Shown here piece after piece: positions 1-64,000 of a stretch of 64,000 nucleotides of DNA. The DNA is from a virus. The translations under genes were made by a program, and so were the position numbers. The DNA is taken from the IMG/VR virus record IMGVR_UViG_2802429139_000001; one strand, given 5' to 3'. Below the pieces are notes generated by a model. It worked only from the letters and a program-made list of their open reading frames with translations. It did not search any database and was not told the DNA's origin. Position 1 is the first letter of the stretch. Every line of letters starts with the position of its first letter.

Positions 1-39
1 TATCTCACGTTGACCAGGCGGTCGCCAAAGTAGACGATC

Positions 40-77
40 AGAACTGAGACCTGTTGCTATACAGCAGGTCTCAGTTC
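40..77. terminator. Perfect inverted repeat AGAACTGAGACCTG...CAGGTCTCAGTTC, hairpin downstream of minus gene 178..375
   Basis: 14-bp stem arms read directly from sequence. Confidence 0.5.
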
Positions 78-177
78 CATTCTTGTCAGCGCGCCCAAAC
101 GCCCAACGCGATGACGACTAGAACGCCGAGAACGGCTGCGCGCCAGAGAGTCGTACACATCGCCGCGTAGGGGTCAG

Positions 178-375
178 TCACGCCCCCGCCACCTCCGCGA
201 GTGTTCCCGTGATGGCGGTCGCCAGCTCGGCGGCGTCGCCGTAGTCCAGCTCGACCGACTGAAAATCGCCGTCCCGGTCCAGGACCTTGACGGTGATCTT
301 CTGCGCCTTGGCCCAATGCTGCACATCCAGCGTGTCGCCATCCGGGTCAGTTGCAGTGAAGACCTGTTCCGACAT
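178..375 (-). CDS. Hypothetical small acidic protein (65 aa)
   Basis: ATG preceded by perfect RBS GAAGGAGG; overlapping ORF 86..316 is Arg/Gly-rich wrong frame. Confidence 0.6.
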   Translation of the reverse strand: MSEQVFTATDPDGDTLDVQHWAKAQKITVKVLDRDGDFQSVELDYGDAAELATAITGTLAEVAGA

Positions 376-581
376 AGTGAGCCTCCTTCATAGCGTGACG
401 GTAGACCACTCTACTACCAAAACTGTACAAGGTCTATGCCCACCGTTTGACGTAGCGTTGCCTTGTACAACAACTTCGGTGTGTTCATATTGGTAGACTT
501 GTCTACCATCACTGCTACACTGATCATCGACACCGCAAGGTGTCAATCACAACGACGACAAGCGGAAACAAGGAGGTGAAC
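376..581. promoter_or_regulatory. Divergent intergenic region with operator-like palindromes (TGGTAGACTTGTCTACCA at 491..508; GGTAGACCACTCTACTACCAA at 400..420; CTGTACAAGG/CCTTGTACAA inverted pair)
   Basis: Palindromes read from sequence between divergently oriented ORFs. Confidence 0.5.
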
Positions 582-767
582 ATGGTTCAACCGCCTGACG
601 GGATGAGCCGAGATGAGGCGTTAGCAGCGCTGCGCCAACGGCGCAGAGTTGTCACCCAGAAGATTGCAAATCGCAAACGCGAGCTTCGTGCTCTCGTGGC
701 TGAAGTGCAATCCCTGGAGACAGAGCTAGCCCACATCGAACAAGGCGAAGATCTGCTGTCTAGCTAG
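582..767 (+). CDS. Hypothetical coiled-coil protein (62 aa)
   Basis: RBS AAGGAGG 6 nt upstream of ATG at 582; heptad-like Arg/Glu/Leu-rich sequence; leader motif CAATCACAACGACGACA upstream. Confidence 0.55.
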   Translation: MVQPPDGMSRDEALAALRQRRRVVTQKIANRKRELRALVAEVQSLETELAHIEQGEDLLSS

Positions 768-775
768 TCAGCAGG

Positions 776-812
776 TCACCAGGGGGTCGGGAGCGACCCT
801 CTCGGCCCCCTG
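776..812 (+). terminator. GC-rich hairpin CCAGGGGG...CCCCCTGG followed by T-rich tract
   Basis: Inverted repeat read from sequence after stop of 582..767. Confidence 0.4.
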
Positions 813-1030
813 GTCTCGTCTCGCTTGTCCTAGAGGTGATTTCGTTGGTCGCGATCACGGCAAGGACGCGAGCTAGCGCGCTAGGTGATCATTGGGCGCG
901 CTCCGTTTCGACTGGCTCACGTCACCAACACAACGCACCCCCGCCCGTTCTTTCTATACCGGGTGGCGGGCGGGGGTGTTCAAACATCATCAACAACAAC
1001 CTCTTTCGCAAGGTGCGGAAGGTGCATGCA

Positions 1031-2470
1031 ATGAAAGCGAGAAAACCAATGAACGATACCGACATCATCACCGGTGATGAGGTTACTTTTCACAACAACC
1101 CGCAGATCGTTCTGCCGGAAGGCATTACATACGGCCGCGCCAAGGAGATCCTGGAGCGCATGCAGGATGAGGCCGAGTCGGTGCAGCAGACCAGTCGCAC
1201 CTACCAGTTTCGCCCGTTTGACGGCGCGGTCGCCACCTCTCGGGTGATGAAGCGCATGTTCGGTATCACCATCGGCGCTCCGAGCGGTGGCGGCTTCTTC
1301 TCCCCGCCCGAGCCTCCGGAAACCCGCACGGTGCAGATTTCGGCGACGGAGACTCTGGAGGTTCCGTGGGGCAACGTCTACCTTCCCAGCGTGGACAACA
1401 AGACCGTCGTCCAGGTCGGCGGAAGGCGCGACCGCGACAACGGAATTGTCACGCACGTCAACGTCATCAGTGCGAAGAAGAACGCCAAGATCGCGCGCGA
1501 GTTCCTGGATGCGATCGGTGAGGAGCTGAAAACCAACTCGATCTATCGTGGCAAGGCGATCGTAGGCACCGAGGAGCCGGAGTTCCTGAACCTCGCGACC
1601 ATCGTACCGAGTGAGATCGTCTTCTCCGATGAAGTGATGAGCACACTGGAAGGCACTCTGTGGTTAGTGATTCGGCACCGTAAGGCGCTCAAGGGCGAGG
1701 GTGTGCGCATCAAGCGTGCGCTGCTGTTGGAGGGTCCGTACGGCACCGGGAAGACCTCGGCCGGTCAGCTCACCGCGCTGGAGGCCGTCCAGAACGGTTG
1801 GACGTTCATCGCTGCACGACCGGGCGATGACATCAACGATGTGCTCCGCACGGCCAAGCTGTACCAGCCCGCGGTGGTCTTCATCGAGGATGTGGACAAC
1901 CAGACATCGACCAGCGACGTGGATCAGGTGTCCAAGCTGCTGGAGACCTTCGATGGTGTGACATCCAAGGGGTCCGAGGTCGCACTTCTGATGACTACCA
2001 ACCACTTTGAGCGCATCCATAAGGGTATGCTCCGCCCAGGTCGCATCGATGCGGTGGTGGAGGTCGCGGCACTGGATCGCAACGGTGTTGAGCGTCTAAT
2101 CAAGGCCGTCGTCGCGTCCGAGCGTCTTGCCGAGGACGTGGACTATGACAAGGTCTATGAGGCGATGACCATCCAGCTTGGTGACGGTGTGGTGGTCGGC
2201 TTCTATCCAGCGTTCGTGCGCGAGGCGCTGGAGCGCGCCAAGACGTTCGCCATCGGTCGGCTCAATGGTGGAACCAACTACAAGCTGGACACCACCGATC
2301 TGGTCGGCGCGGCGGTCTCGCTGCACAACCAGCTCAAGGCCCAGTTTGAGGCCGAAGAGGGTATCGCCAGGCCGACGATCGACGATCAGATCCAGGGTCT
2401 CATGAGCGACTTCGAGATCCGGGATTACGACAACGATTACGTCGGTACCTTGAAGCTCAAGAAGAGCTGA
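1031..2470 (+). CDS. Classical-clade AAA+ ATPase with ~230-aa N-terminal domain of unknown function
   Basis: Walker A GPYGTGKT, Walker B VVFIEDVD, second region of homology MTTNHFERIHKGMLRPGRID; start trimmed to ATG 1031 with GGAAGG RBS. Confidence 0.85.
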   Translation: MKARKPMNDTDIITGDEVTFHNNPQIVLPEGITYGRAKEILERMQDEAESVQQTSRTYQFRPFDGAVATSRVMKRMFGITIGAPSGGGFFSPPEPPETRTVQISATETLEVPWGNVYLPSVDNKTVVQVGGRRDRDNGIVTHVNVISAKKNAKIAREFLDAIGEELKTNSIYRGKAIVGTEEPEFLNLATIVPSEIVFSDEVMSTLEGTLWLVIRHRKALKGEGVRIKRALLLEGPYGTGKTSAGQLTALEAVQNGWTFIAARPGDDINDVLRTAKLYQPAVVFIEDVDNQTSTSDVDQVSKLLETFDGVTSKGSEVALLMTTNHFERIHKGMLRPGRIDAVVEVAALDRNGVERLIKAVVASERLAEDVDYDKVYEAMTIQLGDGVVVGFYPAFVREALERAKTFAIGRLNGGTNYKLDTTDLVGAAVSLHNQLKAQFEAEEGIARPTIDDQIQGLMSDFEIRDYDNDYVGTLKLKKS

Positions 2471-2491
2471 TCCGCACCGCAGATACAAAGA

Positions 2492-2527
2492 AGCACCCCC
2501 GAGAGCGAATCTCGGGGGTGCTTCCGT
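2492..2527. terminator. Hairpin GAAGCACCCCCGAG...CTCGGGGGTGCTTC after AAA ATPase gene
   Basis: 14-bp perfect inverted repeat directly after stop codon. Confidence 0.6.
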
Positions 2528-2840
2528 ATCAACACATTTCGCCACTGTGGCGCATCTAGCGCCTGATCATTCTCCCGAATGACACACCGAGCAGAACACC
2601 GAACCCGACCAGTACGCCCAGGGTTGTCAGCAGGGTTCGCGTGGTCATCTCTTCGGCCTCGATCTCCTCCAGGTCGTCACACTCGGGACACCGGCACTTC
2701 TCCCGGTAGTGCGTGCAGTCGCAGGGGCCATCCAGCTCATGGCCAGCGCACGCGCCGGCGCGGTGGTGCGGGTCGCCAAGGTCGTGGTTTTCCAGGTCGT
2801 GGCCCGCACGCGCAGATGTCGGTGAGACCCAGATACTCGG

Positions 2841-3209
2841 TCATCGCTTGCCTCTCCAGCGGCGCACCGTCATGCGGTCGACGCGTGCTGCGCGCTGTGC
2901 GCCATGCTCGCTCAATCCGTCTTCCATCGACAGCAGCGCCACGACGCGCGCGACGGCCATGCCCATGTCGGCGCGGCTCCGCGCGCGCTCCAGCGCTTGC
3001 CCCGCGTCTTCTAGTGTCAGCTCTTCCGCGAGGTACCGCGCCGCGGCCATCATCGCGGCGTCGCGCATCGGATACTCGGCAGGGTCGGCGTAGCGTTCGA
3101 CCAGATCGTTGAACGTGTCCGCGAAACGCACCGACGCTGCGCGAGACAGCTTGAAACCGTTCTCGCGTAGCCATCCGGTCGCGTTGGTGGGAGCTGTTGC
3201 CATGGTCAT
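2841..3209 (-). CDS. Hypothetical protein (122 aa)
   Basis: GGAGGA RBS before ATG at 3209; GC3-rich frame; ends at TGA 2841..2843, with an open coding-like continuation downstream. Confidence 0.6.
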   Translation of the reverse strand: MTMATAPTNATGWLRENGFKLSRAASVRFADTFNDLVERYADPAEYPMRDAAMMAAARYLAEELTLEDAGQALERARSRADMGMAVARVVALLSMEDGLSEHGAQRAARVDRMTVRRWRGKR

Positions 3210-3266
3210 GAAGTGTCCTCCAGTTGTCACCTTCTAGTCTAGTGACGCGGCCGGTAGTCCAAGCTA

Positions 3267-4064
3267 CTAGCGCGGCAAACCTAGAGGGTCTACCGAATCA
3301 ATCGGACGGTCCATCGCCGCGGTTAGGCCAGCGCGCGCGCCCTGTTTGAATCCGTCGTCACTGAACTGATCCACCATCGTGTTGACCGCATCCGGATACG
3401 CATCTCGCATCGCGTCGCGAGCGCGCTCACGGTCCGACTTGTACAGCGCGACCACGCCAGCCTTGTTGGCCGCATCACCTTCCTGCTGTTTGATGCGCTC
3501 AGCGATCGACGCTGCGAACCCAATGAGCCAGGATTGACGGTAGACGTGCAGCGATTGCGGCGCTCGCTTATCGCGCGTCATCTGCACCAGGTGGTCCAAC
3601 CGCTCTGCCCGATTCATGGCCGCCCACTCATCCACGGTGGCCGTACGGAACGTCTCTCGTTTCGGCATCTCCACTTTGGCGACCAAGCGTGTCGCCTGTG
3701 GTTGCAATATCTCCCAGAGCATCCTCAGGCGTTCGACATGGTGAGACATGCCGAACACGTGCACGAGCGGCATGTTATTGAGACCAACGGTCTTGCAGTG
3801 CAGCGCCTCCGCGAGGATGGACAGCATGTGTTTCTGCTCGGCCTGATAGGGACCGCGCACCAGTAGCAGCGTGTCGATGGCGTTCGGGATGTCGCTGATG
3901 TCGAGACCGCGCTGGTGTGCGCGCACAGTCGCCAGATCGATGCCGTGTTTGGCGAGCAGCGCGAAGGCGCGTTCCTGAAATGCCTCCTCCTCGGGCGTCC
4001 CAGTCACATCCTCGGCCTGTCGCAACAGCTTTGCGATCTTGTCAACGATCCTGTCGTCAGTCAT
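3267..4064 (-). CDS. DUF2786-like protein (265 aa)
   Basis: N-terminal KIAKLLRQAEDVTGTPEEEAFQERAFALLAKHGIDL resembles DUF2786 signature. Confidence 0.65.
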   Translation of the reverse strand: MTDDRIVDKIAKLLRQAEDVTGTPEEEAFQERAFALLAKHGIDLATVRAHQRGLDISDIPNAIDTLLLVRGPYQAEQKHMLSILAEALHCKTVGLNNMPLVHVFGMSHHVERLRMLWEILQPQATRLVAKVEMPKRETFRTATVDEWAAMNRAERLDHLVQMTRDKRAPQSLHVYRQSWLIGFAASIAERIKQQEGDAANKAGVVALYKSDRERARDAMRDAYPDAVNTMVDQFSDDGFKQGARAGLTAAMDRPIDSVDPLGLPR

Positions 4065-4184
4065 GGGTGTCCCCTGATGTCGCGTTGTCTTGGTAGTTCA
4101 TTCTACCAAAATACTAGTAGACCTCTCTACCATTGTGCTACGGTCGATTGGTCTACCAAACAACGGACGAAAGGGCTGCTGCTC
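4065..4184. promoter_or_regulatory. Divergent promoter/operator region with three palindromes (TTGGTAGTTCATTCTACCAA 4090..4108; GTAGACCTCTCTAC 4116..4134; TTGGTCTACCAA 4149..4160)
   Basis: Half-site TTGGTAGAC / GTCTACCAA recurs here and at 400..509. Confidence 0.55.
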
Positions 4185-4388
4185 ATGGCCAAGAGGGTTT
4201 GGATCGATAACGGCGGAATGGTCACCTGCGACGAGCACTCGGGTATGTACATGCGTTTCGCCATCAAGGAGCGGCCCAGCGCGAAGCGGCACACCACACC
4301 TCTTGGTGTGTACGTCGCAGATGAGTCCGGAAAGTACGAGTGCGAAACTTGCGTCCCCTTCCACACGAGGAACCCAAATGCCCAGTAA
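4185..4388 (+). CDS. Small Zn-ribbon-like protein (67 aa; CDEH...CETC)
   Basis: AAAGGG RBS; stop overlaps start of next gene by 11 nt (translational coupling). Confidence 0.55.
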   Translation: MAKRVWIDNGGMVTCDEHSGMYMRFAIKERPSAKRHTTPLGVYVADESGKYECETCVPFHTRNPNAQ

Positions 4389-5400
4389 ATGGTCCAACGT
4401 GCTCCGCGGTGTCGCCTTTGGCGACGCGTGGGGCTACCGCAATGAATTCAGGTCGTACGCTCAGCTCACCCAGCACGGTCTCATGGGTCCTGCGCTGCCT
4501 GAGAAGCTGATCATCAGTGACGACACTCAGATGACGCTCGCGCTCGCGCGCGCTCTGCGCGGTGCGAGCGACAAGACTGACAGTGAGATCCGTGCCGACG
4601 TGCTTACGGAGTGGGTCAACTGGTACGGCGACCCTGACAACAACCGCGCACCTGGCAATACCTGCATGCGCGCGATCGACGCCATCAAGCAAGGTGCGCA
4701 CTGGCTAGACGCTGTGGTAGCCGACTCTGATGGTTGCGGAACCGTGATGCGTGTCAGCCCAGCGGCGCTCGTGAACAGTGAATTCCATAGCTGGCAAGGC
4801 ATTTCGACCTGGCAGGCTCTCACAACGCATGGATCACCGACAGGCGCGGCGGCATCACTGGTGGGTGCTGCCCTGATTCGGCTAGCACCCATGCCTGGCG
4901 ACACCGTGAACTACGCGCTGGACCTCACGCTTGAGGCTGTCGGCGATCCTGATGATCTGCTGCTGCATGGACTCGACGAGTGGATCGTCGAGAATGGCGA
5001 CTACTACGGTCCGGCTTATCAAGAGGGTGCACGTCGATTCATCACGCGCGGAATGCTGAATCTCGCGCACACGTTGGTAGACGCGGACATTGCGCTGAGA
5101 AACATTCGCGCGAAGGATCTAGATCCCTGGGACCTAGATCCGTGCGAGCTGGCAGGTCCGGGATGGCGTGCGCACCATGCGCTTTCAACCGCGCTGCTGT
5201 GCGTCGACCTTTTCCCGGAAGATCCGATCTCCGCGCTACGTCGCGCGACGGTCACCAGTGGAGACAGTGACTCGATCGCTGCGGTCGCTGGGGCCGTCCT
5301 CGGTGCGATCCATCCTGACCCCTGGCCTGACGGTTGGTTCGATCGACTGGAAACGCGCTACCAGAAAGAGATTTCAGAGGCAGAAGGGTTTGGGTTCTGA
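4378..5400 (+). CDS. ADP-ribosylglycohydrolase (DraG/ARH family)
   Basis: GVAFGDAWG, SDDTQM, C-terminal TSGDSDSIAAVAGAVLGA signatures of the ARH family. Confidence 0.85.
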   Translation: MPSKWSNVLRGVAFGDAWGYRNEFRSYAQLTQHGLMGPALPEKLIISDDTQMTLALARALRGASDKTDSEIRADVLTEWVNWYGDPDNNRAPGNTCMRAIDAIKQGAHWLDAVVADSDGCGTVMRVSPAALVNSEFHSWQGISTWQALTTHGSPTGAAASLVGAALIRLAPMPGDTVNYALDLTLEAVGDPDDLLLHGLDEWIVENGDYYGPAYQEGARRFITRGMLNLAHTLVDADIALRNIRAKDLDPWDLDPCELAGPGWRAHHALSTALLCVDLFPEDPISALRRATVTSGDSDSIAAVAGAVLGAIHPDPWPDGWFDRLETRYQKEISEAEGFGF

Positions 5401-5678
5401 TGATCCATGCAGATCACGACAGCGAACCGTACAAACACGGCTACGACGACGGCAAGAAGATGGCGCCGTTCGTGAAAAAGTTCCCAGCATGCGTGTCCAT
5501 CCCTATGCGGTGGTCAGCAGATCCGGGACCGAAGCGGTCTGACGGATGGCCTGAGGCTGCTCACGCGTATGCCGAAGGCGTGCAAGATGGTTGGACCGAC
5601 AACTACACACCAGAACCGGGAGGGCGTCTGATCTCCGACATCACAACCGAATTGGACACCGAGGAGAAGGGCACATGA
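5400..5678 (+). CDS. Hypothetical protein (92 aa), third gene of ARH operon
   Basis: ATGA overlap with ARH stop; GC3-rich. Confidence 0.5.
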   Translation: MIHADHDSEPYKHGYDDGKKMAPFVKKFPACVSIPMRWSADPGPKRSDGWPEAAHAYAEGVQDGWTDNYTPEPGGRLISDITTELDTEEKGT

Positions 5679-5753
5679 GCATTGAGAATGAGCTACTGAG
5701 CAAGACGGCCAAACAGATTCACGACGGCCAGATCACAAGACCGTAGAACACAA

Positions 5754-5803
5754 AAGAAAACGCCCCCAACCGCAACTGAATGCGGTTGGGGGCGTTTCTC
5801 TTT
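5754..5803. terminator. Bidirectional intrinsic terminator (AAAA-CGCCCCCAACCGCA...TGCGGTTGGGGGCG-TTTCTCTTT)
   Basis: 14-bp stem flanked by A-run and T-run between convergent genes. Confidence 0.7.
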
Positions 5804-5869
5804 GGCCCTGGCGGGAGCGCTTGCACCTGGTTCACCGGACAGGCGCGAGTGCTACGACCGCCAGGGGCT

Positions 5870-7042
5870 TTACGCCGGTTCGGTATGGCGAATCGGCTGA
5901 ATCATCTGAATCGTCTCGCCTGCAAGCGGGTTGGCCAGCAAGTCATCGGCCTCGACAACATCGGGCGCGAACATCAACCCGCGCAGACCACCTTGCAGGC
6001 CGATGGTCACCTTCTCGCTGTCGAGTGCGTTGAGGCTGTCCATGAGGTACACGGGGTTCAGCCAGATAGTCTCGGCGTCGCCGGTGAGCTGTACATCCAC
6101 GTCTTCGTTGACGGTGCCGATCGACGTGCTCGCGTAGACGTTCAGGCCACCCTCACCGAATGTGAGCTTCATCCGCGGATGGTTCTCAGCCGACGTGCCG
6201 GTGACGGCCAGCGCGCGCGTGACAGCCTCGATGATCTCGGGGACCACGACCGTTGCCGTCGTCAGGTATTGCTTCGGCAGTGCGCCGCGGCAATTCGGGA
6301 ACTTGTCATCGACCAGGCGCGTGGTCATGCGCCGAGTGCCGCCATGGATGCCGAGAAGCTGTGCGTTGCTTTCGGTTCCGCTGACGGCGAGATACACCTG
6401 ATCGTCACCGAGCCGGCCGATCTCGGCCAGTGCGCGAGTCGGGATCAGTAAGTGTTGCCCAATGGACGGGTCAGCCAGTGGCGTCCAGTCGATCTCGCGC
6501 ATGGCGATCCGGTGACCGTTGGTCGTGGTCAGCGTCAGCGTGGTCTCACTGGTGATCTCCAGTTGCACGCACATCTGACCAGGCTTGGCCTCGTCGGTGC
6601 TGGCCGCGCCGATCACCTGCGTGACGGCGTGACTGAACTCGTCGGCGCTAACGGTGCCGGTGTCATCCGGCAGCGCCGGGAGCACCGGGTACTGGTCGGC
6701 GATCATCGTCGGCAGCGTGAAGTCCACCTTGCCGCACTGGATGGCCACGGTCGAACCGTTGTCGGTCCAGGTGATCGGCTTGCGTGGCAGCACCTTGGCG
6801 ATCGTTGCCAGTAGCCGCCCACTGACCAGCGAGCTACCCGGCGTCATCTGCTCGGCGTCGGGTAGTCCGATCTCGGCGCTCACGTCTAGGTCGAAGCTGC
6901 TCAGCGTCAACCCGAGCGGGCCCGCGGTGACCAGCATTCCCGCGAGAATCGGCGTCTGTGGCTTACCGGGGATGATGCGTGCGGCCCACGTGACCGCCTC
7001 TGTGAACGCGTCGCGGTCCATGGTGAATGAAAGGTCAGGCAT
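5870..7042 (-). CDS. dnaN: DNA polymerase III beta sliding clamp homolog (DnaN-like)
   Basis: TTNGHRIAM, TRLVDDKFPNCRGALP, NPVYLMDSLNAL match conserved DnaN blocks. Confidence 0.8.
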   Translation of the reverse strand: MPDLSFTMDRDAFTEAVTWAARIIPGKPQTPILAGMLVTAGPLGLTLSSFDLDVSAEIGLPDAEQMTPGSSLVSGRLLATIAKVLPRKPITWTDNGSTVAIQCGKVDFTLPTMIADQYPVLPALPDDTGTVSADEFSHAVTQVIGAASTDEAKPGQMCVQLEITSETTLTLTTTNGHRIAMREIDWTPLADPSIGQHLLIPTRALAEIGRLGDDQVYLAVSGTESNAQLLGIHGGTRRMTTRLVDDKFPNCRGALPKQYLTTATVVVPEIIEAVTRALAVTGTSAENHPRMKLTFGEGGLNVYASTSIGTVNEDVDVQLTGDAETIWLNPVYLMDSLNALDSEKVTIGLQGGLRGLMFAPDVVEADDLLANPLAGETIQMIQPIRHTEPA

Positions 7043-7087
7043 CTCTACTCCAAGGCTCTGGTGAGGGGTCTCAGAGCTGAATGTATC

Positions 7088-7101
7088 CCGGTAGTTGACA
7101 G
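7088..7101. promoter_or_regulatory. Copy 1 of CCTGGTAGTTGA(TAC) upstream motif, ahead of DnaN start
   Basis: Shared motif with 40399..40414, 48425..48441, 51067..51082. Confidence 0.4.
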
Positions 7102-7126
7102 TACATGTCCTACAGTTTTGGCAGCG

Positions 7127-7824
7127 CTACACGTCGAGATATTCGTACGACGTGAACAGCGCGCCGACGTTGATCACACCCAGGAACAGATCGACGCCGA
7201 CCGCGACGCCGTGGTTTCTGAACCCCGGCCCGTGATTGATCTCATTGGCACGCACCGGCAGACTCGTCACCTGCGTGCTGTTCCGGTAGGCGCGAATGGT
7301 GTGGTTCGGCTCGTCGTACCACACCGACACCGAATCGCTATTGGCCCATGCAACACTGACCGTCGCGTGCTTGGTCACCGTGGCCGCGTTGCCGCGGCCC
7401 TTGATGATATGCAGCTTGTTGTTGATGATGCCGGTCTCAACCTCGATGCCGTAGTACGTGTTGAACAGCGCATCACCACAGATCACCAGCCGAGTCTTCC
7501 CACCCGCCAGCGAGCCGATGACGGCGTTGGCGCGGCCGTTGTCGCTCATCGCCTGCACCTTGTGGCGCACCAGGCCGCGGCCAGCCAGCTTTCCGCCGTC
7601 GATGTAGGGGTCGCCACCGAAGAACGGCAGGCCGCCGTAGACCATCGTGAACTTGTCCAGGTTCGTGAAGGTGTCGGTAACGTGCATCTTGCCCGTCACG
7701 CGAACGTCAGCGACGACGCCAATGCGAGCGCCCTTGCCGACACCCTCGATGGGCTGAGACAGCACACCGGGCCGCGCGTGAACCATCCGCGTGAACGGCT
7801 TGGGCGGCCGGACTAGGGTCATGC
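7127..7824 (-). CDS. Hypothetical protein, possible beta-helix fibre/minor tail-like (232 aa)
   Basis: Start trimmed to ATG with ATGA overlap at 7819..7824; repetitive beta-strand-rich sequence. Confidence 0.5.
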
Positions 7825-8139
7825 GCGTTCCTGCACATACGGATTGAGCGCCACCACCAGATCGGCAGCAGTCTCGAAGTTCGTGACGAATGGCCGCGAT
7901 GCGACGAACGCGCCAGCATTCCAGAACCCGATGTGTGTCGATGTCCCGACGTACGCCGCGAACGTGACCACCGAGGTTGACTCGCCGTTGTCGGCTGTCG
8001 CCCACGTCGGCGTTTTCCGCACGACGCCTGGCATCTCGTTGGCTCCACCGGCACCAGGCTCGGCGTTGTGCAGTGAGACCTCATCGAAGTAGCCAACCAT
8101 TGTGGCGCAAATGGCATTCAGAACAGCTTCGTCAATCAT
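7819..8139 (-). CDS. Hypothetical protein (106 aa)
   Basis: Operon position, start/stop overlaps. Confidence 0.45.
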   Translation of the reverse strand: MIDEAVLNAICATMVGYFDEVSLHNAEPGAGGANEMPGVVRKTPTWATADNGESTSVVTFAAYVGTSTHIGFWNAGAFVASRPFVTNFETAADLVVALNPYVQERA

Positions 8140-8142
8140 TTG

Positions 8143-8463
8143 CTACCCCTGCCTTGAGACGGTGCCGAGAATCCAGACCAGACGCGGCTTTGGCGCGTCC
8201 GGGTAGACGACATAGACGCGGAATCGCGCCCCGGCTGGGATCGGCTCTAGATCATCGGCCTCGATGAAGAAGCTTGCGCCGGAGGTATCAACGTCGATAG
8301 ATGGCCAGATGCCCAGCGTCTCACTGAAATTGTGCGAATACATGTACAGCGTGACGGTGGTGCCAGCGGGGAGCGTATCACCCGCTGGCACGTCCCATCG
8401 GTGCACGAGGTCCTGGCCCTGAATGAGGTTGATGCGATCAACGATCGCGACATTACCTATCAT
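8143..8463 (-). CDS. Hypothetical protein (106 aa)
   Basis: Operon position. Confidence 0.45.
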   Translation of the reverse strand: MIGNVAIVDRINLIQGQDLVHRWDVPAGDTLPAGTTVTLYMYSHNFSETLGIWPSIDVDTSGASFFIEADDLEPIPAGARFRVYVVYPDAPKPRLVWILGTVSRQG

Positions 8464-8779
8464 TTCGGTGCCTTTTCGCTAGTTCCTGGTCCGATGCAAT
8501 ACGTTCGTCGCGTTCGGCATTGAGGTCTTCGCGAAGATTGCGGAACCCAGTGCGGACCTCAGAGCGGAAGTCGCCGAAGTCCTTTCGTATACCGCGAACG
8601 TCGTCTTTTACCTCGTCAAGGTCGGTGCGCATCGGTGTCTTATGACCGTTTTGGACCTGACCGCGAATGGCTTCCAACTGATTGCGCGTCTGCCGTTGGG
8701 ACAGCACGTAGGCAATGCCGATGATGCCGTAGGCGATCAAGTCCATCAGGTTGTCGGCTCCGATGCCGCTCCAGTTCAC
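8453..8779 (-). CDS. Membrane-anchored coiled-coil protein, lysis-cassette associated (108 aa)
   Basis: N-terminal TM helix (LIAYGIIGIAYVL) then charged coiled coil. Confidence 0.5.
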   Translation of the reverse strand: MNWSGIGADNLMDLIAYGIIGIAYVLSQRQTRNQLEAIRGQVQNGHKTPMRTDLDEVKDDVRGIRKDFGDFRSEVRTGFRNLREDLNAERDERIASDQELAKRHRNDR

Positions 8780-8780
8780 G

Positions 8781-8993
8781 TCAGAACAACCCGTCTCGCC
8801 GCTGCTCGTGCAGCACTCGACCGGCTACGCCGATCACTCCGAGCCCCAGCATTGTTCCGGCCATGTCCAGCAATGGCGGCACCGCTTCCTTGTCGATGAC
8901 ATTGGCAGCCGCAAGCCCCGTGAGAACAACGAAAGTAACGCCGTATAGCGCGATTCGCTGTGCGGATGTCAGCTTCTCACTCAGATTTGGCAT
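8781..8993 (-). CDS. Putative holin (70 aa, two TM segments)
   Basis: Two hydrophobic helices, directly downstream of lysB. Confidence 0.55.
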   Translation of the reverse strand: MPNLSEKLTSAQRIALYGVTFVVLTGLAAANVIDKEAVPPLLDMAGTMLGLGVIGVAGRVLHEQRRDGLF

Positions 8994-9014
8994 GATAGTT
9001 CCTCTCGTAATTCG

Positions 9015-10091
9015 CTATGCCGCAAGTGCTTTGCGGCCATATGCGTTCATCGAGTCGATGGCGTGCCGGACAGAGCTACGCCCTGAGCCGTCCATCACGT
9101 CATCAATCCCGTAGGTGCCGTGATCGCGCGCACCGGATGCCGCGAATCGGATCGCGATACCAGCGGCGCGTGCGGCGTCGATCAGGTTCAGCGGGTTGCC
9201 CAACAGCTCGGTAATCTGCTCAACCAGACCACCCTTCCCGGTCAATGCCGCCACCACGTCTGTGGCCATCTGGAATGGGTCGTGAATCTGGAGACGTGTC
9301 AGCACGTCATAGACGGCTGTAATGTCGTCACCAGCATCACCTTTCGGCACGGCTGTATACATATCGCCAGCGTGCGCGTAATCGTGCCAGGTGGACGGCG
9401 TGCCTTCGATTCGTCTCGGGGAGATGCCGCGGCCCGGTAGCGTGTCACCGGGCCATGCGTGGTTCTCTTCGCGGGACGGATTGCCGAAGGTGTAGCCGCC
9501 GGCCAGATCCGCGAGGCGATGCGACAACGAGCCACCGTGGATGACCTCACGCAACAGTAGCGACGCCGCCTCGGCACCCTGCGAGTAGCCGCCGAGCATG
9601 AACTTCCCTGGCGTGGCGGCGATCCGCTTGATGCCAGCGCGTACGGCGACCTCGACTGATTCCTGGTAAGACAGCGACGTGATACCCGTGACTGGTCCCC
9701 CGGGGATGGGGCCGAAGCTGGCCGGGTAGTCGATCGGTACCCAGGTGAAGAACCCGGGGTCAAGGCCGCGCGCCACGTCGGCCTGGAAACCCCAGTCCGC
9801 AGCAGACCAGGTACCAGCGAACGTGTACACGGTAATGCGCTGCCACGGCAGCGGTTTGAGCCCATAAAGCCGCATCCGAGTCGCGTAGTTGGCGATACCG
9901 ACCGCCGGCAGTCCAACATTCTTCTGGAACTGGATCAGCACACGCTCAGTTAGCTCATCGAAGTAGTCGCCGTGGGTCATGCCCATGTCGCGCGCCCAGC
10001 GGAATTTCTCAGTGAGGTAGTACCGGACTCGTTCAACCTCGGGCCCCTGATCGCCCTCGCCGTAGCCGACGAACTGACCGTTAACGATCAC
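9015..10091 (-). CDS. lysB: Lysin B, mycolylarabinogalactan esterase
   Basis: GYSQG serine-esterase motif; position after lysin A. Confidence 0.85.
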   Translation of the reverse strand: MIVNGQFVGYGEGDQGPEVERVRYYLTEKFRWARDMGMTHGDYFDELTERVLIQFQKNVGLPAVGIANYATRMRLYGLKPLPWQRITVYTFAGTWSAADWGFQADVARGLDPGFFTWVPIDYPASFGPIPGGPVTGITSLSYQESVEVAVRAGIKRIAATPGKFMLGGYSQGAEAASLLLREVIHGGSLSHRLADLAGGYTFGNPSREENHAWPGDTLPGRGISPRRIEGTPSTWHDYAHAGDMYTAVPKGDAGDDITAVYDVLTRLQIHDPFQMATDVVAALTGKGGLVEQITELLGNPLNLIDAARAAGIAIRFAASGARDHGTYGIDDVMDGSGRSSVRHAIDSMNAYGRKALAA

Positions 10092-11548
10092 TTCTCACCC
10101 CTGACCTTGGCCAGGATGCGGCGGGCTAGCTCGGCGTCCCGCTGCCGATCCGGGTACTCGTCGGGGTCGGCCCCGGCAATCTCCTCCAGCAGATCGATCG
10201 CCTTGGCGTCGCCATACTCGGCGCGCTTCTCGATAGCCTCGACGTGACTGTTGGCGTCCATCACCCGGATGTATCCGCGTACGTTGTTCGCCTTCTTCTC
10301 GCCGAGATGGCGCAGCGGGGAGAGCGATTCCACGATCTCCTGTTGCTCGCGCACGAAGTTGAGAATTTCGCGCTGTTCGTCGTCGGATAGTGCCATGAGG
10401 AAACCTCCTGTTTTGGAGCCGATTTGGCGCTGAACGTCGGCACGGAAGATGTCCATGTCGATCTGGCCGGGGTCCCACTTGCCCTCGTCGGTCTGTGGGT
10501 CGCCGTCGTCGTATTCCTTGTGTGAGATGCTTCGGCTGGCATCGACGCCAAGGCGACGGTTGATCGCGGCGTTGATCTTGACCAGCGTCTCGTATTGGGC
10601 ATTGGGCCACGAGCTGCGGTGGCGCAGGGGCAGATCAGATGAACCGCCACCGTCGTTCTGGCATTCGATGCCGATGGTCCGCCGATTGCCCGTTCCGGGT
10701 CTCAGATCGCCGTACGCACCCGTTCCGGCGTGCCAGCACACACCGACAGCGACCAACTCGGCCACGCCGTCACGGCGCAAATGGATGTGTGAGAGCGGCC
10801 CTTTCAGATCCGGCCGCCCATTCCAGATGGATTGCCATGTGGATTCGTTGCTTCCGGTGTGGTGGTTGACGACGCCCCAGAGCGAGCCCATGTCGCCGTG
10901 GCCGCGCGCTAGCCAGCTCACATCGCCTATCGAGCACTCGACGACGGTCACACCCTCGGCGCGCAGTACGTCGGCCAGCCATACCGGGTCGCCCGTCCAC
11001 GGTCCCGAGGGTTGTTCCGGCTCGCCGGGGTTGCCACTGACGGCGCGGTCATAGACCTCGTTGGCCTCGCGCCAGCGCTCGTCGTAGCGGTCCGGGAACG
11101 CTGAGCGCTGCACGTCTTGAGCCATCCGGCCGGGTGAACGGGAGTTAGTGCGGTAGTCGTACGGCAGACGCAATAGCGCCTCTAGGAACATGCGTGAGGA
11201 CTCGCGAATGTCCATGCGGCGGAACGCACCGACCGGGTCACCGAAGAGACCGCCCCAGCCCCAGTTGGCACCCTTGGGTGCCTGCTGCTGAAAGTACCCT
11301 GAGGAGTAGCCGTCGTCTCCCTCGGCGTCGTGCAGCAGCGCCAGGCATTGCGGGTCCTTGACGTTGGCGAAGCACCACCAGCCATACTCACCAGAGTCGG
11401 GGTTGGTCGTGCCGACCTCAACGGCGATCGTGGCGAGCGCGATCTTGACGCCCTTGGGTTCGACGCCGAGCATCGCGGCCACTGAGATCACCTCGCGCGC
11501 AATCTCTTCGCGAGTCAGCATCGGCTTGGAGCGAGTGAATCGCATCAT
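10088..11548 (-). CDS. lysA: Lysin A endolysin (N-terminal hydrolase domain + amidase_2 + C-terminal domain)
   Basis: GYFQQQ N-domain, HHTGSNE...HKEYDDG amidase-2-like motifs. Confidence 0.85.
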   Translation of the reverse strand: MMRFTRSKPMLTREEIAREVISVAAMLGVEPKGVKIALATIAVEVGTTNPDSGEYGWWCFANVKDPQCLALLHDAEGDDGYSSGYFQQQAPKGANWGWGGLFGDPVGAFRRMDIRESSRMFLEALLRLPYDYRTNSRSPGRMAQDVQRSAFPDRYDERWREANEVYDRAVSGNPGEPEQPSGPWTGDPVWLADVLRAEGVTVVECSIGDVSWLARGHGDMGSLWGVVNHHTGSNESTWQSIWNGRPDLKGPLSHIHLRRDGVAELVAVGVCWHAGTGAYGDLRPGTGNRRTIGIECQNDGGGSSDLPLRHRSSWPNAQYETLVKINAAINRRLGVDASRSISHKEYDDGDPQTDEGKWDPGQIDMDIFRADVQRQIGSKTGGFLMALSDDEQREILNFVREQQEIVESLSPLRHLGEKKANNVRGYIRVMDANSHVEAIEKRAEYGDAKAIDLLEEIAGADPDEYPDRQRDAELARRILAKVRGEK

Positions 11549-11552
11549 CTGG

Positions 11553-11693
11553 TCACCATCCGTACTTCCCTTTCACAAGGCGCGGGTCCTTCTTCTCGCC
11601 GGGCGAGTAGAACCGAGTGATCACGACGAAAGTGATTGCCGCCGTTATCCCCGCGATACTCACTAGCCCAAGGCCGAACAGCGCGGCCTTCAT
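11553..11693 (-). CDS. Small membrane peptide (46 aa) immediately upstream of lysA
   Basis: ORF below track cutoff; starts right after stop of upstream gene; single TM helix. Confidence 0.35.
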   Translation of the reverse strand: MKAALFGLGLVSIAGITAAITFVVITRFYSPGEKKDPRLVKGKYGW

Positions 11694-11972
11694 TTACGGC
11701 CGCTTAAATCGCAGAAAGTCGGGCAGGAACGACGGCAGCAGGTTGGCCAGCCGTTGCGCCAGGCCATCGAGCACCACGTCATCGATCTTCCACGGGGTCA
11801 CGTTGGTCATGTTGTCGATGATTTTCGGAAGCGCCGCAGCAATTTTCGCTGTGAGAATGTCCGCGAACCTGTCTGCGAGCTTGTCAAGCAGTTCGGGCCG
11901 CTCCTCGAAATATTCCTGGGCAGCTTCTAGCGCCACAGTGACGATCGACTTGCCGAGCGACCGCGGGTTCAT
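11694..11972 (-). CDS. Hypothetical protein
   Basis: ATGA overlap with upstream gene. Confidence 0.45.
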   Translation of the reverse strand: MNPRSLGKSIVTVALEAAQEYFEERPELLDKLADRFADILTAKIAAALPKIIDNMTNVTPWKIDDVVLDGLAQRLANLLPSFLPDFLRFKRP

Positions 11973-12376
11973 AGCTTGAAAATCTTGTTCGCGCCGTTGT
12001 CCCAAACGATGTTGATGTCACCACCGTTGGGCGAAACGGGAAGGCCTGTCGCCGTGTCGATGTATGCAATCAGCGGGGACGTGGCCGCACTGCCCGTGTC
12101 CTTGATGAGAACGACCGCCTCAACGCTCGCACCCGATACCGCCGGGTGCGTAACGTCGGCCGCATCGCAGACACCAGCGGTCGCGGTCTTGGAGCCCAAC
12201 GCTGCTGAGGTGGCGATGCGTGCACCGGCTGCAATATCCGAAAGAAACTGATGTGTCGCAAGATTGACCGTGTACGCGCCGGTGTCCACCAGGACAGCCT
12301 TGATCGTGTCACCGGTCCAGTTGATGCCACCGGTCGCGAACGCTTCACGGCCCTTGTCGTACAGTGCATTTGCCAT
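11969..12376 (-). CDS. Minor tail/hypothetical protein (135 aa)
   Basis: AAGGTGG RBS before ATG at 12376. Confidence 0.5.
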   Translation of the reverse strand: MANALYDKGREAFATGGINWTGDTIKAVLVDTGAYTVNLATHQFLSDIAAGARIATSAALGSKTATAGVCDAADVTHPAVSGASVEAVVLIKDTGSAATSPLIAYIDTATGLPVSPNGGDINIVWDNGANKIFKL

Positions 12377-12453
12377 TGTGATTTCCACCTTCTTTTGCGC
12401 AGGGCTAACGCCCGGATCAGAGGTGAGCCGGGTGCGTGGAGGGAACTCGCGAG

Positions 12454-14199
12454 CTAGCTGAGTACGACGGCCATGGCACCCCAATTGATAGAGGTGTTTG
12501 CGAGCTTGAAAGTTGTTGTGTCAGAGGCAACATTCATAATTAGGTAAATCTGAGATGCCCCCTGGGAAAGGAACAATGCGCCACCGCCCTCGGTCCCTGT
12601 GGGAGCCGTGGAGGTGCCAAAAACCTGGAGGATCATCTGACCCGCAGTGCAGGTCACAGCCTGTGTCGGTTGCGATGAAGTACCCGAGGTCTTAGTTACG
12701 GTTCCTGACGGGGATGTGACACCGGACAGCGCGACTCCTGCCATGCGCCACCAACCGCTGCCAGTGGCCGTCACCGAAATGGTCTTGGTGCCCGCCGATC
12801 CCATGGCTGATGCGCTCCGGTAGATCTTGATGAACCCGGTGCCCACGCCTGATGTGAAGGTCTGGGTATCCAGGAGAGTCATGGCAGCGCCGGCACAAGT
12901 GACCGAAGACGGGTTGCCTGCGCGGTCTTGCACGACGGCGCAGTACACGTAATCACCTACTGCGGCATAGACATCGAAGGTGGAGGTGCCGCCGTTACTT
13001 TCTGACGTAGTGCCGTAGCTGCATCCGAGAGTCACCCCAGACTGTGTGGCGGGCTGAAGCGGGACAGCCAGCGCGGCCCAGTTTCGCGACGCGCTCAGTG
13101 AGCCCGTAAATGATGTGTCGGCGTCTGTATCTCTGACCGATTGAGTCAGGAATCCAGCGTTATCGAGATAGCGACTTGCGCCGCCCGTGAGACTCGACAG
13201 GGTGGTGCTGTTCTCGCCGGGCGTGAACGCGTGCACCGTTCTGCCGTTCAGGGGCACCGTGACTGATTGTGAGAAGGTGGTACCGATGCCTGTCGTCTGT
13301 TTGGCCGGGCCGTATCCCTGGACACCCGTGTAGGACGCGGCCACTACCTGGCCCCAACTGAATCCGGCCTTGTTGATGTTGACGGTTGCACTGCCAACGG
13401 CGACATTGCGAATCAGATACGCGCCCATGACAACACCACCGTTGAGTGCCTGGCCAAGGCAGATCATCGGCAAGTTGCTCGCACCGTACGTGGCGCTGAG
13501 GGGGCCGATGCTGCCCACCGAGTAGAAGGCCAGCACATCCGCCCCAGCGGCGGGACTGATGGTGCATGAGGTTGGCGAGCCGGTCGTTTCTGATCCGACG
13601 CCCACCGTGTCGAAAACGACCAAAGCCGTCTGTGTTATCGCGGGTGCACCGAACGCCTCCGCTGATGCAATTCCCGTAGTGGCGATGGTCATCGCGCCAC
13701 GGGTGAGTGTCGTCGCGCCGAACGCCTCGGCGCTGACGATGCTGGTCGGGGCGACGTTGCGGCTTATTTGCGGGCTGGGTACCGCCTCGGCTGATGGAAT
13801 GCCAGCGGTGACGATGACGACGTGGGAGAGCTTCGCCGTGCCGAAAGCCTCTGCCGATGGAATACCCGTGGGGGTCACCGTTACGGGTCCCACGGTGAAC
13901 ACGGGTGTGCCGAAAGCCTCTGCCGACGGAATCGCAACGGGGTTGAATGTGTTGCGCAGCAGTGCTGTACCGAAAGCCTCCCCTGACGGGATGCCGGTGG
14001 GGTACGTGAACTGCGGGAACGTGACCAGCGGTGAGCCGATCGCCTCGCCCGATGGAATGCTGGCGGGGCGCAGGTTGTAGACCAGTTTCACCAGTTCGGG
14101 TGTTCCGAACGCCTCCGCCGAAGCGATCGACGGAACCGATAGACCGAATCGTCCGTACCATTGGCCCCCTGAACTCTTGACCGGGAAGCCCTGGGGCAT
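12454..14199 (-). CDS. Minor tail protein with seven tandem ~22-aa repeats (IPSAEAFGTP...)
   Basis: Repeat units visible in translation; tail module position. Confidence 0.7.
   Translation of the reverse strand: MPQGFPVKSSGGQWYGRFGLSVPSIASAEAFGTPELVKLVYNLRPASIPSGEAIGSPLVTFPQFTYPTGIPSGEAFGTALLRNTFNPVAIPSAEAFGTPVFTVGPVTVTPTGIPSAEAFGTAKLSHVVIVTAGIPSAEAVPSPQISRNVAPTSIVSAEAFGATTLTRGAMTIATTGIASAEAFGAPAITQTALVVFDTVGVGSETTGSPTSCTISPAAGADVLAFYSVGSIGPLSATYGASNLPMICLGQALNGGVVMGAYLIRNVAVGSATVNINKAGFSWGQVVAASYTGVQGYGPAKQTTGIGTTFSQSVTVPLNGRTVHAFTPGENSTTLSSLTGGASRYLDNAGFLTQSVRDTDADTSFTGSLSASRNWAALAVPLQPATQSGVTLGCSYGTTSESNGGTSTFDVYAAVGDYVYCAVVQDRAGNPSSVTCAGAAMTLLDTQTFTSGVGTGFIKIYRSASAMGSAGTKTISVTATGSGWWRMAGVALSGVTSPSGTVTKTSGTSSQPTQAVTCTAGQMILQVFGTSTAPTGTEGGGALFLSQGASQIYLIMNVASDTTTFKLANTSINWGAMAVVLS
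13600..14080 (-). repeat. Tandem in-frame ~66-72 bp coding repeats inside the minor tail gene
   Basis: Recurring CCGAA(A/C)GCCTC(C/G)GC(T/C)GA(T/C)GG(A/C)AT units on plus strand. Confidence 0.5.
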
Positions 14200-16334
14200 C
14201 AGGCAGTCCTTATCGCGCAGAAGCCGGAACCGCCCGGACGTCCACCGTTGGCCGATCCACCCACGCCGCCCTCACCGCCGCCACCGCCACCACCAGGCGA
14301 ATTGCCATTGGTGTCCATTGCCGCCGCGAGACCGCCCACGAAGAGCCGACCAAAGAACGGGTAGTTCACCTGGGCTTCGCCAACCGGGTCGCGGTTGAAA
14401 AACCCGCCGTATGCCAGTCGGCCACCCACACCGCCGGGGATGTTCAGTAGAACCGTGACTGGACTACCTGCGAAGTGAACATTCAGCGCACCGCCTGCGC
14501 TGCCGTTCTGCTCCCTACCGGGAGCGCCTGCACCGCCAGATGGGAGGTAGATCTCCAACTCGGTGACATCCCAGGGGATGCCAACACCGCGCTCTAGACT
14601 TACCGCCGCCCACAGCCCGCGGCGTCCACCTTCACCCGGCTTGTTCCAGCCACCGTCACCGCCACCACCGCCGCCACCAGCGCTAGACCCAATGATGTAG
14701 ATGTAGCGAGCGTCGGTGGGAATCAGGAAGGAATGCGTGCCTGGTGTTGAGAAGTCTGTCCACGGTGAATCCAGAAGCGTCTCACCGAGTGCACCCCAGG
14801 CGGGCGCGGACTCGGACCGAACGATCGCGCCGGAGATAGACCCGGGAAGCCCGCTGCCTGTGTTGTTCTTCTCTGTGGGGTAGGTCGGCAATGGCTGCAC
14901 AACCTCTGTCACCTGCAGCAATGAAGGGGTGGTGAACATTTGGCCAGCAGTGCCACCAACCTGTCGTACCGCGATGAATACGGTTTCGCCGCGACCGACT
15001 CCAACACCGCCGGGGATAGCGAATGTCTGCACTTTGGATGCGGTCAGGCTCGACTTCTTATCACCGAGATTCACTGCCAGGGTGAGTGTTCCGTCTGTCT
15101 CGATCTTGTAGACGCCGACATAGCAATTGGTCATTGCCGAGCCGACGAGCCCGAACTTCAGCGCCTTATAGACCCGATCCGTGTCTGGCGTGATAGGGAT
15201 GTAAGTGATGTCATTCAGCGCGGGGGTAAACATCGACTGCGCTGAAATGATTGGGAACGAAACGTCATCGTGAGTTCCGGTCGAGATCCATCGAGGACTG
15301 CGCCGAGGCCGGATGACCATCGATGCCGCGAACTGGGCATTCGCATTGGCGTCACTGGCTACTGATGTGACATGTCCAGCAGCAGCTTTCACATCATCCG
15401 GCGTCTTGCCGATGGCGTTGCCACCAAACACACCATTCCAGAAGCTATTCCAGGTGTTTTGGATGTCTTCACCGATGTTGCTTCCACCCTCTAGGATACT
15501 TTGCAGATCCAGTGGATTGATCTTGTTTATCATGTGTGGCAACACATTTGAGAACCACACATCCCCCGAAGTCGCACCAGAATCGAGCATAAGGAGCGGC
15601 GCTGCATACGCCACTCCGCTCTCGACTTTCCAGGGCTGAGACGGCATGGCCTGCCAGATGCCGTTGGCTGCGGGGGGTTGCAATTGACCAGTGATCACGT
15701 CGGGCAACGGGTTCTTGTTCGCATCCCAGGTTGCGAAACCAACCTTGATGGGATTCGTCCCCGGTGTGGCGGTCAGGCTCGACCACATCATGCCCGCGGG
15801 TAGCTCAAGTATCTGTCCGGGAACCACATTGAATATCTCTGAGCGTGCCGACTGCTGGGTTCCGTTGGCGGTCATCTTGGCCGACCCGCCCGACTGCCAG
15901 CCGGGCTTAGTGGGGTCCCACTGGAGGAATGGGTTGCCACTCACGCTCAGCGCATTGAGGAACTGGCCAGCGCCGCTGATCAGGTCTTCGATGACATCAG
16001 AAATCCAAGAACGCGGAATCGTCCCCCGGAAGACGATCGACAGCAGATCACCGATGATGGGAATCTGAAACAGCGCGTCCAGTGCCTCCTCGGCAGACGG
16101 GAATATCGCAAACGGGTTGCCGATCAGTTTGCGAATCAAAGCCGTTAGCATCGCCAGGCTGTGTGGCATACCCGTCGGAAGGCCGCCGAAGAACCCGCCC
16201 GTGAACTGATCCAGCGCCGTCTGATAGGGCGCGTTGTACTTGTTGCGCCAGTCGATCTCGGTCATCTCCGCCCATGCGGCCAGGCTGTCGTAATTGGCCG
16301 CCTGCTCGGGGTTGAGCTGATCGGGCTGGGTCAC
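14199..16334 (-). CDS. Minor tail protein with glycine-rich C-terminus
   Basis: GGGGGGDGGW and GGGGGGGEGGVGG runs typical of actinophage minor tail proteins. Confidence 0.75.
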   Translation of the reverse strand: MTQPDQLNPEQAANYDSLAAWAEMTEIDWRNKYNAPYQTALDQFTGGFFGGLPTGMPHSLAMLTALIRKLIGNPFAIFPSAEEALDALFQIPIIGDLLSIVFRGTIPRSWISDVIEDLISGAGQFLNALSVSGNPFLQWDPTKPGWQSGGSAKMTANGTQQSARSEIFNVVPGQILELPAGMMWSSLTATPGTNPIKVGFATWDANKNPLPDVITGQLQPPAANGIWQAMPSQPWKVESGVAYAAPLLMLDSGATSGDVWFSNVLPHMINKINPLDLQSILEGGSNIGEDIQNTWNSFWNGVFGGNAIGKTPDDVKAAAGHVTSVASDANANAQFAASMVIRPRRSPRWISTGTHDDVSFPIISAQSMFTPALNDITYIPITPDTDRVYKALKFGLVGSAMTNCYVGVYKIETDGTLTLAVNLGDKKSSLTASKVQTFAIPGGVGVGRGETVFIAVRQVGGTAGQMFTTPSLLQVTEVVQPLPTYPTEKNNTGSGLPGSISGAIVRSESAPAWGALGETLLDSPWTDFSTPGTHSFLIPTDARYIYIIGSSAGGGGGGGDGGWNKPGEGGRRGLWAAVSLERGVGIPWDVTELEIYLPSGGAGAPGREQNGSAGGALNVHFAGSPVTVLLNIPGGVGGRLAYGGFFNRDPVGEAQVNYPFFGRLFVGGLAAAMDTNGNSPGGGGGGGEGGVGGSANGGRPGGSGFCAIRTA

Positions 16335-16762
16335 AGCTCGCCCGTCTCCCGCTTCTTGAGCAGGCGCTCAAGTAGTTCGGCCTGCTGTAGGCGCGACAGC
16401 TTGTTGATCGCCACGTCGGCTGGATGCTCCTCCTCGACAGGCGTTTCCAGCGGCACCCACTGCCCCGGTGAGGTCATCCAGTGCGGTCCGTTGGCCTTGG
16501 GTGGAATCCACTTCTTGACCGGTTCGCGCACCAGGCCCGAGCCGCATTCGTATAGGTGCTCAGAGACCGCCATGTTGTAGCCGATAGGCATCACGAGCTG
16601 AGCGCCGACGACACCAGGCAGCGCGACGAGCATCCATAGGAACATCTCGCGCGGGTTCTCAAGGTCGCAATTCTCGCGTGTGGGAAAGCCTTTGGAGAAC
16701 TCGTAGTCTTGAGCGTTGGCACCGTTCATCCCAAAGTTGGGATTCATCGCGGGCATCGTCAC
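16331..16762 (-). CDS. Hypothetical tail-associated protein
   Basis: Operon position. Confidence 0.5.
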   Translation of the reverse strand: MTMPAMNPNFGMNGANAQDYEFSKGFPTRENCDLENPREMFLWMLVALPGVVGAQLVMPIGYNMAVSEHLYECGSGLVREPVKKWIPPKANGPHWMTSPGQWVPLETPVEEEHPADVAINKLSRLQQAELLERLLKKRETGEL

Positions 16763-18490
16763 CTAGTACACTCCCAGATCTCGCAGGGCGGCGACGATGG
16801 ACTCGATCTTGCCCCAGGCCCGCTGTGCCGGGTCCTGTAGCGCGCGTTCGTCGCCGATGGTTAGTTGCCACTCGGGTGGGGTCTCTTCGTCCCACTTGAG
16901 GTCTATGCGCCGACACCGATCCATCTGGATTCGGTTCCGGGTGTCGTTGCGTAGAGCGATACCTACGCGATCGTCCAGGAAGAAGTGACCAAGGCCGCTG
17001 TCGCCCACCATGAACGGCGCACCGTCCACCACCGACACCTTGCAACTGATGGTTGTCTTCGTCGCCCAGAAGCCAGCGCGAAGCACCATCAGAGCTGCGA
17101 TGGTGTACGCCTTATTCGCGCCATCCTGGAAGTACTCGAAATATCGAGACCAGCCCGAATTCTGCGCCCGCTGAGTTGATTTGACGCTCCACCAGGCCAG
17201 AACCGTGTCTTCGTACAACGGCTTGACCAGCGTGTCCACAGTGCCACCCAGGGACCCGATCTGGGCGATTCCACCGAGAATGTCAAAACCTGCCTGGATC
17301 GATGCACTGATGGCCTCATTCACGCCAGGCATACTGTGACCACCGACGTTCACCTGAATACCCTTGGCGGGCGACACCGTGAATTCTGATGTCTGGATTG
17401 GTGATTGGTCACCGTCGCGGTAGATGACGTACGGCATCTCCTTGCGGGTCAGCCGCAAGCCGGGGATGAAATAGTCCTCGGGGATGTCATTATCGGCGAT
17501 CAGATCATCGGTCGAGTCAATGAAATCGTCCGCAAATTCGGCTGCGGTGCGGAACAATCCATCGAACATCGAGCCGCCATGCGATGTTCCGATCATCACG
17601 CCGGACTTATCGACGATGTCGATGACCAGGGTCCCGCTGCGCAGCTTGGCACCCGGCCACGGCTCTGGGTCGCCCTCTAGCCAGCGGCGGCACACAACGC
17701 TGTATTCGGCATCCTCCAGCATGATCTTCGCCATGTCGTGCCAGTTGGCCCAGCGCGACGACACCATGCCCCAGACAGCACCGCTGGCCATTGCCTCGAA
17801 GAATGAGGTCGGCTTGACGACGATGCTCCAGGTCGACTGGTCGAGTCCGCTGAACCAGCTCGCCAGATTCAGCGGATCATCGGGAATCGTTATGAGCGGG
17901 TTATGTTCCCGGAAGAACTGGAGGAACAGACTCATTTTCAAAATCCACGGCACGGGGCCAGCTAGGATGAAAGCCCTGGGGGCCTGAAATGCCGCCGGTA
18001 GGAATGGGTTACTCCAGACGGAGTACCATTTCAGGTTCTCGTAGTCGTGAAGCCAAGTGACGCTTAGTGTTTGATCGCCGTCCTCGTCTGACTTGAGTGT
18101 CGCCTTGTCGAGACGCCCTGACCAGCGGGCACCGCAATAGTCCACGGTGATGTGGACGTTGCGCTTCTCTCCGCGATCCATGCGGCCCTGCATGTCGTGA
18201 ATCCACTGCGCCACTTCTGACGTGAACGGGATGTCTGTCTGGCCGGGGCCAGAGTCGTTGGAGATAAACGAGAATTCAGCCCGGTACTCGGTGGCCAGGA
18301 CGTGATGTAGTTCCCATTCGCCATCGAAGATGCGAACGACCGGCGGCTGACGGCGAAGTCTGACCTCGGCGCGCTCTTGCTTGATTGTCTCGTCCCAGAT
18401 CGCCTCGCATTGCGCGCGCAGGTCTAGGTTGTCGAAGTCGAGCTGAATGGGTTCGTAGTCGAGTACGGCGGTGGCGTCGTTGACGCTCAC
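16763..18490 (-). CDS. Minor tail protein (575 aa)
   Basis: Position downstream of tape measure and Dit-like gene. Confidence 0.7.
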   Translation of the reverse strand: MSVNDATAVLDYEPIQLDFDNLDLRAQCEAIWDETIKQERAEVRLRRQPPVVRIFDGEWELHHVLATEYRAEFSFISNDSGPGQTDIPFTSEVAQWIHDMQGRMDRGEKRNVHITVDYCGARWSGRLDKATLKSDEDGDQTLSVTWLHDYENLKWYSVWSNPFLPAAFQAPRAFILAGPVPWILKMSLFLQFFREHNPLITIPDDPLNLASWFSGLDQSTWSIVVKPTSFFEAMASGAVWGMVSSRWANWHDMAKIMLEDAEYSVVCRRWLEGDPEPWPGAKLRSGTLVIDIVDKSGVMIGTSHGGSMFDGLFRTAAEFADDFIDSTDDLIADNDIPEDYFIPGLRLTRKEMPYVIYRDGDQSPIQTSEFTVSPAKGIQVNVGGHSMPGVNEAISASIQAGFDILGGIAQIGSLGGTVDTLVKPLYEDTVLAWWSVKSTQRAQNSGWSRYFEYFQDGANKAYTIAALMVLRAGFWATKTTISCKVSVVDGAPFMVGDSGLGHFFLDDRVGIALRNDTRNRIQMDRCRRIDLKWDEETPPEWQLTIGDERALQDPAQRAWGKIESIVAALRDLGVY

Positions 18491-19440
18491 TCAAGGCCCC
18501 ATGGCCGCGACCAGTGCCGCGGCTGTACCAGTTGAGCCATTGCACCTCCAGCGGGGGCGTTCTTGTAGCTGATCGGTATCTGTTGCTTCGGCGTGTACGG
18601 CGGGATGACGTGCATGAAGTGGCGGCCATTCATCAGCGGCAACATGTTGGTGTAGTGCGCATCGCGAATCATCAAGTCCTGCTTGTTCAGACTGATGACC
18701 GCGCCACCCTGTACGGCGGTGATCGGCGGGATCGACAGGACCCGAGAGCGGTAGGCGCCACCGGGTTTGCGCGCGTACTTCTTGCCGCGCCAACTGAAGT
18801 CCGGGATCTCCCACTCAGCACGCGTCAGAATCCACTTGTGCCGCATGGGCTGATCGGTCGGGTTCTCGATCTCGATGTACCCCGTCGCGTCGGTGCCGCC
18901 ATCTGAGAACTCGGTGATAACCGGGTTCTCGTACCACATGGGTTGGCCTGCACGCAGTTTCAGAATCAGATTGAGGTACTGTTGCTTGATCGGATCAAGC
19001 TCCGACTCGATGACCGGATTCTCATACATCAACACGTCGAGCATGCGCACGCCCGACTTCTCAGTCTCGACGCCGAGCGTGATCGGCTCGGGGTCGTCGT
19101 CCCACTCATCTTCTTCGTAGGCGAAGATCTTGCGGAAGTCTGATTCGTTCTCTTCCATGGTGCGACCGAGGGTTTCGATGCAATGGAATCCAAGGGTGAG
19201 GTCGCGATGCAGGACCTTCTTGCCCTTCTGCGTCGCGCCATCCTGGAACGCGCCCGCCTTCCAGGTGGTCTTGACCGGGGCGTCATAGATGCCCTGTACC
19301 TGACCCTTGGCATTCCAGACGCCCTCATGGCCTTCGACCTCGCCGTGCGTGTGGAACCGACGGCCGTCCCCGCTAATCCACATCGAAAGGATCTGTGACT
19401 CATATCGATCGGGCTGGATGATGAACGGATTGCTACTCAT
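18487..19440 (-). CDS. Minor tail protein (distal tail-like, 317 aa)
   Basis: Immediately follows tape measure. Confidence 0.7.
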   Translation of the reverse strand: MSSNPFIIQPDRYESQILSMWISGDGRRFHTHGEVEGHEGVWNAKGQVQGIYDAPVKTTWKAGAFQDGATQKGKKVLHRDLTLGFHCIETLGRTMEENESDFRKIFAYEEDEWDDDPEPITLGVETEKSGVRMLDVLMYENPVIESELDPIKQQYLNLILKLRAGQPMWYENPVITEFSDGGTDATGYIEIENPTDQPMRHKWILTRAEWEIPDFSWRGKKYARKPGGAYRSRVLSIPPITAVQGGAVISLNKQDLMIRDAHYTNMLPLMNGRHFMHVIPPYTPKQQIPISYKNAPAGGAMAQLVQPRHWSRPWGLE

Positions 19441-22400
19441 GGCCGCCCCGCGTACCGCATCATCTGGAGCTTCTGCTTGTCGTTGAGCTGACCCATCAAT
19501 TCGTCCACGTCCTTGACGTTGATGTTGTCGACCTTGATGCTGTAGTCGTTGCCCTGCAGCGCGCCTGGCTCAAGCGGCTGCCGCGCGGCAGCGCTGCTCA
19601 CATCGGCCCACTGGCGGCCAGTCAGAACCGGCTCTGGCGACTTCGACAAGTTGATGGCCATGCCACCCGGAGGCAGCATGCCGCCGGAGTCGAAAATCCC
19701 CATCATCTTGAGCCATTCCGGCCCCATGGGTGAGTTCGGGCTCTGCTGCTGCGGCCCCGCTGTGGGCGGGCCATCCATCGTCGGTGGCGGTGCGGCCGGA
19801 CCGGGGCCGGTCTTCGTGCCGAATGGGTTTGAGCCAGCGGGTGGCGGAGGCAGCGGTCCTTGGCCGCCACCCACACCCGGCAGTGCGCCGGGTTGCGGCT
19901 GAGTCTGCGCACCGGGTGCGCCAGAGCCCGGCATCTGACCGGCCTGGACGGGTGCACCCGGCAGCTCGGGGCCAGGTGCCGCGCCAAGGCCCTCGCCATG
20001 TTCCTTGGTACCGGGATCGACCGCGGACTTCTGCGCCTCGGCCTTTTCCAGCGTCGTAGTCGCCGCGCCCTGATTCTGGAGCTGCGGCACAAAGCCCGTG
20101 TAGTCGTAGCCGAGCCAGCGCGGAGCGCCGAATGGGAACAACTGCTCGACAAGCGCGTCCACGCCGATACCGGCCATCTGGAAGCCCCAGCTCACGCCGC
20201 GCTTGGCCGCGTTCGCGCCGAGACCGATGGCCGCTGCCGCGGCCGGACCTGCGGCCTGACCACCAGCGCCGAAGCTGCCGACTGTGGCGGCCGCTGACGC
20301 TGCCGTGGCCGCCGCTGACGCGGCCTGATCGATGAGCCCGTTGACAGCCTCGGCACCCATGTTGAGCAGCCCAGCGGCGAAGCTGGTACCCGCGGTGCCG
20401 GTACCGCCGGCAGCGGCGGGAATGTACCCCTCGGTGCGGTCGGTGCCGCGATCGTTCATGTCACCGGCAGCCAGGGCTTTCACGCCATTTTCGCGGCCAG
20501 TCGGGATGCCGCCATTACCCATGATCTGCGCCATCAGGGCCGACGCATTGGGGGTACCCGTGCCGCCGTTGGCCATGTACTGCTCGGTGAGCTGGCGTCG
20601 CACCTTGGCGGGCAGGGTGAATCGAGTGTTCTTCCGCGGCTTACCGCCACCGATCGACGTAGCGTGCACGTGATCCATGTGGTTGGCGGTCGGGCCGCCG
20701 CGATCGTCCATCCGATTCGACTGACCGTTAGCGCCCGTCCAGTTCTGTTGCCATATAACATCTTCCAGGCCATAGGCACTGGCATTCTCCAGTAGATGCC
20801 GACGGATGTCGTCACCGAGTTGCTTACCCTCGGGTGTACTGGAATCGGGAATCATGATGTCGAGTGCGCGCCCGGACGGGTGGTACGGCATCGAGTCGGA
20901 GCGCATGCCGCCGATCTCCCGAATGCGATCACCGAACAGCATCGAAATGGCGCGGTTGATTAGAATTGTCTTGCTCTGCAAGCCTGCTTCATCCGCTAGG
21001 CCCGGACCTAGGTCGCCGCCGAAGAGGTCTTCCAGGTCAATAGGTCCGCCATCTTTGAACCCCGGAAGCATGCCCTGCGCTGCCGCTCTTCGGAGCTGGA
21101 ACACGCCTCGGTGGCCGCCCATGTTGTCCACGTCGTCAGCGGTGAGCATGTGCTCACCCTGCGACCCCCACATGAGCACGTCGTCGGACTTTCCGCTACC
21201 GGGGCCGTAGACCGCGCCGCCATCCTTCTTCTTCGGAAGCTGCTGCAAGGCACCCGCTACAGACCCCATGGGTCCAGGCAGAATTGCGCCCAGCCCGGTC
21301 ATCTGCGCCTGAATTGTCATGGTGTGGGGCTGGTTGATTTTCTCGATCAGCTCTGCAATTCGGCGCTTCGCGTCGTCGGTCTCTGCGACAACCTTGAAAT
21401 TGCCGTCCTTCATTTTCTGAACGTCGTAACCGAGACTCTTGAGTTTGTTCTGGGTGTCTTCGGTCAACGCGGTGACGACAACCGACTTGCTATCTGGCAC
21501 TTGGACAATGGATGCGCCAAGCTCCTTGAAACGCTTCACGCCTTCTTCGGTTGCACGCCAGGTACCTTCGAGCATGGACTGGAGGTCACGCTGTTTCTGT
21601 GACATATCCCCAATGGAGTTGCGCTGCTCATTGATGTTCTGCGTCATCGTGATAAACGACTCACGTACATCGGGCATGATGTCGATGAAGCCCTGAAGCC
21701 CCTCAACACCCTTTTGATAGTCCTTGTTGATGCTTTTCTGGTTTGACTGATAGTCGCCGAGCTTCTTGTTAACGTCATCCCACGCAGTGCCCTCACGCAG
21801 AAGTGCCTGCGTCAGTTCTTCATTGGTGATACCTGCGTTACGAATATCGATCATCGCGCTTCTGGTTCGCATCCCCTTGTCGCTGATCTGCTCGCCGATG
21901 ATGTCGGCAGCCTTCTTACGGATGTCGTTGTACGCGTTGGGGTCACCAGTTCCCAGGGCTGCGTCGAGAAGTTGTGTGGGATCTAGGCCATAGCTGCGTG
22001 CGCGCTGATCGGTGTTGATCTCCTGAAACTTCGTCGCAACCTGTTCACGCGTCTGCTCAGTGATTCGCCCAGTGGACTTGTCAAGCGTGGCCCGTAACGC
22101 TTCTTCTTCCTGACGCTGTTGCGCAGCCTTGTCGGCAGCCTCTTGGTGCTTCGCGGCCAGAAGCCCCAGCGCGACCGATGCACCGCCAAGTGCCAATCCC
22201 CATGGACCACCGAGCGCGGACATGAGCCCACCTGCTGCGGTGGACAATCCAGCGGTTGCCGCACGTGCTACACCGGCTGTACGCCCGAACCGTTCGGCAC
22301 CATCGACACCCGAGCGGTACGCCTCACCCATGCGACCAAGCACCGAGTACCGCGCCTGCATGGTGGCAAGGGCCGCGTTCATGCCGTTCAACTGGACACC

Positions 22401-23987
22401 CTGCGCGGCCCCGAGACTGCGCTGTAGCTGCATCTCTTCACGGAAACCGCGCATGCCAGTGACAACACCGGGTAGGGTCTGCCGCAGATTGCCCAGCGGG
22501 CCGGGGAGCCGGTCTAGAAGCGTGGGGATAAACCTCCACGCCATCCACGCAACAGCGACCGCAGTCACCAGGGACTCTTGGCCGTCCAATGCGCTCGCGA
22601 CCGTACTCAGCAACGGCGCGACGAATCCGATGACATCTCCGGCGATTTTGAGCGCTTCAACGAACCCGGTCCACGCCGCGCTGCCGAGCGTTTGGAGGAC
22701 TTCCGCTAGCGCCTTGCCGAACTTCTGAATATCCGGCCATGCCTGCTTGACCTCTTTGGTGATGTCCGAGAAGACGCCGCTACTGGTGTCACCCTTGAGG
22801 GCGTCCAACAGATCTCCGAGAGTGCTGTTGGCCCAGTTGCCAACCTGCGCAAGCGGTCCATCAACCACGTCATACAAGGCCAGCTTCGCATCGTCCAGTG
22901 TGTTCTTGAGGCGCTCGAAAACACCTGGCAATCCTTGATTCTGCGCTGCTGCGAGTTGTGCTGCGCCGCCTTGCCGCGTGACCGCTGCATACATTTTGTC
23001 AAATGCTGCGGCGGTAGTGTTCATGCCTGCGATGCGCGCGGCGTCAGACCCAAATAGCTTGTTGGTCGCCCACTGGAAGTCCTGCTGACTCATGCGATTT
23101 GACGCTTGACTCAGTTGATCCATCAGAGATCGAATACCGACGAACCGTTTGTTCTGGTCGTAGAGCGTCAGCCCAAGCTCTTCGATCGCCTGCTGTGCGG
23201 GCTTACTTGAATCGGTGATAGCCAGCAGCGTTGCCTTGAGCATCGTTCCGGCATCCGAGCCAACGATGCCATTGTTCGCGAAGATGCCCAGTGCCGTGGC
23301 GGTGTCTTCCATCGTGAGCCCGAACTGAGCGGCGACCGCACCACCAGCCTGCATGCCATAGGCGAAGTCGGTGATCTCACCGGTGGATGCATTGGCGGTA
23401 TTGGCCAGTACGTCGGCGGCATCCGCGGCACGGCTGGCGTCCAGGTGGAATGTCTGGAGCGTGCGAGCTTGAATCGTCGCGGCGGTCGCCGCGTCTACCT
23501 GCGCAGCCGCCGCGAGCTGCACCGTGCCGCGCGCGGCTTCCATGGCCTGCTTGACGTTCAAGCCGCCCTTGACCAATTCGGTCATCGCTGCGGCGGCACT
23601 CTGCGCCGAAGTGCCCGAAAGGGTTACATCGCGGCCGAGTTCTCTTGCCTTGGCGCTGATCTGCGCCATCTCGGCGGCGCTGGCGCTGGAGACGCCCCGC
23701 ATCGTGTTGAGGTTGCGCTCAAATTCCAGGCCCGACTTGACGGCCGCAGTGAAGCCAGCGGTCACCGACGCCAATCCGCCAGCGATGCCCGCGGTCGCGA
23801 GTCCCTTCTTCATGAAGTCACCGAATGACGCGGAGGCGCCCTGCCCCATATCGCGGCCCATGCGCCGGCCAGCGGCTCCAGCGTCGTTACCGGCAGCATT
23901 CAGCGCGCGGGTGATGCCCTTCTGGAGATCACGTGTCTCCGCGACGAGGGAGACGTAACCTACAGCCAGCTCTACGCCTTTAGCCAA
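19437..23987 (-). CDS. Tape measure protein (1516 aa)
   Basis: Size, Ala/Gly-rich coiled regions, position after chaperones. Confidence 0.9.
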   Translation of the reverse strand: MAKGVELAVGYVSLVAETRDLQKGITRALNAAGNDAGAAGRRMGRDMGQGASASFGDFMKKGLATAGIAGGLASVTAGFTAAVKSGLEFERNLNTMRGVSSASAAEMAQISAKARELGRDVTLSGTSAQSAAAAMTELVKGGLNVKQAMEAARGTVQLAAAAQVDAATAATIQARTLQTFHLDASRAADAADVLANTANASTGEITDFAYGMQAGGAVAAQFGLTMEDTATALGIFANNGIVGSDAGTMLKATLLAITDSSKPAQQAIEELGLTLYDQNKRFVGIRSLMDQLSQASNRMSQQDFQWATNKLFGSDAARIAGMNTTAAAFDKMYAAVTRQGGAAQLAAAQNQGLPGVFERLKNTLDDAKLALYDVVDGPLAQVGNWANSTLGDLLDALKGDTSSGVFSDITKEVKQAWPDIQKFGKALAEVLQTLGSAAWTGFVEALKIAGDVIGFVAPLLSTVASALDGQESLVTAVAVAWMAWRFIPTLLDRLPGPLGNLRQTLPGVVTGMRGFREEMQLQRSLGAAQGVQLNGMNAALATMQARYSVLGRMGEAYRSGVDGAERFGRTAGVARAATAGLSTAAGGLMSALGGPWGLALGGASVALGLLAAKHQEAADKAAQQRQEEEALRATLDKSTGRITEQTREQVATKFQEINTDQRARSYGLDPTQLLDAALGTGDPNAYNDIRKKAADIIGEQISDKGMRTRSAMIDIRNAGITNEELTQALLREGTAWDDVNKKLGDYQSNQKSINKDYQKGVEGLQGFIDIMPDVRESFITMTQNINEQRNSIGDMSQKQRDLQSMLEGTWRATEEGVKRFKELGASIVQVPDSKSVVVTALTEDTQNKLKSLGYDVQKMKDGNFKVVAETDDAKRRIAELIEKINQPHTMTIQAQMTGLGAILPGPMGSVAGALQQLPKKKDGGAVYGPGSGKSDDVLMWGSQGEHMLTADDVDNMGGHRGVFQLRRAAAQGMLPGFKDGGPIDLEDLFGGDLGPGLADEAGLQSKTILINRAISMLFGDRIREIGGMRSDSMPYHPSGRALDIMIPDSSTPEGKQLGDDIRRHLLENASAYGLEDVIWQQNWTGANGQSNRMDDRGGPTANHMDHVHATSIGGGKPRKNTRFTLPAKVRRQLTEQYMANGGTGTPNASALMAQIMGNGGIPTGRENGVKALAAGDMNDRGTDRTEGYIPAAAGGTGTAGTSFAAGLLNMGAEAVNGLIDQAASAAATAASAAATVGSFGAGGQAAGPAAAAAIGLGANAAKRGVSWGFQMAGIGVDALVEQLFPFGAPRWLGYDYTGFVPQLQNQGAATTTLEKAEAQKSAVDPGTKEHGEGLGAAPGPELPGAPVQAGQMPGSGAPGAQTQPQPGALPGVGGGQGPLPPPPAGSNPFGTKTGPGPAAPPPTMDGPPTAGPQQQSPNSPMGPEWLKMMGIFDSGGMLPPGGMAINLSKSPEPVLTGRQWADVSSAAARQPLEPGALQGNDYSIKVDNINVKDVDELMGQLNDKQKLQMMRYAGRP

Positions 23988-24400
23988 CGCTCACTCCTCT
24001 CGGGATCATCTGTGATTTCCTGCCGCGCTTCCTGTCTCGCATCGCGCGGCGACGAGCGATCTCGTCGTCATGCCGCTGCTTGCGCACGGCCATGGGGACA
24101 GTCGGGTCGATCGAAGGGCCCTCATCGCTGGGTCGCTTGACTTGCTTGGGCTTCGCACCACGGCCACCCGCGCGCTGCCAGTTCGCACCCTGGAGCGTGA
24201 AAAGGATGGCGCACAGCAGGTCGACGTTCAGGTCCCATGCCCACGTGCGTGGGTGGCGCGCCCGGAACAGAGCCGATTTGTCGCCCAGGTTCTCCAGGAA
24301 CACGCGAAACTCCTGCCAGGACATCAGCGACGAGCCGATGTCCCGGCGGTGAAGCTGACGATCCAATAGATCGGCTTGGATCGCCTCCCCCCACTCGTCT
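23980..24400 (-). CDS. Tail assembly chaperone T-part, expressed by frameshift from G
   Basis: ORF in -1 frame overlapping end of 24399..24857 with no own RBS. Confidence 0.55.
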
Positions 24401-24857
24401 AGGAGTTCAAGGAGGCGGAAGATTCCCCCAGGTTCACCCCGGGCTCACCGTTGTCGCGCGTCTCGCCATCCTGGCCGACGGGCTTCTGAGATTCCTTGGC
24501 CCAGTGAGCAAGAATCTGGTCAAGCTCACCGACCGTGAGGGTCATCAGCCGGTCGCATAGCGACTCGTCGAGTACGGCGCTGAGCATGGCCCGCGCTGAG
24601 TCTCGGGTGGTCTCGTGCATGGTCCGGCGCGGCACCTCGGTTTCCGGGTTTCCCTCGTCATCGAGAACCGGATTACCCTCGGCATCCAGCACTGGGACGG
24701 GCTCGTCTAGCGCGGTGAGGTTTTCCTTCATCTTCCGGGCTAGGTCTTCATCCATGAAGTTCATGTGCGGCAAGGCGAAAGCCAGCACGGAGCCGTCTTT
24801 CATCGGCACCTCAAATTCGACCTTTGCCTCAGATGCGGGGGTGATACGAAATGCCAT
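24399..24857 (-). CDS. Tail assembly chaperone G
   Basis: Acidic 152-aa protein between major tail and tape measure genes. Confidence 0.7.
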   Translation of the reverse strand: MAFRITPASEAKVEFEVPMKDGSVLAFALPHMNFMDEDLARKMKENLTALDEPVPVLDAEGNPVLDDEGNPETEVPRRTMHETTRDSARAMLSAVLDESLCDRLMTLTVGELDQILAHWAKESQKPVGQDGETRDNGEPGVNLGESSASLNS

Positions 24858-24962
24858 GATGGACCGAACCTTTCAATTCGAGAGATGTTGACCGGACGGC
24901 CCCACCCCGGCAAGGGCGGTCCGGTCCAGAGGTACAACCATTGCCGGGGTGAGACTTTCGAC

Positions 24963-25544
24963 CTAGGAGCCCGAGCCAGTCGCGTCGGGGTCGTCGATCA
25001 GCGAGTAGACGCCGGGGTTACCAGATTCCGGCTTGTACACGTCAATGTTGACCGTGAACTTGACCAGTTGATCGTGGACATACTCGATGTCTTCGATCTC
25101 TACGATCTGGCCTTCTTCGATCACATTGAGCGCGGTCTTCCGTCCGTCGATGTAGCGCTGGATGAACGAGCTGCGGGGCAGCTGAGCATCCGACCATTCG
25201 ACGCGGTACTTGGCGTGCCCACTCGCGTAGCTCACGGTCACGTTGTCGTCACCGAAGACGGTCTTGAGCGTCACAATGTTCTGCTCGTAAATCGTGGCGG
25301 TAACGGTGCATTCGTAGTTGTCCTGGGTCGTCTTGACCGTTGACCCACCGAATGCCTTGTGCTTGGTGGTGTCACGCTTGGGGCTTACCTTGAACCCGTC
25401 GTCACCCATCCAGCCGTGGTCCTTGAATGCAGCGTCAAGCGCATCAAGGGCGTCATCGGGCAGCGGCGTCCCGAGAGGTGCACGGTAGAAGCTACCGCCG
25501 TCCTCGTGGAGAGTTGCCGCCCAAATGTTCTTGGAATTGGCCAT
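24963..25544 (-). CDS. Major tail protein (193 aa)
   Basis: Start trimmed to MANSKNIW; position upstream of chaperones. Confidence 0.65.
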   Translation of the reverse strand: MANSKNIWAATLHEDGGSFYRAPLGTPLPDDALDALDAAFKDHGWMGDDGFKVSPKRDTTKHKAFGGSTVKTTQDNYECTVTATIYEQNIVTLKTVFGDDNVTVSYASGHAKYRVEWSDAQLPRSSFIQRYIDGRKTALNVIEEGQIVEIEDIEYVHDQLVKFTVNIDVYKPESGNPGVYSLIDDPDATGSGS

Positions 25545-25611
25545 AATTGGTCCCCTTCTACTGAGAAGTGGTCGGAACTTGGACCGGACCTGAGGGGGCA
25601 CCCGTTTCGGG

Positions 25612-26034
25612 CTAGTTGGTGGAGATGAGCAGGTCGACCGTGAACTGATAGCGGTCGTGACTCGGTACGTCGGGATCGGGGAATTCCACGGGCCCGTTGT
25701 CATCACCGGCACAACGCACGAATCCGCCAGCGATCGTTTGGCCACTAGCAGCGCGCAACACCCCACGCGCCGCGTTGGCCAGCTTCTCCCCTTCTCCGCT
25801 ATCGTCCCAGCACTCGATCAGCAGATGTGCCTGGTCGGTAACGCGATTAAGCATCCCGCCCGAGTTCAGCCGCGTTACGCGGATGAACCTGCCAGGCAGG
25901 ATGCGATGACCCGTTGCGGTGCCTGGTTTCTTGGAGGAAACGAAGACTCCGGTCAGGCCAGTCTGGGGTAGTCCCGCGGTCAATGCTTGAACCGCAAGCG
26001 CTACAGACGGTTTGGGAACGATCAGCTCAGCCAT
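25612..26034 (-). CDS. Tail terminator / head-tail connector protein
   Basis: Position. Confidence 0.5.
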   Translation of the reverse strand: MAELIVPKPSVALAVQALTAGLPQTGLTGVFVSSKKPGTATGHRILPGRFIRVTRLNSGGMLNRVTDQAHLLIECWDDSGEGEKLANAARGVLRAASGQTIAGGFVRCAGDDNGPVEFPDPDVPSHDRYQFTVDLLISTN

Positions 26035-26308
26035 GGAGCCGCTTCACCAACGTATTGTGTCGAGCGTTGTGCCGAATGGCCTTGAAGTTCGTGGGTATGA
26101 CGGTTGTACGCCAGCGACCTTGAGGGCGCTTGGCACCCTGGATGCTGCTGGTCTTGAATCCGTCCGTGCCCGCCTCAGCGTTGGCACCCGCGGCGATCGC
26201 CGACGCGCGGCGTTCCAGGTCACTTCGCACACCCGACGCACCACGAATTTTGAAGTAGCCGTTCACCTTGTGGACGATGCGAACTCGGCTAGTCGCCATC
26301 GCTCTCAC
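26027..26308 (-). CDS. Head-tail connector protein (basic, 93 aa)
   Basis: Position. Confidence 0.4.
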   Translation of the reverse strand: MRAMATSRVRIVHKVNGYFKIRGASGVRSDLERRASAIAAGANAEAGTDGFKTSSIQGAKRPQGRWRTTVIPTNFKAIRHNARHNTLVKRLHG

Positions 26309-26467
26309 GGTCCTCGATTACGTGCGTCCACTGGTCGCCGTTGAAAATGGCCACCCGAGTCTCGGTGCTAACGACCAGGTTGTTGGTGACCTCTTCGGTC
26401 TCCCACTCGGCCTTGCCGCCTTCGGGGAAGTCGACGTACTCGCCGTTCTTGAGGTAAGCGCGAAACA
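26288..26467 (-). CDS. Small hypothetical protein (59 aa)
   Basis: Below track cutoff; ATGA overlap with upstream stop; GC3-rich. Confidence 0.3.
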
Positions 26468-26932
26468 TCAGGTGACCCTTTCTAGGTCGACAACCTTGCC
26501 GGGTTGCCAGAGGTGAAAGCCATTGGTGTAGTCACGCGGCCAACCCTGAACCTCGTAGCGGGTCCACACGATTCGGTCGGCGTCGAGCGCCTGGAGAATC
26601 CCGGAGCGTCCGGGTCGCACGCCGCGCAGTGAGTTCTTGTCGGGTAGGTCGATGACATCCATCGAGCCGGGGTCGTCCATCGCGTTGCCGTCGATGTCAA
26701 CGAGCACGGGTGGGATGTACAGCTCAACCCGATCGACTGATCGATCCTTGATGTATTCGGGGTCCCCAGCGCCACCAGGGGGCGCGGCCGCCTGGAACCA
26801 AAACAGAATGCCGAGCTGATCCTTCGGTGGCGTCCAGGTGCGAACTGGCGCATTCTCTGCGTTGACCGCGGTCGGGTCGTACCGGTGCAGCGCCCCCAGC
26901 AGGTTGGTGGGGATCGCCGCCACGATCGTCAT
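26468..26932 (-). CDS. Head-tail connector protein
   Basis: Position. Confidence 0.5.
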   Translation of the reverse strand: MTIVAAIPTNLLGALHRYDPTAVNAENAPVRTWTPPKDQLGILFWFQAAAPPGGAGDPEYIKDRSVDRVELYIPPVLVDIDGNAMDDPGSMDVIDLPDKNSLRGVRPGRSGILQALDADRIVWTRYEVQGWPRDYTNGFHLWQPGKVVDLERVT

Positions 26933-27333
26933 TCCGGCGTCACGTCCTCGGTATACGCATCTCGCGCGTCATAGGTCGGGGTGATGGTGAACGCACCACC
27001 GGACTTGATGCCACACAGGGCTTTGAGATCACGGATCTCGTCGGTCTCGAAGCGCCGGCGTCGCGGCTTGGAGGTATCAGAGCTGACCTGGTACGGGCCA
27101 GCCATGATGTTGCTCTGTACGCCACTCCCCGACTCTGCGGCGCGCACGATGACATCAATCAGGATGTCCTTGGCGGCGGCCGCCTTGCCGGGTGGGAATT
27201 CAGCAGAGGAAATACAGGGCGCGAACAGGGCCGCTCGCGCAATCGTGCCAGCGATGAGACGGTCAACCACTTCATCGGGCGCACCCGGTAGATGTGCCTG
27301 AATCTCGCCTCTGGTGATTGCAACGGCGGCCAC
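26929..27333 (-). CDS. Head-to-tail adaptor
   Basis: Position directly after major capsid gene. Confidence 0.55.
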   Translation of the reverse strand: MAAVAITRGEIQAHLPGAPDEVVDRLIAGTIARAALFAPCISSAEFPPGKAAAAKDILIDVIVRAAESGSGVQSNIMAGPYQVSSDTSKPRRRRFETDEIRDLKALCGIKSGGAFTITPTYDARDAYTEDVTPE

Positions 27334-27350
27334 TGTCCGCTCCCCTCTGA

Positions 27351-28244
27351 CTAGCTGCCCGGGGCGGCGTTGGCGCCCGTGATGCGGACGAAGCGGTTCA
27401 CGTCGCGAACGGCGAAGCCGACTTCAAACTCGACACGGACCGCGAACATGTTGCGCTGCCACAGGTTCAGCGTTTCGGCACCGTCAGTCAGGCTCGCCTG
27501 GCTGGAGATGTCGATGGACAGGCCCTCCACGTAGCCCCACATTGCGGTGGACCACTCGCCACCGAAGCCCACAGTGGACGGCGAACCGGCCTTGTAGGCG
27601 TGTGGCGTCTTGGAGACGGGGCGCGCCAGGATCTCGCGCTCAACGCGGCCCTCACGGGTAACCGAGTCGATGAAGATCGGACGGCCCATAGTGTCCTTGG
27701 CACCGAGCGCTGCGATCTCGGCCTGAGAAGTGAGAACCCAGCGCTCTACGTCGGAGCCCTCCACCGCGGCGACCGATTCCAACGCATCGACGTAGCCGTC
27801 ATAAACGTTGGTTGCGATCGAAGCGGTCGGCGCAGCCGCGAGAGTGTCGAATCCGGTACCGGGCGAGGGATCGAACCCCAGGCACGTACGGTCGAACTTC
27901 TTGGCCAGGACACGCGGAAGGCGACTGACAAGGGCGTTGTACAGGCCCGGAAGGTCGCGCTTGAACTGGTTCGAGAACGGGACGATCACGGCAAGCGTGT
28001 AGCCCTTGATGTTCTTGGAACTCAGCGATCCGCGGCTAACCGGCTTCTCGTCGGTCTCATCGACCCACTCGGCCTGGGGATCTCCCGTGATAATCGGGAT
28101 GGACAGGCCACCAGCGGGAAGATCAATCTGCGGCACGAGCTGCTGAATGATCGACGCCTGCTGGACGTTCTGCCAGATCTGCTGGGACACAGCCGGGGGC
28201 AAAAGCACCCCGTTTGTGGTCCGGTTGATGTCCACACCAGCCAT
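27351..28244 (-). CDS. Major capsid protein (HK97-fold like, 297 aa)
   Basis: Size and position after scaffold gene. Confidence 0.8.
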   Translation of the reverse strand: MAGVDINRTTNGVLLPPAVSQQIWQNVQQASIIQQLVPQIDLPAGGLSIPIITGDPQAEWVDETDEKPVSRGSLSSKNIKGYTLAVIVPFSNQFKRDLPGLYNALVSRLPRVLAKKFDRTCLGFDPSPGTGFDTLAAAPTASIATNVYDGYVDALESVAAVEGSDVERWVLTSQAEIAALGAKDTMGRPIFIDSVTREGRVEREILARPVSKTPHAYKAGSPSTVGFGGEWSTAMWGYVEGLSIDISSQASLTDGAETLNLWQRNMFAVRVEFEVGFAVRDVNRFVRITGANAAPGS

Positions 28245-28276
28245 GGGTGTGACCTCCTTTCAAATGAAAGTGGTTG

Positions 28277-28897
28277 CTAAATCACGCCTCTGAGCGCTGC
28301 GGCGAATTGCTCTTCTGGAGTTGCTCCAGCGGCACCACCGCGCCCAAACGCCGGATCGGGGGCTGGCCGTCGCGACTGGCTATTGGTCACCTCGGTGACG
28401 TAGGCAGCGAGCTTGGCCTTTAGGTCCTCGACCTCGGCAGTGATCTCTTCCTCAGAAGTTGCCGTGATCAGTGGCAGCGCGAACGGTGGAATTCCGTCGG
28501 CCAGTTGGTATCTCAGAAGGCGAGCGTCTGCCTCGGCCTTGTCAGCCTCAGCCTTCTCAGCACGAGCCCGATCCTGAGCCGCCTGATCTAGCACGCGCTG
28601 ATCGGGTGTCTTCTCGCTTTCCTTCTTCTGTTGTTCGCGATCGAACGCGGCCTTGTACTCGGCAAAGTGCTGATCATGTTCCTTCGCCTTGGCCGCGTTG
28701 GTCTTTGCGCGAGCCTCGTTCTTACGAGCCTGGTCGCGCCACTGGTCGCGTTCGCCCTCTAGCGTCGCGAGCTGTTCGTCAAACGACGTTTCCAGCTCGT
28801 CGATGCTCTCCCCCGTCGCGTCTGGCTGCTGACCAGCCGCGGTCTCGGCCGCTCCGGGCATCGAGTTGGGCGTGGGGGTTCCGGCTTCTTCTGACAT
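28277..28897 (-). CDS. Scaffolding protein
   Basis: Highly charged Ala/Glu/Lys-rich coiled coil upstream of capsid gene. Confidence 0.8.
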   Translation of the reverse strand: MSEEAGTPTPNSMPGAAETAAGQQPDATGESIDELETSFDEQLATLEGERDQWRDQARKNEARAKTNAAKAKEHDQHFAEYKAAFDREQQKKESEKTPDQRVLDQAAQDRARAEKAEADKAEADARLLRYQLADGIPPFALPLITATSEEEITAEVEDLKAKLAAYVTEVTNSQSRRPAPDPAFGRGGAAGATPEEQFAAALRGVI

Positions 28898-29000
28898 GTG
28901 AGATCTCTCCTGCGTTTCGCATAGAGGGGGCGCCCGTTTCGGGCGATCCGCTCGGGTGTGAGCGGAAGTCTGAGACGCCCAGATCGCTTGTTAAATAGCG

Positions 29001-29032
29001 ATTTTGGGCATGAAAAAGGCCCCTAACTATTT
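29001..29032 (-). terminator. Intrinsic terminator (GGCCCCTAAC...GTTAGGGGCC plus T5 on minus strand)
   Basis: 10-bp stem and U-run after 29060..29428. Confidence 0.65.
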
Positions 29033-29059
29033 GTTAGGGGCCGAACTCTGTTCTAAGAG

Positions 29060-29428
29060 TTAAATATTGGCGTTAAGCTCGATCGAAGAATCTTCGATGT
29101 CCGAGAGATTCGTCGTCGTCAACGTGCCGTCTTCATTCCACTCTGCACGCATCTGCTCGAAGGCGTCTTTCGCGGCACTCCCCTGCTGCAGCTCGCGACG
29201 AATTGACAGCGCGACGTACGCGTAAAGCATCTCGTCGCCATCTGCCACGTGCAGCAGACCACAAGCGTCTTCGTCGTTTGTCCAGAGTCGCCCCACTGGG
29301 TGTTCCAGCCCTGGGTCCTGGAACAGGTCCACGTAGCGTCCAGCGCCAATGCGCGCGCCGGGGTAATCCGGCTGGCTATAGAACGTGCCCAGCTCGGCGC
29401 TGATGATGTCGTATACGCCGTTGGGCAA
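29060..29428 (-). CDS. Hypothetical acidic protein, candidate immunity partner of upstream toxin-like domains
   Basis: Immediately downstream of MuF-toxin gene and ahead of terminator. Confidence 0.5.
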   Translation of the reverse strand: MPNGVYDIISAELGTFYSQPDYPGARIGAGRYVDLFQDPGLEHPVGRLWTNDEDACGLLHVADGDEMLYAYVALSIRRELQQGSAAKDAFEQMRAEWNEDGTLTTTNLSDIEDSSIELNANI

Positions 29429-29447
29429 CCAGCGTGTGGGGATGGGA

Positions 29448-32400
29448 TTAGACAGGTTGATCCACCACCTCCACGATCACGTCAACCTTGAACTGTGACG
29501 ACCCGGTTGACTTGCGCACTTCCAGCACCTTCATCTTCTGATTACGAGGAAGGATAACCTCGCGCTCGTGGGTTCCGACGGAGGTCAGTTGATCCATTCC
29601 ATCCGGTGTGCCTGACACGAAGATGCCGCGCTGACCGGGCTTCATCTTGTAGAGCACGCGAACCGGGTTGTGGAATGCCGGTGTGGTGGTGATTGACGTA
29701 GACAGGAAGGACTTGGACACGTACGTCTCACCCTCTAGCACCTTGAGCGCGTCGATGTCAGCGCCGAAACTGAACTTCATTCCCAGACTGTTCTCGTCGT
29801 TGAACTCGACAGCGTGCGTACCGCGGCTGAGCACGATGTGCTCCTCAAACGGATTGTGCTCGTAGAAAGCCGAATCGAGCGCCTTGGTTTTGGCTGACGG
29901 CACCTTGTCTTCGCGAGCGTGCGCGTTCATTGTGCTGTAGCCGCTGCCGGTGTACGACTTGATGGCGCTGTGCTGGTTGGATTTCCAAGCCGAGGCATTC
30001 TGTGGCGACATCAGCGAGCCGAACTGCTGCCACTCAACTGCCTTGCCGCTGGCATCGAAAACGTGCGGGTTGTCGGCAGACCCGACGGGAGCCTTGGAGT
30101 CGGCGATAACCGTCTTGCCGAGCTTGGTCAGCTCGCCAGCGGGCTGCTCATGTTCGGGTGTGTACTTCGTACCCTGTTTGATGACGACAGGTTTCGGCTG
30201 TTCTTTGATCTTGGAGTTACCCTGGGCTTTGAGCTTGTCTAGCGCCTTCTTGGCCATGTCGTCGCCGAGTGCGTCACCGTACTTGCCGAGCCATTTGGTC
30301 TGGACCCCAACGTCGTAGTAGCCCAACAGGTTCGCCAACTGATCGGTAGTGAGCGCCGCGATGCCGAACTCTTTGTCGAATTCGGGGATGGCCTCGGAGA
30401 GCTTGATACCCTTCTCGACCGCGTACGCCTTGACGGGCTGGAAGAACCCGCCAGAGCCGGCGTTCTTCAGGAACTCCTGTTCCCATTCGAGGATCTTGGC
30501 CGACTTCGTCGGATTGTTTGTAACGGGCTGCGCCACAGCTGGTGTCGCGTTACCGTTCTTCATCTGCCAGTACTGCGCGGGGGTCATCTTCGACAGTTGG
30601 GCGAAGTTGGCGGTGTCGCCCTTCTTCTTCGCCACGTACTTGGCCGACGCGAGCGCCTTGCCCGCCTTCTTCAGCACGTCCCCGTCTAGGATCGGAGTCG
30701 GCCCGGTCGGTATCGGAGACGGTGGCAGGAAATCGCCCTGGGTTATGTTCAGCCCCGGGGGCACGGTAATGACCTCACCCTTGACTTTGGTGTTCGTCAG
30801 ACGCTTCTCGACTGCCTTGATGTAATAGGAGCTCAGATCAGTTGCAAGACTGTTCTTTCGGGCAACAACTGCATCCAGGAACGCGTCAACATTGTTCGTC
30901 GCAATGTTGCCGTTCGCCTCGGCCAACAGCTTTCCCTGTTTGACTGCACCTTCGGCATAGGGCCGAAATAGATTGCGGATCTCCTTGTCTGGGATCGCTT
31001 GCAGACCTTGGATATAACTCGCTAGTTCGTCGCCCGAGGGATTGAGCAACTTACCGGGCTTGCCTTCGGCATACTGCCGAAACAGCGTGTTGTAGATGGG
31101 TTCTGGCGTGCCGTGCTTGACGTTGGGGTGGTAGTTCCAGTCCAGCGTGTCACCGCTGAAATACTTGAACGCTTGACCCTTGTCGATGCCGACGATCTCG
31201 CCGCCACCAGTGCGAATGAACTGTCCGGCGTGGCTGTCGTGGTTACCCATTAACCAGTCGAGCGCGTGATGCTTCTGGATGGTCAACAGATCGGCTTCAC
31301 TGATTGTGGACAGATCAACCCCAGATGGGAAGGCGCTCTTGCTGCCAGGAAACATGTACTGGACGGACTGGCGCTTACCGCCTACCGTCATGATGTACAT
31401 CGCTGGTGTCGTCAAGCCCGACTTCGCTTGCAGCTCAGCAGATGCCGCATCCAGCGTGACCAGGAATTGATCATTCGGATTCTTGGGACCCTTGACCAGC
31501 CACTTCTGAGACTGCGAGTCGGTGTACACCGTGGCGCCGTGCGTGCCGAGTACCTGACCGGTGCTGGCGAGCACGTTCGGTGAATCCGTCAGCTCGCCAA
31601 CGACGACCTTCGGCTTGGTCGCGGTGGATACCGTGCCGACTCCGGCGGTCGGCGCTGTCTCTGGCGTGGTGACCTTGGCGGTGGCCGTCGTCGTGGCCTT
31701 GGATGCGTTGCCGCCCTTGGATTGCGCGTACTCCGCGGGCGTCATCTTGGCCAGTGCGTTGTACTTGGCGGTGTCGCCCTTCTTTTTGGCCGCATGCTTG
31801 GCCGCCGCGAGTGCTTTAGCCGCCTTCTTGAGATCGACGTTCGCGGCCGCGTTGGCCATTGCGGTGACCTTCGCGGATGCCTTGGCTGCCGCGGCTGCCA
31901 TCTCAAGCAATGTCTGCTGTTCGTTGTAGACCTGCTCGGCCTTGAGCCACGCGACGGTATTGGCGGCGGCCTTCTTGTTGGCCACATACTTGGCCTGCGC
32001 TGCGGCCTTGGCCTTCTTCTTGGTGAAGTCCTTCTCAGCGACGAGCCACGCCGTCGCGTCGGTCTGGTACTGCTGCTCGGCCGCGAGCCATTCGGCAGTC
32101 GCCTTCTTCTTGGCGACGTACTTGGCCTGCGCTGCGGCCTTGGCCTTCTTCTTGGTGAAGTCCTTCTCAGCGACGAGCCACGTGGTCACGTCCGCCTGGT
32201 GCTGTTTCTCAGCGTCAAGCCACTTGGCGAGGTCCGCCGGTGCCGGTGACTTCTTGGTAGACATCGCTACCAGTGTTGGCCCGCTGCCTGACGCGGCCAG
32301 TTCGTTGGCCCGCATTTTCGACAGGACCGCGTTGAGCGTCGGCTTGATCTGCTCAGCTTCGAGCTGCTTGACCGTTTCGATGTACTCGGCGTCCCAGTCC

Positions 32401-32990
32401 TGGTAGTACCCCGGACGCTGGAACTTGAGCTTTCCGCGGGCGACGGCTGGCACGCAATGGCAGTTGTCATGACCCGCTTGCGCCGCGTGAGCGCTGCGGT
32501 AGACCGCTCCGCGGGTGGCCATCACTCGGCAGAACTCGCACGCTCCGGGCGACGCCAACCGCGAGTATTTGACTTTCTCGGTATCGGCGTTGCGCAGAAT
32601 CGTCGCGCGCGCGCCGTCGAACACCATGCGCTGTGCCGAACCCGTCAGCCTGGTCAGCGGATGGGCGGTGCCAGCGGCGCGGAACGCCCACTCAAGGGAG
32701 TTCATCATGCGGTCTTGCGACACCGCGTCGATCGCGGCTACCGCCTTGGGTGTGTACGGCTCATCGGGTGCCAGCTCGCCGTACCACTGATTGGCGACCT
32801 CGGATGCGGCCTCGACATAGGGCTGTACTACCTCGGGAAAGACTGCCTTGAATGCGTCCAGCAGGTCGGCAGCGGTAGCACCGTCGCTTTCGAGCTTCTT
32901 GTACAGGCCCACAAGGTCTTTGGTGGACAGCGTCGAAAGATCACCCAGGACGCTCTGGAGGGCTTGAGCCTGCTCAACCAGGCTGGCCAA
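29448..32990 (-). CDS. MuF-family minor capsid protein fused to internal repeats, a PI3/PI4-kinase-like domain and a C-terminal C3/VIP2-like ADP-ribosyltransferase domain
   Basis: N-term ACEFCRVMATRGAVY...HDNCHCVP (Phage_Mu_F); GNHDSHAGQF...VGIDKGQAF; YTGSGYSTMNAHAR, FLSTS, HEREVILP. Confidence 0.8.
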   Translation of the reverse strand: MASLVEQAQALQSVLGDLSTLSTKDLVGLYKKLESDGATAADLLDAFKAVFPEVVQPYVEAASEVANQWYGELAPDEPYTPKAVAAIDAVSQDRMMNSLEWAFRAAGTAHPLTRLTGSAQRMVFDGARATILRNADTEKVKYSRLASPGACEFCRVMATRGAVYRSAHAAQAGHDNCHCVPAVARGKLKFQRPGYYQDWDAEYIETVKQLEAEQIKPTLNAVLSKMRANELAASGSGPTLVAMSTKKSPAPADLAKWLDAEKQHQADVTTWLVAEKDFTKKKAKAAAQAKYVAKKKATAEWLAAEQQYQTDATAWLVAEKDFTKKKAKAAAQAKYVANKKAAANTVAWLKAEQVYNEQQTLLEMAAAAAKASAKVTAMANAAANVDLKKAAKALAAAKHAAKKKGDTAKYNALAKMTPAEYAQSKGGNASKATTTATAKVTTPETAPTAGVGTVSTATKPKVVVGELTDSPNVLASTGQVLGTHGATVYTDSQSQKWLVKGPKNPNDQFLVTLDAASAELQAKSGLTTPAMYIMTVGGKRQSVQYMFPGSKSAFPSGVDLSTISEADLLTIQKHHALDWLMGNHDSHAGQFIRTGGGEIVGIDKGQAFKYFSGDTLDWNYHPNVKHGTPEPIYNTLFRQYAEGKPGKLLNPSGDELASYIQGLQAIPDKEIRNLFRPYAEGAVKQGKLLAEANGNIATNNVDAFLDAVVARKNSLATDLSSYYIKAVEKRLTNTKVKGEVITVPPGLNITQGDFLPPSPIPTGPTPILDGDVLKKAGKALASAKYVAKKKGDTANFAQLSKMTPAQYWQMKNGNATPAVAQPVTNNPTKSAKILEWEQEFLKNAGSGGFFQPVKAYAVEKGIKLSEAIPEFDKEFGIAALTTDQLANLLGYYDVGVQTKWLGKYGDALGDDMAKKALDKLKAQGNSKIKEQPKPVVIKQGTKYTPEHEQPAGELTKLGKTVIADSKAPVGSADNPHVFDASGKAVEWQQFGSLMSPQNASAWKSNQHSAIKSYTGSGYSTMNAHAREDKVPSAKTKALDSAFYEHNPFEEHIVLSRGTHAVEFNDENSLGMKFSFGADIDALKVLEGETYVSKSFLSTSITTTPAFHNPVRVLYKMKPGQRGIFVSGTPDGMDQLTSVGTHEREVILPRNQKMKVLEVRKSTGSSQFKVDVIVEVVDQPV

Positions 32991-34464
32991 CAGATGCCGC
33001 TCTACGGTCAGCCAGGGACGCTACCTGGCTGTCCTGGCGTGCATTCTCGACACCTTGACGGACCGACGCGACGAGGTTTGTGACCGTCGTCTTCTTATCG
33101 TCGATCTCCATCTGTCGTTGATCGGCCCGGCTGATGCCCAGCTTGTCGCGGGTGACGCGCGAGGTTGGGGTGTAGACGCCCTTGTCGATGAGTTTGGTCA
33201 CCGCGTCGGATGTGGCGGCGAAGGTTGGTGTCGCGGCGTCGCGCCACTGCGGGCGCACCTTGCGAATCTCGTCGGGTAGTTCGTTGAACTTCTTGCCCTC
33301 ACGGACCATCACGCACAGCCGCGCGGTCTCCGACCAGCCGCGGCCGAATGTCTTCTGGCGCTGCTCTGCGCGCTTGACGTGGCGGCCCTCTAGTGACCGG
33401 ATTGCGTCGGCAGACGGCGGGTTGTCTGTCTCGAATCCCAGATAGTTTGCAGGGACTGCTATTTCAGACGAGACGAGCTGGCTGAGCGTGCGCATCTGGC
33501 CGAAGAACGATTCCAGGCTGGCGCCCTTGAATTCCTTGATATCCGGGATCTCCCCGTACTCGTCGCGCTCCAACGCGATCATGCGGCCGATGTAGGACTT
33601 CCACGCCGGAACTGGCTTACCGTCCTCGCCGACAAAGAACGATTCCTTCGCGCCGAGCACCGCGCGCTGTGGCGATGCCAGGTACTCGCGCGCCACTTCC
33701 ATGTTGGCTAGGGTTCGCATGCCCGACTGCGTATGCGAGATAAGCGTTTCGGTGATTTCGGAGTGGCCATTGCGGCCACGCGCACCCGACCGCGGCCGGT
33801 TGATCATCTGGGCGACCAGCACGCGCTCTAGGTTGTGCTTGTTGCGGTCAACCACGCGCATGTTGCCCACGCCCGCGGCGCTGAGTTCCATCGGGACGCA
33901 TTCCAGGGCGATGATTTCGTTGGGCAAAATCAGCCGCCCGCCGACCACACGCTGCTCACGGTCAACGATCTGGAGGAACGCCGAGGTGGCACGCCGGGTT
34001 CGGGGGTCGTAGATCGCGGTCATGTTCCGCGGCGACTCGACCGTCACGACCACTTCGGGCTCGTCATCGAGGCCGGAAGACACCGCCACAAAGGATGTTC
34101 CATACATCAAGCCGTCTGTGTGGTTGACATCAGACTCGACATCGAGATCGTTCTCCAGGAAGATCTCATCGAGGCCCAGCGGATCGCGGTCCTCGCCGTC
34201 ACCCTCGTATGACCAGCCCTCAAAGTTCAGCCGCTCGACCAAGCTGTCAACGGCGACGGCGGGCCAGCCGACACAGCACATCAGATTGGAAAGTGTTGGT
34301 GGAATGGCGATCTTGAGATCTTCCATTCGGCGCTTGGCCTCGTAATACTGCTCTTTGATCAGGTTTTCGCCCTGGTGCTTCTGGAGCTGAGTAGTCAGAT
34401 CCATCAGTACGGCTTGTTCGTCCTTCGACAACTGAAGCGACGGCAGCGCGATTGCAGTGGTCAT
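32974..34464 (-). CDS. Portal protein
   Basis: Size and position between TerL and MuF. Confidence 0.85.
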   Translation of the reverse strand: MTTAIALPSLQLSKDEQAVLMDLTTQLQKHQGENLIKEQYYEAKRRMEDLKIAIPPTLSNLMCCVGWPAVAVDSLVERLNFEGWSYEGDGEDRDPLGLDEIFLENDLDVESDVNHTDGLMYGTSFVAVSSGLDDEPEVVVTVESPRNMTAIYDPRTRRATSAFLQIVDREQRVVGGRLILPNEIIALECVPMELSAAGVGNMRVVDRNKHNLERVLVAQMINRPRSGARGRNGHSEITETLISHTQSGMRTLANMEVAREYLASPQRAVLGAKESFFVGEDGKPVPAWKSYIGRMIALERDEYGEIPDIKEFKGASLESFFGQMRTLSQLVSSEIAVPANYLGFETDNPPSADAIRSLEGRHVKRAEQRQKTFGRGWSETARLCVMVREGKKFNELPDEIRKVRPQWRDAATPTFAATSDAVTKLIDKGVYTPTSRVTRDKLGISRADQRQMEIDDKKTTVTNLVASVRQGVENARQDSQVASLADRRAASVGQPG

Positions 34465-36203
34465 CCGAGCACTACCATCCTTCCCTGGCTAGATGAGTTG
34501 ACGCGTACGCCGATGCCTTGCGCGTAGCAGTCGAGCCGCCCCTTGTACGCCATGACTGCCGCGTATGCGGCGTCAATCTTGTTGGGGGACTCTGGATATG
34601 CCTTGTGGATCAGGTAGCCGCGGCTGGCGGCGCGTTTTCGTGCGTTGAGAATGTGTTGCGTCAGCGCGAGGTCTCCGCCGTGACTGACCGTGATGACGGA
34701 GTCCTCCGCGCCGGCATCCTGACCGGAGGTGACGACGGCGTGACGGAAGATCTCGACGTGCTCGACTACGTTGATGCCCTTGCCCTTCGGCCAGGCCATC
34801 ATCGGATTTTTGACGGAGCACTTGACCTTGAGCCGTCGCCCGAAGTCCTTTTCCCATGCCACAACCTGCTCAGTCCAGCCGGTTGGATCAGCGTTGAACG
34901 CGATGACTCGGAAGTCTGCGAACGTCTTCCGCACTGCTGCGTCCACCTCGTGAACCGGGGGTACCCAGTTCTTTTCGTGTTTCTCGGCCTGCCAGATGCC
35001 GATGGTGAACAGTCGGCCGTCGTGGATGCGGCAACCGATCAGCGCTGTGGCGTCTGCTTTTCCGCGCTGGCGGCCGCGTGAGCCGTCGAACCCGACCGCA
35101 ATGAAGTCGCCTGGCTTGATGGGGTTTGGGTCTGGCTTGTCTTCGGCACCAACGCGAATCGCACTCCACTCGATCTGGCTGATCCACTGGTCTGACGCGT
35201 GCGTGATCTGATTCAGGTAATACCGGCGCGCGTCCTGCGGGTCGGTATCGTCATCCCAATACTCTTGGATGATGCGGTCAAGGTTGACCCATCCACCGTT
35301 GTCGTCGGCTGACTCGCCGTACGACACCCGCAGTCCCTCGCGCAGCGAGTCGTAGTCGGACGGATCGGTTTCCGGTGGCGCTTCGCGGTGGTCGTAGTAG
35401 AGGCCACCGGGCACCCGGCCCTCACCCTGTGGGCGCTCCGCGCGGATGAGCTGCGCCTGATAGGTCTTCCAGGATCGCTCGGCGACCGTGTTCTCACCGG
35501 GCAGGAACGCGTTTGGGGTCTCGACAGAGCAGCCGTTGACCTTACCGAGGTTGCGGCGGATGGTCCCTGCCAACCGCAGACCGCCGTTGGTCTCGGTCCA
35601 GCTCTCGGTCTGATCCATGGCGGTGAAAACGGGCCGGAAACCTTCACGGCTGATTCCGGCTGACGTGACGGCCTCGATTCGGCCACGTGGAACAGTGATG
35701 AACGTTTCCATCGGGTCAACGTCGTAGTCATCGAGCAGCCGATCACTGCTGCGCACCATGTCGAGGCAGGGGTCCCAGGTGTTGGCGGTCTGATCTTCTG
35801 AGACTGCGATGATTTGGACCTTCGGCTTGATGCCGAGATCGACCCAGGGGCGTCCTACGGGTTGACCATCAGCGTCCCAGCCGTCCATGACCACATCGCC
35901 AATTGCCTCGACGATGCACAGCGCGGCCACCAGCGGCGACTTACCCCAACCTTTGGGCCGGGAAAGTACCGCGCGGCGGATCAGCCGGCCGTTGTTCATC
36001 GCTCGGCCGACGATCGCGGTCCCAGGCTTGAACAGTGGGTCCACTTCATAGAGCCGAGCGACGAAATGCGCCTGTTCCGGCGTGAAGATCAGCGGCTCAC
36101 CCAGGCTTGGGCCGTCAACGACTTGGAGGTACTCGGTTATCCAGTCGAGTACGGCCCAGCCGAGCGTGGGGCGCTCACCGGGGACCGTTGGCTTCCAGGG
36201 CAA
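34461..36203 (-). CDS. Terminase large subunit
   Basis: ATPase and nuclease regions; upstream of portal. Confidence 0.9.
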   Translation of the reverse strand: MPWKPTVPGERPTLGWAVLDWITEYLQVVDGPSLGEPLIFTPEQAHFVARLYEVDPLFKPGTAIVGRAMNNGRLIRRAVLSRPKGWGKSPLVAALCIVEAIGDVVMDGWDADGQPVGRPWVDLGIKPKVQIIAVSEDQTANTWDPCLDMVRSSDRLLDDYDVDPMETFITVPRGRIEAVTSAGISREGFRPVFTAMDQTESWTETNGGLRLAGTIRRNLGKVNGCSVETPNAFLPGENTVAERSWKTYQAQLIRAERPQGEGRVPGGLYYDHREAPPETDPSDYDSLREGLRVSYGESADDNGGWVNLDRIIQEYWDDDTDPQDARRYYLNQITHASDQWISQIEWSAIRVGAEDKPDPNPIKPGDFIAVGFDGSRGRQRGKADATALIGCRIHDGRLFTIGIWQAEKHEKNWVPPVHEVDAAVRKTFADFRVIAFNADPTGWTEQVVAWEKDFGRRLKVKCSVKNPMMAWPKGKGINVVEHVEIFRHAVVTSGQDAGAEDSVITVSHGGDLALTQHILNARKRAASRGYLIHKAYPESPNKIDAAYAAVMAYKGRLDCYAQGIGVRVNSSSQGRMVVLG

Positions 36204-36692
36204 TTAGCCCGTCGACCCCAGCGGCCCGTACCGCCCTTTGGACCCGCCATCGGACTTCCCGCTCGGCTGACTGGCCTTCTTGTCGGCCTCATTGGCCGCG
36301 GCGAACTGAATGCGCAGACGAGCGCGGTCTTCCGGGGTCGCGCCGAATTTGGCAACGCGCAACCGCAGTTCGGCGGCCACTTTCACGTCGCCAGTCCAGT
36401 ACCGGGCGTGCAGTACCGCGGTGTCAAGCAGCTCCGACCAGTCCGTCGAAGTGAACTCTTTCGACAGCGGCGATTCCTTCCACATCTGCCACCACTCGAC
36501 CGTCCGCGCTGGCCACTTGAACCGCTGCGCGACGATCTCGCCCTCAACGCTGACCTCAAGGTCGAACTGCGGTAGCGGGGGCTGTTCAACAGGCTTAGCC
36601 GGGATGATGCGCATTACGTTGTCGCGACCACGGCGTGCGCCGTGTCCTGCAAGCCGATCCGGGTCCTTAGGACGCGGGCCTATTCCAGCCAT
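36204..36692 (-). CDS. Putative terminase small subunit
   Basis: Position directly upstream of TerL. Confidence 0.5.
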   Translation of the reverse strand: MAGIGPRPKDPDRLAGHGARRGRDNVMRIIPAKPVEQPPLPQFDLEVSVEGEIVAQRFKWPARTVEWWQMWKESPLSKEFTSTDWSELLDTAVLHARYWTGDVKVAAELRLRVAKFGATPEDRARLRIQFAAANEADKKASQPSGKSDGGSKGRYGPLGSTG

Positions 36693-36908
36693 GGGTGCCT
36701 GCTCTTTCTGTGCGCGTTTCGCGCGACCGTTTCGGTCAGGGTTGGCACTGAAACAGTGGCGAAACAGTGCCCTAGCTGCGGATATGCCGCATGTCTCAGC
36801 CGGGGTCGAAAAGGTCCAGACCCAGGCGGAGCCCCAGCGCCTATGCCAACCGGGGATTTCCGGGGGCCCAGGGGGCTCCCCTCCCCAGCCCCTCTGCGCC
36901 CGCGTGAG
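36693..36908. other. Probable cos/packaging region (GGCACTGAAACAGTGGCGAAACAGTGCC inverted/direct repeats, G-rich runs)
   Basis: Repeats between HNH and TerS genes. Confidence 0.35.
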
Positions 36909-37217
36909 CTATCGGTTGCGTCCTGGGTGTGGCTCTGGGTCCCGGTACCGCTTGCGGGTACGACCTTGAGCCGCTTGCTTAGCCGTCTTCTTCTTGTGGC
37001 ATGGGCTGCATACGCACTGGAGTTCGTCCACGGTGAGGGTCATGCGCCTATCGATGCCCCGTTGGGCCACACCGTCTTTGTGGTCCAGCTCTTCGTAGAC
37101 ACCCGTGCATCCGTCGTAGCGCAACTGACACTCATCGTTGTCTCTGATGCGCACAGTGCGGCGTACAGACGCCGGAACGTTGGTCCCAGTGCCTCGACCG
37201 TCACCTGCCCACACCAT
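36909..37217 (-). CDS. HNH endonuclease
   Basis: CQLRYDGC...LDHKDG...CSPCHKKK. Confidence 0.75.
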   Translation of the reverse strand: MVWAGDGRGTGTNVPASVRRTVRIRDNDECQLRYDGCTGVYEELDHKDGVAQRGIDRRMTLTVDELQCVCSPCHKKKTAKQAAQGRTRKRYRDPEPHPGRNR

Positions 37218-37218
37218 C

Positions 37219-37518
37219 TCAGTCTTGTGATGCGTCGTTGATGTCTTCGGTGACCCGTTCGAGAACCGTAACGTCGTCAACCACAACGTCATCGATCTCT
37301 ATGTCCGAGACCAAGAGCGTGAGGGTCAAGGTGTTGAGCGTGTTGGTATCGGTACTACCTAGGTGTACCGTCACCCCACCCTCGGCAATGAGCCCCGGCA
37401 CCTGCACGCCATCGACCAGTACAGTGTGGTCAGCAGTGATGTACACCCTCTGCCTGCCACCGCCTGCGAACTCGGATGATCCACCATGATCAGAGGGATA
37501 CGGATCAGCGATGTACAT
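37219..37518 (-). CDS. Hypothetical protein
   Basis: Operon position. Confidence 0.45.
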   Translation of the reverse strand: MYIADPYPSDHGGSSEFAGGGRQRVYITADHTVLVDGVQVPGLIAEGGVTVHLGSTDTNTLNTLTLTLLVSDIEIDDVVVDDVTVLERVTEDINDASQD

Positions 37519-38218
37519 GCGGTCTCCTCAGGGTCAGCTTGACCTCATCGCTTGACCAGTGCTCGCGTGTGCCAACCCGCCACCCCCTACGCGGGGTGAC
37601 CACTATGGCCCCGTCAACTATGCGTGGCCCACGGGGTACCCCATCGGAATGCTCATCGATAACCGTAGGTGTATCAGCATGATTCACCAAGCTAGGCCAG
37701 GTATATCCGATGCGATGCCCTATTGCGCTGGCCCAGTGTTCTATCGCATGGTCCTGTGCCATGAACACTGCGGGAGGCTGTGCCAGATGCTCCAGCATGC
37801 TCCGTACTAGCGGTGTACGGATGGCCACACCCACCGCGTGCAGCAGTACATGACCAGTGAGCCAGCACGGGGCGGCCGGCGTCTCCGGTGACAGCGCGCG
37901 AGCGATCGTACGAATGCTGGTCTGCGCGAACTCGGGCCTGCCCTTGCCCAGATACAGCGAGACGATCGGCGTGGGCGCAACCGCCAAAGCTGATTCCAGT
38001 TGTGCGCGAAATCCTTCGACAGGCTGCGCGTCGTCTTCAAGTACGACACTCCAGTCAGAGTCATACGCGGTCAGCATCGACCACACACGACGATGGTTAC
38101 CCTCGCAACCGAGATCGCCATCGTCGTACGCGACCACGTTCGCGTCAACAGCCCCGATCATGCCCTCGGCCTGAAGCATTCGATTCTGATGCGCAACAAC
38201 CCCAATTTGGATGTTCAT
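37505..38218 (-). CDS. Putative GT-A-like glycosyltransferase
   Basis: VLEDDAQP DxD-like motif; weak similarity only. Confidence 0.4.
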   Translation of the reverse strand: MNIQIGVVAHQNRMLQAEGMIGAVDANVVAYDDGDLGCEGNHRRVWSMLTAYDSDWSVVLEDDAQPVEGFRAQLESALAVAPTPIVSLYLGKGRPEFAQTSIRTIARALSPETPAAPCWLTGHVLLHAVGVAIRTPLVRSMLEHLAQPPAVFMAQDHAIEHWASAIGHRIGYTWPSLVNHADTPTVIDEHSDGVPRGPRIVDGAIVVTPRRGWRVGTREHWSSDEVKLTLRRPHVHR

Positions 38219-38892
38219 CGCCGCTTCGCAACCAGCATGTTGAAGTAGAACGCGATGGACTCGACAGGCACGTTCCACGCGTAGCGGGAGGGGAATAGAT
38301 CAAGCTCTGTGCGACCGCGGTAGTTGACTTCATCGGTCAACCGCTGGAAGAACTGCATCATCGTGAACTCGCCATCGCGCCTGCGCTTTTCGGGGTTCTC
38401 GTTGGCTTCCATGGACCCGTAATAGTGCTCATGGTAGGACGCGTGCGTGTCCTCCACGACGTAGATGCCACCCGGTGTGACGTGGCGAAACAGTAGCTCA
38501 AATGAGCGAATCGTCTTGGATGACAGATGACTTGCGTCATCTATGATCACATCGAATGGCCCATAGACCGCGGCTAGCTGATCTATCATCCCCTGATCAT
38601 CCTGCGAACCCTGCCAGAGCGTGATGCGCTCGTCGTCATCAGGCTGGACGTTCTTGGATTCCAGCTCGACCACAATGATCTCAGCGCCAGGATGTGGGAA
38701 GTACTCAGCCCACGTCCGGGCGCTGTTGCCACCACAGTCTGGGTCCTCGTGGCCACCCCAGCCCAGCTCCAGTAGCGTTATGGGCTTGTCGCGCAATGGC
38801 TCTAGCAGTGGCTCATAGATCGCCGTGTAATTGTGATTCAGCGACGACTTGTCTGTGCCATGCTTCTGCGCGATCTCATCGAGAGTCATCAT
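38215..38892 (-). CDS. Class I SAM-dependent (O-)methyltransferase-like protein
   Basis: LLELGWGG...DASH Rossmann-type motifs. Confidence 0.55.
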   Translation of the reverse strand: MMTLDEIAQKHGTDKSSLNHNYTAIYEPLLEPLRDKPITLLELGWGGHEDPDCGGNSARTWAEYFPHPGAEIIVVELESKNVQPDDDERITLWQGSQDDQGMIDQLAAVYGPFDVIIDDASHLSSKTIRSFELLFRHVTPGGIYVVEDTHASYHEHYYGSMEANENPEKRRRDGEFTMMQFFQRLTDEVNYRGRTELDLFPSRYAWNVPVESIAFYFNMLVAKRR

Positions 38893-40313
38893 TTGTGCTT
38901 CCAGACGCTCCAGTCGTTGCGCTCGTTGGCCTTGAATGTGGTGAGCCACTGACTGCCCCAAACGATCTGCTCACGCCATTTGGGCGAGCGTGCAACGTAA
39001 TTGAATGCCGCCATATCACCCTTGACCTTGCTCGGCCCCACGCGGAAGATCTCACGCACCATGTCGGCGCAGAAGTCCAGCAGCGTCGCGTGATCACCAC
39101 CTACGACGCCTGCGTTGAGTAGTTGAGCGCCACCATTCTCGGCTATCCACTGCTGATAAGGCGGATGATTCTGGCGCATCCAGGGGATGTCCAAGACGGT
39201 TGGCTCATGCCCGACATACAGCGCACCCTCACGCATCAAGCCCCAGGGCTCGCGCAACATCTCGACGTCGGTGCCATCGGTCATCCATACCCACGCGCTC
39301 TCGTGGTCGCGCAGATAGCGATAGCAGACTATCCAGCGTTGGAGGTATGGATTCAGACCCGACTCCACAGACGCCCCGGCGCCTCCGTCGTGCTCATAGG
39401 GTTCGTCGGCCAGAATGATCGACTTCGCACCTCTGATTGACTTGCGCCAGGCCTGAAAGTCGGCTGACACCAACTTGGAAGCGTTCTTACGCTGTGGATC
39501 AACCACTTTCGTCAACATGGTGGTGATGACTTCATTGCTCAGTTGACGGTATGGGACGAATCCGTGCGTGGTCTCGCGCAGCTCGGCCAGCAGATGATCG
39601 TTGCGCTCGATCTGCGTCTGGCGCTCACGATCGTTGACGCTGCGCTTGAATTCGGGATGCTTGTGCCAGTGCTCATCCATCGAATAGATGAACTCGGCTG
39701 AACCCGCGGCGTCCTGAAATGCATTGGTAGTCAGGCCGGTGTTGTTGATGCGAAGGCTGTACTCGACGTGCTCATGACCCCATACGCCGAAGATGGTTCG
39801 CATGCCACCACAGCGCTCGATGACACTGTGGTTCACGTAGATGAGACACCCCATTGGGTGATTGAATGCGCGCGTCCGACCGTCTTCATAGATGGTCTCC
39901 GGTGTGCCCACGGGTTTACCGTTCGCGTCAAGCGTCTTGAACAGATAGCACAGGTGGGGCTCTGGGTTATCGATGTAGAGATCTGTCCAGCCCTGTTTGA
40001 TCGGATAGCAGTCGTCATCAAGAAGAAACAGCTCGGTACAGCCAGCATCAACCAGCAGCTCAATGCACTTGTTCTTGGCCGCGGCGACGCCAGCACGCTC
40101 AGCGAATCGATAGGTGATACCTAAGCCTGGCTGCGTGGATGCGTCGTCAACGACAACCACCGTTGCACCCGGCGTAAAGCGCCGGACATGCTCAAGTGTT
40201 GTGGCTAGGACTTCGGGGCGGTTCCGCGTCGTGATCGCGACGCCGATATGCGATTGCGCCGGCGTGCCGGACGGTACGAACTCAACCCCATTGATCAGCA
40301 CTGATGGATTCAA
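38889..40313 (-). CDS. Glycosyltransferase (family-2-like N-terminal domain plus C-terminal domain)
   Basis: GVAITTRNRPEVL...VVVVDDAS; GGAGG RBS before TTG start. Confidence 0.6.
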   Translation of the reverse strand: MNPSVLINGVEFVPSGTPAQSHIGVAITTRNRPEVLATTLEHVRRFTPGATVVVVDDASTQPGLGITYRFAERAGVAAAKNKCIELLVDAGCTELFLLDDDCYPIKQGWTDLYIDNPEPHLCYLFKTLDANGKPVGTPETIYEDGRTRAFNHPMGCLIYVNHSVIERCGGMRTIFGVWGHEHVEYSLRINNTGLTTNAFQDAAGSAEFIYSMDEHWHKHPEFKRSVNDRERQTQIERNDHLLAELRETTHGFVPYRQLSNEVITTMLTKVVDPQRKNASKLVSADFQAWRKSIRGAKSIILADEPYEHDGGAGASVESGLNPYLQRWIVCYRYLRDHESAWVWMTDGTDVEMLREPWGLMREGALYVGHEPTVLDIPWMRQNHPPYQQWIAENGGAQLLNAGVVGGDHATLLDFCADMVREIFRVGPSKVKGDMAAFNYVARSPKWREQIVWGSQWLTTFKANERNDWSVWKHK

Positions 40314-40398
40314 AATCGCCTCCGACGGAAGGCCTGGACCGGATTTTGGGATGGGTCTGTCAGTTGCTCATGATACGACGTGTAGTGGACATTGTGTT

Positions 40399-40414
40399 GC
40401 CTGGTAGTTGATGG
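40399..40414. promoter_or_regulatory. Copy 2 of CCTGGTAGTTGA motif upstream of glycosyltransferase operon
   Basis: Shared motif. Confidence 0.4.
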
Positions 40415-40431
40415 CGCGCCCGACATACAAC

Positions 40432-40461
40432 GAAGGCCCCCGGAGGGGTCCGAGGGCCTTC
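40432..40461. terminator. Hairpin GAAGGCCC...GGGCCTTC between early and glycosylation modules
   Basis: 8-bp GC stem. Confidence 0.4.
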
Positions 40462-40511
40462 GTCCATCACAACAACGACACCTTTGCGGAAAGGTGCCTG
40501 ATCAGTATAGA

Positions 40512-40886
40512 TCAGGCTTCGCGCGGTCGTCTGCGCGCGAGGTAGCGATTCACCTCGCCGACGTTGTACAGCTTGGTTCCGTCGTGCGCCTCGGAACTTG
40601 TTATGTAACCGCGATAGTTCCATTGCTGAACCGTGCTAGGCAGCACGTCAGCGATCTCGGCCATCTCATTGGCCGTCAACCACTGATCAGGGTCGTACGG
40701 CATCGTGCTCGGCTGCGTCCAGTACACGTGCTCATCAACGCGTGCCTGATGGAATCGCGCGAGCGCCGCAGCTGGGTCCTCGATGTCACCGGCGACCACT
40801 CGCGTCAGCAGGTCGATCGCGATGATCGCGATGCGCTTGTTCCTAACCTCGCGTGACTCCCGGTAGATGTGGACGTTGGTGCTCAT
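40512..40886 (-). CDS. HTH DNA-binding protein (excisionase/MerR-like fold)
   Basis: LTANEMAEIADVLPSTVQQWNYRGYI. Confidence 0.5.
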   Translation of the reverse strand: MSTNVHIYRESREVRNKRIAIIAIDLLTRVVAGDIEDPAAALARFHQARVDEHVYWTQPSTMPYDPDQWLTANEMAEIADVLPSTVQQWNYRGYITSSEAHDGTKLYNVGEVNRYLARRRPREA

Positions 40887-41794
40887 CGGTCGGCCGTACC
40901 CTCCAGCGCGGTCAGGAAGCGTTCCCACGGCATGCCGGTAGTAGCGCACGCCAGCTCTAGGTACCACTGCCGTTCGACGGCCAGCCAGGCGCATACGTCG
41001 CGCTGCCATTCTGCCTCCGCAAGTAACCATTTCAGCATCTCGTGCTCCTCCTGATCTGTGAGAACCATCGACTGGAGCCACTTGTACTCGGCCTCGGTCC
41101 ATGTGCCGTCCTGGTTGGGCCCACCGTTGCACGCCAGGCAGCGGATGACCTCAGGCGTGATGTCCTCTTGGTTGGCTGAGCTGACACTTTGACGTTTGTC
41201 CTGCACCTCTTTGACCAGCGCCAGCTCGCCGCACACGGGACACGGTAGGTGTTGCTTCTCTCGGTACAGTGTCTCGCCGAGATGCCGACGGACGCGATAA
41301 CCGAGGTCGAACACCTTGAGAGCCAACATGGTTCCCTCTTGCGAGGACGCCAGCACGTCAATGTTCTTGGTCACCACGTCAACAGCTTTGAGCACCACCC
41401 GGAAGTCGTATCTGTCGGCCGATGACTGACCGACCACCACGTCACCACGGGAGCGCTTGCGCTCACCCCTGCCTAGTGCCAGCCGCGTAGAGCGGTCGCA
41501 GATATCGACGATCTCACCCATCAGCTCGGCGGTGTCCACGTTGATCAGCACCTTTGAGCCGGGTTTGGGTCTGCGGCTGATGTCCTCGGCCTGGCCGCGC
41601 GCTCGCTTCTCCCCTATCGTCAGTTTCAATTTGCACCAGTCATTGGGCATGCGACGGATTAGTTTTCGCGTCTTGAGCTGGCACGCCTCGCAAAGATACG
41701 CCTCGCCGGTCACTTCGGCGGCACGACGCTGCCCGGCGACTACTTCGTAGCCGTCGCACAGTCGGCCAGCCCTACAACGGCGTACCTCACTCAT
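40883..41794 (-). CDS. Hypothetical Cys-rich protein (303 aa)
   Basis: CxxC pairs; ATGA overlaps. Confidence 0.5.
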   Translation of the reverse strand: MSEVRRCRAGRLCDGYEVVAGQRRAAEVTGEAYLCEACQLKTRKLIRRMPNDWCKLKLTIGEKRARGQAEDISRRPKPGSKVLINVDTAELMGEIVDICDRSTRLALGRGERKRSRGDVVVGQSSADRYDFRVVLKAVDVVTKNIDVLASSQEGTMLALKVFDLGYRVRRHLGETLYREKQHLPCPVCGELALVKEVQDKRQSVSSANQEDITPEVIRCLACNGGPNQDGTWTEAEYKWLQSMVLTDQEEHEMLKWLLAEAEWQRDVCAWLAVERQWYLELACATTGMPWERFLTALEGTADR

Positions 41795-42173
41795 CGAGTG
41801 GTTCAACCTCCATGATGTTGTGTGGATCATTCAGTGGCCGTTGGCATGTGGTGCACATCAACACGAAGTCGCGTTCCTTGATCAATCGTTGATTGGCCGC
41901 GGCAATCCGCGCCGCGACGCGCTCACCGATCAGCATGCAGCGCGCACAGACGAAGAAGATCGTGCCGCCACTCGGCGTGAGCCCGGGCTGAGTGCACTTG
42001 TCGATCATGTGCATCTCGACGCGATACTTGGCTGGCTTGCCGCAGCGCCCCTCATGCTCGGGCTGATCTTCATTCAGCCCGCATTTGACGCACTCACAAG
42101 GCCCGTGATCGGGTGCGAACTCCAGGGCCTCCAGTACGTCTTGATCGGTCATCGGGATCGACCAACCCACCAC
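41787..42173 (-). CDS. Cys-rich zinc-finger protein
   Basis: Multiple CxxC motifs. Confidence 0.5.
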   Translation of the reverse strand: MVGWSIPMTDQDVLEALEFAPDHGPCECVKCGLNEDQPEHEGRCGKPAKYRVEMHMIDKCTQPGLTPSGGTIFFVCARCMLIGERVAARIAAANQRLIKERDFVLMCTTCQRPLNDPHNIMEVEPLDE

Positions 42174-42255
42174 ATGAGCACTCGATAGAGGCTGATCGCA
42201 GTGAACCCGACGACGAGGTTATGCGCGAACTCAAACCAGAAGAATGTCCAGTCCA

Positions 42256-42510
42256 TCAGAAGCACTCCCCGGCATGCACGAGATGACACGCCTCGCAGGG
42301 TTTTCGGTCGTCGCGCTCTTTGACCTCGACAAACTTGACGTGGCGCACTTCGTCATCGCCATTGGGGTCGAAGGACGTTGGGTCGTTGTAACACCCGGCA
42401 TGCACCAGATCGCCATCGTCGTCATAGATGACATCCTGACCGACTGCGATCATCTCGCCACAGTCGAAACAGTGGCCCTCGTAGGCCGCCTCGAATTCTC
42501 TACTCGGCAT
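42256..42510 (-). CDS. Cys-rich small protein
   Basis: CFDCGE...HAGC...CEAC. Confidence 0.45.
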   Translation of the reverse strand: MPSREFEAAYEGHCFDCGEMIAVGQDVIYDDDGDLVHAGCYNDPTSFDPNGDDEVRHVKFVEVKERDDRKPCEACHLVHAGECF

Positions 42511-42642
42511 CGGCCAGCTCCGCACACGAGACATGCACTGGCTCTTCGTCATGGTTCCGGTACGTCACGCGCGCGCCCAGCGAGTAGCCCTTTCCACAGA
42601 GTGCGCACTGACCGGGCTGGAGCGCCCCGAATGTCACGCCGA

Positions 42643-43110
42643 TCATCGCCAGTTCCATTCCGTCGCGGGCGCGATGAAGATCGACACACCTGGCGTCTCA
42701 CCGATCTCGGCGGTTCGTTTTCGGCCGTGGAGGTCGATCACACGCGAGTCGTCGTCGTAGACCACATGCGTCAACGCGTCCAGAATGGCCCTCTCCAGCT
42801 TGTCGGTGTCGGGCTTCTTGATGGCCGGTGGAGTCGGCTTAGTTTTCGGCAGCGACAGCGGGCGCGGGAGGACAAAGGTCAGTTCCATAGCTAACGCCGT
42901 CTCGACGTAGATGGGTCGGCCAGCCATGGCCTGCTGCGCGAAGACCGCGACATCGGAACGCCACGGCTTCAGGTCCTTCGAGCTTTCCACCATGTGCCCC
43001 CTGCCGACATGTCGCTTTGAACCTTGCGGTGCAGACTTCCCCGGCACGAAGAACGACACGAACGGCGGGGGCGCTTTCGCGCCGATCGACGGATTCACTG
43101 CATCAGGCAT
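42643..43110 (-). CDS. rusA: RusA-like Holliday junction resolvase
   Basis: FFVPGKSAPQGSKRH...DTDKLERAILDALT. Confidence 0.75.
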   Translation of the reverse strand: MPDAVNPSIGAKAPPPFVSFFVPGKSAPQGSKRHVGRGHMVESSKDLKPWRSDVAVFAQQAMAGRPIYVETALAMELTFVLPRPLSLPKTKPTPPAIKKPDTDKLERAILDALTHVVYDDDSRVIDLHGRKRTAEIGETPGVSIFIAPATEWNWR

Positions 43111-43295
43111 CCCAGAACCTCCCTGGAGCGTTGTTGCGACTCCCGACGCTCAATCACACGCCGGTTGATGTTTGATGTTCCAGCGTTTGATTGGGCTGCC
43201 ACAACGAGGCCACCCAACGTGAACGCGGGACCGCCCAACACGTCGCGGATGGGTTTCATCCACTGTTTCGGGCCGGTCAGCCATACGGTGGACGG

Positions 43296-43430
43296 GGTGA
43301 CTGTTTCGCGACCTGTGTTCAGAAACCCTTTAGGGTTTCTGAAACAGTCGCCAGTCACACACCGTGCTGACTGTTTCAACTCGACTGTTTCACTGACTGA
43401 AACACTGAAACAGTCGAAGCATCTGCGTAG
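43296..43430. repeat. Iteron cluster (about 6 copies of GACTGTTTC / GAAACAGTC plus AGAAACCCTTTAGGGTTTCT palindrome); putative replication origin
   Basis: Read directly; adjacent to primase-helicase gene. Confidence 0.55.
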
Positions 43431-43432
43431 GG

Positions 43433-45076
43433 TCATGACCACCTCGCCGCTGATGGGTTCAATGTCATGACCTTGGCGTTACGGGCACCCTCACCGACAA
43501 GGATGACCGACTCCTCGATCGCGGTCTTGATGATCTTGCGCGCGGCATGGAATCCGACGCCACTCTCGCCGAGTTTGGCCGTCAGCGCTCGCATGCCAAG
43601 GCCGCCGATGAACTCGGGATCAGAGAGAATCTGGACCACCAGCGGCAGCCCGTCGCGCGCTTTCGTCGCCGCCCGGCCACCCTCATGCAGTAGCAGCCCG
43701 CCCGTCTCCGGCAGGTACTCCAGCAAACCCTCGGCGACCGCCACGTCTCGCCCGTGCGCCGAGAAGAACCGCTTACCCCCATCGGCTGCCGGGTCCTCTC
43801 CCTCCTCGGTCTGCTCACGCACGATCTTCCAGAGCACATCCGGCCAATCGAGCAGCCGGGAATCGCCGCGGCTGCGCTCAGCGCTGTGGCCCATGTGATG
43901 CACCACGATCGACTCGTCGGCCCCGGTCTCGGCCACGAACGCGTCCCAGGCGACCAGATACTTACCGGCGTCCTTGTCCTCCGAGAGCCCCAGAGCGTCC
44001 AGACAGGGCCGCAGGCAGTCCAGGATGATGAAGTCCGACCCATGCAGCTTGGCCGCCCAGGACGCACGGGTGCTCGGGTCGATGATGTTGAACGTCGCAA
44101 GATGACCCTTCATCGGGAGCACCTGCACACGTTCGGTGTTCTGAATACCCTGCGCGCGTAGCCATCTGCGAAACATGCGCTCATCTAGCTCGGTATCGAT
44201 CACCGTGACCCGCTCAACCTGAGTCGTCGTGAACTTCCCGAGGAATGACACACCGTCGGCCAGCGAGCGCAGTAGGTTGGCCATCATCGTCGTCTTGCCG
44301 GCTTTGTACTGGGCTGCCAGTAGCGCGCGGCCACCCACCGGTAGCAGCTCGCCGATGCGATAGACGGCGTCCTCGTCGGGAATGCTCAAGAAGTCGGTCA
44401 GCGACACTGGATCTGGCGCTGTTTGGCCTAGCTCATGTGCCTGCTGGGCCGCGTAGAGCGCTCGGCCTTCGTCTGACACGCGGAGGTCGTATGCGGACTG
44501 CTGGACGCGCCTACGGTGCATCAACAGACGCTCAGCCTCGGCGTCGCTGATCTCAGCCGCGGGTGCCGGGTCGCCAGCAGGGTCAACCGGGTCAGTCGGC
44601 GGGTCGTTCGGGTCAATGGTGAACGCGGCCGGTATTTCCTCACGCTCGGGCACCTGCCGCGCGCCGACCTTGGCGTCACTGCCGCGGAACGCCGATCGGA
44701 TCGTCGGCATGATCTCGCTTTCGGCCAGGCCGATCGACCGCGCCGTGCTCACCAGGTTGTTGATGGCCGTCTGTTCGTCGATCCTTCCGGCGCGCACCAG
44801 TCCCGCGAGGCTGAATGTTGAGTCATTGAGCTGTTGGTTGCGCGCACCCTCTGGCGTCGCCGCCAGGATCGCCAGCTCCTTTTCCATCGCGGCGCGACCG
44901 TAGCGATCGTCACCGATGAATTCGATAGGCGTCGCGCGCCGTGGTGCCGGTGGTGGCCCGGTGTCGCTTCCGCGGAATCCGCGCATGCGCTCTTTGAATG
45001 AGATGACCTGACCGCCATTGTCTTCGGGCGGTGGCGTTACCGTCTCGTCATTGTTTTCGTCACTCATCGCCGTCAC
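43433..45076 (-). CDS. DNA primase/helicase (RepA-like RecA-fold ATPase with PriCT-like N-terminal domain)
   Basis: QYKAGKTTMMANL Walker A; VVHHMGHSAER. Confidence 0.8.
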   Translation of the reverse strand: MTAMSDENNDETVTPPPEDNGGQVISFKERMRGFRGSDTGPPPAPRRATPIEFIGDDRYGRAAMEKELAILAATPEGARNQQLNDSTFSLAGLVRAGRIDEQTAINNLVSTARSIGLAESEIMPTIRSAFRGSDAKVGARQVPEREEIPAAFTIDPNDPPTDPVDPAGDPAPAAEISDAEAERLLMHRRRVQQSAYDLRVSDEGRALYAAQQAHELGQTAPDPVSLTDFLSIPDEDAVYRIGELLPVGGRALLAAQYKAGKTTMMANLLRSLADGVSFLGKFTTTQVERVTVIDTELDERMFRRWLRAQGIQNTERVQVLPMKGHLATFNIIDPSTRASWAAKLHGSDFIILDCLRPCLDALGLSEDKDAGKYLVAWDAFVAETGADESIVVHHMGHSAERSRGDSRLLDWPDVLWKIVREQTEEGEDPAADGGKRFFSAHGRDVAVAEGLLEYLPETGGLLLHEGGRAATKARDGLPLVVQILSDPEFIGGLGMRALTAKLGESGVGFHAARKIIKTAIEESVILVGEGARNAKVMTLNPSAARWS

Positions 45077-45079
45077 GGA

Positions 45080-45472
45080 CTAGATCCACGGGCCATCTTC
45101 GGCCGCTGACCCAATGGCCGCGAAACGCTGTGCCGTGTCGGCGTCCACACCCAGCGCTGTCCACTCACCGGGGGTGTCAAAGAACTCTTCGCGCGTCATC
45201 TCCAGCATGTCCTCACCGGCGATCAGGCGGTCCACGATCGATTGCGGCGCGTGGATGGTGTGCACGTATTTGACAGCGGGCGACGCATCGATGACAGCCG
45301 GACCGTCGCCCTGGATGACGCGCTGCGGGAATGCGACATAGCGCACAGCCTCGGCAATGTCGGTGGCAACCGTTCTCAACGTCGGCACACCATCGATGTC
45401 CTGCTCTTTGTCTGGCCAGTGCCCGGTAATTGTCGTCTCGATCATGCTGATCAGCTCGGTTTCCGAACCCAT
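45080..45472 (-). CDS. Hypothetical protein
   Basis: Leader motif CAATCACAACACACC upstream. Confidence 0.5.
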   Translation of the reverse strand: MGSETELISMIETTITGHWPDKEQDIDGVPTLRTVATDIAEAVRYVAFPQRVIQGDGPAVIDASPAVKYVHTIHAPQSIVDRLIAGEDMLEMTREEFFDTPGEWTALGVDADTAQRFAAIGSAAEDGPWI

Positions 45473-45645
45473 GGCACTCCTCGGGGTGTGTTGTGATTGC
45501 CTCTCATTGTGCGCCACGCGGGCGCACTATAGGTCCCACACGCGTCCACACGAGCACTTGAACGCCGCGCGGCCACCGCGCCCGGCTGTCTCGCCGAGTA
45601 CGCGGTGACCACGAAACGAGTGCCACCACATTCGCAGCACGAACA

Positions 45646-46089
45646 TCACACGCCAGCCGCGGCCCTGAACACGTCGTACAGCTTGCGGAAACCCAGTCGT
45701 TCCAGCTGCCCGCTACTCACCTCGTCGTCGGCGATCGCTTCGAGTGTGCGCCGGAGTGCAGTCAGGCCATCAACATCGACCCGAATCACGCGTGTGACCT
45801 CCGTGCCATTCGGATCACGATCATTCCAGGCTCGATCATCGATGCCATGCCAACCGCGCACGTTGACGGCTTGTTTCATCTGATCGTGCGTAATCGTCTC
45901 ACCGTGCCGAATCTTCTGAGTGAGCATGTCTCTCAGCGCCTTCAGATGCGGGAGGTCCTCTCGCAACCAGTTGGCGCGACGCTCTTTTCGCCACTCCTTC
46001 ACCTCGCGCGCATACCGCGCTTTGTCATCCTCGTGGGCCTTGAGCGCATCATCTATCGCCTGAATCAGCAAGGCGCGCTTCATTTTCAT
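45646..46089 (-). CDS. Hypothetical protein (147 aa)
   Basis: GC3-rich ORF. Confidence 0.5.
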   Translation of the reverse strand: MKMKRALLIQAIDDALKAHEDDKARYAREVKEWRKERRANWLREDLPHLKALRDMLTQKIRHGETITHDQMKQAVNVRGWHGIDDRAWNDRDPNGTEVTRVIRVDVDGLTALRRTLEAIADDEVSSGQLERLGFRKLYDVFRAAAGV

Positions 46090-46523
46090 AGCTGTTGGCT
46101 CCTTAGTTGGTTGTCACGTTTACTCAGCCATCCATCGATGTCAGAGACGTGACCGTCCACGTGATAGTTGACGATCTGATCACTGCTCACCGGGTTGTCG
46201 TGTTTCTCAGCCAGCACACGGACGGTCGGCCATTCGTCCGGCCCGATCCATCGCATGAGTTCATCCCACGTGCGCGAGCGCTGTGGGTAGTTGGAACGTG
46301 AGTCCTGCGTGAGCACCCACTTGTCGCCATTGCGAATGGCCGCGTAGTTCAACGGCTGTTGGTCATCCTCGCGAACCTTGATGAACGCGACGACCGCGAA
46401 GGGCTCGCTCGGTTCGAGCGGCATGCCTGACATTTCCTCGCGCTCGATCTCGGCATCGAGGCTTCGCAGGTAGTTCACGACACCTTCACGTTCGACGCGT
46501 AGGCGCTCAATGGTTGTTTTCAC
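46086..46523 (-). CDS. Hypothetical protein (GTG start, 145 aa)
   Basis: GC3 rises only after GTG at 46523; GGAGACA RBS. Confidence 0.45.
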   Translation of the reverse strand: MKTTIERLRVEREGVVNYLRSLDAEIEREEMSGMPLEPSEPFAVVAFIKVREDDQQPLNYAAIRNGDKWVLTQDSRSNYPQRSRTWDELMRWIGPDEWPTVRVLAEKHDNPVSSDQIVNYHVDGHVSDIDGWLSKRDNQLRSQQL

Positions 46524-46737
46524 TGTCTCCGTATACCTTTCGTTGTGATTCGTTGCAGAGGTAGCAGAGCCTCGCTCTGATGTTGACGTGTCTGAATGGT
46601 TTGTCGCACCGCTCGCACAGATGCCACTGGAGTACGGGATCGCCCGTAACAGTGGCTCCCAAAAGAGCGCCACGTACCCGAGTGCTGCGATCGGGATACC
46701 GATGGCCGCGGCCACGGCCGCGTGATGTACCAGGCAT
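46507..46737 (-). CDS. Possible small Zn-ribbon protein (CxxC-x18-CxxC)
   Basis: Starts directly after upstream stop; low GC3 makes it uncertain. Confidence 0.3.
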   Translation of the reverse strand: MPGTSRGRGRGHRYPDRSTRVRGALLGATVTGDPVLQWHLCERCDKPFRHVNIRARLCYLCNESQRKVYGDSENNH

Positions 46738-46740
46738 GGG

Positions 46741-47274
46741 CTACTCACCGCACCCACCCGCGCCGAAGTCCTGCCACGGGACGAAGCGTGCCGCTGGGTT
46801 ATACGGCTCCAGTCCCACCATGTACCGCGTCGGGCACCAGAATCCCCACTGGCGCACGCGCCGGCCGGTGATGAGCAGCGTCCAGGCTGGAACATCCTGC
46901 ACGCTCGCACTTCTCGCGCAAGAGCCATCCTCGTATCGATCCTGTACCGTGACGGTGTCCAGCTTCACGATGTGCCGATGGACTGCCCGCCGGAACGCCC
47001 ACGACCAACGCTCGCGCCGGATCACGCCAGTGTCGGTGTGCTCGAAGTAGTGCCCCTTGAGCACCCACGACACGAACCACCATGGGTGGTCATGTGGCGC
47101 GCGGTCGTCGTCACTGTGAATAAACTGGTGGACATAGACATTCAGCAGCGGGTTGCGCGGAATGACGTACCAACGTTTCAGATACAGCTCACCATGACTG
47201 TTGTATATGAGCTGATGAGGCTCACGCCGCAACAGTTTTCGCAGCCAGCGCTTGTTGCTTGGCCCGTGGTTCAT
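46741..47274 (-). CDS. His-rich hypothetical protein (HQFIH...HDHPWW; possible metal-binding or cupin-like)
   Basis: Motifs only. Confidence 0.45.
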   Translation of the reverse strand: MNHGPSNKRWLRKLLRREPHQLIYNSHGELYLKRWYVIPRNPLLNVYVHQFIHSDDDRAPHDHPWWFVSWVLKGHYFEHTDTGVIRRERWSWAFRRAVHRHIVKLDTVTVQDRYEDGSCARSASVQDVPAWTLLITGRRVRQWGFWCPTRYMVGLEPYNPAARFVPWQDFGAGGCGE

Positions 47275-47510
47275 CGCCTCATCACCTCTCCCTGAAAATT
47301 CATCGTGCATTCGACACGGGCCAATCCGGTATGCACCTCAACTGTTTTCGTGACCTGGTGACCGTGAGAGGCGCGATGGTCGTCCACCCACTCATCACGT
47401 GACCGCGCATTGAGGAATGGCTGCGCCTGATTGCAGTCATGGCAGATGCCCATGAACTGCACTTCAGGCTCGCCAGGGAAGCTGTAGACGGTGCGAAAGG
47501 GTCTAGCCAT
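47271..47510 (-). CDS. Small Cys-containing protein
   Basis: ORF. Confidence 0.45.
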   Translation of the reverse strand: MARPFRTVYSFPGEPEVQFMGICHDCNQAQPFLNARSRDEWVDDHRASHGHQVTKTVEVHTGLARVECTMNFQGEVMRR

Positions 47511-47748
47511 TGGTCGTACCTCGCTGCTGCGCGAGACGATCCACCGCGACGACCAGTAGGTCGATAAGGTTCTCCATTTTCAGTTCCGGCCTCATCGACG
47601 CTCCAAGCGCCATCACCCCGGCAATGAACTTCGCAGGGAGTGGCCCGGTTTCCGGCTGCGAAGCGAGCATGACATCAAGCTCCGCACCAACTTTCGCGTA
47701 CCAGGCGATCGCTTCGGCCTCTTGTACGGGCGTGAACGGGTGCGTCAT
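47503..47748 (-). CDS. Small protein, paralog family member 1 (C-terminal LIDLLVVAVDRLAQQR)
   Basis: Shared C-terminal motif with next two genes. Confidence 0.5.
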   Translation of the reverse strand: MTHPFTPVQEAEAIAWYAKVGAELDVMLASQPETGPLPAKFIAGVMALGASMRPELKMENLIDLLVVAVDRLAQQRGTTNG

Positions 47749-48014
47749 GACGCCTGCCGCTGTTGTGCCAGACGATCGATTGCGAGCACAAGAAGGCTGA
47801 CAAGTTCGTTGATCTCGCCAACTTCGGCCTTCTCGTGCATCGCCGCGAACTTCGCCGCGATGTTGACCAGTGCCACGCCGCGATCAGGCGTGACCTGCCC
47901 GACTAGCTCAACGTGGTCGTCGATCATCTCATCGAGTTCATCGCCAACCTCTTGGAGCCAGGTGTCAATCATCCCGGCGAGAACCGGCGTCACACCTATT
48001 CCCTCCATGGTCAA
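47745..48014 (-). CDS. Small protein, paralog family member 2
   Basis: LVSLLVLAIDRLAQQR. Confidence 0.5.
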   Translation of the reverse strand: MTMEGIGVTPVLAGMIDTWLQEVGDELDEMIDDHVELVGQVTPDRGVALVNIAAKFAAMHEKAEVGEINELVSLLVLAIDRLAQQRQAS

Positions 48015-48418
48015 GACACCTCCTGTCGCGCAAGGCGATCAAGAGCGACCACGAAGAGATCGATCAGATCATCGGTCCTCAGAAAGTCCTCGGTACCAAA
48101 CGTCTTGACTGTCGTGTTCAGCAGGCCCGCCAGAAGTTTCAGCGGCGGGGCGCCATGCTCTCGCACCATGTCGCGATGCTCTTTGACCATCGCGTCCAGC
48201 GACTCGCCAACCGCCTGCTGCCAGGCCTGATCCTCTTCGGTGACTGGTAGGTAGGTCATGCCGTCACCACCCAGATCAGCGCCTCCGGGTCGAAGCCGAG
48301 ACGTTTGACCGTCGCCGTGTAGGCGGGCGTCTCGTCGTACTCCGGTAACCGGATGCCCAGGAATTTGTAGATCCAGTGCTTCACCGTTCTCTCCCAATTT
48401 CATTGTTGTGATTGTCAA
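48011..48418 (-). CDS. Small protein, paralog family member 3
   Basis: LIDLFVVALDRLARQE. Confidence 0.5.
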   Translation of the reverse strand: MTITTMKLGENGEALDLQIPGHPVTGVRRDARLHGDGQTSRLRPGGADLGGDGMTYLPVTEEDQAWQQAVGESLDAMVKEHRDMVREHGAPPLKLLAGLLNTTVKTFGTEDFLRTDDLIDLFVVALDRLARQEVS

Positions 48419-48424
48419 TTCATT

Positions 48425-48441
48425 GCCTGGTAGTTGATACC
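48425..48441. promoter_or_regulatory. Copy 3 of CCTGGTAGTTGATAC motif, followed by CTACC (GGTAG-N11-CTACC)
   Basis: Shared motif. Confidence 0.4.
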
Positions 48442-48442
48442 G

Positions 48443-48763
48443 CTACCCGAGATTGTCTCGATTGAGCGGCACGACCGTGAGAGTCGTCGTGCCGAACTGT
48501 GGACGCCCCAGAAGGCGCGCGTAGATCTTCTGGCGTGCCGTCTCCATGGCCGCCGGGTCGGCGCTGATGTCCCTGATAATCTTCTCGACAATCGTTGCCT
48601 GGACCTCCTCCGGCGGTGCGTCGTCGTGACCCTCCGACGCGTTCATGATGAGCGTGGCCACACCACTGGCGAAGCCGTCAAGCCAGATGTCCAGCAGGAC
48701 CTCCGGGTTGACCTGTTTCACCTCAACATCAGGGTCAGTGTTGGTGTTCGTCGATTCATTCAT
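48443..48763 (-). CDS. Hypothetical acidic protein
   Basis: ATGA overlap with Prim-Pol stop. Confidence 0.5.
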   Translation of the reverse strand: MNESTNTNTDPDVEVKQVNPEVLLDIWLDGFASGVATLIMNASEGHDDAPPEEVQATIVEKIIRDISADPAAMETARQKIYARLLGRPQFGTTTLTVVPLNRDNLG

Positions 48764-49467
48764 TCTTTCTCTCCCTTTACTTTCGGTGACGGCTTGACCG
48801 TCCACGACCAGCGGTGCTGGGGGTCTATGCGCGATGGCGGCGCGACGACATAGCCACCGACGCCGCGGTAGTCGATACCGGGCGCGATGCGTGCTGAGTT
48901 GCCGTCGCCGGTGGGCTCGATGAGGAGGTGCACGCCACCAGATGAGGTGGCCACCCTGCCATGGACATCTGGTACGCGATCCTCATTGATCATGTCGCGC
49001 AACGACAACCAGCCATCGGGTACGTCCACATCGATCACGTCGAAGTGGACGCCGGTCGGTATGCCGATGTTGCATAGCGGATGTTTGGTCCAGAACTTCT
49101 TGATGCGCTCAGGATCAGTCGTCGCGTCCTTGAAACCGTTTCCGCCATCCTTCTTCGCGATCGCCGGCCGCTTCCCACCCACCTCCAGCGGGAACACAGG
49201 CCAGCCGTACTCCGTGGCGTAGAACAGCGCCGAGAGCCCCAGTGGCGGGGGGATCTCATCGAGCGCTTTCAGCTCAGCCTCGATGCGCGCCTCAAGCTCG
49301 GGCTGGTCGCTCATGTAGACGGCGGCGCGCAACTCCTCGGTTAGCAGCTCCACGCGCGTCAGGGTTGGCGTTGGCGCGTTCTCTGCGCACTCCGGATGCT
49401 GACGCTGGTCGTCGTCGGTGACGATCATGAGTGTGTTGCACGAGACGCACGTGGAGTAGGTGAACAT
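48760..49467 (-). CDS. Bifunctional DNA primase/polymerase (Prim-Pol) domain protein
   Basis: YGWPVFPLEVGGKRPA...DVIDVDVPDGW. Confidence 0.8.
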   Translation of the reverse strand: MFTYSTCVSCNTLMIVTDDDQRQHPECAENAPTPTLTRVELLTEELRAAVYMSDQPELEARIEAELKALDEIPPPLGLSALFYATEYGWPVFPLEVGGKRPAIAKKDGGNGFKDATTDPERIKKFWTKHPLCNIGIPTGVHFDVIDVDVPDGWLSLRDMINEDRVPDVHGRVATSSGGVHLLIEPTGDGNSARIAPGIDYRGVGGYVVAPPSRIDPQHRWSWTVKPSPKVKGEKE

Positions 49468-49470
49468 CGG

Positions 49471-49707
49471 TCACCACCCTCGCCGAGGGGTCGGTAAGAT
49501 CGCCGCCTGATTCTCAAGCCGCTCGATCTCGTCGGCCAGCACCTCGACGCAATTAGCCAGGCCAACGATGAGACCGTTGGTGTTGCCATTGATCTCGCCG
49601 ACCAGTCGCCCTGTCAGCTCGCGACCATCGAAGTCCTTGACGTCCCTCTCGGCGTCAGTGCGTATCTCGCTGGCGATCTCGCGCGCACGAGCGGTCTTAG
49701 CGCTCAT
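49471..49707 (-). CDS. Hypothetical protein
   Basis: ORF. Confidence 0.4.
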   Translation of the reverse strand: MSAKTARAREIASEIRTDAERDVKDFDGRELTGRLVGEINGNTNGLIVGLANCVEVLADEIERLENQAAILPTPRRGW

Positions 49708-49913
49708 CCCTGCATTCCCATCAGTCGCTCTGTCTGGATTGCGCTTTCGTCGTCGCGTTTGAACTCGGTGCAGAGGCAGCGGTGGTAGACGTGCCCAGAC
49801 TTCGCGCTGTGTGGGATGTCTGAGCAGTTCGTGCAGCCGAGGCACTGGCCGAATCCAGCCACGTGCGTGTCATCGTCGTGACCGCACTTACAGGTAGGTG
49901 CTGGCGCGCTCAT
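49704..49913 (-). CDS. Cys-rich zinc-finger protein (69 aa)
   Basis: CKCGHDDDTH...CLGCTNC. Confidence 0.45.
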   Translation of the reverse strand: MSAPAPTCKCGHDDDTHVAGFGQCLGCTNCSDIPHSAKSGHVYHRCLCTEFKRDDESAIQTERLMGMQG

Positions 49914-50395
49914 GGCAAGTGGTGTTTACCCGTTGCGCCGACGAGCACGTTCTTGTCGGGGTGCGTCTTCTTGTAAGCGATCGTTCGTCGCAGCATCGAC
50001 AGCACGTCTTGTCGCTTATGCCGTGGCGCAAAAAGCTCGACTGACTGCTCCGGAGTCAGACCGAGCAGGTCCGCGGCACGATCCTGGATGTCCATCGGCT
50101 TGTTGTTGCCACCCTTGGATACCACCCGATCGATCTGAATGCGCGCTGTCGAGTCGAGTAGGTCGATCCTGACGTTTTCAATTACGCCGACATCTCCGAC
50201 GATCTGACATGCCCACCCGGCGACGCACGCGGTGGTGGGACACGCCACGATCAGGCGACCACTTCGGCGCTTCGTGATCAGACTGGGATCATTGATCACT
50301 ACGGCCCACGTGGCCTGATTGTGCGAGTCTGGATCACTCTTGATCTTGTCGTGAACTTTCTGCATGAGGTCGGTATTGATCTCAAGTGTCTTCAT
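49910..50395 (-). CDS. Hypothetical protein (161 aa)
   Basis: GGAGA RBS; leader motif ATTGACACACAACGACA upstream. Confidence 0.5.
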   Translation of the reverse strand: MKTLEINTDLMQKVHDKIKSDPDSHNQATWAVVINDPSLITKRRSGRLIVACPTTACVAGWACQIVGDVGVIENVRIDLLDSTARIQIDRVVSKGGNNKPMDIQDRAADLLGLTPEQSVELFAPRHKRQDVLSMLRRTIAYKKTHPDKNVLVGATGKHHLP

Positions 50396-50574
50396 TTCGT
50401 TCTCCGCGTTGGTTTGTCGTTGTGTGTCAATAGTTTTGGGTGGCGCGCCCCGCCCCGACCGCCAGCGATTGGGACCTGAAACCAATCACTATGGTCGGGA
50501 TAGGGAGCGGGGCGCGCCTGCCGAGACGAGCAGATCGGGCGGGGGTTTGATCCGCTTCTAGCCTCGGCCGCTCA

Positions 50575-51039
50575 TCAGAACGGTGGTTCCGCGCTGTTGT
50601 TCGACCATGGGTCATCCGCAGGCGCGGTCGCCGCGGCAACAGGTGCGGCCATGTTCTGCTGGAACTTGTCGCTAGCGAGATACTTTCGCGCCAGCGCCTT
50701 CTCATCCTCGGTCGGTTCGCTCAGCGTCCAGGGCGGCTTCTGGCCCGGCTTGGGTACACCCTTGCCGAGTCTGCCCAGATTGAAGCGGCCAGTGCCGATG
50801 TTGCCCTTGATCTGACCTTGCAGCACCAGCGGGAAGACGTACCCGTTGCGGTACACCGAGCCAGCTTCCGGACCGTCCAGCACGTGAACGTTGGCCTCGA
50901 TGGCGTCCTTCGGCCCATAATTCTTGGTCGGCACTCCCACCTTCAGCTCAAGGGGCTGGACAAGCAGCAATCGCTTCTCCAGGTCCTCCCAGTTGATGAC
51001 ATCTGCCGAGCCTGGACCGTCGAATAGGTCATCACTCAT
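50575..51039 (-). CDS. Hypothetical protein with SSB-like acidic C-terminal tail (DDPWSNNSAEPPF)
   Basis: C-terminal tail resembles SSB tip; no obvious OB-fold sequence. Confidence 0.45.
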   Translation of the reverse strand: MSDDLFDGPGSADVINWEDLEKRLLLVQPLELKVGVPTKNYGPKDAIEANVHVLDGPEAGSVYRNGYVFPLVLQGQIKGNIGTGRFNLGRLGKGVPKPGQKPPWTLSEPTEDEKALARKYLASDKFQQNMAAPVAAATAPADDPWSNNSAEPPF

Positions 51040-51066
51040 TGGTTGATCCTTTCATTCCTGGTAGTT

Positions 51067-51082
51067 GATACGCGCGGCGCAC
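51067..51082. promoter_or_regulatory. Copy 4 of CCTGGTAGTTGATAC motif
   Basis: Shared motif. Confidence 0.4.
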
Positions 51083-51105
51083 GCATCCCGTTCCGGCGCA
51101 GCCGG

Positions 51106-51294
51106 TTACGGCTTGGTGTCGAGCGGCTTGAACTGCAAGCCCGCCAGGTTGGCCTCTGCCTCAGTGATGTGGAAACCTCTCTCACGCGCGCGCCTGATCA
51201 TCGCGATCCGAGCGTTCAGGCGTCGCGTCTGTGCGTCGTCTCCGGTCACGCGGTCATACCTATCTCTGTAGCCGTAGCGCTTGTGTGTGGTCAT
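51106..51294 (-). CDS. Small basic protein (62 aa)
   Basis: ATGA overlap. Confidence 0.4.
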   Translation of the reverse strand: MTTHKRYGYRDRYDRVTGDDAQTRRLNARIAMIRRARERGFHITEAEANLAGLQFKPLDTKP

Positions 51295-51791
51295 GTGATG
51301 ACCGCTTTCGGTGTGCCCTCGCGCGTCTTGGTGCGAAAGATGTACCCACAGCCGCACTGATAGACCAGATGCGTTGGCGTGTCGGCGTCCTGGTCCACGC
51401 TCTCGGAGGCCCCGAACCATTCGGAATACCTCACGAAGCCGTTTGGCCCGTACGCGCCACCAGCCATGAAGGGGGACCCATGCGCCGTATAGGACTTCGT
51501 GAATGGCGTTTCCGGTTCGACCCATCCGACGAGGTGAACCTGAATATCCTCAAGCTTCTCGTCACACATCGGGCAGTGTGAGATGGAACCGAATGCCGGA
51601 AGCGTCAGGAATGCCACCGCACGCTCACTCTTACGGGTCAGCGCTAGCGTCCGTTGTAGCCTCTCGCGAGTCTCCGCGTGGTGCTTACGCTCCTGTTCGC
51701 GCGCAGCGTCGGCGATGCCAACACCTTTCGCCGCCCTGTCGGCGCGCTCGCGCTCGCTGGCCACCAGGCGGAGCAGCCGCTTTTTCTTCAT
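51291..51791 (-). CDS. Zn-finger hypothetical protein (HCPMC...CGCG)
   Basis: Cys motifs. Confidence 0.5.
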   Translation of the reverse strand: MKKKRLLRLVASERERADRAAKGVGIADAAREQERKHHAETRERLQRTLALTRKSERAVAFLTLPAFGSISHCPMCDEKLEDIQVHLVGWVEPETPFTKSYTAHGSPFMAGGAYGPNGFVRYSEWFGASESVDQDADTPTHLVYQCGCGYIFRTKTREGTPKAVIT

Positions 51792-52135
51792 CGCGAATCA
51801 CCGGACCCTTGCAGCGTGCCGCGCTCAGAACGTGAGGCCAGTTTGGCAATGTTGATGCCTGCGATCGACTCAAGATCAGCGCCGAGCTGGGTCGCCGTCT
51901 GGGCGACATACCAGAGCACATCGCCCAGCTCGAAGATGATGCGCATCCGCGCCTCATCTGTGATCACGCCAGCGTCGTCGCGCAGCACTTTCTTGGCCTT
52001 GTTCGCGATCTCACCGGCCTCGCCAGCGAGGCCAAGCGCGACGTAGGCCAATCCGTGTGCGCTGTCAGCGTCTCCAGCATCCGGGTAGATGGCCGTTTCA
52101 GCCGCTCGGCGCTGGTACTCATCAAGGGTGATCAT
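51788..52135 (-). CDS. mazG: MazG-like nucleotide pyrophosphohydrolase
   Basis: LAGEAGEIANKAKK...ELGDVLWYVAQ. Confidence 0.8.
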   Translation of the reverse strand: MITLDEYQRRAAETAIYPDAGDADSAHGLAYVALGLAGEAGEIANKAKKVLRDDAGVITDEARMRIIFELGDVLWYVAQTATQLGADLESIAGINIAKLASRSERGTLQGSGDSR

Positions 52136-53112
52136 CGGACGGGCACCGTCGGTATAGCGCCATTGATCGGCCAGCAGCCGGCGGTAGGCTGTCCCTTCTC
52201 CAGTGACTTCTGGATGCAGTACATGATGATGACGTTCGGGTCGTTGGACACCGACGACGCCAGTATCTTGTTGGCGTCGGCCTGCGCCTGTGCCGTCTGC
52301 TTAGCCTGCTCGGCCACCGCGGTGTTGGCCTTCTCGGCGTTGAACTGGTTGATCTTGTCTTCGGTCTGCTGGTCGTAGTCGATGATCGGCACGTTGACCT
52401 CAAGTACGTCGATTTGCGCACTGATCTTGTCGTTGAGACGCTTCTGGACCTCCCGCGACAAAGTGCCCAGGTCAGCGCCGTTCGTGGCGTTTTTGGGCGT
52501 GAGAGGGTCGAATGATGCGAATGTCTCATTCATCGCCGACTGAAGCGAGCGAGTGACCAGATTGGACTTCACGTTGTCGAACGTCTTGTATTGGACGAAG
52601 AGCACATCAGCGGCGTCAGCCTTGATCTGCCAGCGCACGTTTACGTCTGCGTCAGCCGTCGAGTTGTTACCCAGACGGATCTTCACGCGGTGGTCGCCGT
52701 TGAACACGTCGTTTTGAATCGCGCCATCCATCTCAGTCACGTTCGACCAAGGGGCTTTGACATGTAGTCCGTTCTGGAGCGTTGTGCCGGAGGGTTTCCC
52801 GAACGTGGTCACGATGCCGACGCTGCGCGTCGCCACGATCGTGAAGCATCCGAAAGCCAGAATGATCGCCGCTAGCGCGAGAACGGCAGTGCCGACGATG
52901 ATCGTCATCTTCGACGTACCGCGGTTCTCGGCTACGCGGTCGGCTTGGTTCTCCCAGTCGCGCAGCTTGTACGTGTAGTCATAGTCATTGGGCCCATCCT
53001 TCTCAGGCTTAGGGCCGACGCTGCCGGACTTGCGCAGCATCCAGAGTCCGACCCCGATGATCGGGACTGCGATGAAAACCAGGACAATGAATGTCCACAT
53101 CTGCCAGCTCAT
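52132..53112 (-). CDS. SPFH/band-7 (prohibitin-like) membrane protein
   Basis: Two N-terminal TM helices then SPFH-like domain. Confidence 0.75.
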   Translation of the reverse strand: MSWQMWTFIVLVFIAVPIIGVGLWMLRKSGSVGPKPEKDGPNDYDYTYKLRDWENQADRVAENRGTSKMTIIVGTAVLALAAIILAFGCFTIVATRSVGIVTTFGKPSGTTLQNGLHVKAPWSNVTEMDGAIQNDVFNGDHRVKIRLGNNSTADADVNVRWQIKADAADVLFVQYKTFDNVKSNLVTRSLQSAMNETFASFDPLTPKNATNGADLGTLSREVQKRLNDKISAQIDVLEVNVPIIDYDQQTEDKINQFNAEKANTAVAEQAKQTAQAQADANKILASSVSNDPNVIIMYCIQKSLEKGQPTAGCWPINGAIPTVPVR

Positions 53113-53149
53113 TTCATACCTTCCGTTGATGGTGTCGTTGTGTTGTTGA

Positions 53150-54079
53150 TTACGCCGCGCCGAGTTCGGTCAGGCGCCGTTTGACGACGACCTTGAACGC
53201 ATCGTCAATCGCGTCCTCCTCGTAGGCTGTCTGCCAGAGGTCGCGAAGTTCTTCCACGCTGGTGCAGGCCAGCGCGAGCGGGATCAGCGGATCGTCCTCA
53301 CTGATGGGGACAAACAGGCCGCTCTCACTACGCCAGTCCCAGACCTCCTTGGCAAGCTGGCACGCCTTCCAGCCGCGCGAGATGTCCACCCAGTGCAGCT
53401 CGCACTTGCCCTCACCGGATGGCAGATGAATGACGATGGCGCGGTCCTGGTCGATCTCAAAGCCGTCAACCTGGTCGCCGTCGGCGGTGTATGCCGTGCT
53501 GCGCGAGTACGCGCCGAGCTGCATCGAGATCTCACGCTCAGACCAGGTGATGTCACCCGTCTTGACGTCGATGATGTAGTACTTCCCCTGGTACTCCCCG
53601 ACCCGGTCTGGAGTGCCGGCGACCTGCCAGTCATGCAGGACGCGCATCGTCTCAATCTGCTTGTATTTCAGACCGTTTGCATCGCGGCACTTCTCATAAG
53701 CCTCAATGTCCCCGACGAACGCTGACGGGATGGAACCCAATGGCTCTCCGCGGTCCACACGCTCGCACAGCTTGTGCAGCGCCGTCCCGGTGGTCGACTT
53801 GGACGATGATCGCGCGTGCTCCATCGCCTTGTGCGCTACATCGTTGAGCGTCCCCTTGTCATCCTGCGTACACGACGCTGCGGCCAGCACCAGATCTTCA
53901 CGCTGACCCAACCCGAGCGCCACCTGGCGCAGCTTCCACTTCTCCAGGTTGTAGGTGTCTTCGAGTACGTTGATGAACTTGGTGGTCCGGCGGTAAGCCT
54001 TGAGCTTGCCGTCTGGCTGCTTGATCTTCGGTCGGCCCCAGCCGTCACGCGGGATGTCGTTGGTGAACTGATCACTCAT
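53150..54079 (-). CDS. PD-(D/E)XK nuclease (YqaJ/RecE-like exonuclease)
   Basis: TPD ... IIDVKTG motifs. Confidence 0.55.
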   Translation of the reverse strand: MSDQFTNDIPRDGWGRPKIKQPDGKLKAYRRTTKFINVLEDTYNLEKWKLRQVALGLGQREDLVLAAASCTQDDKGTLNDVAHKAMEHARSSSKSTTGTALHKLCERVDRGEPLGSIPSAFVGDIEAYEKCRDANGLKYKQIETMRVLHDWQVAGTPDRVGEYQGKYYIIDVKTGDITWSEREISMQLGAYSRSTAYTADGDQVDGFEIDQDRAIVIHLPSGEGKCELHWVDISRGWKACQLAKEVWDWRSESGLFVPISEDDPLIPLALACTSVEELRDLWQTAYEEDAIDDAFKVVVKRRLTELGAA

Positions 54080-54348
54080 CGAAACTCCCCCTTGTATAGG
54101 CCAGCGTCCGACAGGTCAGCAAGCGCTTGAGCCTGATTCATGATCTGATCGCGTGCGATGGCCATCACCTCGTCGCGCGGCACTGGCGCGAATACGACTG
54201 TTGTGCTGTCATTTTCGCTGTCGTACGCCGCCGACACTGGTCGCCAGAAGATGCCGCGAGAGCACGGCCCCAGCAGTTGTGGGGTGTTGGCGACCTCGCG
54301 CGCGTCACCGTCGTAGACGGCCCGGCGACGAGCTGGGACTTCGTTCAC
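54076..54348 (-). CDS. Hypothetical protein
   Basis: ORF. Confidence 0.45.
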   Translation of the reverse strand: MNEVPARRRAVYDGDAREVANTPQLLGPCSRGIFWRPVSAAYDSENDSTTVVFAPVPRDEVMAIARDQIMNQAQALADLSDAGLYKGEFR

Positions 54349-55064
54349 TCAGACACCTGCTGACGACTCGGGACCAGGCTGGCCAGTCCGACTGCTGCCT
54401 TGTTCTGTGCGTCCGAGTGGATGCCCAAGCCGATCTCGGCCAGCCAGGCGCGCAGTCCACCGCGCTCATTCGGCACGAGCGCCGCCAGCGCTACCGTAAG
54501 CACTTGCAGCTCATGACGATTACGCTTCTCCAGCCCCTTCCAGACCTCCTCGGGGTCATCCTCACGAATCTCGCTGACGAGCTTGTACGCCTCATCGAGC
54601 ACGCGACCACAGACCTTGACGTGAGCGCCGCTCTGGTTGTGCACCTTGACGGCTCCGCGCGGTGCGCGGTAGATACCGAGCGCCTTCTGAATGATCATCG
54701 CCTGGTCAGATGTGCTGGGCCGCAGGATCATCGCGACGTGCGCCAGGGCCAACTCGCTGTATCGCGTCGGCTGCGTCACGCTGCCGGGCATGTAACCCAC
54801 CTCGATCAGCTCTTCGTAGTACTGACGGGCGATATTGGTCAGCGTCGATCGGCTGATGCCGAAGTAGTCGCAGACCTCGGGGATGGTCATTGTTCCGGCA
54901 ACGACAGGGAACTCAATGCCGAGATCAGCCAGGCGCTCCAGCGCGACCGCCGAGAGCGCCTCTCGCCGCCGTTTCCAGTACAGCTTCTTGCGCGAACTAC
55001 GTTCGCCATCAGTCGTTTTCAGCACGCCGGTCGTCATGTCGTCGGTTACCAATGCGAGTGTCAT
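54345..55064 (-). CDS. HTH DNA-binding protein
   Basis: IPEVCDYFGISRSTLTNIARQY. Confidence 0.5.
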   Translation of the reverse strand: MTLALVTDDMTTGVLKTTDGERSSRKKLYWKRRREALSAVALERLADLGIEFPVVAGTMTIPEVCDYFGISRSTLTNIARQYYEELIEVGYMPGSVTQPTRYSELALAHVAMILRPSTSDQAMIIQKALGIYRAPRGAVKVHNQSGAHVKVCGRVLDEAYKLVSEIREDDPEEVWKGLEKRNRHELQVLTVALAALVPNERGGLRAWLAEIGLGIHSDAQNKAAVGLASLVPSRQQVSE

Positions 55065-55477
55065 GCGATCTCCTCAATGTCCGTCAAGGACTCCCCGTCT
55101 TCCAGGGCGATGATGACCAGCGGGTCCCTAACTCGGTGAAACGGGACGATGCGGAACTTCACGTCCCACACCGGGGGTGTGTCGTGCTGGTCTACCGTCT
55201 CGGTGCCGACGTAGACCGCCCAGTCGTCAACTTCGTCCCAGTGCGTTGACAGCAATAGGCGTCGCCCCTGACTGGTCACCAGTGCGTACGTGCCGGAGTG
55301 CAACGGCCAGTCGCTCCCGTTCATACGAAGGAACAACTGATGGTCCTGCGCTCCAGCCTCCACGATCAGGTTGTTGCCCGCGGTCAGCCAGTTGTCGATC
55401 TCTACGCGCGCCTCCATGTCTTGCGACGGAAGCTGTTGCATGAGTTGGCCGAACCAATCCTTGAGCTTTCCCATCAT
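55061..55477 (-). CDS. Hypothetical protein
   Basis: ATGA overlap. Confidence 0.45.
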   Translation of the reverse strand: MMGKLKDWFGQLMQQLPSQDMEARVEIDNWLTAGNNLIVEAGAQDHQLFLRMNGSDWPLHSGTYALVTSQGRRLLLSTHWDEVDDWAVYVGTETVDQHDTPPVWDVKFRIVPFHRVRDPLVIIALEDGESLTDIEEIA

Positions 55478-56001
55478 CGACTCCGAGGTCCCAGCGCGGC
55501 GGTCCGGAAGCATGCCGCGGTCGCCCTGGCGTCGTCTAGGGCGCTGTGCTCAGTGCCCGTGTCCACCGATAGCGATACGCACACGTCGTGCAGACCGCGA
55601 ATGTCGCTCGGGTCGAACCCCAGCGCGCCGCTGACGTACGCGCACACATCGGCCAGCCGGTAATGCCAGCTCTCCGCGTATCCCGTCGCCTTGACCAGCA
55701 TGTCGGCGTCGAACCGCGGGTTAGCGCCGCCGAGCCTGTTGCCCTTCAGCATGTCAAACAGCTCGCGATAGGCTTGGACGTTGTCGGCCGGACTCTTGAG
55801 CATCTTGCGGAACACGCCACGCTCGTAATACCTGTTGATACGCAACGCTTCCGGGTCGGCCAACATCATCTGATCAGGCTTGATGTAGGGCACAAAGTAG
55901 AGTTCCTGGCCGGTGGCGACGTTGACCGCCGCCACCTCCAGGATCGAGTGAACATCGGTGTCAAGACCTGTGGTCTCCAGGTCCACCACGATCAGGTCCA
56001 T
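55474..56001 (-). CDS. DnaQ-like 3'-5' exonuclease (DEDD)
   Basis: VVDLETTGLD ... HSALDDARA. Confidence 0.8.
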   Translation of the reverse strand: MDLIVVDLETTGLDTDVHSILEVAAVNVATGQELYFVPYIKPDQMMLADPEALRINRYYERGVFRKMLKSPADNVQAYRELFDMLKGNRLGGANPRFDADMLVKATGYAESWHYRLADVCAYVSGALGFDPSDIRGLHDVCVSLSVDTGTEHSALDDARATAACFRTAALGPRSR

Positions 56002-56549
56002 CAGTTTTCCGCCGCCTTTGATACCGGGGTGGTGACGACCGTGGGGACGTGGACGATTGTCCAGTCACCGCCGATCACGTACCGCGGGTCAACACTGTCG
56101 CTACCGAAGACGTTTTCATCCTGCGGTAGTCCGACGTTCATTCCCAAGTGGTGAGTCAGCAGGTGATGGATGAACGCCATCGCCTCAAACTTGCCTTCTG
56201 GGTTGATGCGCGCGAATTCCCAGCCGTCCAACGTTTTCAGGCCAGCGACGATCGCGAACGGGTGATCATCCATGCGACTGAAAATGATGCTGCCACTGGG
56301 GCACTCATCCGGCCGTGTCTTGTCCGGCCCGATGATTGTCATCGACGGATCGCGGCAGACGATCCACGTCATATCCAGGTCGCCCATTATCTCCTCGTCG
56401 GTAGACGGCTCTTGGGTGATCTTGAGCGTGCTCGATTCGGTGACCTGCATGAGATACCAGCCGTCCTCAGCGCGCAGACCGAAGACTGCGTGGTTGTCGT
56501 TGTCCGGGCAGATGGTGAACACCATTGCACCCGTGGGATACTCACGCAT
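56001..56549 (-). CDS. Hypothetical protein, paralog A (CPxNDNH motif)
   Basis: Shares motif with next gene. Confidence 0.5.
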   Translation of the reverse strand: MREYPTGAMVFTICPDNDNHAVFGLRAEDGWYLMQVTESSTLKITQEPSTDEEIMGDLDMTWIVCRDPSMTIIGPDKTRPDECPSGSIIFSRMDDHPFAIVAGLKTLDGWEFARINPEGKFEAMAFIHHLLTHHLGMNVGLPQDENVFGSDSVDPRYVIGGDWTIVHVPTVVTTPVSKAAEN

Positions 56550-56865
56550 GGTCGACCACCTCCTCGTCCTCGTCGGTGATCAACGGCGCGGTGGGAATGT
56601 GCACGATGGTCACGACCATCGGCTTGGGTCCCTGCTGGAGCTCGTGGAAGTCCTGATCACTGATGACCGGGATCGAATGACCAGCCAACAGCGCAAGACC
56701 CAACTTCTGAGGTTCCATGAACATGGTGAAATTGCCACGCTCAGCGACGCCGGAAAGGTTCCAGCCGTTGGCGTCTCGCAGTAGCACTGAGACATGGTTG
56801 TCGTTGCGTGGGCACACCCAGTACGCGATGGTGCCGCTGGGGTATGTCGGGTAGTTGGTGTCCAT
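56542..56865 (-). CDS. Hypothetical protein, paralog B (CPRNDNH motif)
   Basis: Shared motif. Confidence 0.5.
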   Translation of the reverse strand: MDTNYPTYPSGTIAYWVCPRNDNHVSVLLRDANGWNLSGVAERGNFTMFMEPQKLGLALLAGHSIPVISDQDFHELQQGPKPMVVTIVHIPTAPLITDEDEEVVDHA

Positions 56866-56972
56866 CAGAACGCCCCCACTCGGATCAGGTACGCCGCCGC
56901 GACGATCGGCCCGGTCATGGCCAACATCAGCCAGGACGCGTAGTCGCCGAAAGTCATTTCCTTGGATGACAT
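56865..56972 (-). CDS. Small hydrophobic peptide (35 aa)
   Basis: GGAAGG RBS and leader motif; below track cutoff. Confidence 0.3.
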   Translation of the reverse strand: MSSKEMTFGDYASWLMLAMTGPIVAAAYLIRVGAF

Positions 56973-57014
56973 CTCATTCCTTCCATTCGTTGGTGTCGTT
57001 GTTGTGATGCCCTT

Positions 57015-57782
57015 CTAGGAGGCCGACAGCTCCGCTAGCCGTCGTTTGCATGCCTCTTTGAAGCTGGGGGTGAGCGCAATGTTCTTGTGCGCTCGCGCGT
57101 ACACGTCGCGCAGCTCTTCGATGTCCTTCGCGCGTGCCGCGAGTACGTCGAACCGCTTGCGTGTCCTGTTGGAAAAGTTGTCGAACTGGCCGCGACGGCG
57201 GTAAGCCTGAGCGTTCTTGGGCCGGTCGTCGGGGCGCCGCACGGGTGCGATGTAGTCCTTGATGGTGCGCTTGCGAAGCTCAGAGAGCCTGTGTGCCAGC
57301 GACACATCGCCCCATCCGCGTAGCAGGTTGACCCAGTGCACGGTGGCTTTCTTTGCACCCTCAGGGATGTGCACGATCAGCCCGCGGTCGATGTCCATCG
57401 GTAGACCCTTGATGCGCTTCTTAGCCTCGGGGTCGTAGCTCTTGCTTCGCGCGGCCAACGCCATGAGTGCAATCGTCGAGCGATGGACCTCCGCGCCCGT
57501 CTCGATGCTCATTAGATAGAAGTTGTGGCGGTAGTACACGATTCGGTCGGGAATCGCGACCGCTTTGAGCTGGTCGTGGACGAAGGTCGGGACGATGCTG
57601 ACCATTTCCATTTCGGCGGTGGCGATCTGGTACGCCTTGAGGTCGACCCGGTCGATCGCCGCGAGGTCCTTGCCCTCGTCATTGGCCGCGAGTAGTCCAG
57701 TGAGATTGGTCTGGTGGCTCCAGGTCAGCCCCAGCGGCTCCAACAGCTCGGCCGCGGGTATGTACTGATCGACGGTGCTCAT
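57015..57782 (-). CDS. PD-(D/E)XK nuclease paralog, possibly degenerate (IPD ... IETG, no Lys)
   Basis: Aligns with 53150..54079 over C-terminal 150 aa. Confidence 0.5.
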   Translation of the reverse strand: MSTVDQYIPAAELLEPLGLTWSHQTNLTGLLAANDEGKDLAAIDRVDLKAYQIATAEMEMVSIVPTFVHDQLKAVAIPDRIVYYRHNFYLMSIETGAEVHRSTIALMALAARSKSYDPEAKKRIKGLPMDIDRGLIVHIPEGAKKATVHWVNLLRGWGDVSLAHRLSELRKRTIKDYIAPVRRPDDRPKNAQAYRRRGQFDNFSNRTRKRFDVLAARAKDIEELRDVYARAHKNIALTPSFKEACKRRLAELSAS

Positions 57783-59134
57783 GCCGCCACCGCTGCATTC
57801 AGCTCGGCCAGCAGGTCGGCCAGCATCCAGCGCAGCGCGCCGGCAGCCTGTTGCGGTACAACTCCATTGCCACAGATGCGCAGTTGCGCGCGCCGTGAGA
57901 GTCCTTCGATGTTGACCCAATCCAGCGGCCAGCCCATCATCCACTCAGAGAACCGCGGATTGAGCTGGGGCGACCCGTTGCCGGGTACCACGGGATAGGG
58001 CGCGGGCCGGAAAAGTGTCTCCCAACGCTTGACGGCCGGGTCGTACTGATGCCATTCCGGCTCGTTGTAGGCAACCGCAAGGTCGACCATCTGGACAATC
58101 GACGCGCCAATGCCGAAACTGCGCCGACGATCTGGGTGGTAGCCCTTACGGTCGCCATCGGTGGCCATCGGTGTGGGCATGAGCGCGAACGCGTCATCGA
58201 CGGCCGTACGAAGATCAGGTCCACCTGTCCCGTGCTGGCATCTACCACCATTGCCGTCACTCGCGCGCGGCGTCGGGAACAGCTCTTTGACCAGACCAGT
58301 CAGCAGTGGTTTTCCCGCGCTGTTGTGCGTGTTGTTCTGGAGCGCAATAGGCGTGGGTAGCAGCGGATCAGGACGCCCCTTGAGATCTGGCCGATCAGGC
58401 ACAGGATCATGACCCGTCGCGTATTGCGCGACGTACGGCAGCATCAGATGCTTGGACCCGCGGGTGTAGTAGCCAGCGGTTGGAGTCGGCAGCAGATCAC
58501 CGGACTCGACGATCAGTCCAGGATGGACCCCTGATTCGGGTCGGATTGCTTCTTCGACTTCTGCCGCCGTGAGGTCGGAACGATAGGCAAGGATGAAGAC
58601 TCGCTCGCGCTGATGCGGGGCTCCCCACCATGACGCGGATACAGTCCGCCAGCTCGCGTTATACCCGAGTCCGGCCAGGTCTCCGAGAACGGCTCCGGCT
58701 GCGTTGAGTGCAGATTGTCCTGCGTCTTCTCCCAGGTCTGAGTCGTTGGGTTCCATGTTGCGATTGGCGGTTGCACTGAGCAGTCCCCTCACGTTCTCGA
58801 TGACGACGAACTTCGGGCGAAGCGCAGAGATGGCCTCGGCGAAGTAGGACCAAAGGCCTGAGCGTGTCCCATCGGTAAGCCCCTTGCGAACGCCCGCGCA
58901 ACTCACGTCCTGGCATGGGAAACCACCGCACAGGATGTCAACACCCTCGACCGTGGCCCAGTCCACGGTGGTCACATCGATCAGGTTGGGCAGACCCGGA
59001 AAGCGAGCCGCGAGCACCTTCTGGGCGTCTTTGTTGAATTCGCAGACCCAGACGGTCTCAGCGTCGAAGATGGACGTGACACCTAGATCCAGCCCCCCAG
59101 CACCCGAAAATAGTGAACCGAGTTTCAGCGCCAT
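57779..59134 (-). CDS. DNA (cytosine-5) methyltransferase
   Basis: LFSGAGG (motif I), GFPCQDVS (motif IV), ENV. Confidence 0.85.
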   Translation of the reverse strand: MALKLGSLFSGAGGLDLGVTSIFDAETVWVCEFNKDAQKVLAARFPGLPNLIDVTTVDWATVEGVDILCGGFPCQDVSCAGVRKGLTDGTRSGLWSYFAEAISALRPKFVVIENVRGLLSATANRNMEPNDSDLGEDAGQSALNAAGAVLGDLAGLGYNASWRTVSASWWGAPHQRERVFILAYRSDLTAAEVEEAIRPESGVHPGLIVESGDLLPTPTAGYYTRGSKHLMLPYVAQYATGHDPVPDRPDLKGRPDPLLPTPIALQNNTHNSAGKPLLTGLVKELFPTPRASDGNGGRCQHGTGGPDLRTAVDDAFALMPTPMATDGDRKGYHPDRRRSFGIGASIVQMVDLAVAYNEPEWHQYDPAVKRWETLFRPAPYPVVPGNGSPQLNPRFSEWMMGWPLDWVNIEGLSRRAQLRICGNGVVPQQAAGALRWMLADLLAELNAAVAA

Positions 59135-59370
59135 CAGTGCCCCCGACTCTCTGGGGGCTCCCATGAGGGAAGCTCGGCAGCAAATCTCCGCAACTCTTCG
59201 GGTGTGAACATCACACGTCCGTCTAACACTCGGGGATTGATACGGCCTGTCCTAATGAGTTCATTGAGCTTGTTCAGAGAGATCTCACCCAGCGCTGCGG
59301 CGGCGACCTTCTTGGGCACAAAGATCGGTTCCATTCCGACTGTGATTTCACCCGTGATCAGATCGGACAT
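59134..59370 (-). CDS. HTH DNA-binding protein (excisionase-like)
   Basis: Small HTH protein beside cro-like gene. Confidence 0.5.
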   Translation of the reverse strand: MSDLITGEITVGMEPIFVPKKVAAAALGEISLNKLNELIRTGRINPRVLDGRVMFTPEELRRFAAELPSWEPPESRGH

Positions 59371-59681
59371 CAGCTCGCCTGCTGGTTGGTACGTCGTTGT
59401 CTGGTAATTGATGATGCGGGCTGAAAGAGATTCGACATCTTCACGCCGAGAGCCACCGAAATCGCCTGCGCCACTTCGATAGAGAAGGTTCGACAACGAT
59501 CAGGATCACCACTGAGGAGGTGGCCGATGAAAGACGGGTGCTTGCCGATTCTTTGAGCCAGGTGACGAGCCGTCATCAGCTTCTCAGGCTCAGGACCAAC
59601 CAGACTGCGCAGCAGCGGTAGGTTCTTGACCTCGACTGATCTGACATCGTGCGCCACGTTTTCACAACCCTTCAGCGCCAC
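59370..59681 (-). CDS. Cro-like HTH regulator
   Basis: LMTARHLAQRIGKHPSFIGHLLSG; divergent from repressor. Confidence 0.6.
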   Translation of the reverse strand: MALKGCENVAHDVRSVEVKNLPLLRSLVGPEPEKLMTARHLAQRIGKHPSFIGHLLSGDPDRCRTFSIEVAQAISVALGVKMSNLFQPASSITRQRRTNQQAS

Positions 59682-59945
59682 CCCATAACGATGTGGTGGC
59701 TAGTAGGTGAACGGGATGCGTAGATCATCAACTACTAGCTACTGCTCTGTCAACCACTGATATGCCGCGTGTAGCGAATCTACTAGTCCGCCACGCGGGT
59801 GGACTAACGAAGCCCTGCGCACTGAGCAGTGATGTTGTAAGGTTCAGCAACCACGAGTTACTAGTTGCATTACTGGTAATTTCAAGATCAAATAGAGCTG
59901 ATAGGGCCGCTAACTACTAGTGACCACCGACGATCGGAAGACAAG
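59682..59945. promoter_or_regulatory. Repressor/cro intergenic control region with five CTACTAG-type operator repeats
   Basis: GGCTAGTAGG, AACTACTAGCTA, ATCTACTAGTCC, GTTACTAGTTGC, AACTACTAGTGA. Confidence 0.55.
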
Positions 59946-60440
59946 ATGCCTATAACCAACGCGAGTAGCGATGAGGATGGGTTGACTCTCCAAGACCTGA
60001 TACTCACGCTCAAGGGTGATCGGACATACAAGGATCTAGAGGACGCCAGTGGCGGGGTAGTGAAAGCGCAGCGCTGGAACCAGATCACCAATGGAATCAA
60101 AGTCAAGGAGTTCCCAGAACCGGCGTCGATAGAAGGCATGGCTCGCGCACTCAACGTGAAGCTCGATGTCATATTGCTGTCGATTGCCCGATCTGTCGGC
60201 CTACCTGTCGAGGTGGATGTCTCACGACTGGCGGCCCTGCTCCCCCCTGGCGCCGAAAAACTAGGTGACGCTCAGCTCGGCCTCATGCTGTCGCTCTTAC
60301 GAGAGATGATCAAAGCGAGCGAAAATGATAGCGACGGGGACACTGAGAGTGCCCCAAAAGTATTGGGCTCCAAGACTAAACCGGAGCCTGGAGCCCCAAA
60401 GAAGACGACTCGCCGGACTAGGACCAATACCTCCAAGTAG
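59946..60440 (+). CDS. Immunity repressor-like HTH protein (164 aa)
   Basis: XRE-type HTH LTLQDLILTLKGDRTYKDLEDASG; only plus-strand gene in region, divergent from cro. Confidence 0.65.
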   Translation: MPITNASSDEDGLTLQDLILTLKGDRTYKDLEDASGGVVKAQRWNQITNGIKVKEFPEPASIEGMARALNVKLDVILLSIARSVGLPVEVDVSRLAALLPPGAEKLGDAQLGLMLSLLREMIKASENDSDGDTESAPKVLGSKTKPEPGAPKKTTRRTRTNTSK

Positions 60441-60446
60441 TGGGAC

Positions 60447-60809
60447 TCAGCAGTTGAGTAGGTGACCGCCTCGTGGTCGCCGATTCGACCTTTTCCCCAT
60501 GTCGATCGGAGCGGCACAGGGACGCTCCTGCCATGACAAATCGATGGGCACCGACACATGCGTCAGTAGGCCATCGTCGGTTTCTGTCCACACATCCTGT
60601 TGTCGCAGCGCGTAGAACTGAACCGCGAGCTGCGCGGCGTTCACACGCCGGCACGGGATCACCACTACCGACCCCGTGACAAGCTGAACTAGCTGACCGA
60701 TGTACACCATCGCGTGCGGCCCGACGTGGTGATATATGACCTCACCGACAGAGGGGTATATGGCTACAAACAAGATCATCCCCTGTTCCATACGCCACAA
60801 GCGCCCCAC
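60447..60809 (-). CDS. Hypothetical protein between repressor and integrase
   Basis: ORF in classic lysogeny-expressed location. Confidence 0.4.
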   Translation of the reverse strand: MGRLWRMEQGMILFVAIYPSVGEVIYHHVGPHAMVYIGQLVQLVTGSVVVIPCRRVNAAQLAVQFYALRQQDVWTETDDGLLTHVSVPIDLSWQERPCAAPIDMGKRSNRRPRGGHLLNC

Positions 60810-60869
60810 AGCCGTGGCAACGATGCTTTACGGCGCGCAGCCTGCCAGTTGACAGCCCCCGCGTGGGAC

Positions 60870-62318
60870 TCAATGTAGCGCTGGATTCAACAGCTTGGTC
60901 AGTTTTGACAATGCTGACTTCATCTGCGTCTGATCCACGTGGACGTAACCGCGATGCGCGACAACAGAACTCTGACCCATTATCGCCATCCGCACATCTT
61001 CTGGGACCTTGAGTTCCATCAAAAGCGTTGCGGCAGTGTGCCTTGCTGCATAGAGCATTCTGTTGGGCAAATCTGGGATTTCCAAGTTTCCAGATTCGAT
61101 CTCGATTTCATTACAGCCGGTAACAGATCCATCTAACTCGAACCCAGCGGCCACCATGAGCGCGTGCCATCGTTCATTCATCTCCGTCGGGCCATACGGC
61201 CGACCGTCATCATGAGCCCAGACCAAGTCCAGGGGTCCGGGCGTCTGACGCTCTAATCGCAAGCGCAACATAGTTTCCAGAGGCTTGATGAGAGGAAGGG
61301 GACGTTTACCTGCGGCTGTCTTAGGGCGCGTCCACACCTGGGTGCCGTGGCAGGGGCGGTACTCGAAGCCCGGTTGAAAGTCATATTCGGCATCCGGGCA
61401 CCAGCCCGCGCGCTTGCGTTTGCATGGGTAGGCGCCATCTTCATTGGGCACTCCGCACCCGTGCCTCTTGCTCGGCAGCTCTTGTAGCTGCCAGGACAGA
61501 TCCAGGACCTTGTTCTCGAAGTCGACCCGACTCCACTCAAGACCGTTCAACTCGCTCGGGCGAGCCACCGTCAGGAACGCGAAGCTCCAACGATCTGCCA
61601 GGGGGTCGTTCAAGTCGATCGCTGTGCGCATGACGTGTATAGCCTCAGGCGCGGTGAACGGCTGAATTTCGGCTGTCACATGGCTGGGCTTCTTGACCAT
61701 CGTTGCCACGTTGCGCTCCAGCACCCCTTCGTTGATCGCCCCTTTGAGCGCCTTCTGGAGAATCTGATGCGCCTTGACCGCGTTCCGGGTCGAGCCTGTT
61801 TCGTTGATCGTCTTGATAAGCGCGCGGACATCCTCTGGTGTCAGCTTGGCGAGCTGCTTCTTGCCGATGTGCGGCTTGATCAGCAGACGAATTCCCGATT
61901 CGTAGTAGAGATAGGTCTTCGGCTTCACGGCAGGCTTGTGGATGGTTTCCAGCCAGTAATCGAGCCACTGACCGACCGTGATCTTGGGTGACTGGATGAT
62001 GTTCCCCTTGGCGATGTCCTCCAGCAGCTTCTTACGCCGGTCGAGCGCCGTACCGCGGTCTTTCGCCGAGACCGTCTTTCGCCTCTGCTTGCCATCTGCA
62101 CCAGGCACGGTCACCGCACATACCCACATGCCGTCACTGCGTTTGTAAGGCTTGCCCTCCCCGCGCCCCGCGCGCTGGCGCGGCGTCAGGTGCCATGCTC
62201 CGCAGTCGCACTCGTACGGCTTGACGGCCTTCGGTGGGTTCCGATAGCGACGCGTCAGCTCATCAGTCGCGGTGATCTTGTCGGTGTAACCCTTGAGCTG
62301 AGGGGTTGGGCATCGCAT
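60870..62318 (-). CDS. int: Tyrosine integrase
   Basis: Arm-binding N-domain DGMWVCAVTVPGADGKQRRK; catalytic ARHTAATLL ... HRGY. Confidence 0.9.
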   Translation of the reverse strand: MRCPTPQLKGYTDKITATDELTRRYRNPPKAVKPYECDCGAWHLTPRQRAGRGEGKPYKRSDGMWVCAVTVPGADGKQRRKTVSAKDRGTALDRRKKLLEDIAKGNIIQSPKITVGQWLDYWLETIHKPAVKPKTYLYYESGIRLLIKPHIGKKQLAKLTPEDVRALIKTINETGSTRNAVKAHQILQKALKGAINEGVLERNVATMVKKPSHVTAEIQPFTAPEAIHVMRTAIDLNDPLADRWSFAFLTVARPSELNGLEWSRVDFENKVLDLSWQLQELPSKRHGCGVPNEDGAYPCKRKRAGWCPDAEYDFQPGFEYRPCHGTQVWTRPKTAAGKRPLPLIKPLETMLRLRLERQTPGPLDLVWAHDDGRPYGPTEMNERWHALMVAAGFELDGSVTGCNEIEIESGNLEIPDLPNRMLYAARHTAATLLMELKVPEDVRMAIMGQSSVVAHRGYVHVDQTQMKSALSKLTKLLNPALH

Positions 62319-62488
62319 GGCTCGGTTCTCCGTCGTTTGTCATCTGAGTCGGCAAACGCCTCACGAGACCCTGCCGCTGTAGCTTAGCTGTAGCTAAAAG
62401 AATGAATACTATGTTGCACTATGTTACTCAGTATATAGGGCTCACCTGCGCATATATGGGGTATCCGCAGCTCAATTCTATCGCACTC
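62319..62488. promoter_or_regulatory. attP arm with direct repeats (CTGTAGCTTAGCTGTAGCTA; ACTATGTTGCACTATGTTAC), candidate arm-type Int sites
   Basis: AT-rich repeats between int and tRNA core. Confidence 0.5.
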
Positions 62489-62538
62489 GCTGACTCTTAA
62501 TCAGCGGGTCTGGGGTTCGAAACCCTGACGGCGCACCA
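62489..62538 (+). tRNA. Partial tRNA-Lys(CTT): anticodon stem-loop to CCA only (attR core), not a complete gene
   Basis: GCTGA-CTCTTAA-TCAGC anticodon arm, T-arm TGGGGTTCGAAACCCTG, acceptor ACGGCGCACCA; no matching 5' acceptor or D-arm. Confidence 0.6.
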
Positions 62539-62837
62539 TGCAAACGCACTGCTCAGGCAGGGTTGTTGTCGTTTCGGAGTGTTTGCTGCCTGTGACAGAT
62601 GTGACCGATGTGACCGAAAGGTCTCCATATTGTCCCCGCGCTGCGGGAGCAGACCCACCACAGCAAACGGCGCGTCGGCGTGACATGTGAGACCGCCGTC
62701 CTAAGGTCGTGCCGTGTCTAATATGCCTCCCGACCCCGATGCATCTGACTCACGCGAGGACGGTGCACCTACCAAAGAGGCCTGTGCCAAGCTCTATCAG
62801 GAAGTGGGTCTGCTGCACGATCAGGTGACAATTTCGG

Positions 62838-63659
62838 TCACGCGGCCTGACTGGCCGTCGTGGTCATGATGGCTTCGTATTCGACGGGGGTCAACCGGCC
62901 GAGGGCGCCTTGGCGGCGACGTCGGTGGTAGGTGCGTTCGATCCAAGTGACGATGGCGATCCGCAGCTCCTCTCGGGTGGCCCAGCGGCGGCGGTCGAGG
63001 ACGTTCTTCTGCAGCAGGCTGAAGAAGCTCTCCATCGCCGCGTTGTCGCCGGCCGCGCCGACACGTCCCATTGAGCCGACCATGCCGTGATGGTGCAGGG
63101 CCTGGACGAACTTTCGACTTCGAAACTGCGACCCTCTGTCCGTGTGAACCACGCAGCCGGCGACCACCCCACGGCGGCCGACCGCGTTGCGCAGCGCGGC
63201 GGTCGCCAGGCGTGACTTCATTCGGGAGTCGATCGAATAACCCACGATGCGGTTGGAGAATGCATCCTTGATCGCGCAGAGGTAGAGCTTGCCATCGCCG
63301 GTGTAATGCTCAGTTATGTCGCTGAGCCACAACATGTTTGGCGTTTCAGCGGTGAAGTCGCGCTGGACCAGATCGTCGTGCACCGGCGGTCCTGGTTTGC
63401 CGTTCTTGCCGCGCTTCTTGCCGAACACGCTCCACAACTGCTGCTGTGAGCAGATGCGCCAGGCGGTGCGCTCGGCCATCGGCTCGCCGGCCTCACGGGC
63501 CTCCTCGACGAGGTAGCGGTAGCCGAACTCGGGGTCCTCGCCGTGCGCGTCGAACAGGGCGTTGGCGCGGTATGCCTCGACGAGTTCGGCATCGGTGATG
63601 GGATTTGCCCGCCAGCGGTAGTAGGGCTGGCGGGCGAGCTTGAGTACCCGGCGCGTCAC
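62838..63659 (-). CDS. IS3-family transposase OrfB (DDE catalytic domain)
   Basis: HTDRGSQFRSRKF ... integrase core. Confidence 0.85.
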   Translation of the reverse strand: MTRRVLKLARQPYYRWRANPITDAELVEAYRANALFDAHGEDPEFGYRYLVEEAREAGEPMAERTAWRICSQQQLWSVFGKKRGKNGKPGPPVHDDLVQRDFTAETPNMLWLSDITEHYTGDGKLYLCAIKDAFSNRIVGYSIDSRMKSRLATAALRNAVGRRGVVAGCVVHTDRGSQFRSRKFVQALHHHGMVGSMGRVGAAGDNAAMESFFSLLQKNVLDRRRWATREELRIAIVTWIERTYHRRRRQGALGRLTPVEYEAIMTTTASQAA

Positions 63660-63691
63660 CGCGACGGGAATCCCGTCGGCGGCGAGCTCAC

Positions 63692-64000
63692 TTACGAGCG
63701 GGTAGACCCTTTTCCCGGCAGATTGGCCTGCGACAAGTACGCCGCTGCCCGCCGTAAGACTTCATTCTCTTGTTCCAACAACCGATTTCGGCGTCGTAGC
63801 TCGCGCAGATCAGCGGAGTCATTGGTGCTCTTACCCGGCTTGGCGCCCTCGTCGACGTCGGCTTGGCGCATCCACTTGGTCAACGTCATCGGGTGCACGC
63901 CGAAATCGGTGGCGATCTGCTCGATCGTCACCCCGTCGTCGCGGTTACGGGCAACGCGGACGACGTCGTCGCGAAATTCACGGGGGTAGGGCCTAGGCAC
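63692..64000 (-). CDS. IS3-family transposase OrfA (HTH + leucine zipper)
   Basis: MPRPYPREFRDDVVRVA...LRELRRRNRLLEQENEVLRRAAAYL. Confidence 0.8.
   Translation of the reverse strand: MPRPYPREFRDDVVRVARNRDDGVTIEQIATDFGVHPMTLTKWMRQADVDEGAKPGKSTNDSADLRELRRRNRLLEQENEVLRRAAAYLSQANLPGKGSTRS

Follow-up and report, generated by a model that had tools for sequence, protein, structure and literature searches.

A putative virion O-glycosylation cassette next to the packaging genes of a Mycobacterium abscessus prophage

Genome context and gene organization

The stretch of DNA analyzed here (the window; 64,000 nucleotides, IMG/VR virus record IMGVR_UViG_2802429139_000001) is the reverse complement of the Mycobacterium abscessus prophage prophiFSIL01-1 (cluster MabR; GenBank BK061311.1; 100% identity), in which 99 genes are annotated. 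On the minus strand of the window, gp44, gp45, gp46, gp47, and gp48 form a translationally coupled block, flanked on one side by a cluster of stem-loops and on the other by genes for an HNH endonuclease, TerS, and TerL. Three of these ORFs, described in an initial annotation of the DNA as an operon of two glycosyltransferases and a methyltransferase, are present where that annotation placed them and correspond to genes 45-47 of BK061311.1. The operon is borne out by ATGA stop/start overlaps at gp44/gp45 and gp46/gp47 (also at gp45/gp46 if gp46 starts at 38892) and by a 14-nt overlap between gp47 and gp48; its membership, however, extends to two further small ORFs, gp44 and gp48. The module does adjoin HNH-TerS, but it is not strictly immediately upstream as had been claimed, given that gp48 sits between gp47 and the HNH gene.

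The first gene of the block, gp44 (40310..40426, minus strand), encodes a basic protein of 38 aa (pI 10.8) and ends in a stop codon that overlaps the start of gp45. It is kept in McProf (94%) and FVLQ01-1 (69%), had no match in the family search, and occupies the position of Che8 gp107 (53 aa), with no detectable similarity. The last gene, gp48 (37219..37518, minus strand), encodes an acidic protein of 99 aa (pI 4.05) that has a weak match to PHROG 2099 and is conserved among MabR genomes over its N-terminal ~56 aa. It holds the position of Che8 gp111 without similarity to it, equivalence of the two was rejected on sequence comparison, and its membership of the module is uncertain. Beyond it lie gp49 (36909..37217, minus strand; PHROG 333, E 3e-19; 30% identity to Che8 gp112), an HNH endonuclease and packaging accessory gene that provides context marking the conserved cassette position, and the terminase small subunit gp50 (36204..36692, minus strand; Pfam Terminase_7, E 2e-29), at which the packaging and structural genes begin.

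At the opposite end, three stem-loops occupy the 85-nt spacer (40427..40511, minus strand) that separates gp44 from gp43, an HTH gene of the early region. The predicted RNA fold of this spacer has a minimum free energy of -48.7 kcal/mol (z = -5.27), and none of 200 shuffled sequences was as stable. The hairpin previously proposed to separate the operon from the early genes is real, being a 16-bp GC stem at approximately 40430-40463 and one of the three stem-loops. It was left unflagged by a consensus promoter/terminator scan, which showed no enrichment (3 found vs 2.8 expected from shuffles). The spacer is probably a transcriptional boundary, with a putative terminator role.

GC content is slightly lower in the module (0.56-0.60) than in its neighbours (0.61-0.65). 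None of gp44-48 has a transmembrane segment, the maximum KD19 value being at most 1.46 vs at least 1.96 in annotated membrane proteins. Catalytic motifs are all intact, and they are kept in MabR genomes whose proteins are 70-96% identical and free of frameshifts. Searches for tandem repeats and for tRNAs found none, and a defence-system search returned just a weak, generic methyltransferase match to mad2 (E 2e-4).

Glycosyltransferases gp47 and gp45

The product of gp47 (37505..38218, minus strand; 237 aa) is a predicted GT25-like GT-A glycosyltransferase matching the PHROG 854 glucosyltransferase family (E 2e-68). It shares 47% identity with Che8 gp110 (BLASTP, E 2e-58) and 37% with Corndog gp38 (tblastn, E 8e-38). 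The EDD motif noted at the outset is present (VVLEDDAQPV), and VLEDDA.P is invariant in a nine-member alignment of the gp47 family. As with gp45 and gp46, the Pfam score falls slightly below the curated cut-off (GT25, PF01755; 18.1 bits vs 24); the homologue Che8 gp110 passes at 32.3. A 2025 paper (PMC12363180), citing Freeman 2023, reports Che8 gp110 and Corndog gp38 to be essential for glycosylation of the capsid. We propose that gp47 is the initiating protein O-glycosyltransferase.

The second transferase gene, gp45 (38889..40313, minus strand), matches the PHROG 1579 glycosyltransferase family at E 1e-159 and Pfam GT2 at 21.7 bits (cut-off 23.3). Its N-terminal domain (aa 21-256; 39546..40253, minus strand) is GT2/beta4GalT7-like, with a Rossmann-like GT-A fold and a DXD-type acidic motif; it contains the GATVVVVDDAS sequence highlighted earlier, has invariant D56 and D57 (VVVDD) and D99/D101, and is probably an inverting glycosyltransferase. 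The C-terminal domain (aa 257-474; 38892..39545, minus strand) also has a GT-A fold, which appears closest to the retaining GT6/GT8 enzymes; it is probably retaining and has invariant D346 and D349 (TDGTD). Both GT-A assignments are confident, although a profile search of the PDB with the C-terminal domain gave no match. The initial count of two glycosyltransferases is therefore correct for genes but not for domains, of which there are three because gp45 is bifunctional. Equivalence of gp45 with Che8 gp108 was rejected, the sole similarity being a marginal 37-residue match (E 0.01).

A sugar O-methyltransferase-like protein, gp46

Between the two transferase genes lies gp46 (38215..38892, minus strand; 224/225 aa), a match to the PHROG 21658 methyltransferase family (E 5e-37) and to Pfam Methyltransf_24 (24.6 bits vs a cut-off of 26.3). 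The start at 38892 was that of the initial annotation; GenBank places it at 38889, one codon away in the same frame. Phmmer searches against the PDB identified 3SSM (MycE; E 5e-29) and 8IA9 (TylE, demethylmacrocin O-methyltransferase; E 1e-21), and the gp46 segments LELGWGG, IIDDASH, and VVED align with VLEIGVGG, VIDDGSH, and VIED of MycE. The SAM-binding glycine motif, the DDxSH motif, and the ED motif are conserved in gp46; SAM-binding, metal-ligand, and catalytic-base roles in MycE, including those of D275, H278, E303, and D304, were reportedly assigned by Akey et al. 2011. The alignments support a prediction that gp46 is a SAM- and metal-dependent sugar O-methyltransferase of the MycE/TylE family, and this family membership lends support to the earlier suggestion of a methylated sugar.

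It is important to note that the alignment of gp46 with MycE (a chain of 419 residues) is confined to MycE residues 184-339 and that gp46 lacks the N-terminal auxiliary domain of MycE (~180 residues), which serves tetramerisation and substrate binding. Consequently, gp46 is a relative, not an orthologue, of MycE and probably works in the same way. MycE and TylE are SAM/Mg-dependent 2'-O-methyltransferases of macrolide sugars, whereas the predicted substrate of gp46 is a protein-linked glycan. Homologues of gp46 carry the JGI name rhamnosyl 3'-O-methyltransferase. Equivalence with Che8 gp109 was rejected on sequence comparison. In phage Omega, a gp46-like methyltransferase adjoins a gene labelled glycosyltransferase in the RefSeq record; a gp47 homologue was not found in the 35 kb of Omega examined and its capsid protein ends PTFA, making this phage uninformative on virion glycosylation.

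Comparison with known cassettes

The virion glycosylation cassette of Che8 (cluster F1) comprises gp108-gp110 and was described by Freeman et al. in 2023 (Cell Host Microbe 31:1216); the glycans are reportedly attached at C-termini. Gene order in Che8 (107-112, followed by genes 1-2) matches that of the window, both running small ORF, transferase, middle gene, gp110-type transferase, small ORF, HNH, TerS, and TerL. The central genes nevertheless differ: Che8 gp108 is a GT2 fused to a Methyltransf_24/TylF-like sugar O-methyltransferase domain and gp109 is a GT2, and neither has a sequence counterpart in the window, which has the two-GT-domain gp45 and the stand-alone gp46 instead. The Che8 capsid and tail proteins are also unrelated to gp56 and gp62 of the window element, which is a prophage with M. 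abscessus as host. A methyltransferase in such cassettes is not new, given that Che8 gp108 already has one, and the MabR cassette belongs to the kind described in 2023 rather than constituting a new kind.

Related arrangements recur elsewhere. In prophiGD17-2, HNH-TerS-TerL follows a run of transferase genes, the last of them of the gp47 type; a 54-kb metagenomic phage contig has the gp45-gp46-gp47 triad in related order before the same three genes; and Cronobacter phage ENT39118, with gp45 and gp47 homologues upstream of HNH-TerS-TerL, shows a related order too. Some F1 cassettes (SG4 gp102-gp105, Spartacus gp108) encode a full-length gp45 homologue (44-45% identity over 99% of its length). 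The SG4-type cassette has a gp47-type transferase too and is located at the right end of the genome, ahead of the cos site and terminase, but its middle gene, gp103, is annotated as a Ser/Thr kinase and followed by a small ORF, with no methyltransferase there. Corndog (cluster O) gp38 differs in location, lying inside the structural operon between the presumed portal and the annotated capsid protease. Chlorovirus PBCV-1, a giant virus of eukaryotes whose linkage chemistry differs, glycosylates its capsid with A64R and partners; the resemblance is of fold only (10% identity), an analogy and not membership.

In the literature surveyed, the module is absent from discussion in the MabR paper, nothing useful on glycosylation was found in the Jabs, Douge, and Claus/Corndog cryo-EM papers or the Rita announcement, and no paper was found that experimentally tests a gp45-type cassette (including the SG4 type).

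Gly-Ser termini of capsid and tail proteins

Two structural proteins encoded on the minus strand are predicted acceptors: the major capsid protein gp56 (27351..28244), which ends ITGANAAPGS (last 8 codons, 27354-27377), and the major tail (tube) protein gp62 (24963..25544), which ends DDPDATGSGS (last 10 codons, 24966-24995). They are the only two of the 98 prophage proteins counted that have a Gly-Ser C-terminus. A random pick would yield exactly this pair once in 4753, and the expectation from composition is 0.0047 per protein. Terminal GS is invariant in the capsid proteins of four MabR genomes, in which the preceding residues vary, and MabR tail proteins end either GSGS or GTGS.

The same ending is found on capsid and tail proteins that are not homologous, in Che8, SG4, prophiGD17-2, and two IMG/VR contigs (L033 and L095). 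Corndog has a capsid protein ending GS and a tail-tube protein ending DS; both proteins end ES in Soul22. Capsid, tail, and adaptor all end GS in ENT39118, an HK97-like phage, as do four structural proteins of one uncultivated phage, and GS is also the ending of the portal or adaptor in some phages that have the transferases. Conspiracy and ReT1v-1, both without these transferases, have no terminal Ser on the capsid or tail protein, and the ReT1v-1 tail protein, 43% identical to gp62, ends VTTGP. HK97, however, lacks the transferases and still has GS at the end of its capsid and adaptor and S at the end of its tail protein; following this control, terminal GS was rejected as a sufficient diagnostic. 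The idea of a C-terminal extension was softened as well, transferase-less relatives having tails of similar length with differing ends. An association test in IMG/VR covered 80 gp47-family loci, mostly linear F1 isolates in which the genome ends with the cassette and no structural genes lie downstream, and gained approximately four informative new loci.

Proposed function and alternatives

The gp47 homology, synteny with Che8, GS termini, gp46 family assignment, and expression in McProf (below) all support the virion glycosylation module suggested by the initial annotation. The block is probably a Che8/Corndog-type cassette for virion O-glycosylation, encoded by the phage and expressed late, having a gp110/gp38 homologue, extra transferases in the operon, and a candidate C-terminal acceptor on both capsid and tail. 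Most likely, the capsid and tail-tube proteins receive methylated sugars on their last serine. The soluble enzymes would act in the host cytoplasm during lytic growth, using host nucleotide-sugars and SAM. A first sugar would be placed by gp47 on the C-terminal serine of gp56 (PGS) and gp62 (GSGS), the glycan would be extended by both catalytic domains of gp45, and a sugar hydroxyl would be methylated by gp46, probably once the sugar had been transferred. Head and tail would thereby carry hundreds of short, partly O-methylated glycans that, by analogy with Che8, may shield the particle from antibodies; glycan coats are known in related phages, in which antibody recognition is blunted. Gene structure, homologies, folds, catalytic motifs, synteny, and the restricted GS termini are observations of the present analysis, and silence of the module in lysogeny comes from the literature; the order of action, acceptor residue, sugar identities, methylation site, and biological effect are inferred.

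An unlikely alternative is that the enzymes modify the host envelope (e.g. glycopeptidolipid), resulting in lysogenic conversion, superinfection exclusion, or lytic receptor masking. The prophage resides in a pathogen that displays O-methylated deoxyhexoses on its surface glycopeptidolipids, the JGI name of the gp46 homologues points to rhamnosyl O-methylation, PDB relatives of gp46 methylate 6-deoxyhexoses, and the best NCBIfam match of gp45 is the mycobacterial small-molecule glycosyltransferase MftF (29 bits vs a cut-off of 280). Against this, the lytic strand carries the module, which falls between the early genes and terminase and outside the right arm expressed in lysogeny. RNA-seq of McProf, a close relative, detected lysogenic expression of gp1-3, gp48-50, gp56, and right-arm genes, and the module (McProf gp43-45) is not among the 16 lysogeny-expressed genes, which argues against host-surface conversion. 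The closest characterised homologues modify virion proteins, neither membrane-spanning segments nor a flippase or GtrA/GtrC-like partner is present, and modification of the envelope would leave GS termini confined to capsid and tail unexplained. A serotype-converting Gtr-type module specifically was rejected, there being no membrane proteins in gp44-48 and no expression in McProf lysogens. The McProf authors state that gene expression appears limited to lysogenic infection, and virions may thus be hard to obtain.

It is quite improbable that the cassette acts on other proteins (host or minor virion) or is an inactive remnant, with GS termini that are coincidental or inherited. The GS termini of HK97 are compatible with coincidence, GS-ended portals or adaptors in some transferase phages suggest that the target set may differ, and the lower GC of the module fits a recently acquired mobile cassette. 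Decay is difficult to reconcile with the intact, frameshift-free genes across MabR genomes, and coincidence with a terminal GS that never changes on the capsid and tail proteins of MabR phages although the residues next to it vary; moreover, the targets reported for Che8 in PMC12363180 are the capsid and tail tube.

Glycosylation of phage DNA against restriction (a hypermodified base, T4 or TET-associated style) is very improbable: Pfam TAGT (E 6e-4; 20.2 bits vs a cut-off of 27.5) and PHROG 842, beta-glucosyl-HMC alpha-glucosyltransferase (E 5e-4), match the N-terminal domain of gp45 weakly, below threshold, and just over the generic nucleotide-sugar-binding region (aa 21-104), far stronger matches tie the genes to virion-glycosylating cassettes, the 99 annotated genes include no hydroxymethylase, TET/JBP, or other gene for base hypermodification, and known DNA glucosylation pathways offer no role for a sugar O-methyltransferase.

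Returning to virion glycosylation, we tentatively raise a broader idea, which we consider possible but doubtful: that -Gly-Ser-COOH (or, more loosely, a terminal Ser) may be a portable tag on unrelated virion proteins, read by the gp47/gp110 family well beyond mycobacteriophages, as in ENT39118 and the uncultivated phage above, and that the stand-alone MycE-like gp46 may give MabR phages coats of O-methylated (deoxy)hexoses resembling the methylated glycopeptidolipid sugars of the host. A testable sequence rule is also offered, whereby a phage would be predicted to be glycosylated if it has a gene of the gp110 family and its capsid and tail-tube proteins end in Ser, with HK97 as the counter-example.

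Compassionate-use therapy with mycobacteriophages is directed mainly at M. abscessus, and such treatment is known to fail in some cases because of neutralising antibodies (PMC10568470). If virion glycosylation is correct, a glycan shield would alter the immunogenicity of particles derived from M. abscessus prophages, and gp45-47 plus a Gly-Ser tail would be a compact set transferable into therapeutic phages. The predicted key transferase, gp47, is labelled 'hypothetical protein' in all four MabR GenBank records examined, with a fifth listing following the same pattern, and the present analysis corrects this public annotation.

Source and organization of the module

Glycosylation of virion proteins, the role proposed for these genes in the initial annotation, is, with good though incomplete confidence, the best-supported explanation of the gp45-gp47 module. 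By megablast, the region is 100% identical to prophiFSIL01-1 (BK061311.1), a cluster MabR prophage hosted by M. abscessus strain 1009, of which the window is the reverse complement (window position equals 62536 minus record position; a base-for-base check agreed). The sequence check bore out the three minus-strand open reading frames, gp45 (38889-40313), gp46 (38215-38892), and gp47 (37505-38218), as well as their organization as an operon, the genes being translationally coupled by overlapping stops and starts. ATGA overlaps join gp44 to gp45 and gp46 to gp47, and a 14-nt overlap joins gp47 to gp48. The stop codon of gp45 overlaps or adjoins the start codon of gp46, depending on which of two in-frame gp46 starts (38892 or 38889) is used. 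The enzymes are flanked by two small ORFs missing from the initial annotation, the basic gp44 (38 aa) and the acidic gp48 (99 aa), and genes encoding HNH, TerS, TerL, and portal proteins lie downstream. The hairpin reported between the early genes and the operon also exists: its 16-bp GC stem (about 40430-40463) is one of three stem-loops in the 85-nt spacer between gp43, an early HTH gene, and gp44 (MFE -48.7 kcal/mol, z = -5.3). Because a simple terminator scan did not pick up this stem, and its output was not enriched over shuffles, we only infer a role as terminator.

In BK061311.1, genes 45, 46, and 47 are deposited as glycosyltransferase, methyltransferase, and 'hypothetical protein', respectively. 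The gp47 gene carries the last label in all four MabR GenBank records examined (BK061309-BK061312), and the match listing gives the same pattern for the gp47-type gene of BK061308. The module is kept in five of five MabR genomes. gp45-gp47 are undiscussed in the cluster MabR paper, where 'glycos' apparently occurs only within 'aminoglycoside' and 'methyltransferase' is absent. The transferase-methyltransferase block (38001-40000) has the lowest GC content of the window (0.573 in a 2-kb profile), with module genes at 0.56-0.60 and flanking genes at 0.61-0.65, which would fit horizontal exchange of the cassette.

Predicted functions of the module enzymes

The key enzyme of the module is gp47. 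It matches PHROG 854 'glucosyltransferase' (E 2e-68) and, below threshold, Pfam GT25 (18.1 bits; cut-off 24), and is related to transferases of glycosylated mycobacteriophages, namely Che8 gp110 (47% identity, E 2e-58) and Corndog gp38 (37% identity, E 8e-38). According to a paper of 2025 on structural clustering (PMC12363180), which cites Freeman et al., glycosylated proteins were identified in Che8, Corndog, and Myrna. Of the 735 phage records with a gp47 homologue, most are of mycobacteriophages (F, C, and O types) and some are of Gordonia or enterobacterial phages, and VLEDDA.P, a DXD-type motif, is invariant across a nine-member family alignment.

Many other F1 phages encode a ~475-aa transferase that matches the whole length of gp45 at 44-45% identity, and enterobacterial prophages encode proteins about 39% identical to gp45; sequence comparison rejected a relationship to Che8 gp108. 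The AlphaFold model of gp45 (48 homologues) is confident (pLDDT 92) and consists of two alpha/beta domains, with invariant acidic residues in the first (D56/D57 and D99/D101) as well as the second (D346/D349). gp45 is accordingly predicted to be bifunctional, which would give the module three transferase domains instead of the two counted in the initial annotation.

The homology of gp46 points to a sugar O-methyltransferase. In a phmmer search of PDB sequences it matched MycE (3SSM, E 5e-29) and demethylmacrocin O-methyltransferase (8IA9, E 1e-21), enzymes that act on a macrolide-bound 6-deoxyhexose, methylating one of its hydroxyls. The SAM-binding glycine motif is kept in the gp46/MycE alignment, as are DDxSH and ED, which we take to be metal ligands and catalytic base in MycE, whereas the N-terminal auxiliary domain of MycE has no counterpart in gp46. 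Homologues of ~220 aa are common in metagenomes, some being named rhamnosyl O-methyltransferases by JGI, and 12 of them share longest-contig size with gp45 homologues. This suggests a recurrent pairing of gp45-type transferase and gp46-type methyltransferase, confirmed directly in one contig, a 54-kb metagenomic phage contig (L018). Few sequenced phages carry the gp46 type (16 records: five MabR genomes, Wildcat, Cosmo and related mycobacteriophages, Omega, one cyanophage, and two metagenomic records). In Omega (cluster J; L010 11321-13248), a gp46-like methyltransferase (38% identity) directly follows a 461-aa gene called glycosyltransferase in a RefSeq record, and lies just after the presumed capsid gene, whose product ends in ...PTFA; no gp47 homologue was found within the first 35 kb.

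Gene order and alternative roles

We class the module as a new member, divergent in sequence, of the virion-glycosylation systems reported from mycobacteriophages in 2023 (Freeman et al.); all of its chemistry, including the sugars, the methylated hydroxyl, and the serine used, is inferred. The conserved gp110-type enzyme is common to these systems, whereas the predicted bifunctional gp45 with a stand-alone MycE-like O-methyltransferase is a different combination; a methyltransferase is no novelty in such cassettes, for Che8 gp108 combines a GT2 domain and a Methyltransf_24/TylF domain in one protein. At the right end of Che8 the order is gp107 (53 aa), gp108, gp109, gp110, gp111 (98 aa), and gp112 HNH, followed past cos by gp1 TerS and gp2 TerL, and the window reads gp44, gp45, gp46, gp47, gp48, HNH, TerS, and TerL. 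Related orders are found in (i) prophiGD17-2, an unrelated M. abscessus prophage, (ii) the F2-like Soul22, whose right genome end holds the cassette and whose left end begins with HNH and TerS, (iii) the F1 phage SG4, (iv) L018, which carries the gp45-gp46-gp47 triad at 43%, 53%, and 45% identity, and (v) the HK97-like Cronobacter phage ENT39118 (HQ201307; L020 11418-21318), in which homologues of gp45 (37.5% identity) and gp47 (32.6%) lie directly upstream of HNH-TerS-TerL. In F1 phages with a gp45-type transferase, the methyltransferase slot is filled by a gene annotated as Ser/Thr kinase (SG4, L016 2747-3220), and the middle gene of the cassette appears to be exchangeable. At the HNH/TerS junction, which in the window is a gap of just 216 bp (36693-36908), McProf carries three reverse-strand genes, gp48-50 (L008 14154-15757), two of them with membrane domains.

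Such a module could instead convert the host surface, but this role is disfavoured by the module's position beside the packaging genes and its orientation for lytic transcription, by products that lack membrane segments, and by McProf, whose genes expressed in lysogeny (gp1-3, reverse-strand gp48-50, gp56, and right-arm genes) do not include the module, gp43-45 (PMC8191103). The case for glucosylation of DNA by the transferases consists of sub-threshold matches to a nucleotide-sugar-binding region, and the prophage has no annotated base-hypermodification genes. Membership of a defence system was not supported by search.

Predicted acceptor proteins

If virion proteins are the targets, the predicted acceptors are the major capsid protein gp56 (...ITGANAAPGS) and major tail protein gp62 (...DDPDATGSGS), which are exactly the two of 98 translated prophage proteins with a Gly-Ser C-terminus (chance of just these being the only two, 1 in 4753). 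Capsid (...FNKTGS) and tail (...YSDGS) proteins of Che8 end alike, though non-homologous to gp56 and gp62. The final GS is constant across four MabR genomes, and the residues before it differ (capsid AAPGS, TGAGS, or AAAGS; tail GSGS or GTGS). Among other genomes with the transferases, both proteins end in GS in SG4, prophiGD17-2, ENT39118, and two IMG/VR contigs (L033 and L095); Corndog has capsid GS and tail DS, Soul22 has ES on both, and L018 has capsid GS (tail gene not reached). Some phages may modify a wider set of targets. L095 (IMGVR_UViG_3300044647_001572, 13034-18882), from an uncultivated phage that has a gp47 homologue, encodes four structural proteins in a row that end in ...GSLGS, ...TGAGS, ...VEAGS, and ...YSAGS; their sizes and order, with one homology match, suggest that they are portal, capsid, adaptor, and tail tube. 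GS is also terminal on the portal of L018 and the adaptor of ENT39118.

Terminal serine is absent from the capsid and tail proteins of two phages that have homologous structural genes and no gp45, gp46, or gp47 homologue, namely Conspiracy (capsid protein 33% identical to that of the window; capsid EEE, tail LFK) and Rhodococcus phage ReT1v-1 (TerS 64%, TerL 50%, and tail protein 43% identical; capsid TTP, tail TGP). HK97 (NC_002167; L021 4028-7437), however, lacks such transferases and has capsid ...SSGS, adaptor ...EEGS, and tail protein ...TIS; the motif is therefore suggestive, not sufficient. HK97 and ENT39118 capsid proteins are 96% identical. Either virion glycosylation reaches phages of the Enterobacteriaceae or the GS motif is inherited regardless.

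Elsewhere in the window, gp53 (29448-32990) is annotated as a minor capsid protein of 1180 aa with a fused ADP-ribosyltransferase domain and gp84 (4378-5400) as an ADP-ribosyl glycohydrolase; the two may form another protein-modification pair, with no relation to the glycosylation module.

Follow-up and report, generated by a model that had tools for sequence, protein, structure and literature searches.

A candidate lytic replication origin at the 3' end of a RepA-like helicase gene in a Mycobacteroides abscessus prophage

The lytic origins of mycobacteriophages are largely unmapped. A viral DNA of 64,000 nucleotides (the window, meaning the whole stretch that was analysed) carries a dense cluster of short repeats beside a gene for a replicative-type helicase, and this raises the question of whether the cluster is the place where lytic replication begins. 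blastn of positions 42600-45600 gave 100% identity to the 66.5-kb Mycobacterium phage prophiFSIL01-1 (FSIL01; BK061311.1), a cluster MabR prophage of Mycobacteroides abscessus (Mycobacterium abscessus). Over the same segment the MabR relatives McProf, prophiFSAT01-1 (FSAT01), prophiFVLQ01-1 (FVLQ01) and prophiFSQJ01-1 (FSQJ01) are 89%, 87%, 82% and 75% identical. The description of MabR makes no mention of replication, and our literature searches returned no account of a helicase-array module of this kind in actinophages. The one mycobacterial phage-origin study that was found concerns the maintenance of extrachromosomal prophages. Mapping of coordinates onto BK061311.1 (window x = record 62536 - x) puts one inferred end of the prophage near position 62535; the final 1.5 kb (62536-64000) should therefore be host chromosome, and the other end would lie outside the window.

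The repeat array and its central palindrome

All genes around the array are carried by the minus strand. In the order of transcription they are the Prim-Pol gene (gene 24), several small genes, gene 36, gene 37 and the RusA resolvase gene (gene 38), followed by genes for an HTH protein, a methyltransferase, an HNH protein and TerS. Gene 36 (43433-45076), named 'DnaB-like dsDNA helicase' in GenBank, is the helicase gene. Because it runs on the minus strand from 45076 to 43433, the array at 43261-43415 lies between its stop codon and the RusA gene, on the downstream side of the helicase gene and not on its upstream side (as transcription runs), where a first-pass annotation of the sequence had placed it. 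The nearest iteron is 18 nt past the helicase stop codon. The RusA gene (42643-43110, minus strand) is directly 3' of the array. Its start is probably the ATG at 43110, which is preceded by a ribosome-binding site, AGGGAGG, conserved in all six MabR variants; the GTG at 43098, the start given in GenBank, is less likely.

The 9-bp repeat GACTGTTTC/GAAACAGTC occurs exactly five times in the 64 kb, and all five copies fall within 117 bp (43299-43415). Three are on the plus strand (43299-43307, 43369-43377 and 43383-43391) and two on the minus strand (43341-43349, reading GAAACAGTC on the plus strand, and 43407-43415, the copy closest to the helicase stop codon). Dinucleotide shuffles of the window gave a mean of 0.34 copies, with a maximum of 2. 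The k-mer cluster score of the array, 21, makes it the top repeat cluster of the window, as compared with scores of 9 or less in 20 block shuffles. Three degenerate copies complete the array: CACTGTTTC (43261-43269, plus strand), which has one mismatch and is outermost on the RusA side; the iteron-like arm GACCTGTGTTC (43310-43320, plus strand); and a partial copy (43397-43405, minus strand) that reads CTGAAACAC on the plus strand and GTGTTTCAG in the sense of transcription. The cluster of about six copies in both orientations described at first pass thus stands, with five exact and three degenerate copies distributed in both orientations on both sides of a palindrome at 43318-43343.

Conservation of the region follows the repeats. 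In a six-way DNA alignment of the MabR variants, every invariant run of at least 8 nt coincides with a repeat copy. Positions 43262-43269 of the outermost copy are invariant, the runs 43302-43316, 43340-43351 and 43367-43375 take in the exact iterons that begin at 43299, 43341 and 43369, and a 20-nt run (43397-43416) contains the partial copy and the exact copy at 43407-43415. The iterons are the same in all six variants, with one mismatch in FVLQ01 in the copy at 43369-43377. The exact copy at 43383-43391 is in the left arm of a 15-nt inverted repeat (43381-43395 and 43403-43417). The GC content dips to 0.49 at the array, as compared with about 0.62 around it. There is no extended AT-rich unwinding tract in the array, only this dip and a 4-nt A/T centre, and neither local nor whole-window GC skew showed a switch at 43.3 kb. 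A search of viral contigs for the exact pattern of iterons matched none beyond the five known MabR contigs, and a search of metagenomes gave zero matches.

At the centre of the array lies an inverted repeat with 12-nt arms (43318-43329 and 43332-43343), so that the perfect palindrome recognized earlier, AGAAACCCTTTAGGGTTTCT at 43321-43340, is the core of a somewhat longer element. Its centre is TTTA within a GC-rich stem. The segment from GCGACTGTTTCA to ...ACAGGTCGC folds into a long hairpin, in which an iteron and a degenerate inverted copy form the outer stem: the arm GACCTGTGTTC pairs with the iteron at 43341-43351 and lengthens the stem, and this pairing is kept in six of six variants. 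Folding of the single-stranded DNA gave z-scores of -7.4 and -9.0, and of -6 for the central palindrome. The inner arms exist in three sequence versions among the MabR variants, CAGAAACCCT/AGGGTTTCTG, CAAGAACCCT/AGGGTTCTTG (in FSQJ01) and GTTTTCTC/GAGAAAAC (in FVLQ01), and all three are still complementary, that is, the changes are compensatory. Since the arms vary yet continue to pair, while the iterons are identical across the variants, the inner element seems to be under selection for structure or symmetry and not for sequence.

Very stable hairpins, compensatory changes in the central stem and a reading frame that is kept open across the region (see below) would also suit an element that acts as RNA in the polycistronic mRNA, whether as a processing site, as a stabilizer or in translational coupling of helicase and RusA. 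We consider this very improbable. The repeat copies are conserved in sequence, beyond what pairing calls for, and a search of Rfam at a permissive threshold gave zero matches in the region. The loop at the centre of the palindrome is TAAA on the sense strand here versus TTTA in three other lineages that carry an equivalent array (L009, L012 and L021); this difference in orientation between lineages is more in keeping with a strand-symmetric element in DNA than with an RNA. An intrinsic terminator after the helicase gene was also considered, and was rejected because a T-run is absent.

The open reading frame over the array

The whole array is covered by gene 37 (43095-43436, minus strand), a hypothetical gene of 113 codons annotated in all five GenBank MabR records. 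The repeats could thus be no more than the coding sequence of a genuine protein, devoid of any cis-acting role. Besides the annotation, this explanation can draw on the frame itself, which is open in six of six MabR variants and overlaps the helicase stop codon by an ATGA. Random substitution would leave it open with a probability of 5-16% per diverged lineage, and of shuffled sequences only about 1% are open.

The pattern of substitution is nonetheless not that of a protein gene. Differences at codon positions 1, 2 and 3 number 31, 37 and 35 between FSIL01 and FSQJ01, and 44, 48 and 49 between FSIL01 and FVLQ01. The helicase and RusA genes show a normal coding pattern (93, 67 and 233 with an omega of 0.2, and 34, 23 and 75 with an omega of 0.17). 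Omega is 0.57-0.72 for ORF 37 as compared with 0.08-0.21 for neighbouring genes, and its GC content by codon position is 0.54, 0.51 and 0.62 as compared with about 0.65, 0.45 and 0.75 in 30 neighbouring genes, a flat GC3. Amino-acid identity among MabR phages is 42-49%, versus 71-89% for the flanking genes; FVLQ01 has frame-shifting indels in the region; and searches of Pfam, PHROGs and NCBIfam with ORF 37 gave no family match. A peptide repeat in gp37 was ruled out because the copies occur in both orientations, and some lineages outside MabR have the equivalent array between genes, in a stretch without a called gene. That the array is merely the coding sequence of gene 37 is therefore, on these counts, highly unlikely.

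ORF 37 shows no selection at the amino-acid level. Even substitution across codon positions, flat GC3, low amino-acid identity and the confinement of invariant runs to the repeats together indicate that selection acts on the DNA repeats and not on a protein. This bears out, at the amino-acid level, the earlier suspicion that the minus-strand frame (43095..43442) is probably non-coding, with the qualification that the frame stays open. Since the frame would be mildly unlikely to stay open under random substitution, read-through translation is perhaps slightly favoured, either for coupling to RusA expression or as a guard against polarity. ORF 37 is probably either spurious or translated in passing, with a sequence set by the DNA element, and gene 37 and its equivalents have probably been mis-annotated as protein genes, a recurring annotation error. 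An antisense ORF (43024-43470, plus strand) is open in five of the six variants and gave no matches in Pfam or PHROGs; its openness is probably a by-product of stop-poor palindromic repeats.

The helicase and equivalent arrays in other lineages

The product of gene 36 (547 aa) is a RepA-like homologue of the RecA-fold hexameric helicases, and Pfam finds in it AAA_25 only (5e-21). An AlphaFold2 model built from 59 homologues (mean pLDDT 87) begins, at the N-terminal side, with a four-helix bundle (residues 57-135) and a long helix, continues into a RecA-like core (225-465) and ends in a C-terminal helix-helix-helix-wing unit. When the whole model was compared with the PDB by Foldseek, the top matches were structures of RSF1010 RepA (1olo and 1g8y; E 1.6e-10, TM 0.68-0.71), followed by KaiC, DnaB and RecA. 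The four-helix bundle returned nothing usable from Pfam searches with fragments, a PDB sequence search or PHROGs. No primase domain was detected in the helicase. The earlier label of RepA-like primase-helicase is thus retained for the AAA_25/RecA-fold core and dropped for the primase, since a separate gene (gene 24; 48760-49467, minus strand) encodes a Prim-Pol (PF09250, 2.4e-33), the likely priming partner. Among the ~740 homologues of the helicase, some are Prim-Pol fusions.

Residues ~466-547 (43436-43681, minus strand) are confidently predicted to form a winged helix, which is a candidate iteron-binding domain. Lineages that differ in their iterons show 19-49% identity in this domain and 44-70% in the core; within MabR, where the iterons are identical, the winged helix is 71-87% identical. 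Replicative helicases of the RepA/DnaB type with a RecA fold normally depend on a separate initiator or loader. Pfam detected no other initiator-type domain in the early region, and no RepC-like domain was found among the early genes. An unrecognized small protein could instead be the true iteron binder.

If array and helicase form a unit, they should be found together elsewhere. Loci with homologues of the helicase were drawn from genomes, viral contigs and metagenome assemblies, and the position of the strongest short-repeat cluster was determined in each of 17 independent non-MabR loci (4.7-9.4 kb; helicase identity 24-57%). The strongest cluster lay in the region of the helicase stop codon in 11 of them. 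With a null probability of about 0.07 per locus, the binomial tail for this outcome is 3e-9. In two further loci (L010 and L011) the ORF is a longer primase-helicase ORF whose last 250 nt hold the array, just past the winged helix. The remaining four have no array at the helicase stop codon or ORF end; two of these lack any cluster, and in the other two the strongest one is about 2 kb downstream.

The motifs are specific to lineages (CGCGCGGT, GGCACAGT, CAGTTCGT, GGTCTCA, ACCTCCCT, AACCTTTC, CAGTGTGC, CAGTGCGC, GCCCCACC, CACGGTCG and, in L027, the GGGAAACT type). Each occurs in both orientations and is almost confined to the array within its own locus. A palindrome with a GC stem and an A/T centre, CCCTTTAGGG or CGTATATAACG, lies in the middle of many arrays: it is CCCTTTAGGG in L009, L012 and L021, GGGGCCCTTAAAGGGGCCCC in L027 and CGCGTATATAACGCG-like in L023-L025, L010, L011 and L014, and TATATA centres are found among these relatives. 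The gene that follows the array varies from locus to locus and may encode RusA, a Hjc-like nuclease, or satellite or unrelated proteins. As judged from these sequences, what stays with the array from locus to locus is the helicase and not the gene downstream.

Several individual loci deserve description. In L010 (5130-5335) and L011 (5090-5290), the array and a TATATA-centred palindrome lie in the 3' end of a primase-helicase ORF of 920-930 aa. The array there falls between the winged helix and a conserved zinc-ribbon-like CxxC...CPxC tail, so that the putative origin would be embedded in coding sequence, as in lambda O. In L007 (5440-5670) an ORF begins on the helicase stop codon and then enters the GGCACAGT iteron array; its first ~70 residues look like those of a winged-HTH protein (...LPKTIGNILYEMSRYGEVLRRG...). 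A looser iteron pattern, searched against metagenomes, recovered one further helicase-linked array and several unrelated low-GC contigs. The former is on a metagenome contig (L040, 2772-4144) whose helicase is only 24% identical to that of the window; its GAAACAG(T/C)C array starts on the helicase stop codon, and the motif is nearly that of the window. The latter (L039, L041, L043 and L044; GC 0.35-0.40) carry dense GAAACAGTC/TGTTTCA repeat arrays, and L043 has one ORF of at least 80 aa in about 3 kb.

Three small elements from M. abscessus or Mycobacterium (L023 1068-7131, L024 1242-7605 and L025 1234-7530) have the order recombinase/integrase, (HTH_17), helicase, array, two or three small genes, and capsid or tape-measure gene. 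From this gene content they look like phage satellites (PICI-like) that share the rep-ori module. They carry the array in the absence of a resolvase gene and of regulators of the gp42/gp43 type.

These loci bear on two further explanations of the array. It could be a cluster of operators for a transcription factor that controls RusA and the later genes, with a second operator ahead of the terminase operon. Two DNA-binding proteins that might serve, gp42 and gp43 (the HTH protein), are encoded about 2 kb downstream of the array, and there is a possible second site. Two direct copies of ACTGTTTC, 11 nt apart (36749-36769, minus strand), lie about 60 nt upstream of the TerS start and 6.6 kb from the array, which confirms, at ~36750-36769, the related twofold repeat reported previously near the presumed cos region. 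This layout, together with two GC hairpins that follow the pair (see below), is kept in FSAT01 and FVLQ01 and, in part, in FSQJ01, in which the first copy, GACTGTTTCA, is identical to the iteron of the array. Such iteron-like copies upstream of TerS could indicate a regulator instead of an initiator. Yet the array follows the 3' end of the helicase gene across lineages, whatever gene comes next, and the satellite-like elements have it although they lack these regulators. Moreover, a scan of 42900-43700 for sigma-70-type consensus sequences, the only type covered, found no promoter-like or terminator-like site, and the genes on either side overlap ORF 37 in the manner of a single operon. Taken together, these points make an operator cluster unlikely.

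The pair upstream of TerS could equally be a second site for the helicase, like crr of P4, or a terminase site (cosB-like). The two GC hairpins that follow the pair, within the stretch 36720-36790 (minus strand), have AAA loops and read GACCGAAACGGTC and GCGCGAAACGCGC. A block between the HNH and TerS genes, CCCCGGTTGGCATAGGCGCT (~36836-36856, minus strand), is invariant in five of five MabR phages and is likely to be the cos site.

The second explanation is that the helicase binds the array as its cognate site for a purpose other than initiation, either autoregulation of the replication operon or loading of the helicase for recombination-dependent replication beside the resolvase gene. The evidence that links array and helicase applies equally here; in many lineages the gene after the array encodes a resolvase, an enzyme for which an extruded cruciform is a substrate. 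On the other side, the satellite-like elements have the array without a resolvase, and the layout is like that of proven origins. We therefore give a role of this kind only a small chance.

A candidate lytic origin and its relation to known systems

[quoted passage not shown] The SaPI Rep protein is both helicase and initiator, through a C-terminal winged helix, as shown experimentally; its origin consists of 6-12 short iterons directly downstream of the rep ORF, with opposite orientations on either side of a central region, the place at which melting begins, and the primase is encoded upstream or fused (PMC9371898). The MabR locus shares most of this with the rep-ori units of SaPI/PICI elements (Rep1, PriRep5). 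The array begins 18 nt past the stop codon, with the same placement in 11 of 17 distant loci; five exact and three degenerate copies lie in both orientations on both sides of a palindrome; the helicase has a predicted C-terminal winged helix, with the Prim-Pol gene upstream; and satellite-like relatives (int - HTH_17 - helicase - array - capsid) exist in Mycobacterium. There are also differences. SaPI Reps are AAA+ proteins (SF3/MCM-like), whereas the helicase described here has a RecA fold and is RepA/DnaB-like (SF4-like). The iterons are 9 bp in length versus 5-6 bp in SaPI, a GC-stemmed palindrome with a 4-nt A/T core takes the place of an AT-rich tract, and the element, across which an open reading frame runs, belongs to a 66-kb temperate phage.

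Since the anatomy matches that of the experimentally characterized SaPI Rep-ori, we propose that the array at 43261-43415 is the lytic replication origin, forming a rep-ori module with the helicase and bound by the helicase's own winged helix. We put the probability of this reading, which draws on sequence comparison and structural modelling, at about 0.7. The putative origin of the first-pass annotation is in this respect supported by computational tests, namely the invariant repeat copies, the arrays in 11 of 17 loci and the predicted winged helix.

The helicase would bind the 9-bp iterons (GAAACAGTC repeats), which face both ways round the central palindrome, by means of its C-terminal winged helix. 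Oligomers would then build up on both sides of the centre and bring about its melting or extrusion. Next, the helicase would load itself and Prim-Pol, the product of a separate gene, would prime synthesis. We infer binding of the repeats by the winged helix, melting, self-loading and the start of replication at the array from the layout of the locus and the predicted fold.

Three other systems share parts of this design. IncQ oriV combines iterons with hairpin-forming priming signals used by the plasmid's own primase, RepB', and its 20-bp direct iterons are bound by a separate initiator protein, RepC. The helicase core described here has its best match in RepA of the IncQ plasmid RSF1010, a structure-conserved hairpin is present among the iterons, and the Prim-Pol encoded elsewhere in the early region may or may not act at it. 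Unlike in IncQ, the repeats are of 9 bp and in both orientations, no RepC-like protein was found, and the helicase itself bears the predicted winged helix.

The alpha protein of the satellite phage P4 unites a primase, an SF3 helicase and a C-terminal winged-helix origin-binding domain in one polypeptide. The P4 ori consists of short iterons in both orientations, and a second iteron site (crr), required in cis, is several kb away. Helicase and C-terminal winged helix are likewise in one polypeptide here, and the pair upstream of TerS, at a distance of 6.6 kb, is a possible second site; however, alpha includes a primase and its helicase is SF3, and that pair may instead belong to cos/terminase recognition. 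In lambda, the ori iterons are inside gene O, which encodes the initiator. The iterons described here also lie within an open reading frame of a replication operon, and in L010 and L011 the array is inside the helicase ORF, but O is under selection at the protein level and ORF 37 is not. By analogy, the module appears to be functionally like the SaPI/PICI rep-ori and to resemble P4 alpha/ori, built on a different type of helicase.

A broader reading is possible, which we advance tentatively and think rather less likely than not to hold in full. Actinobacterial phages and satellite-like elements would share an undescribed class of self-loading initiator-helicases with a RecA fold (SF4-like), which recognize their own origin by a fused winged helix, dispense with a separate initiator or loader, and act on a cruciform or hairpin of conserved structure that lies between inverted iterons. 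Within such a class, the second pair of iterons next to cos might couple replication to packaging.

The array is a plausible lytic origin for M. abscessus prophages and for the satellite-like elements related to them, and the small int-helicase-array-capsid elements point to mycobacterial phage satellites that use the same module. If it functions in M. abscessus or M. chelonae, a cassette of helicase plus origin would serve well in vectors and in the engineering of therapeutic phages. If the proposal is true, the design of an initiator-helicase with an adjacent iteron origin, as in SaPIs and P4, also arose on a RecA-fold helicase.
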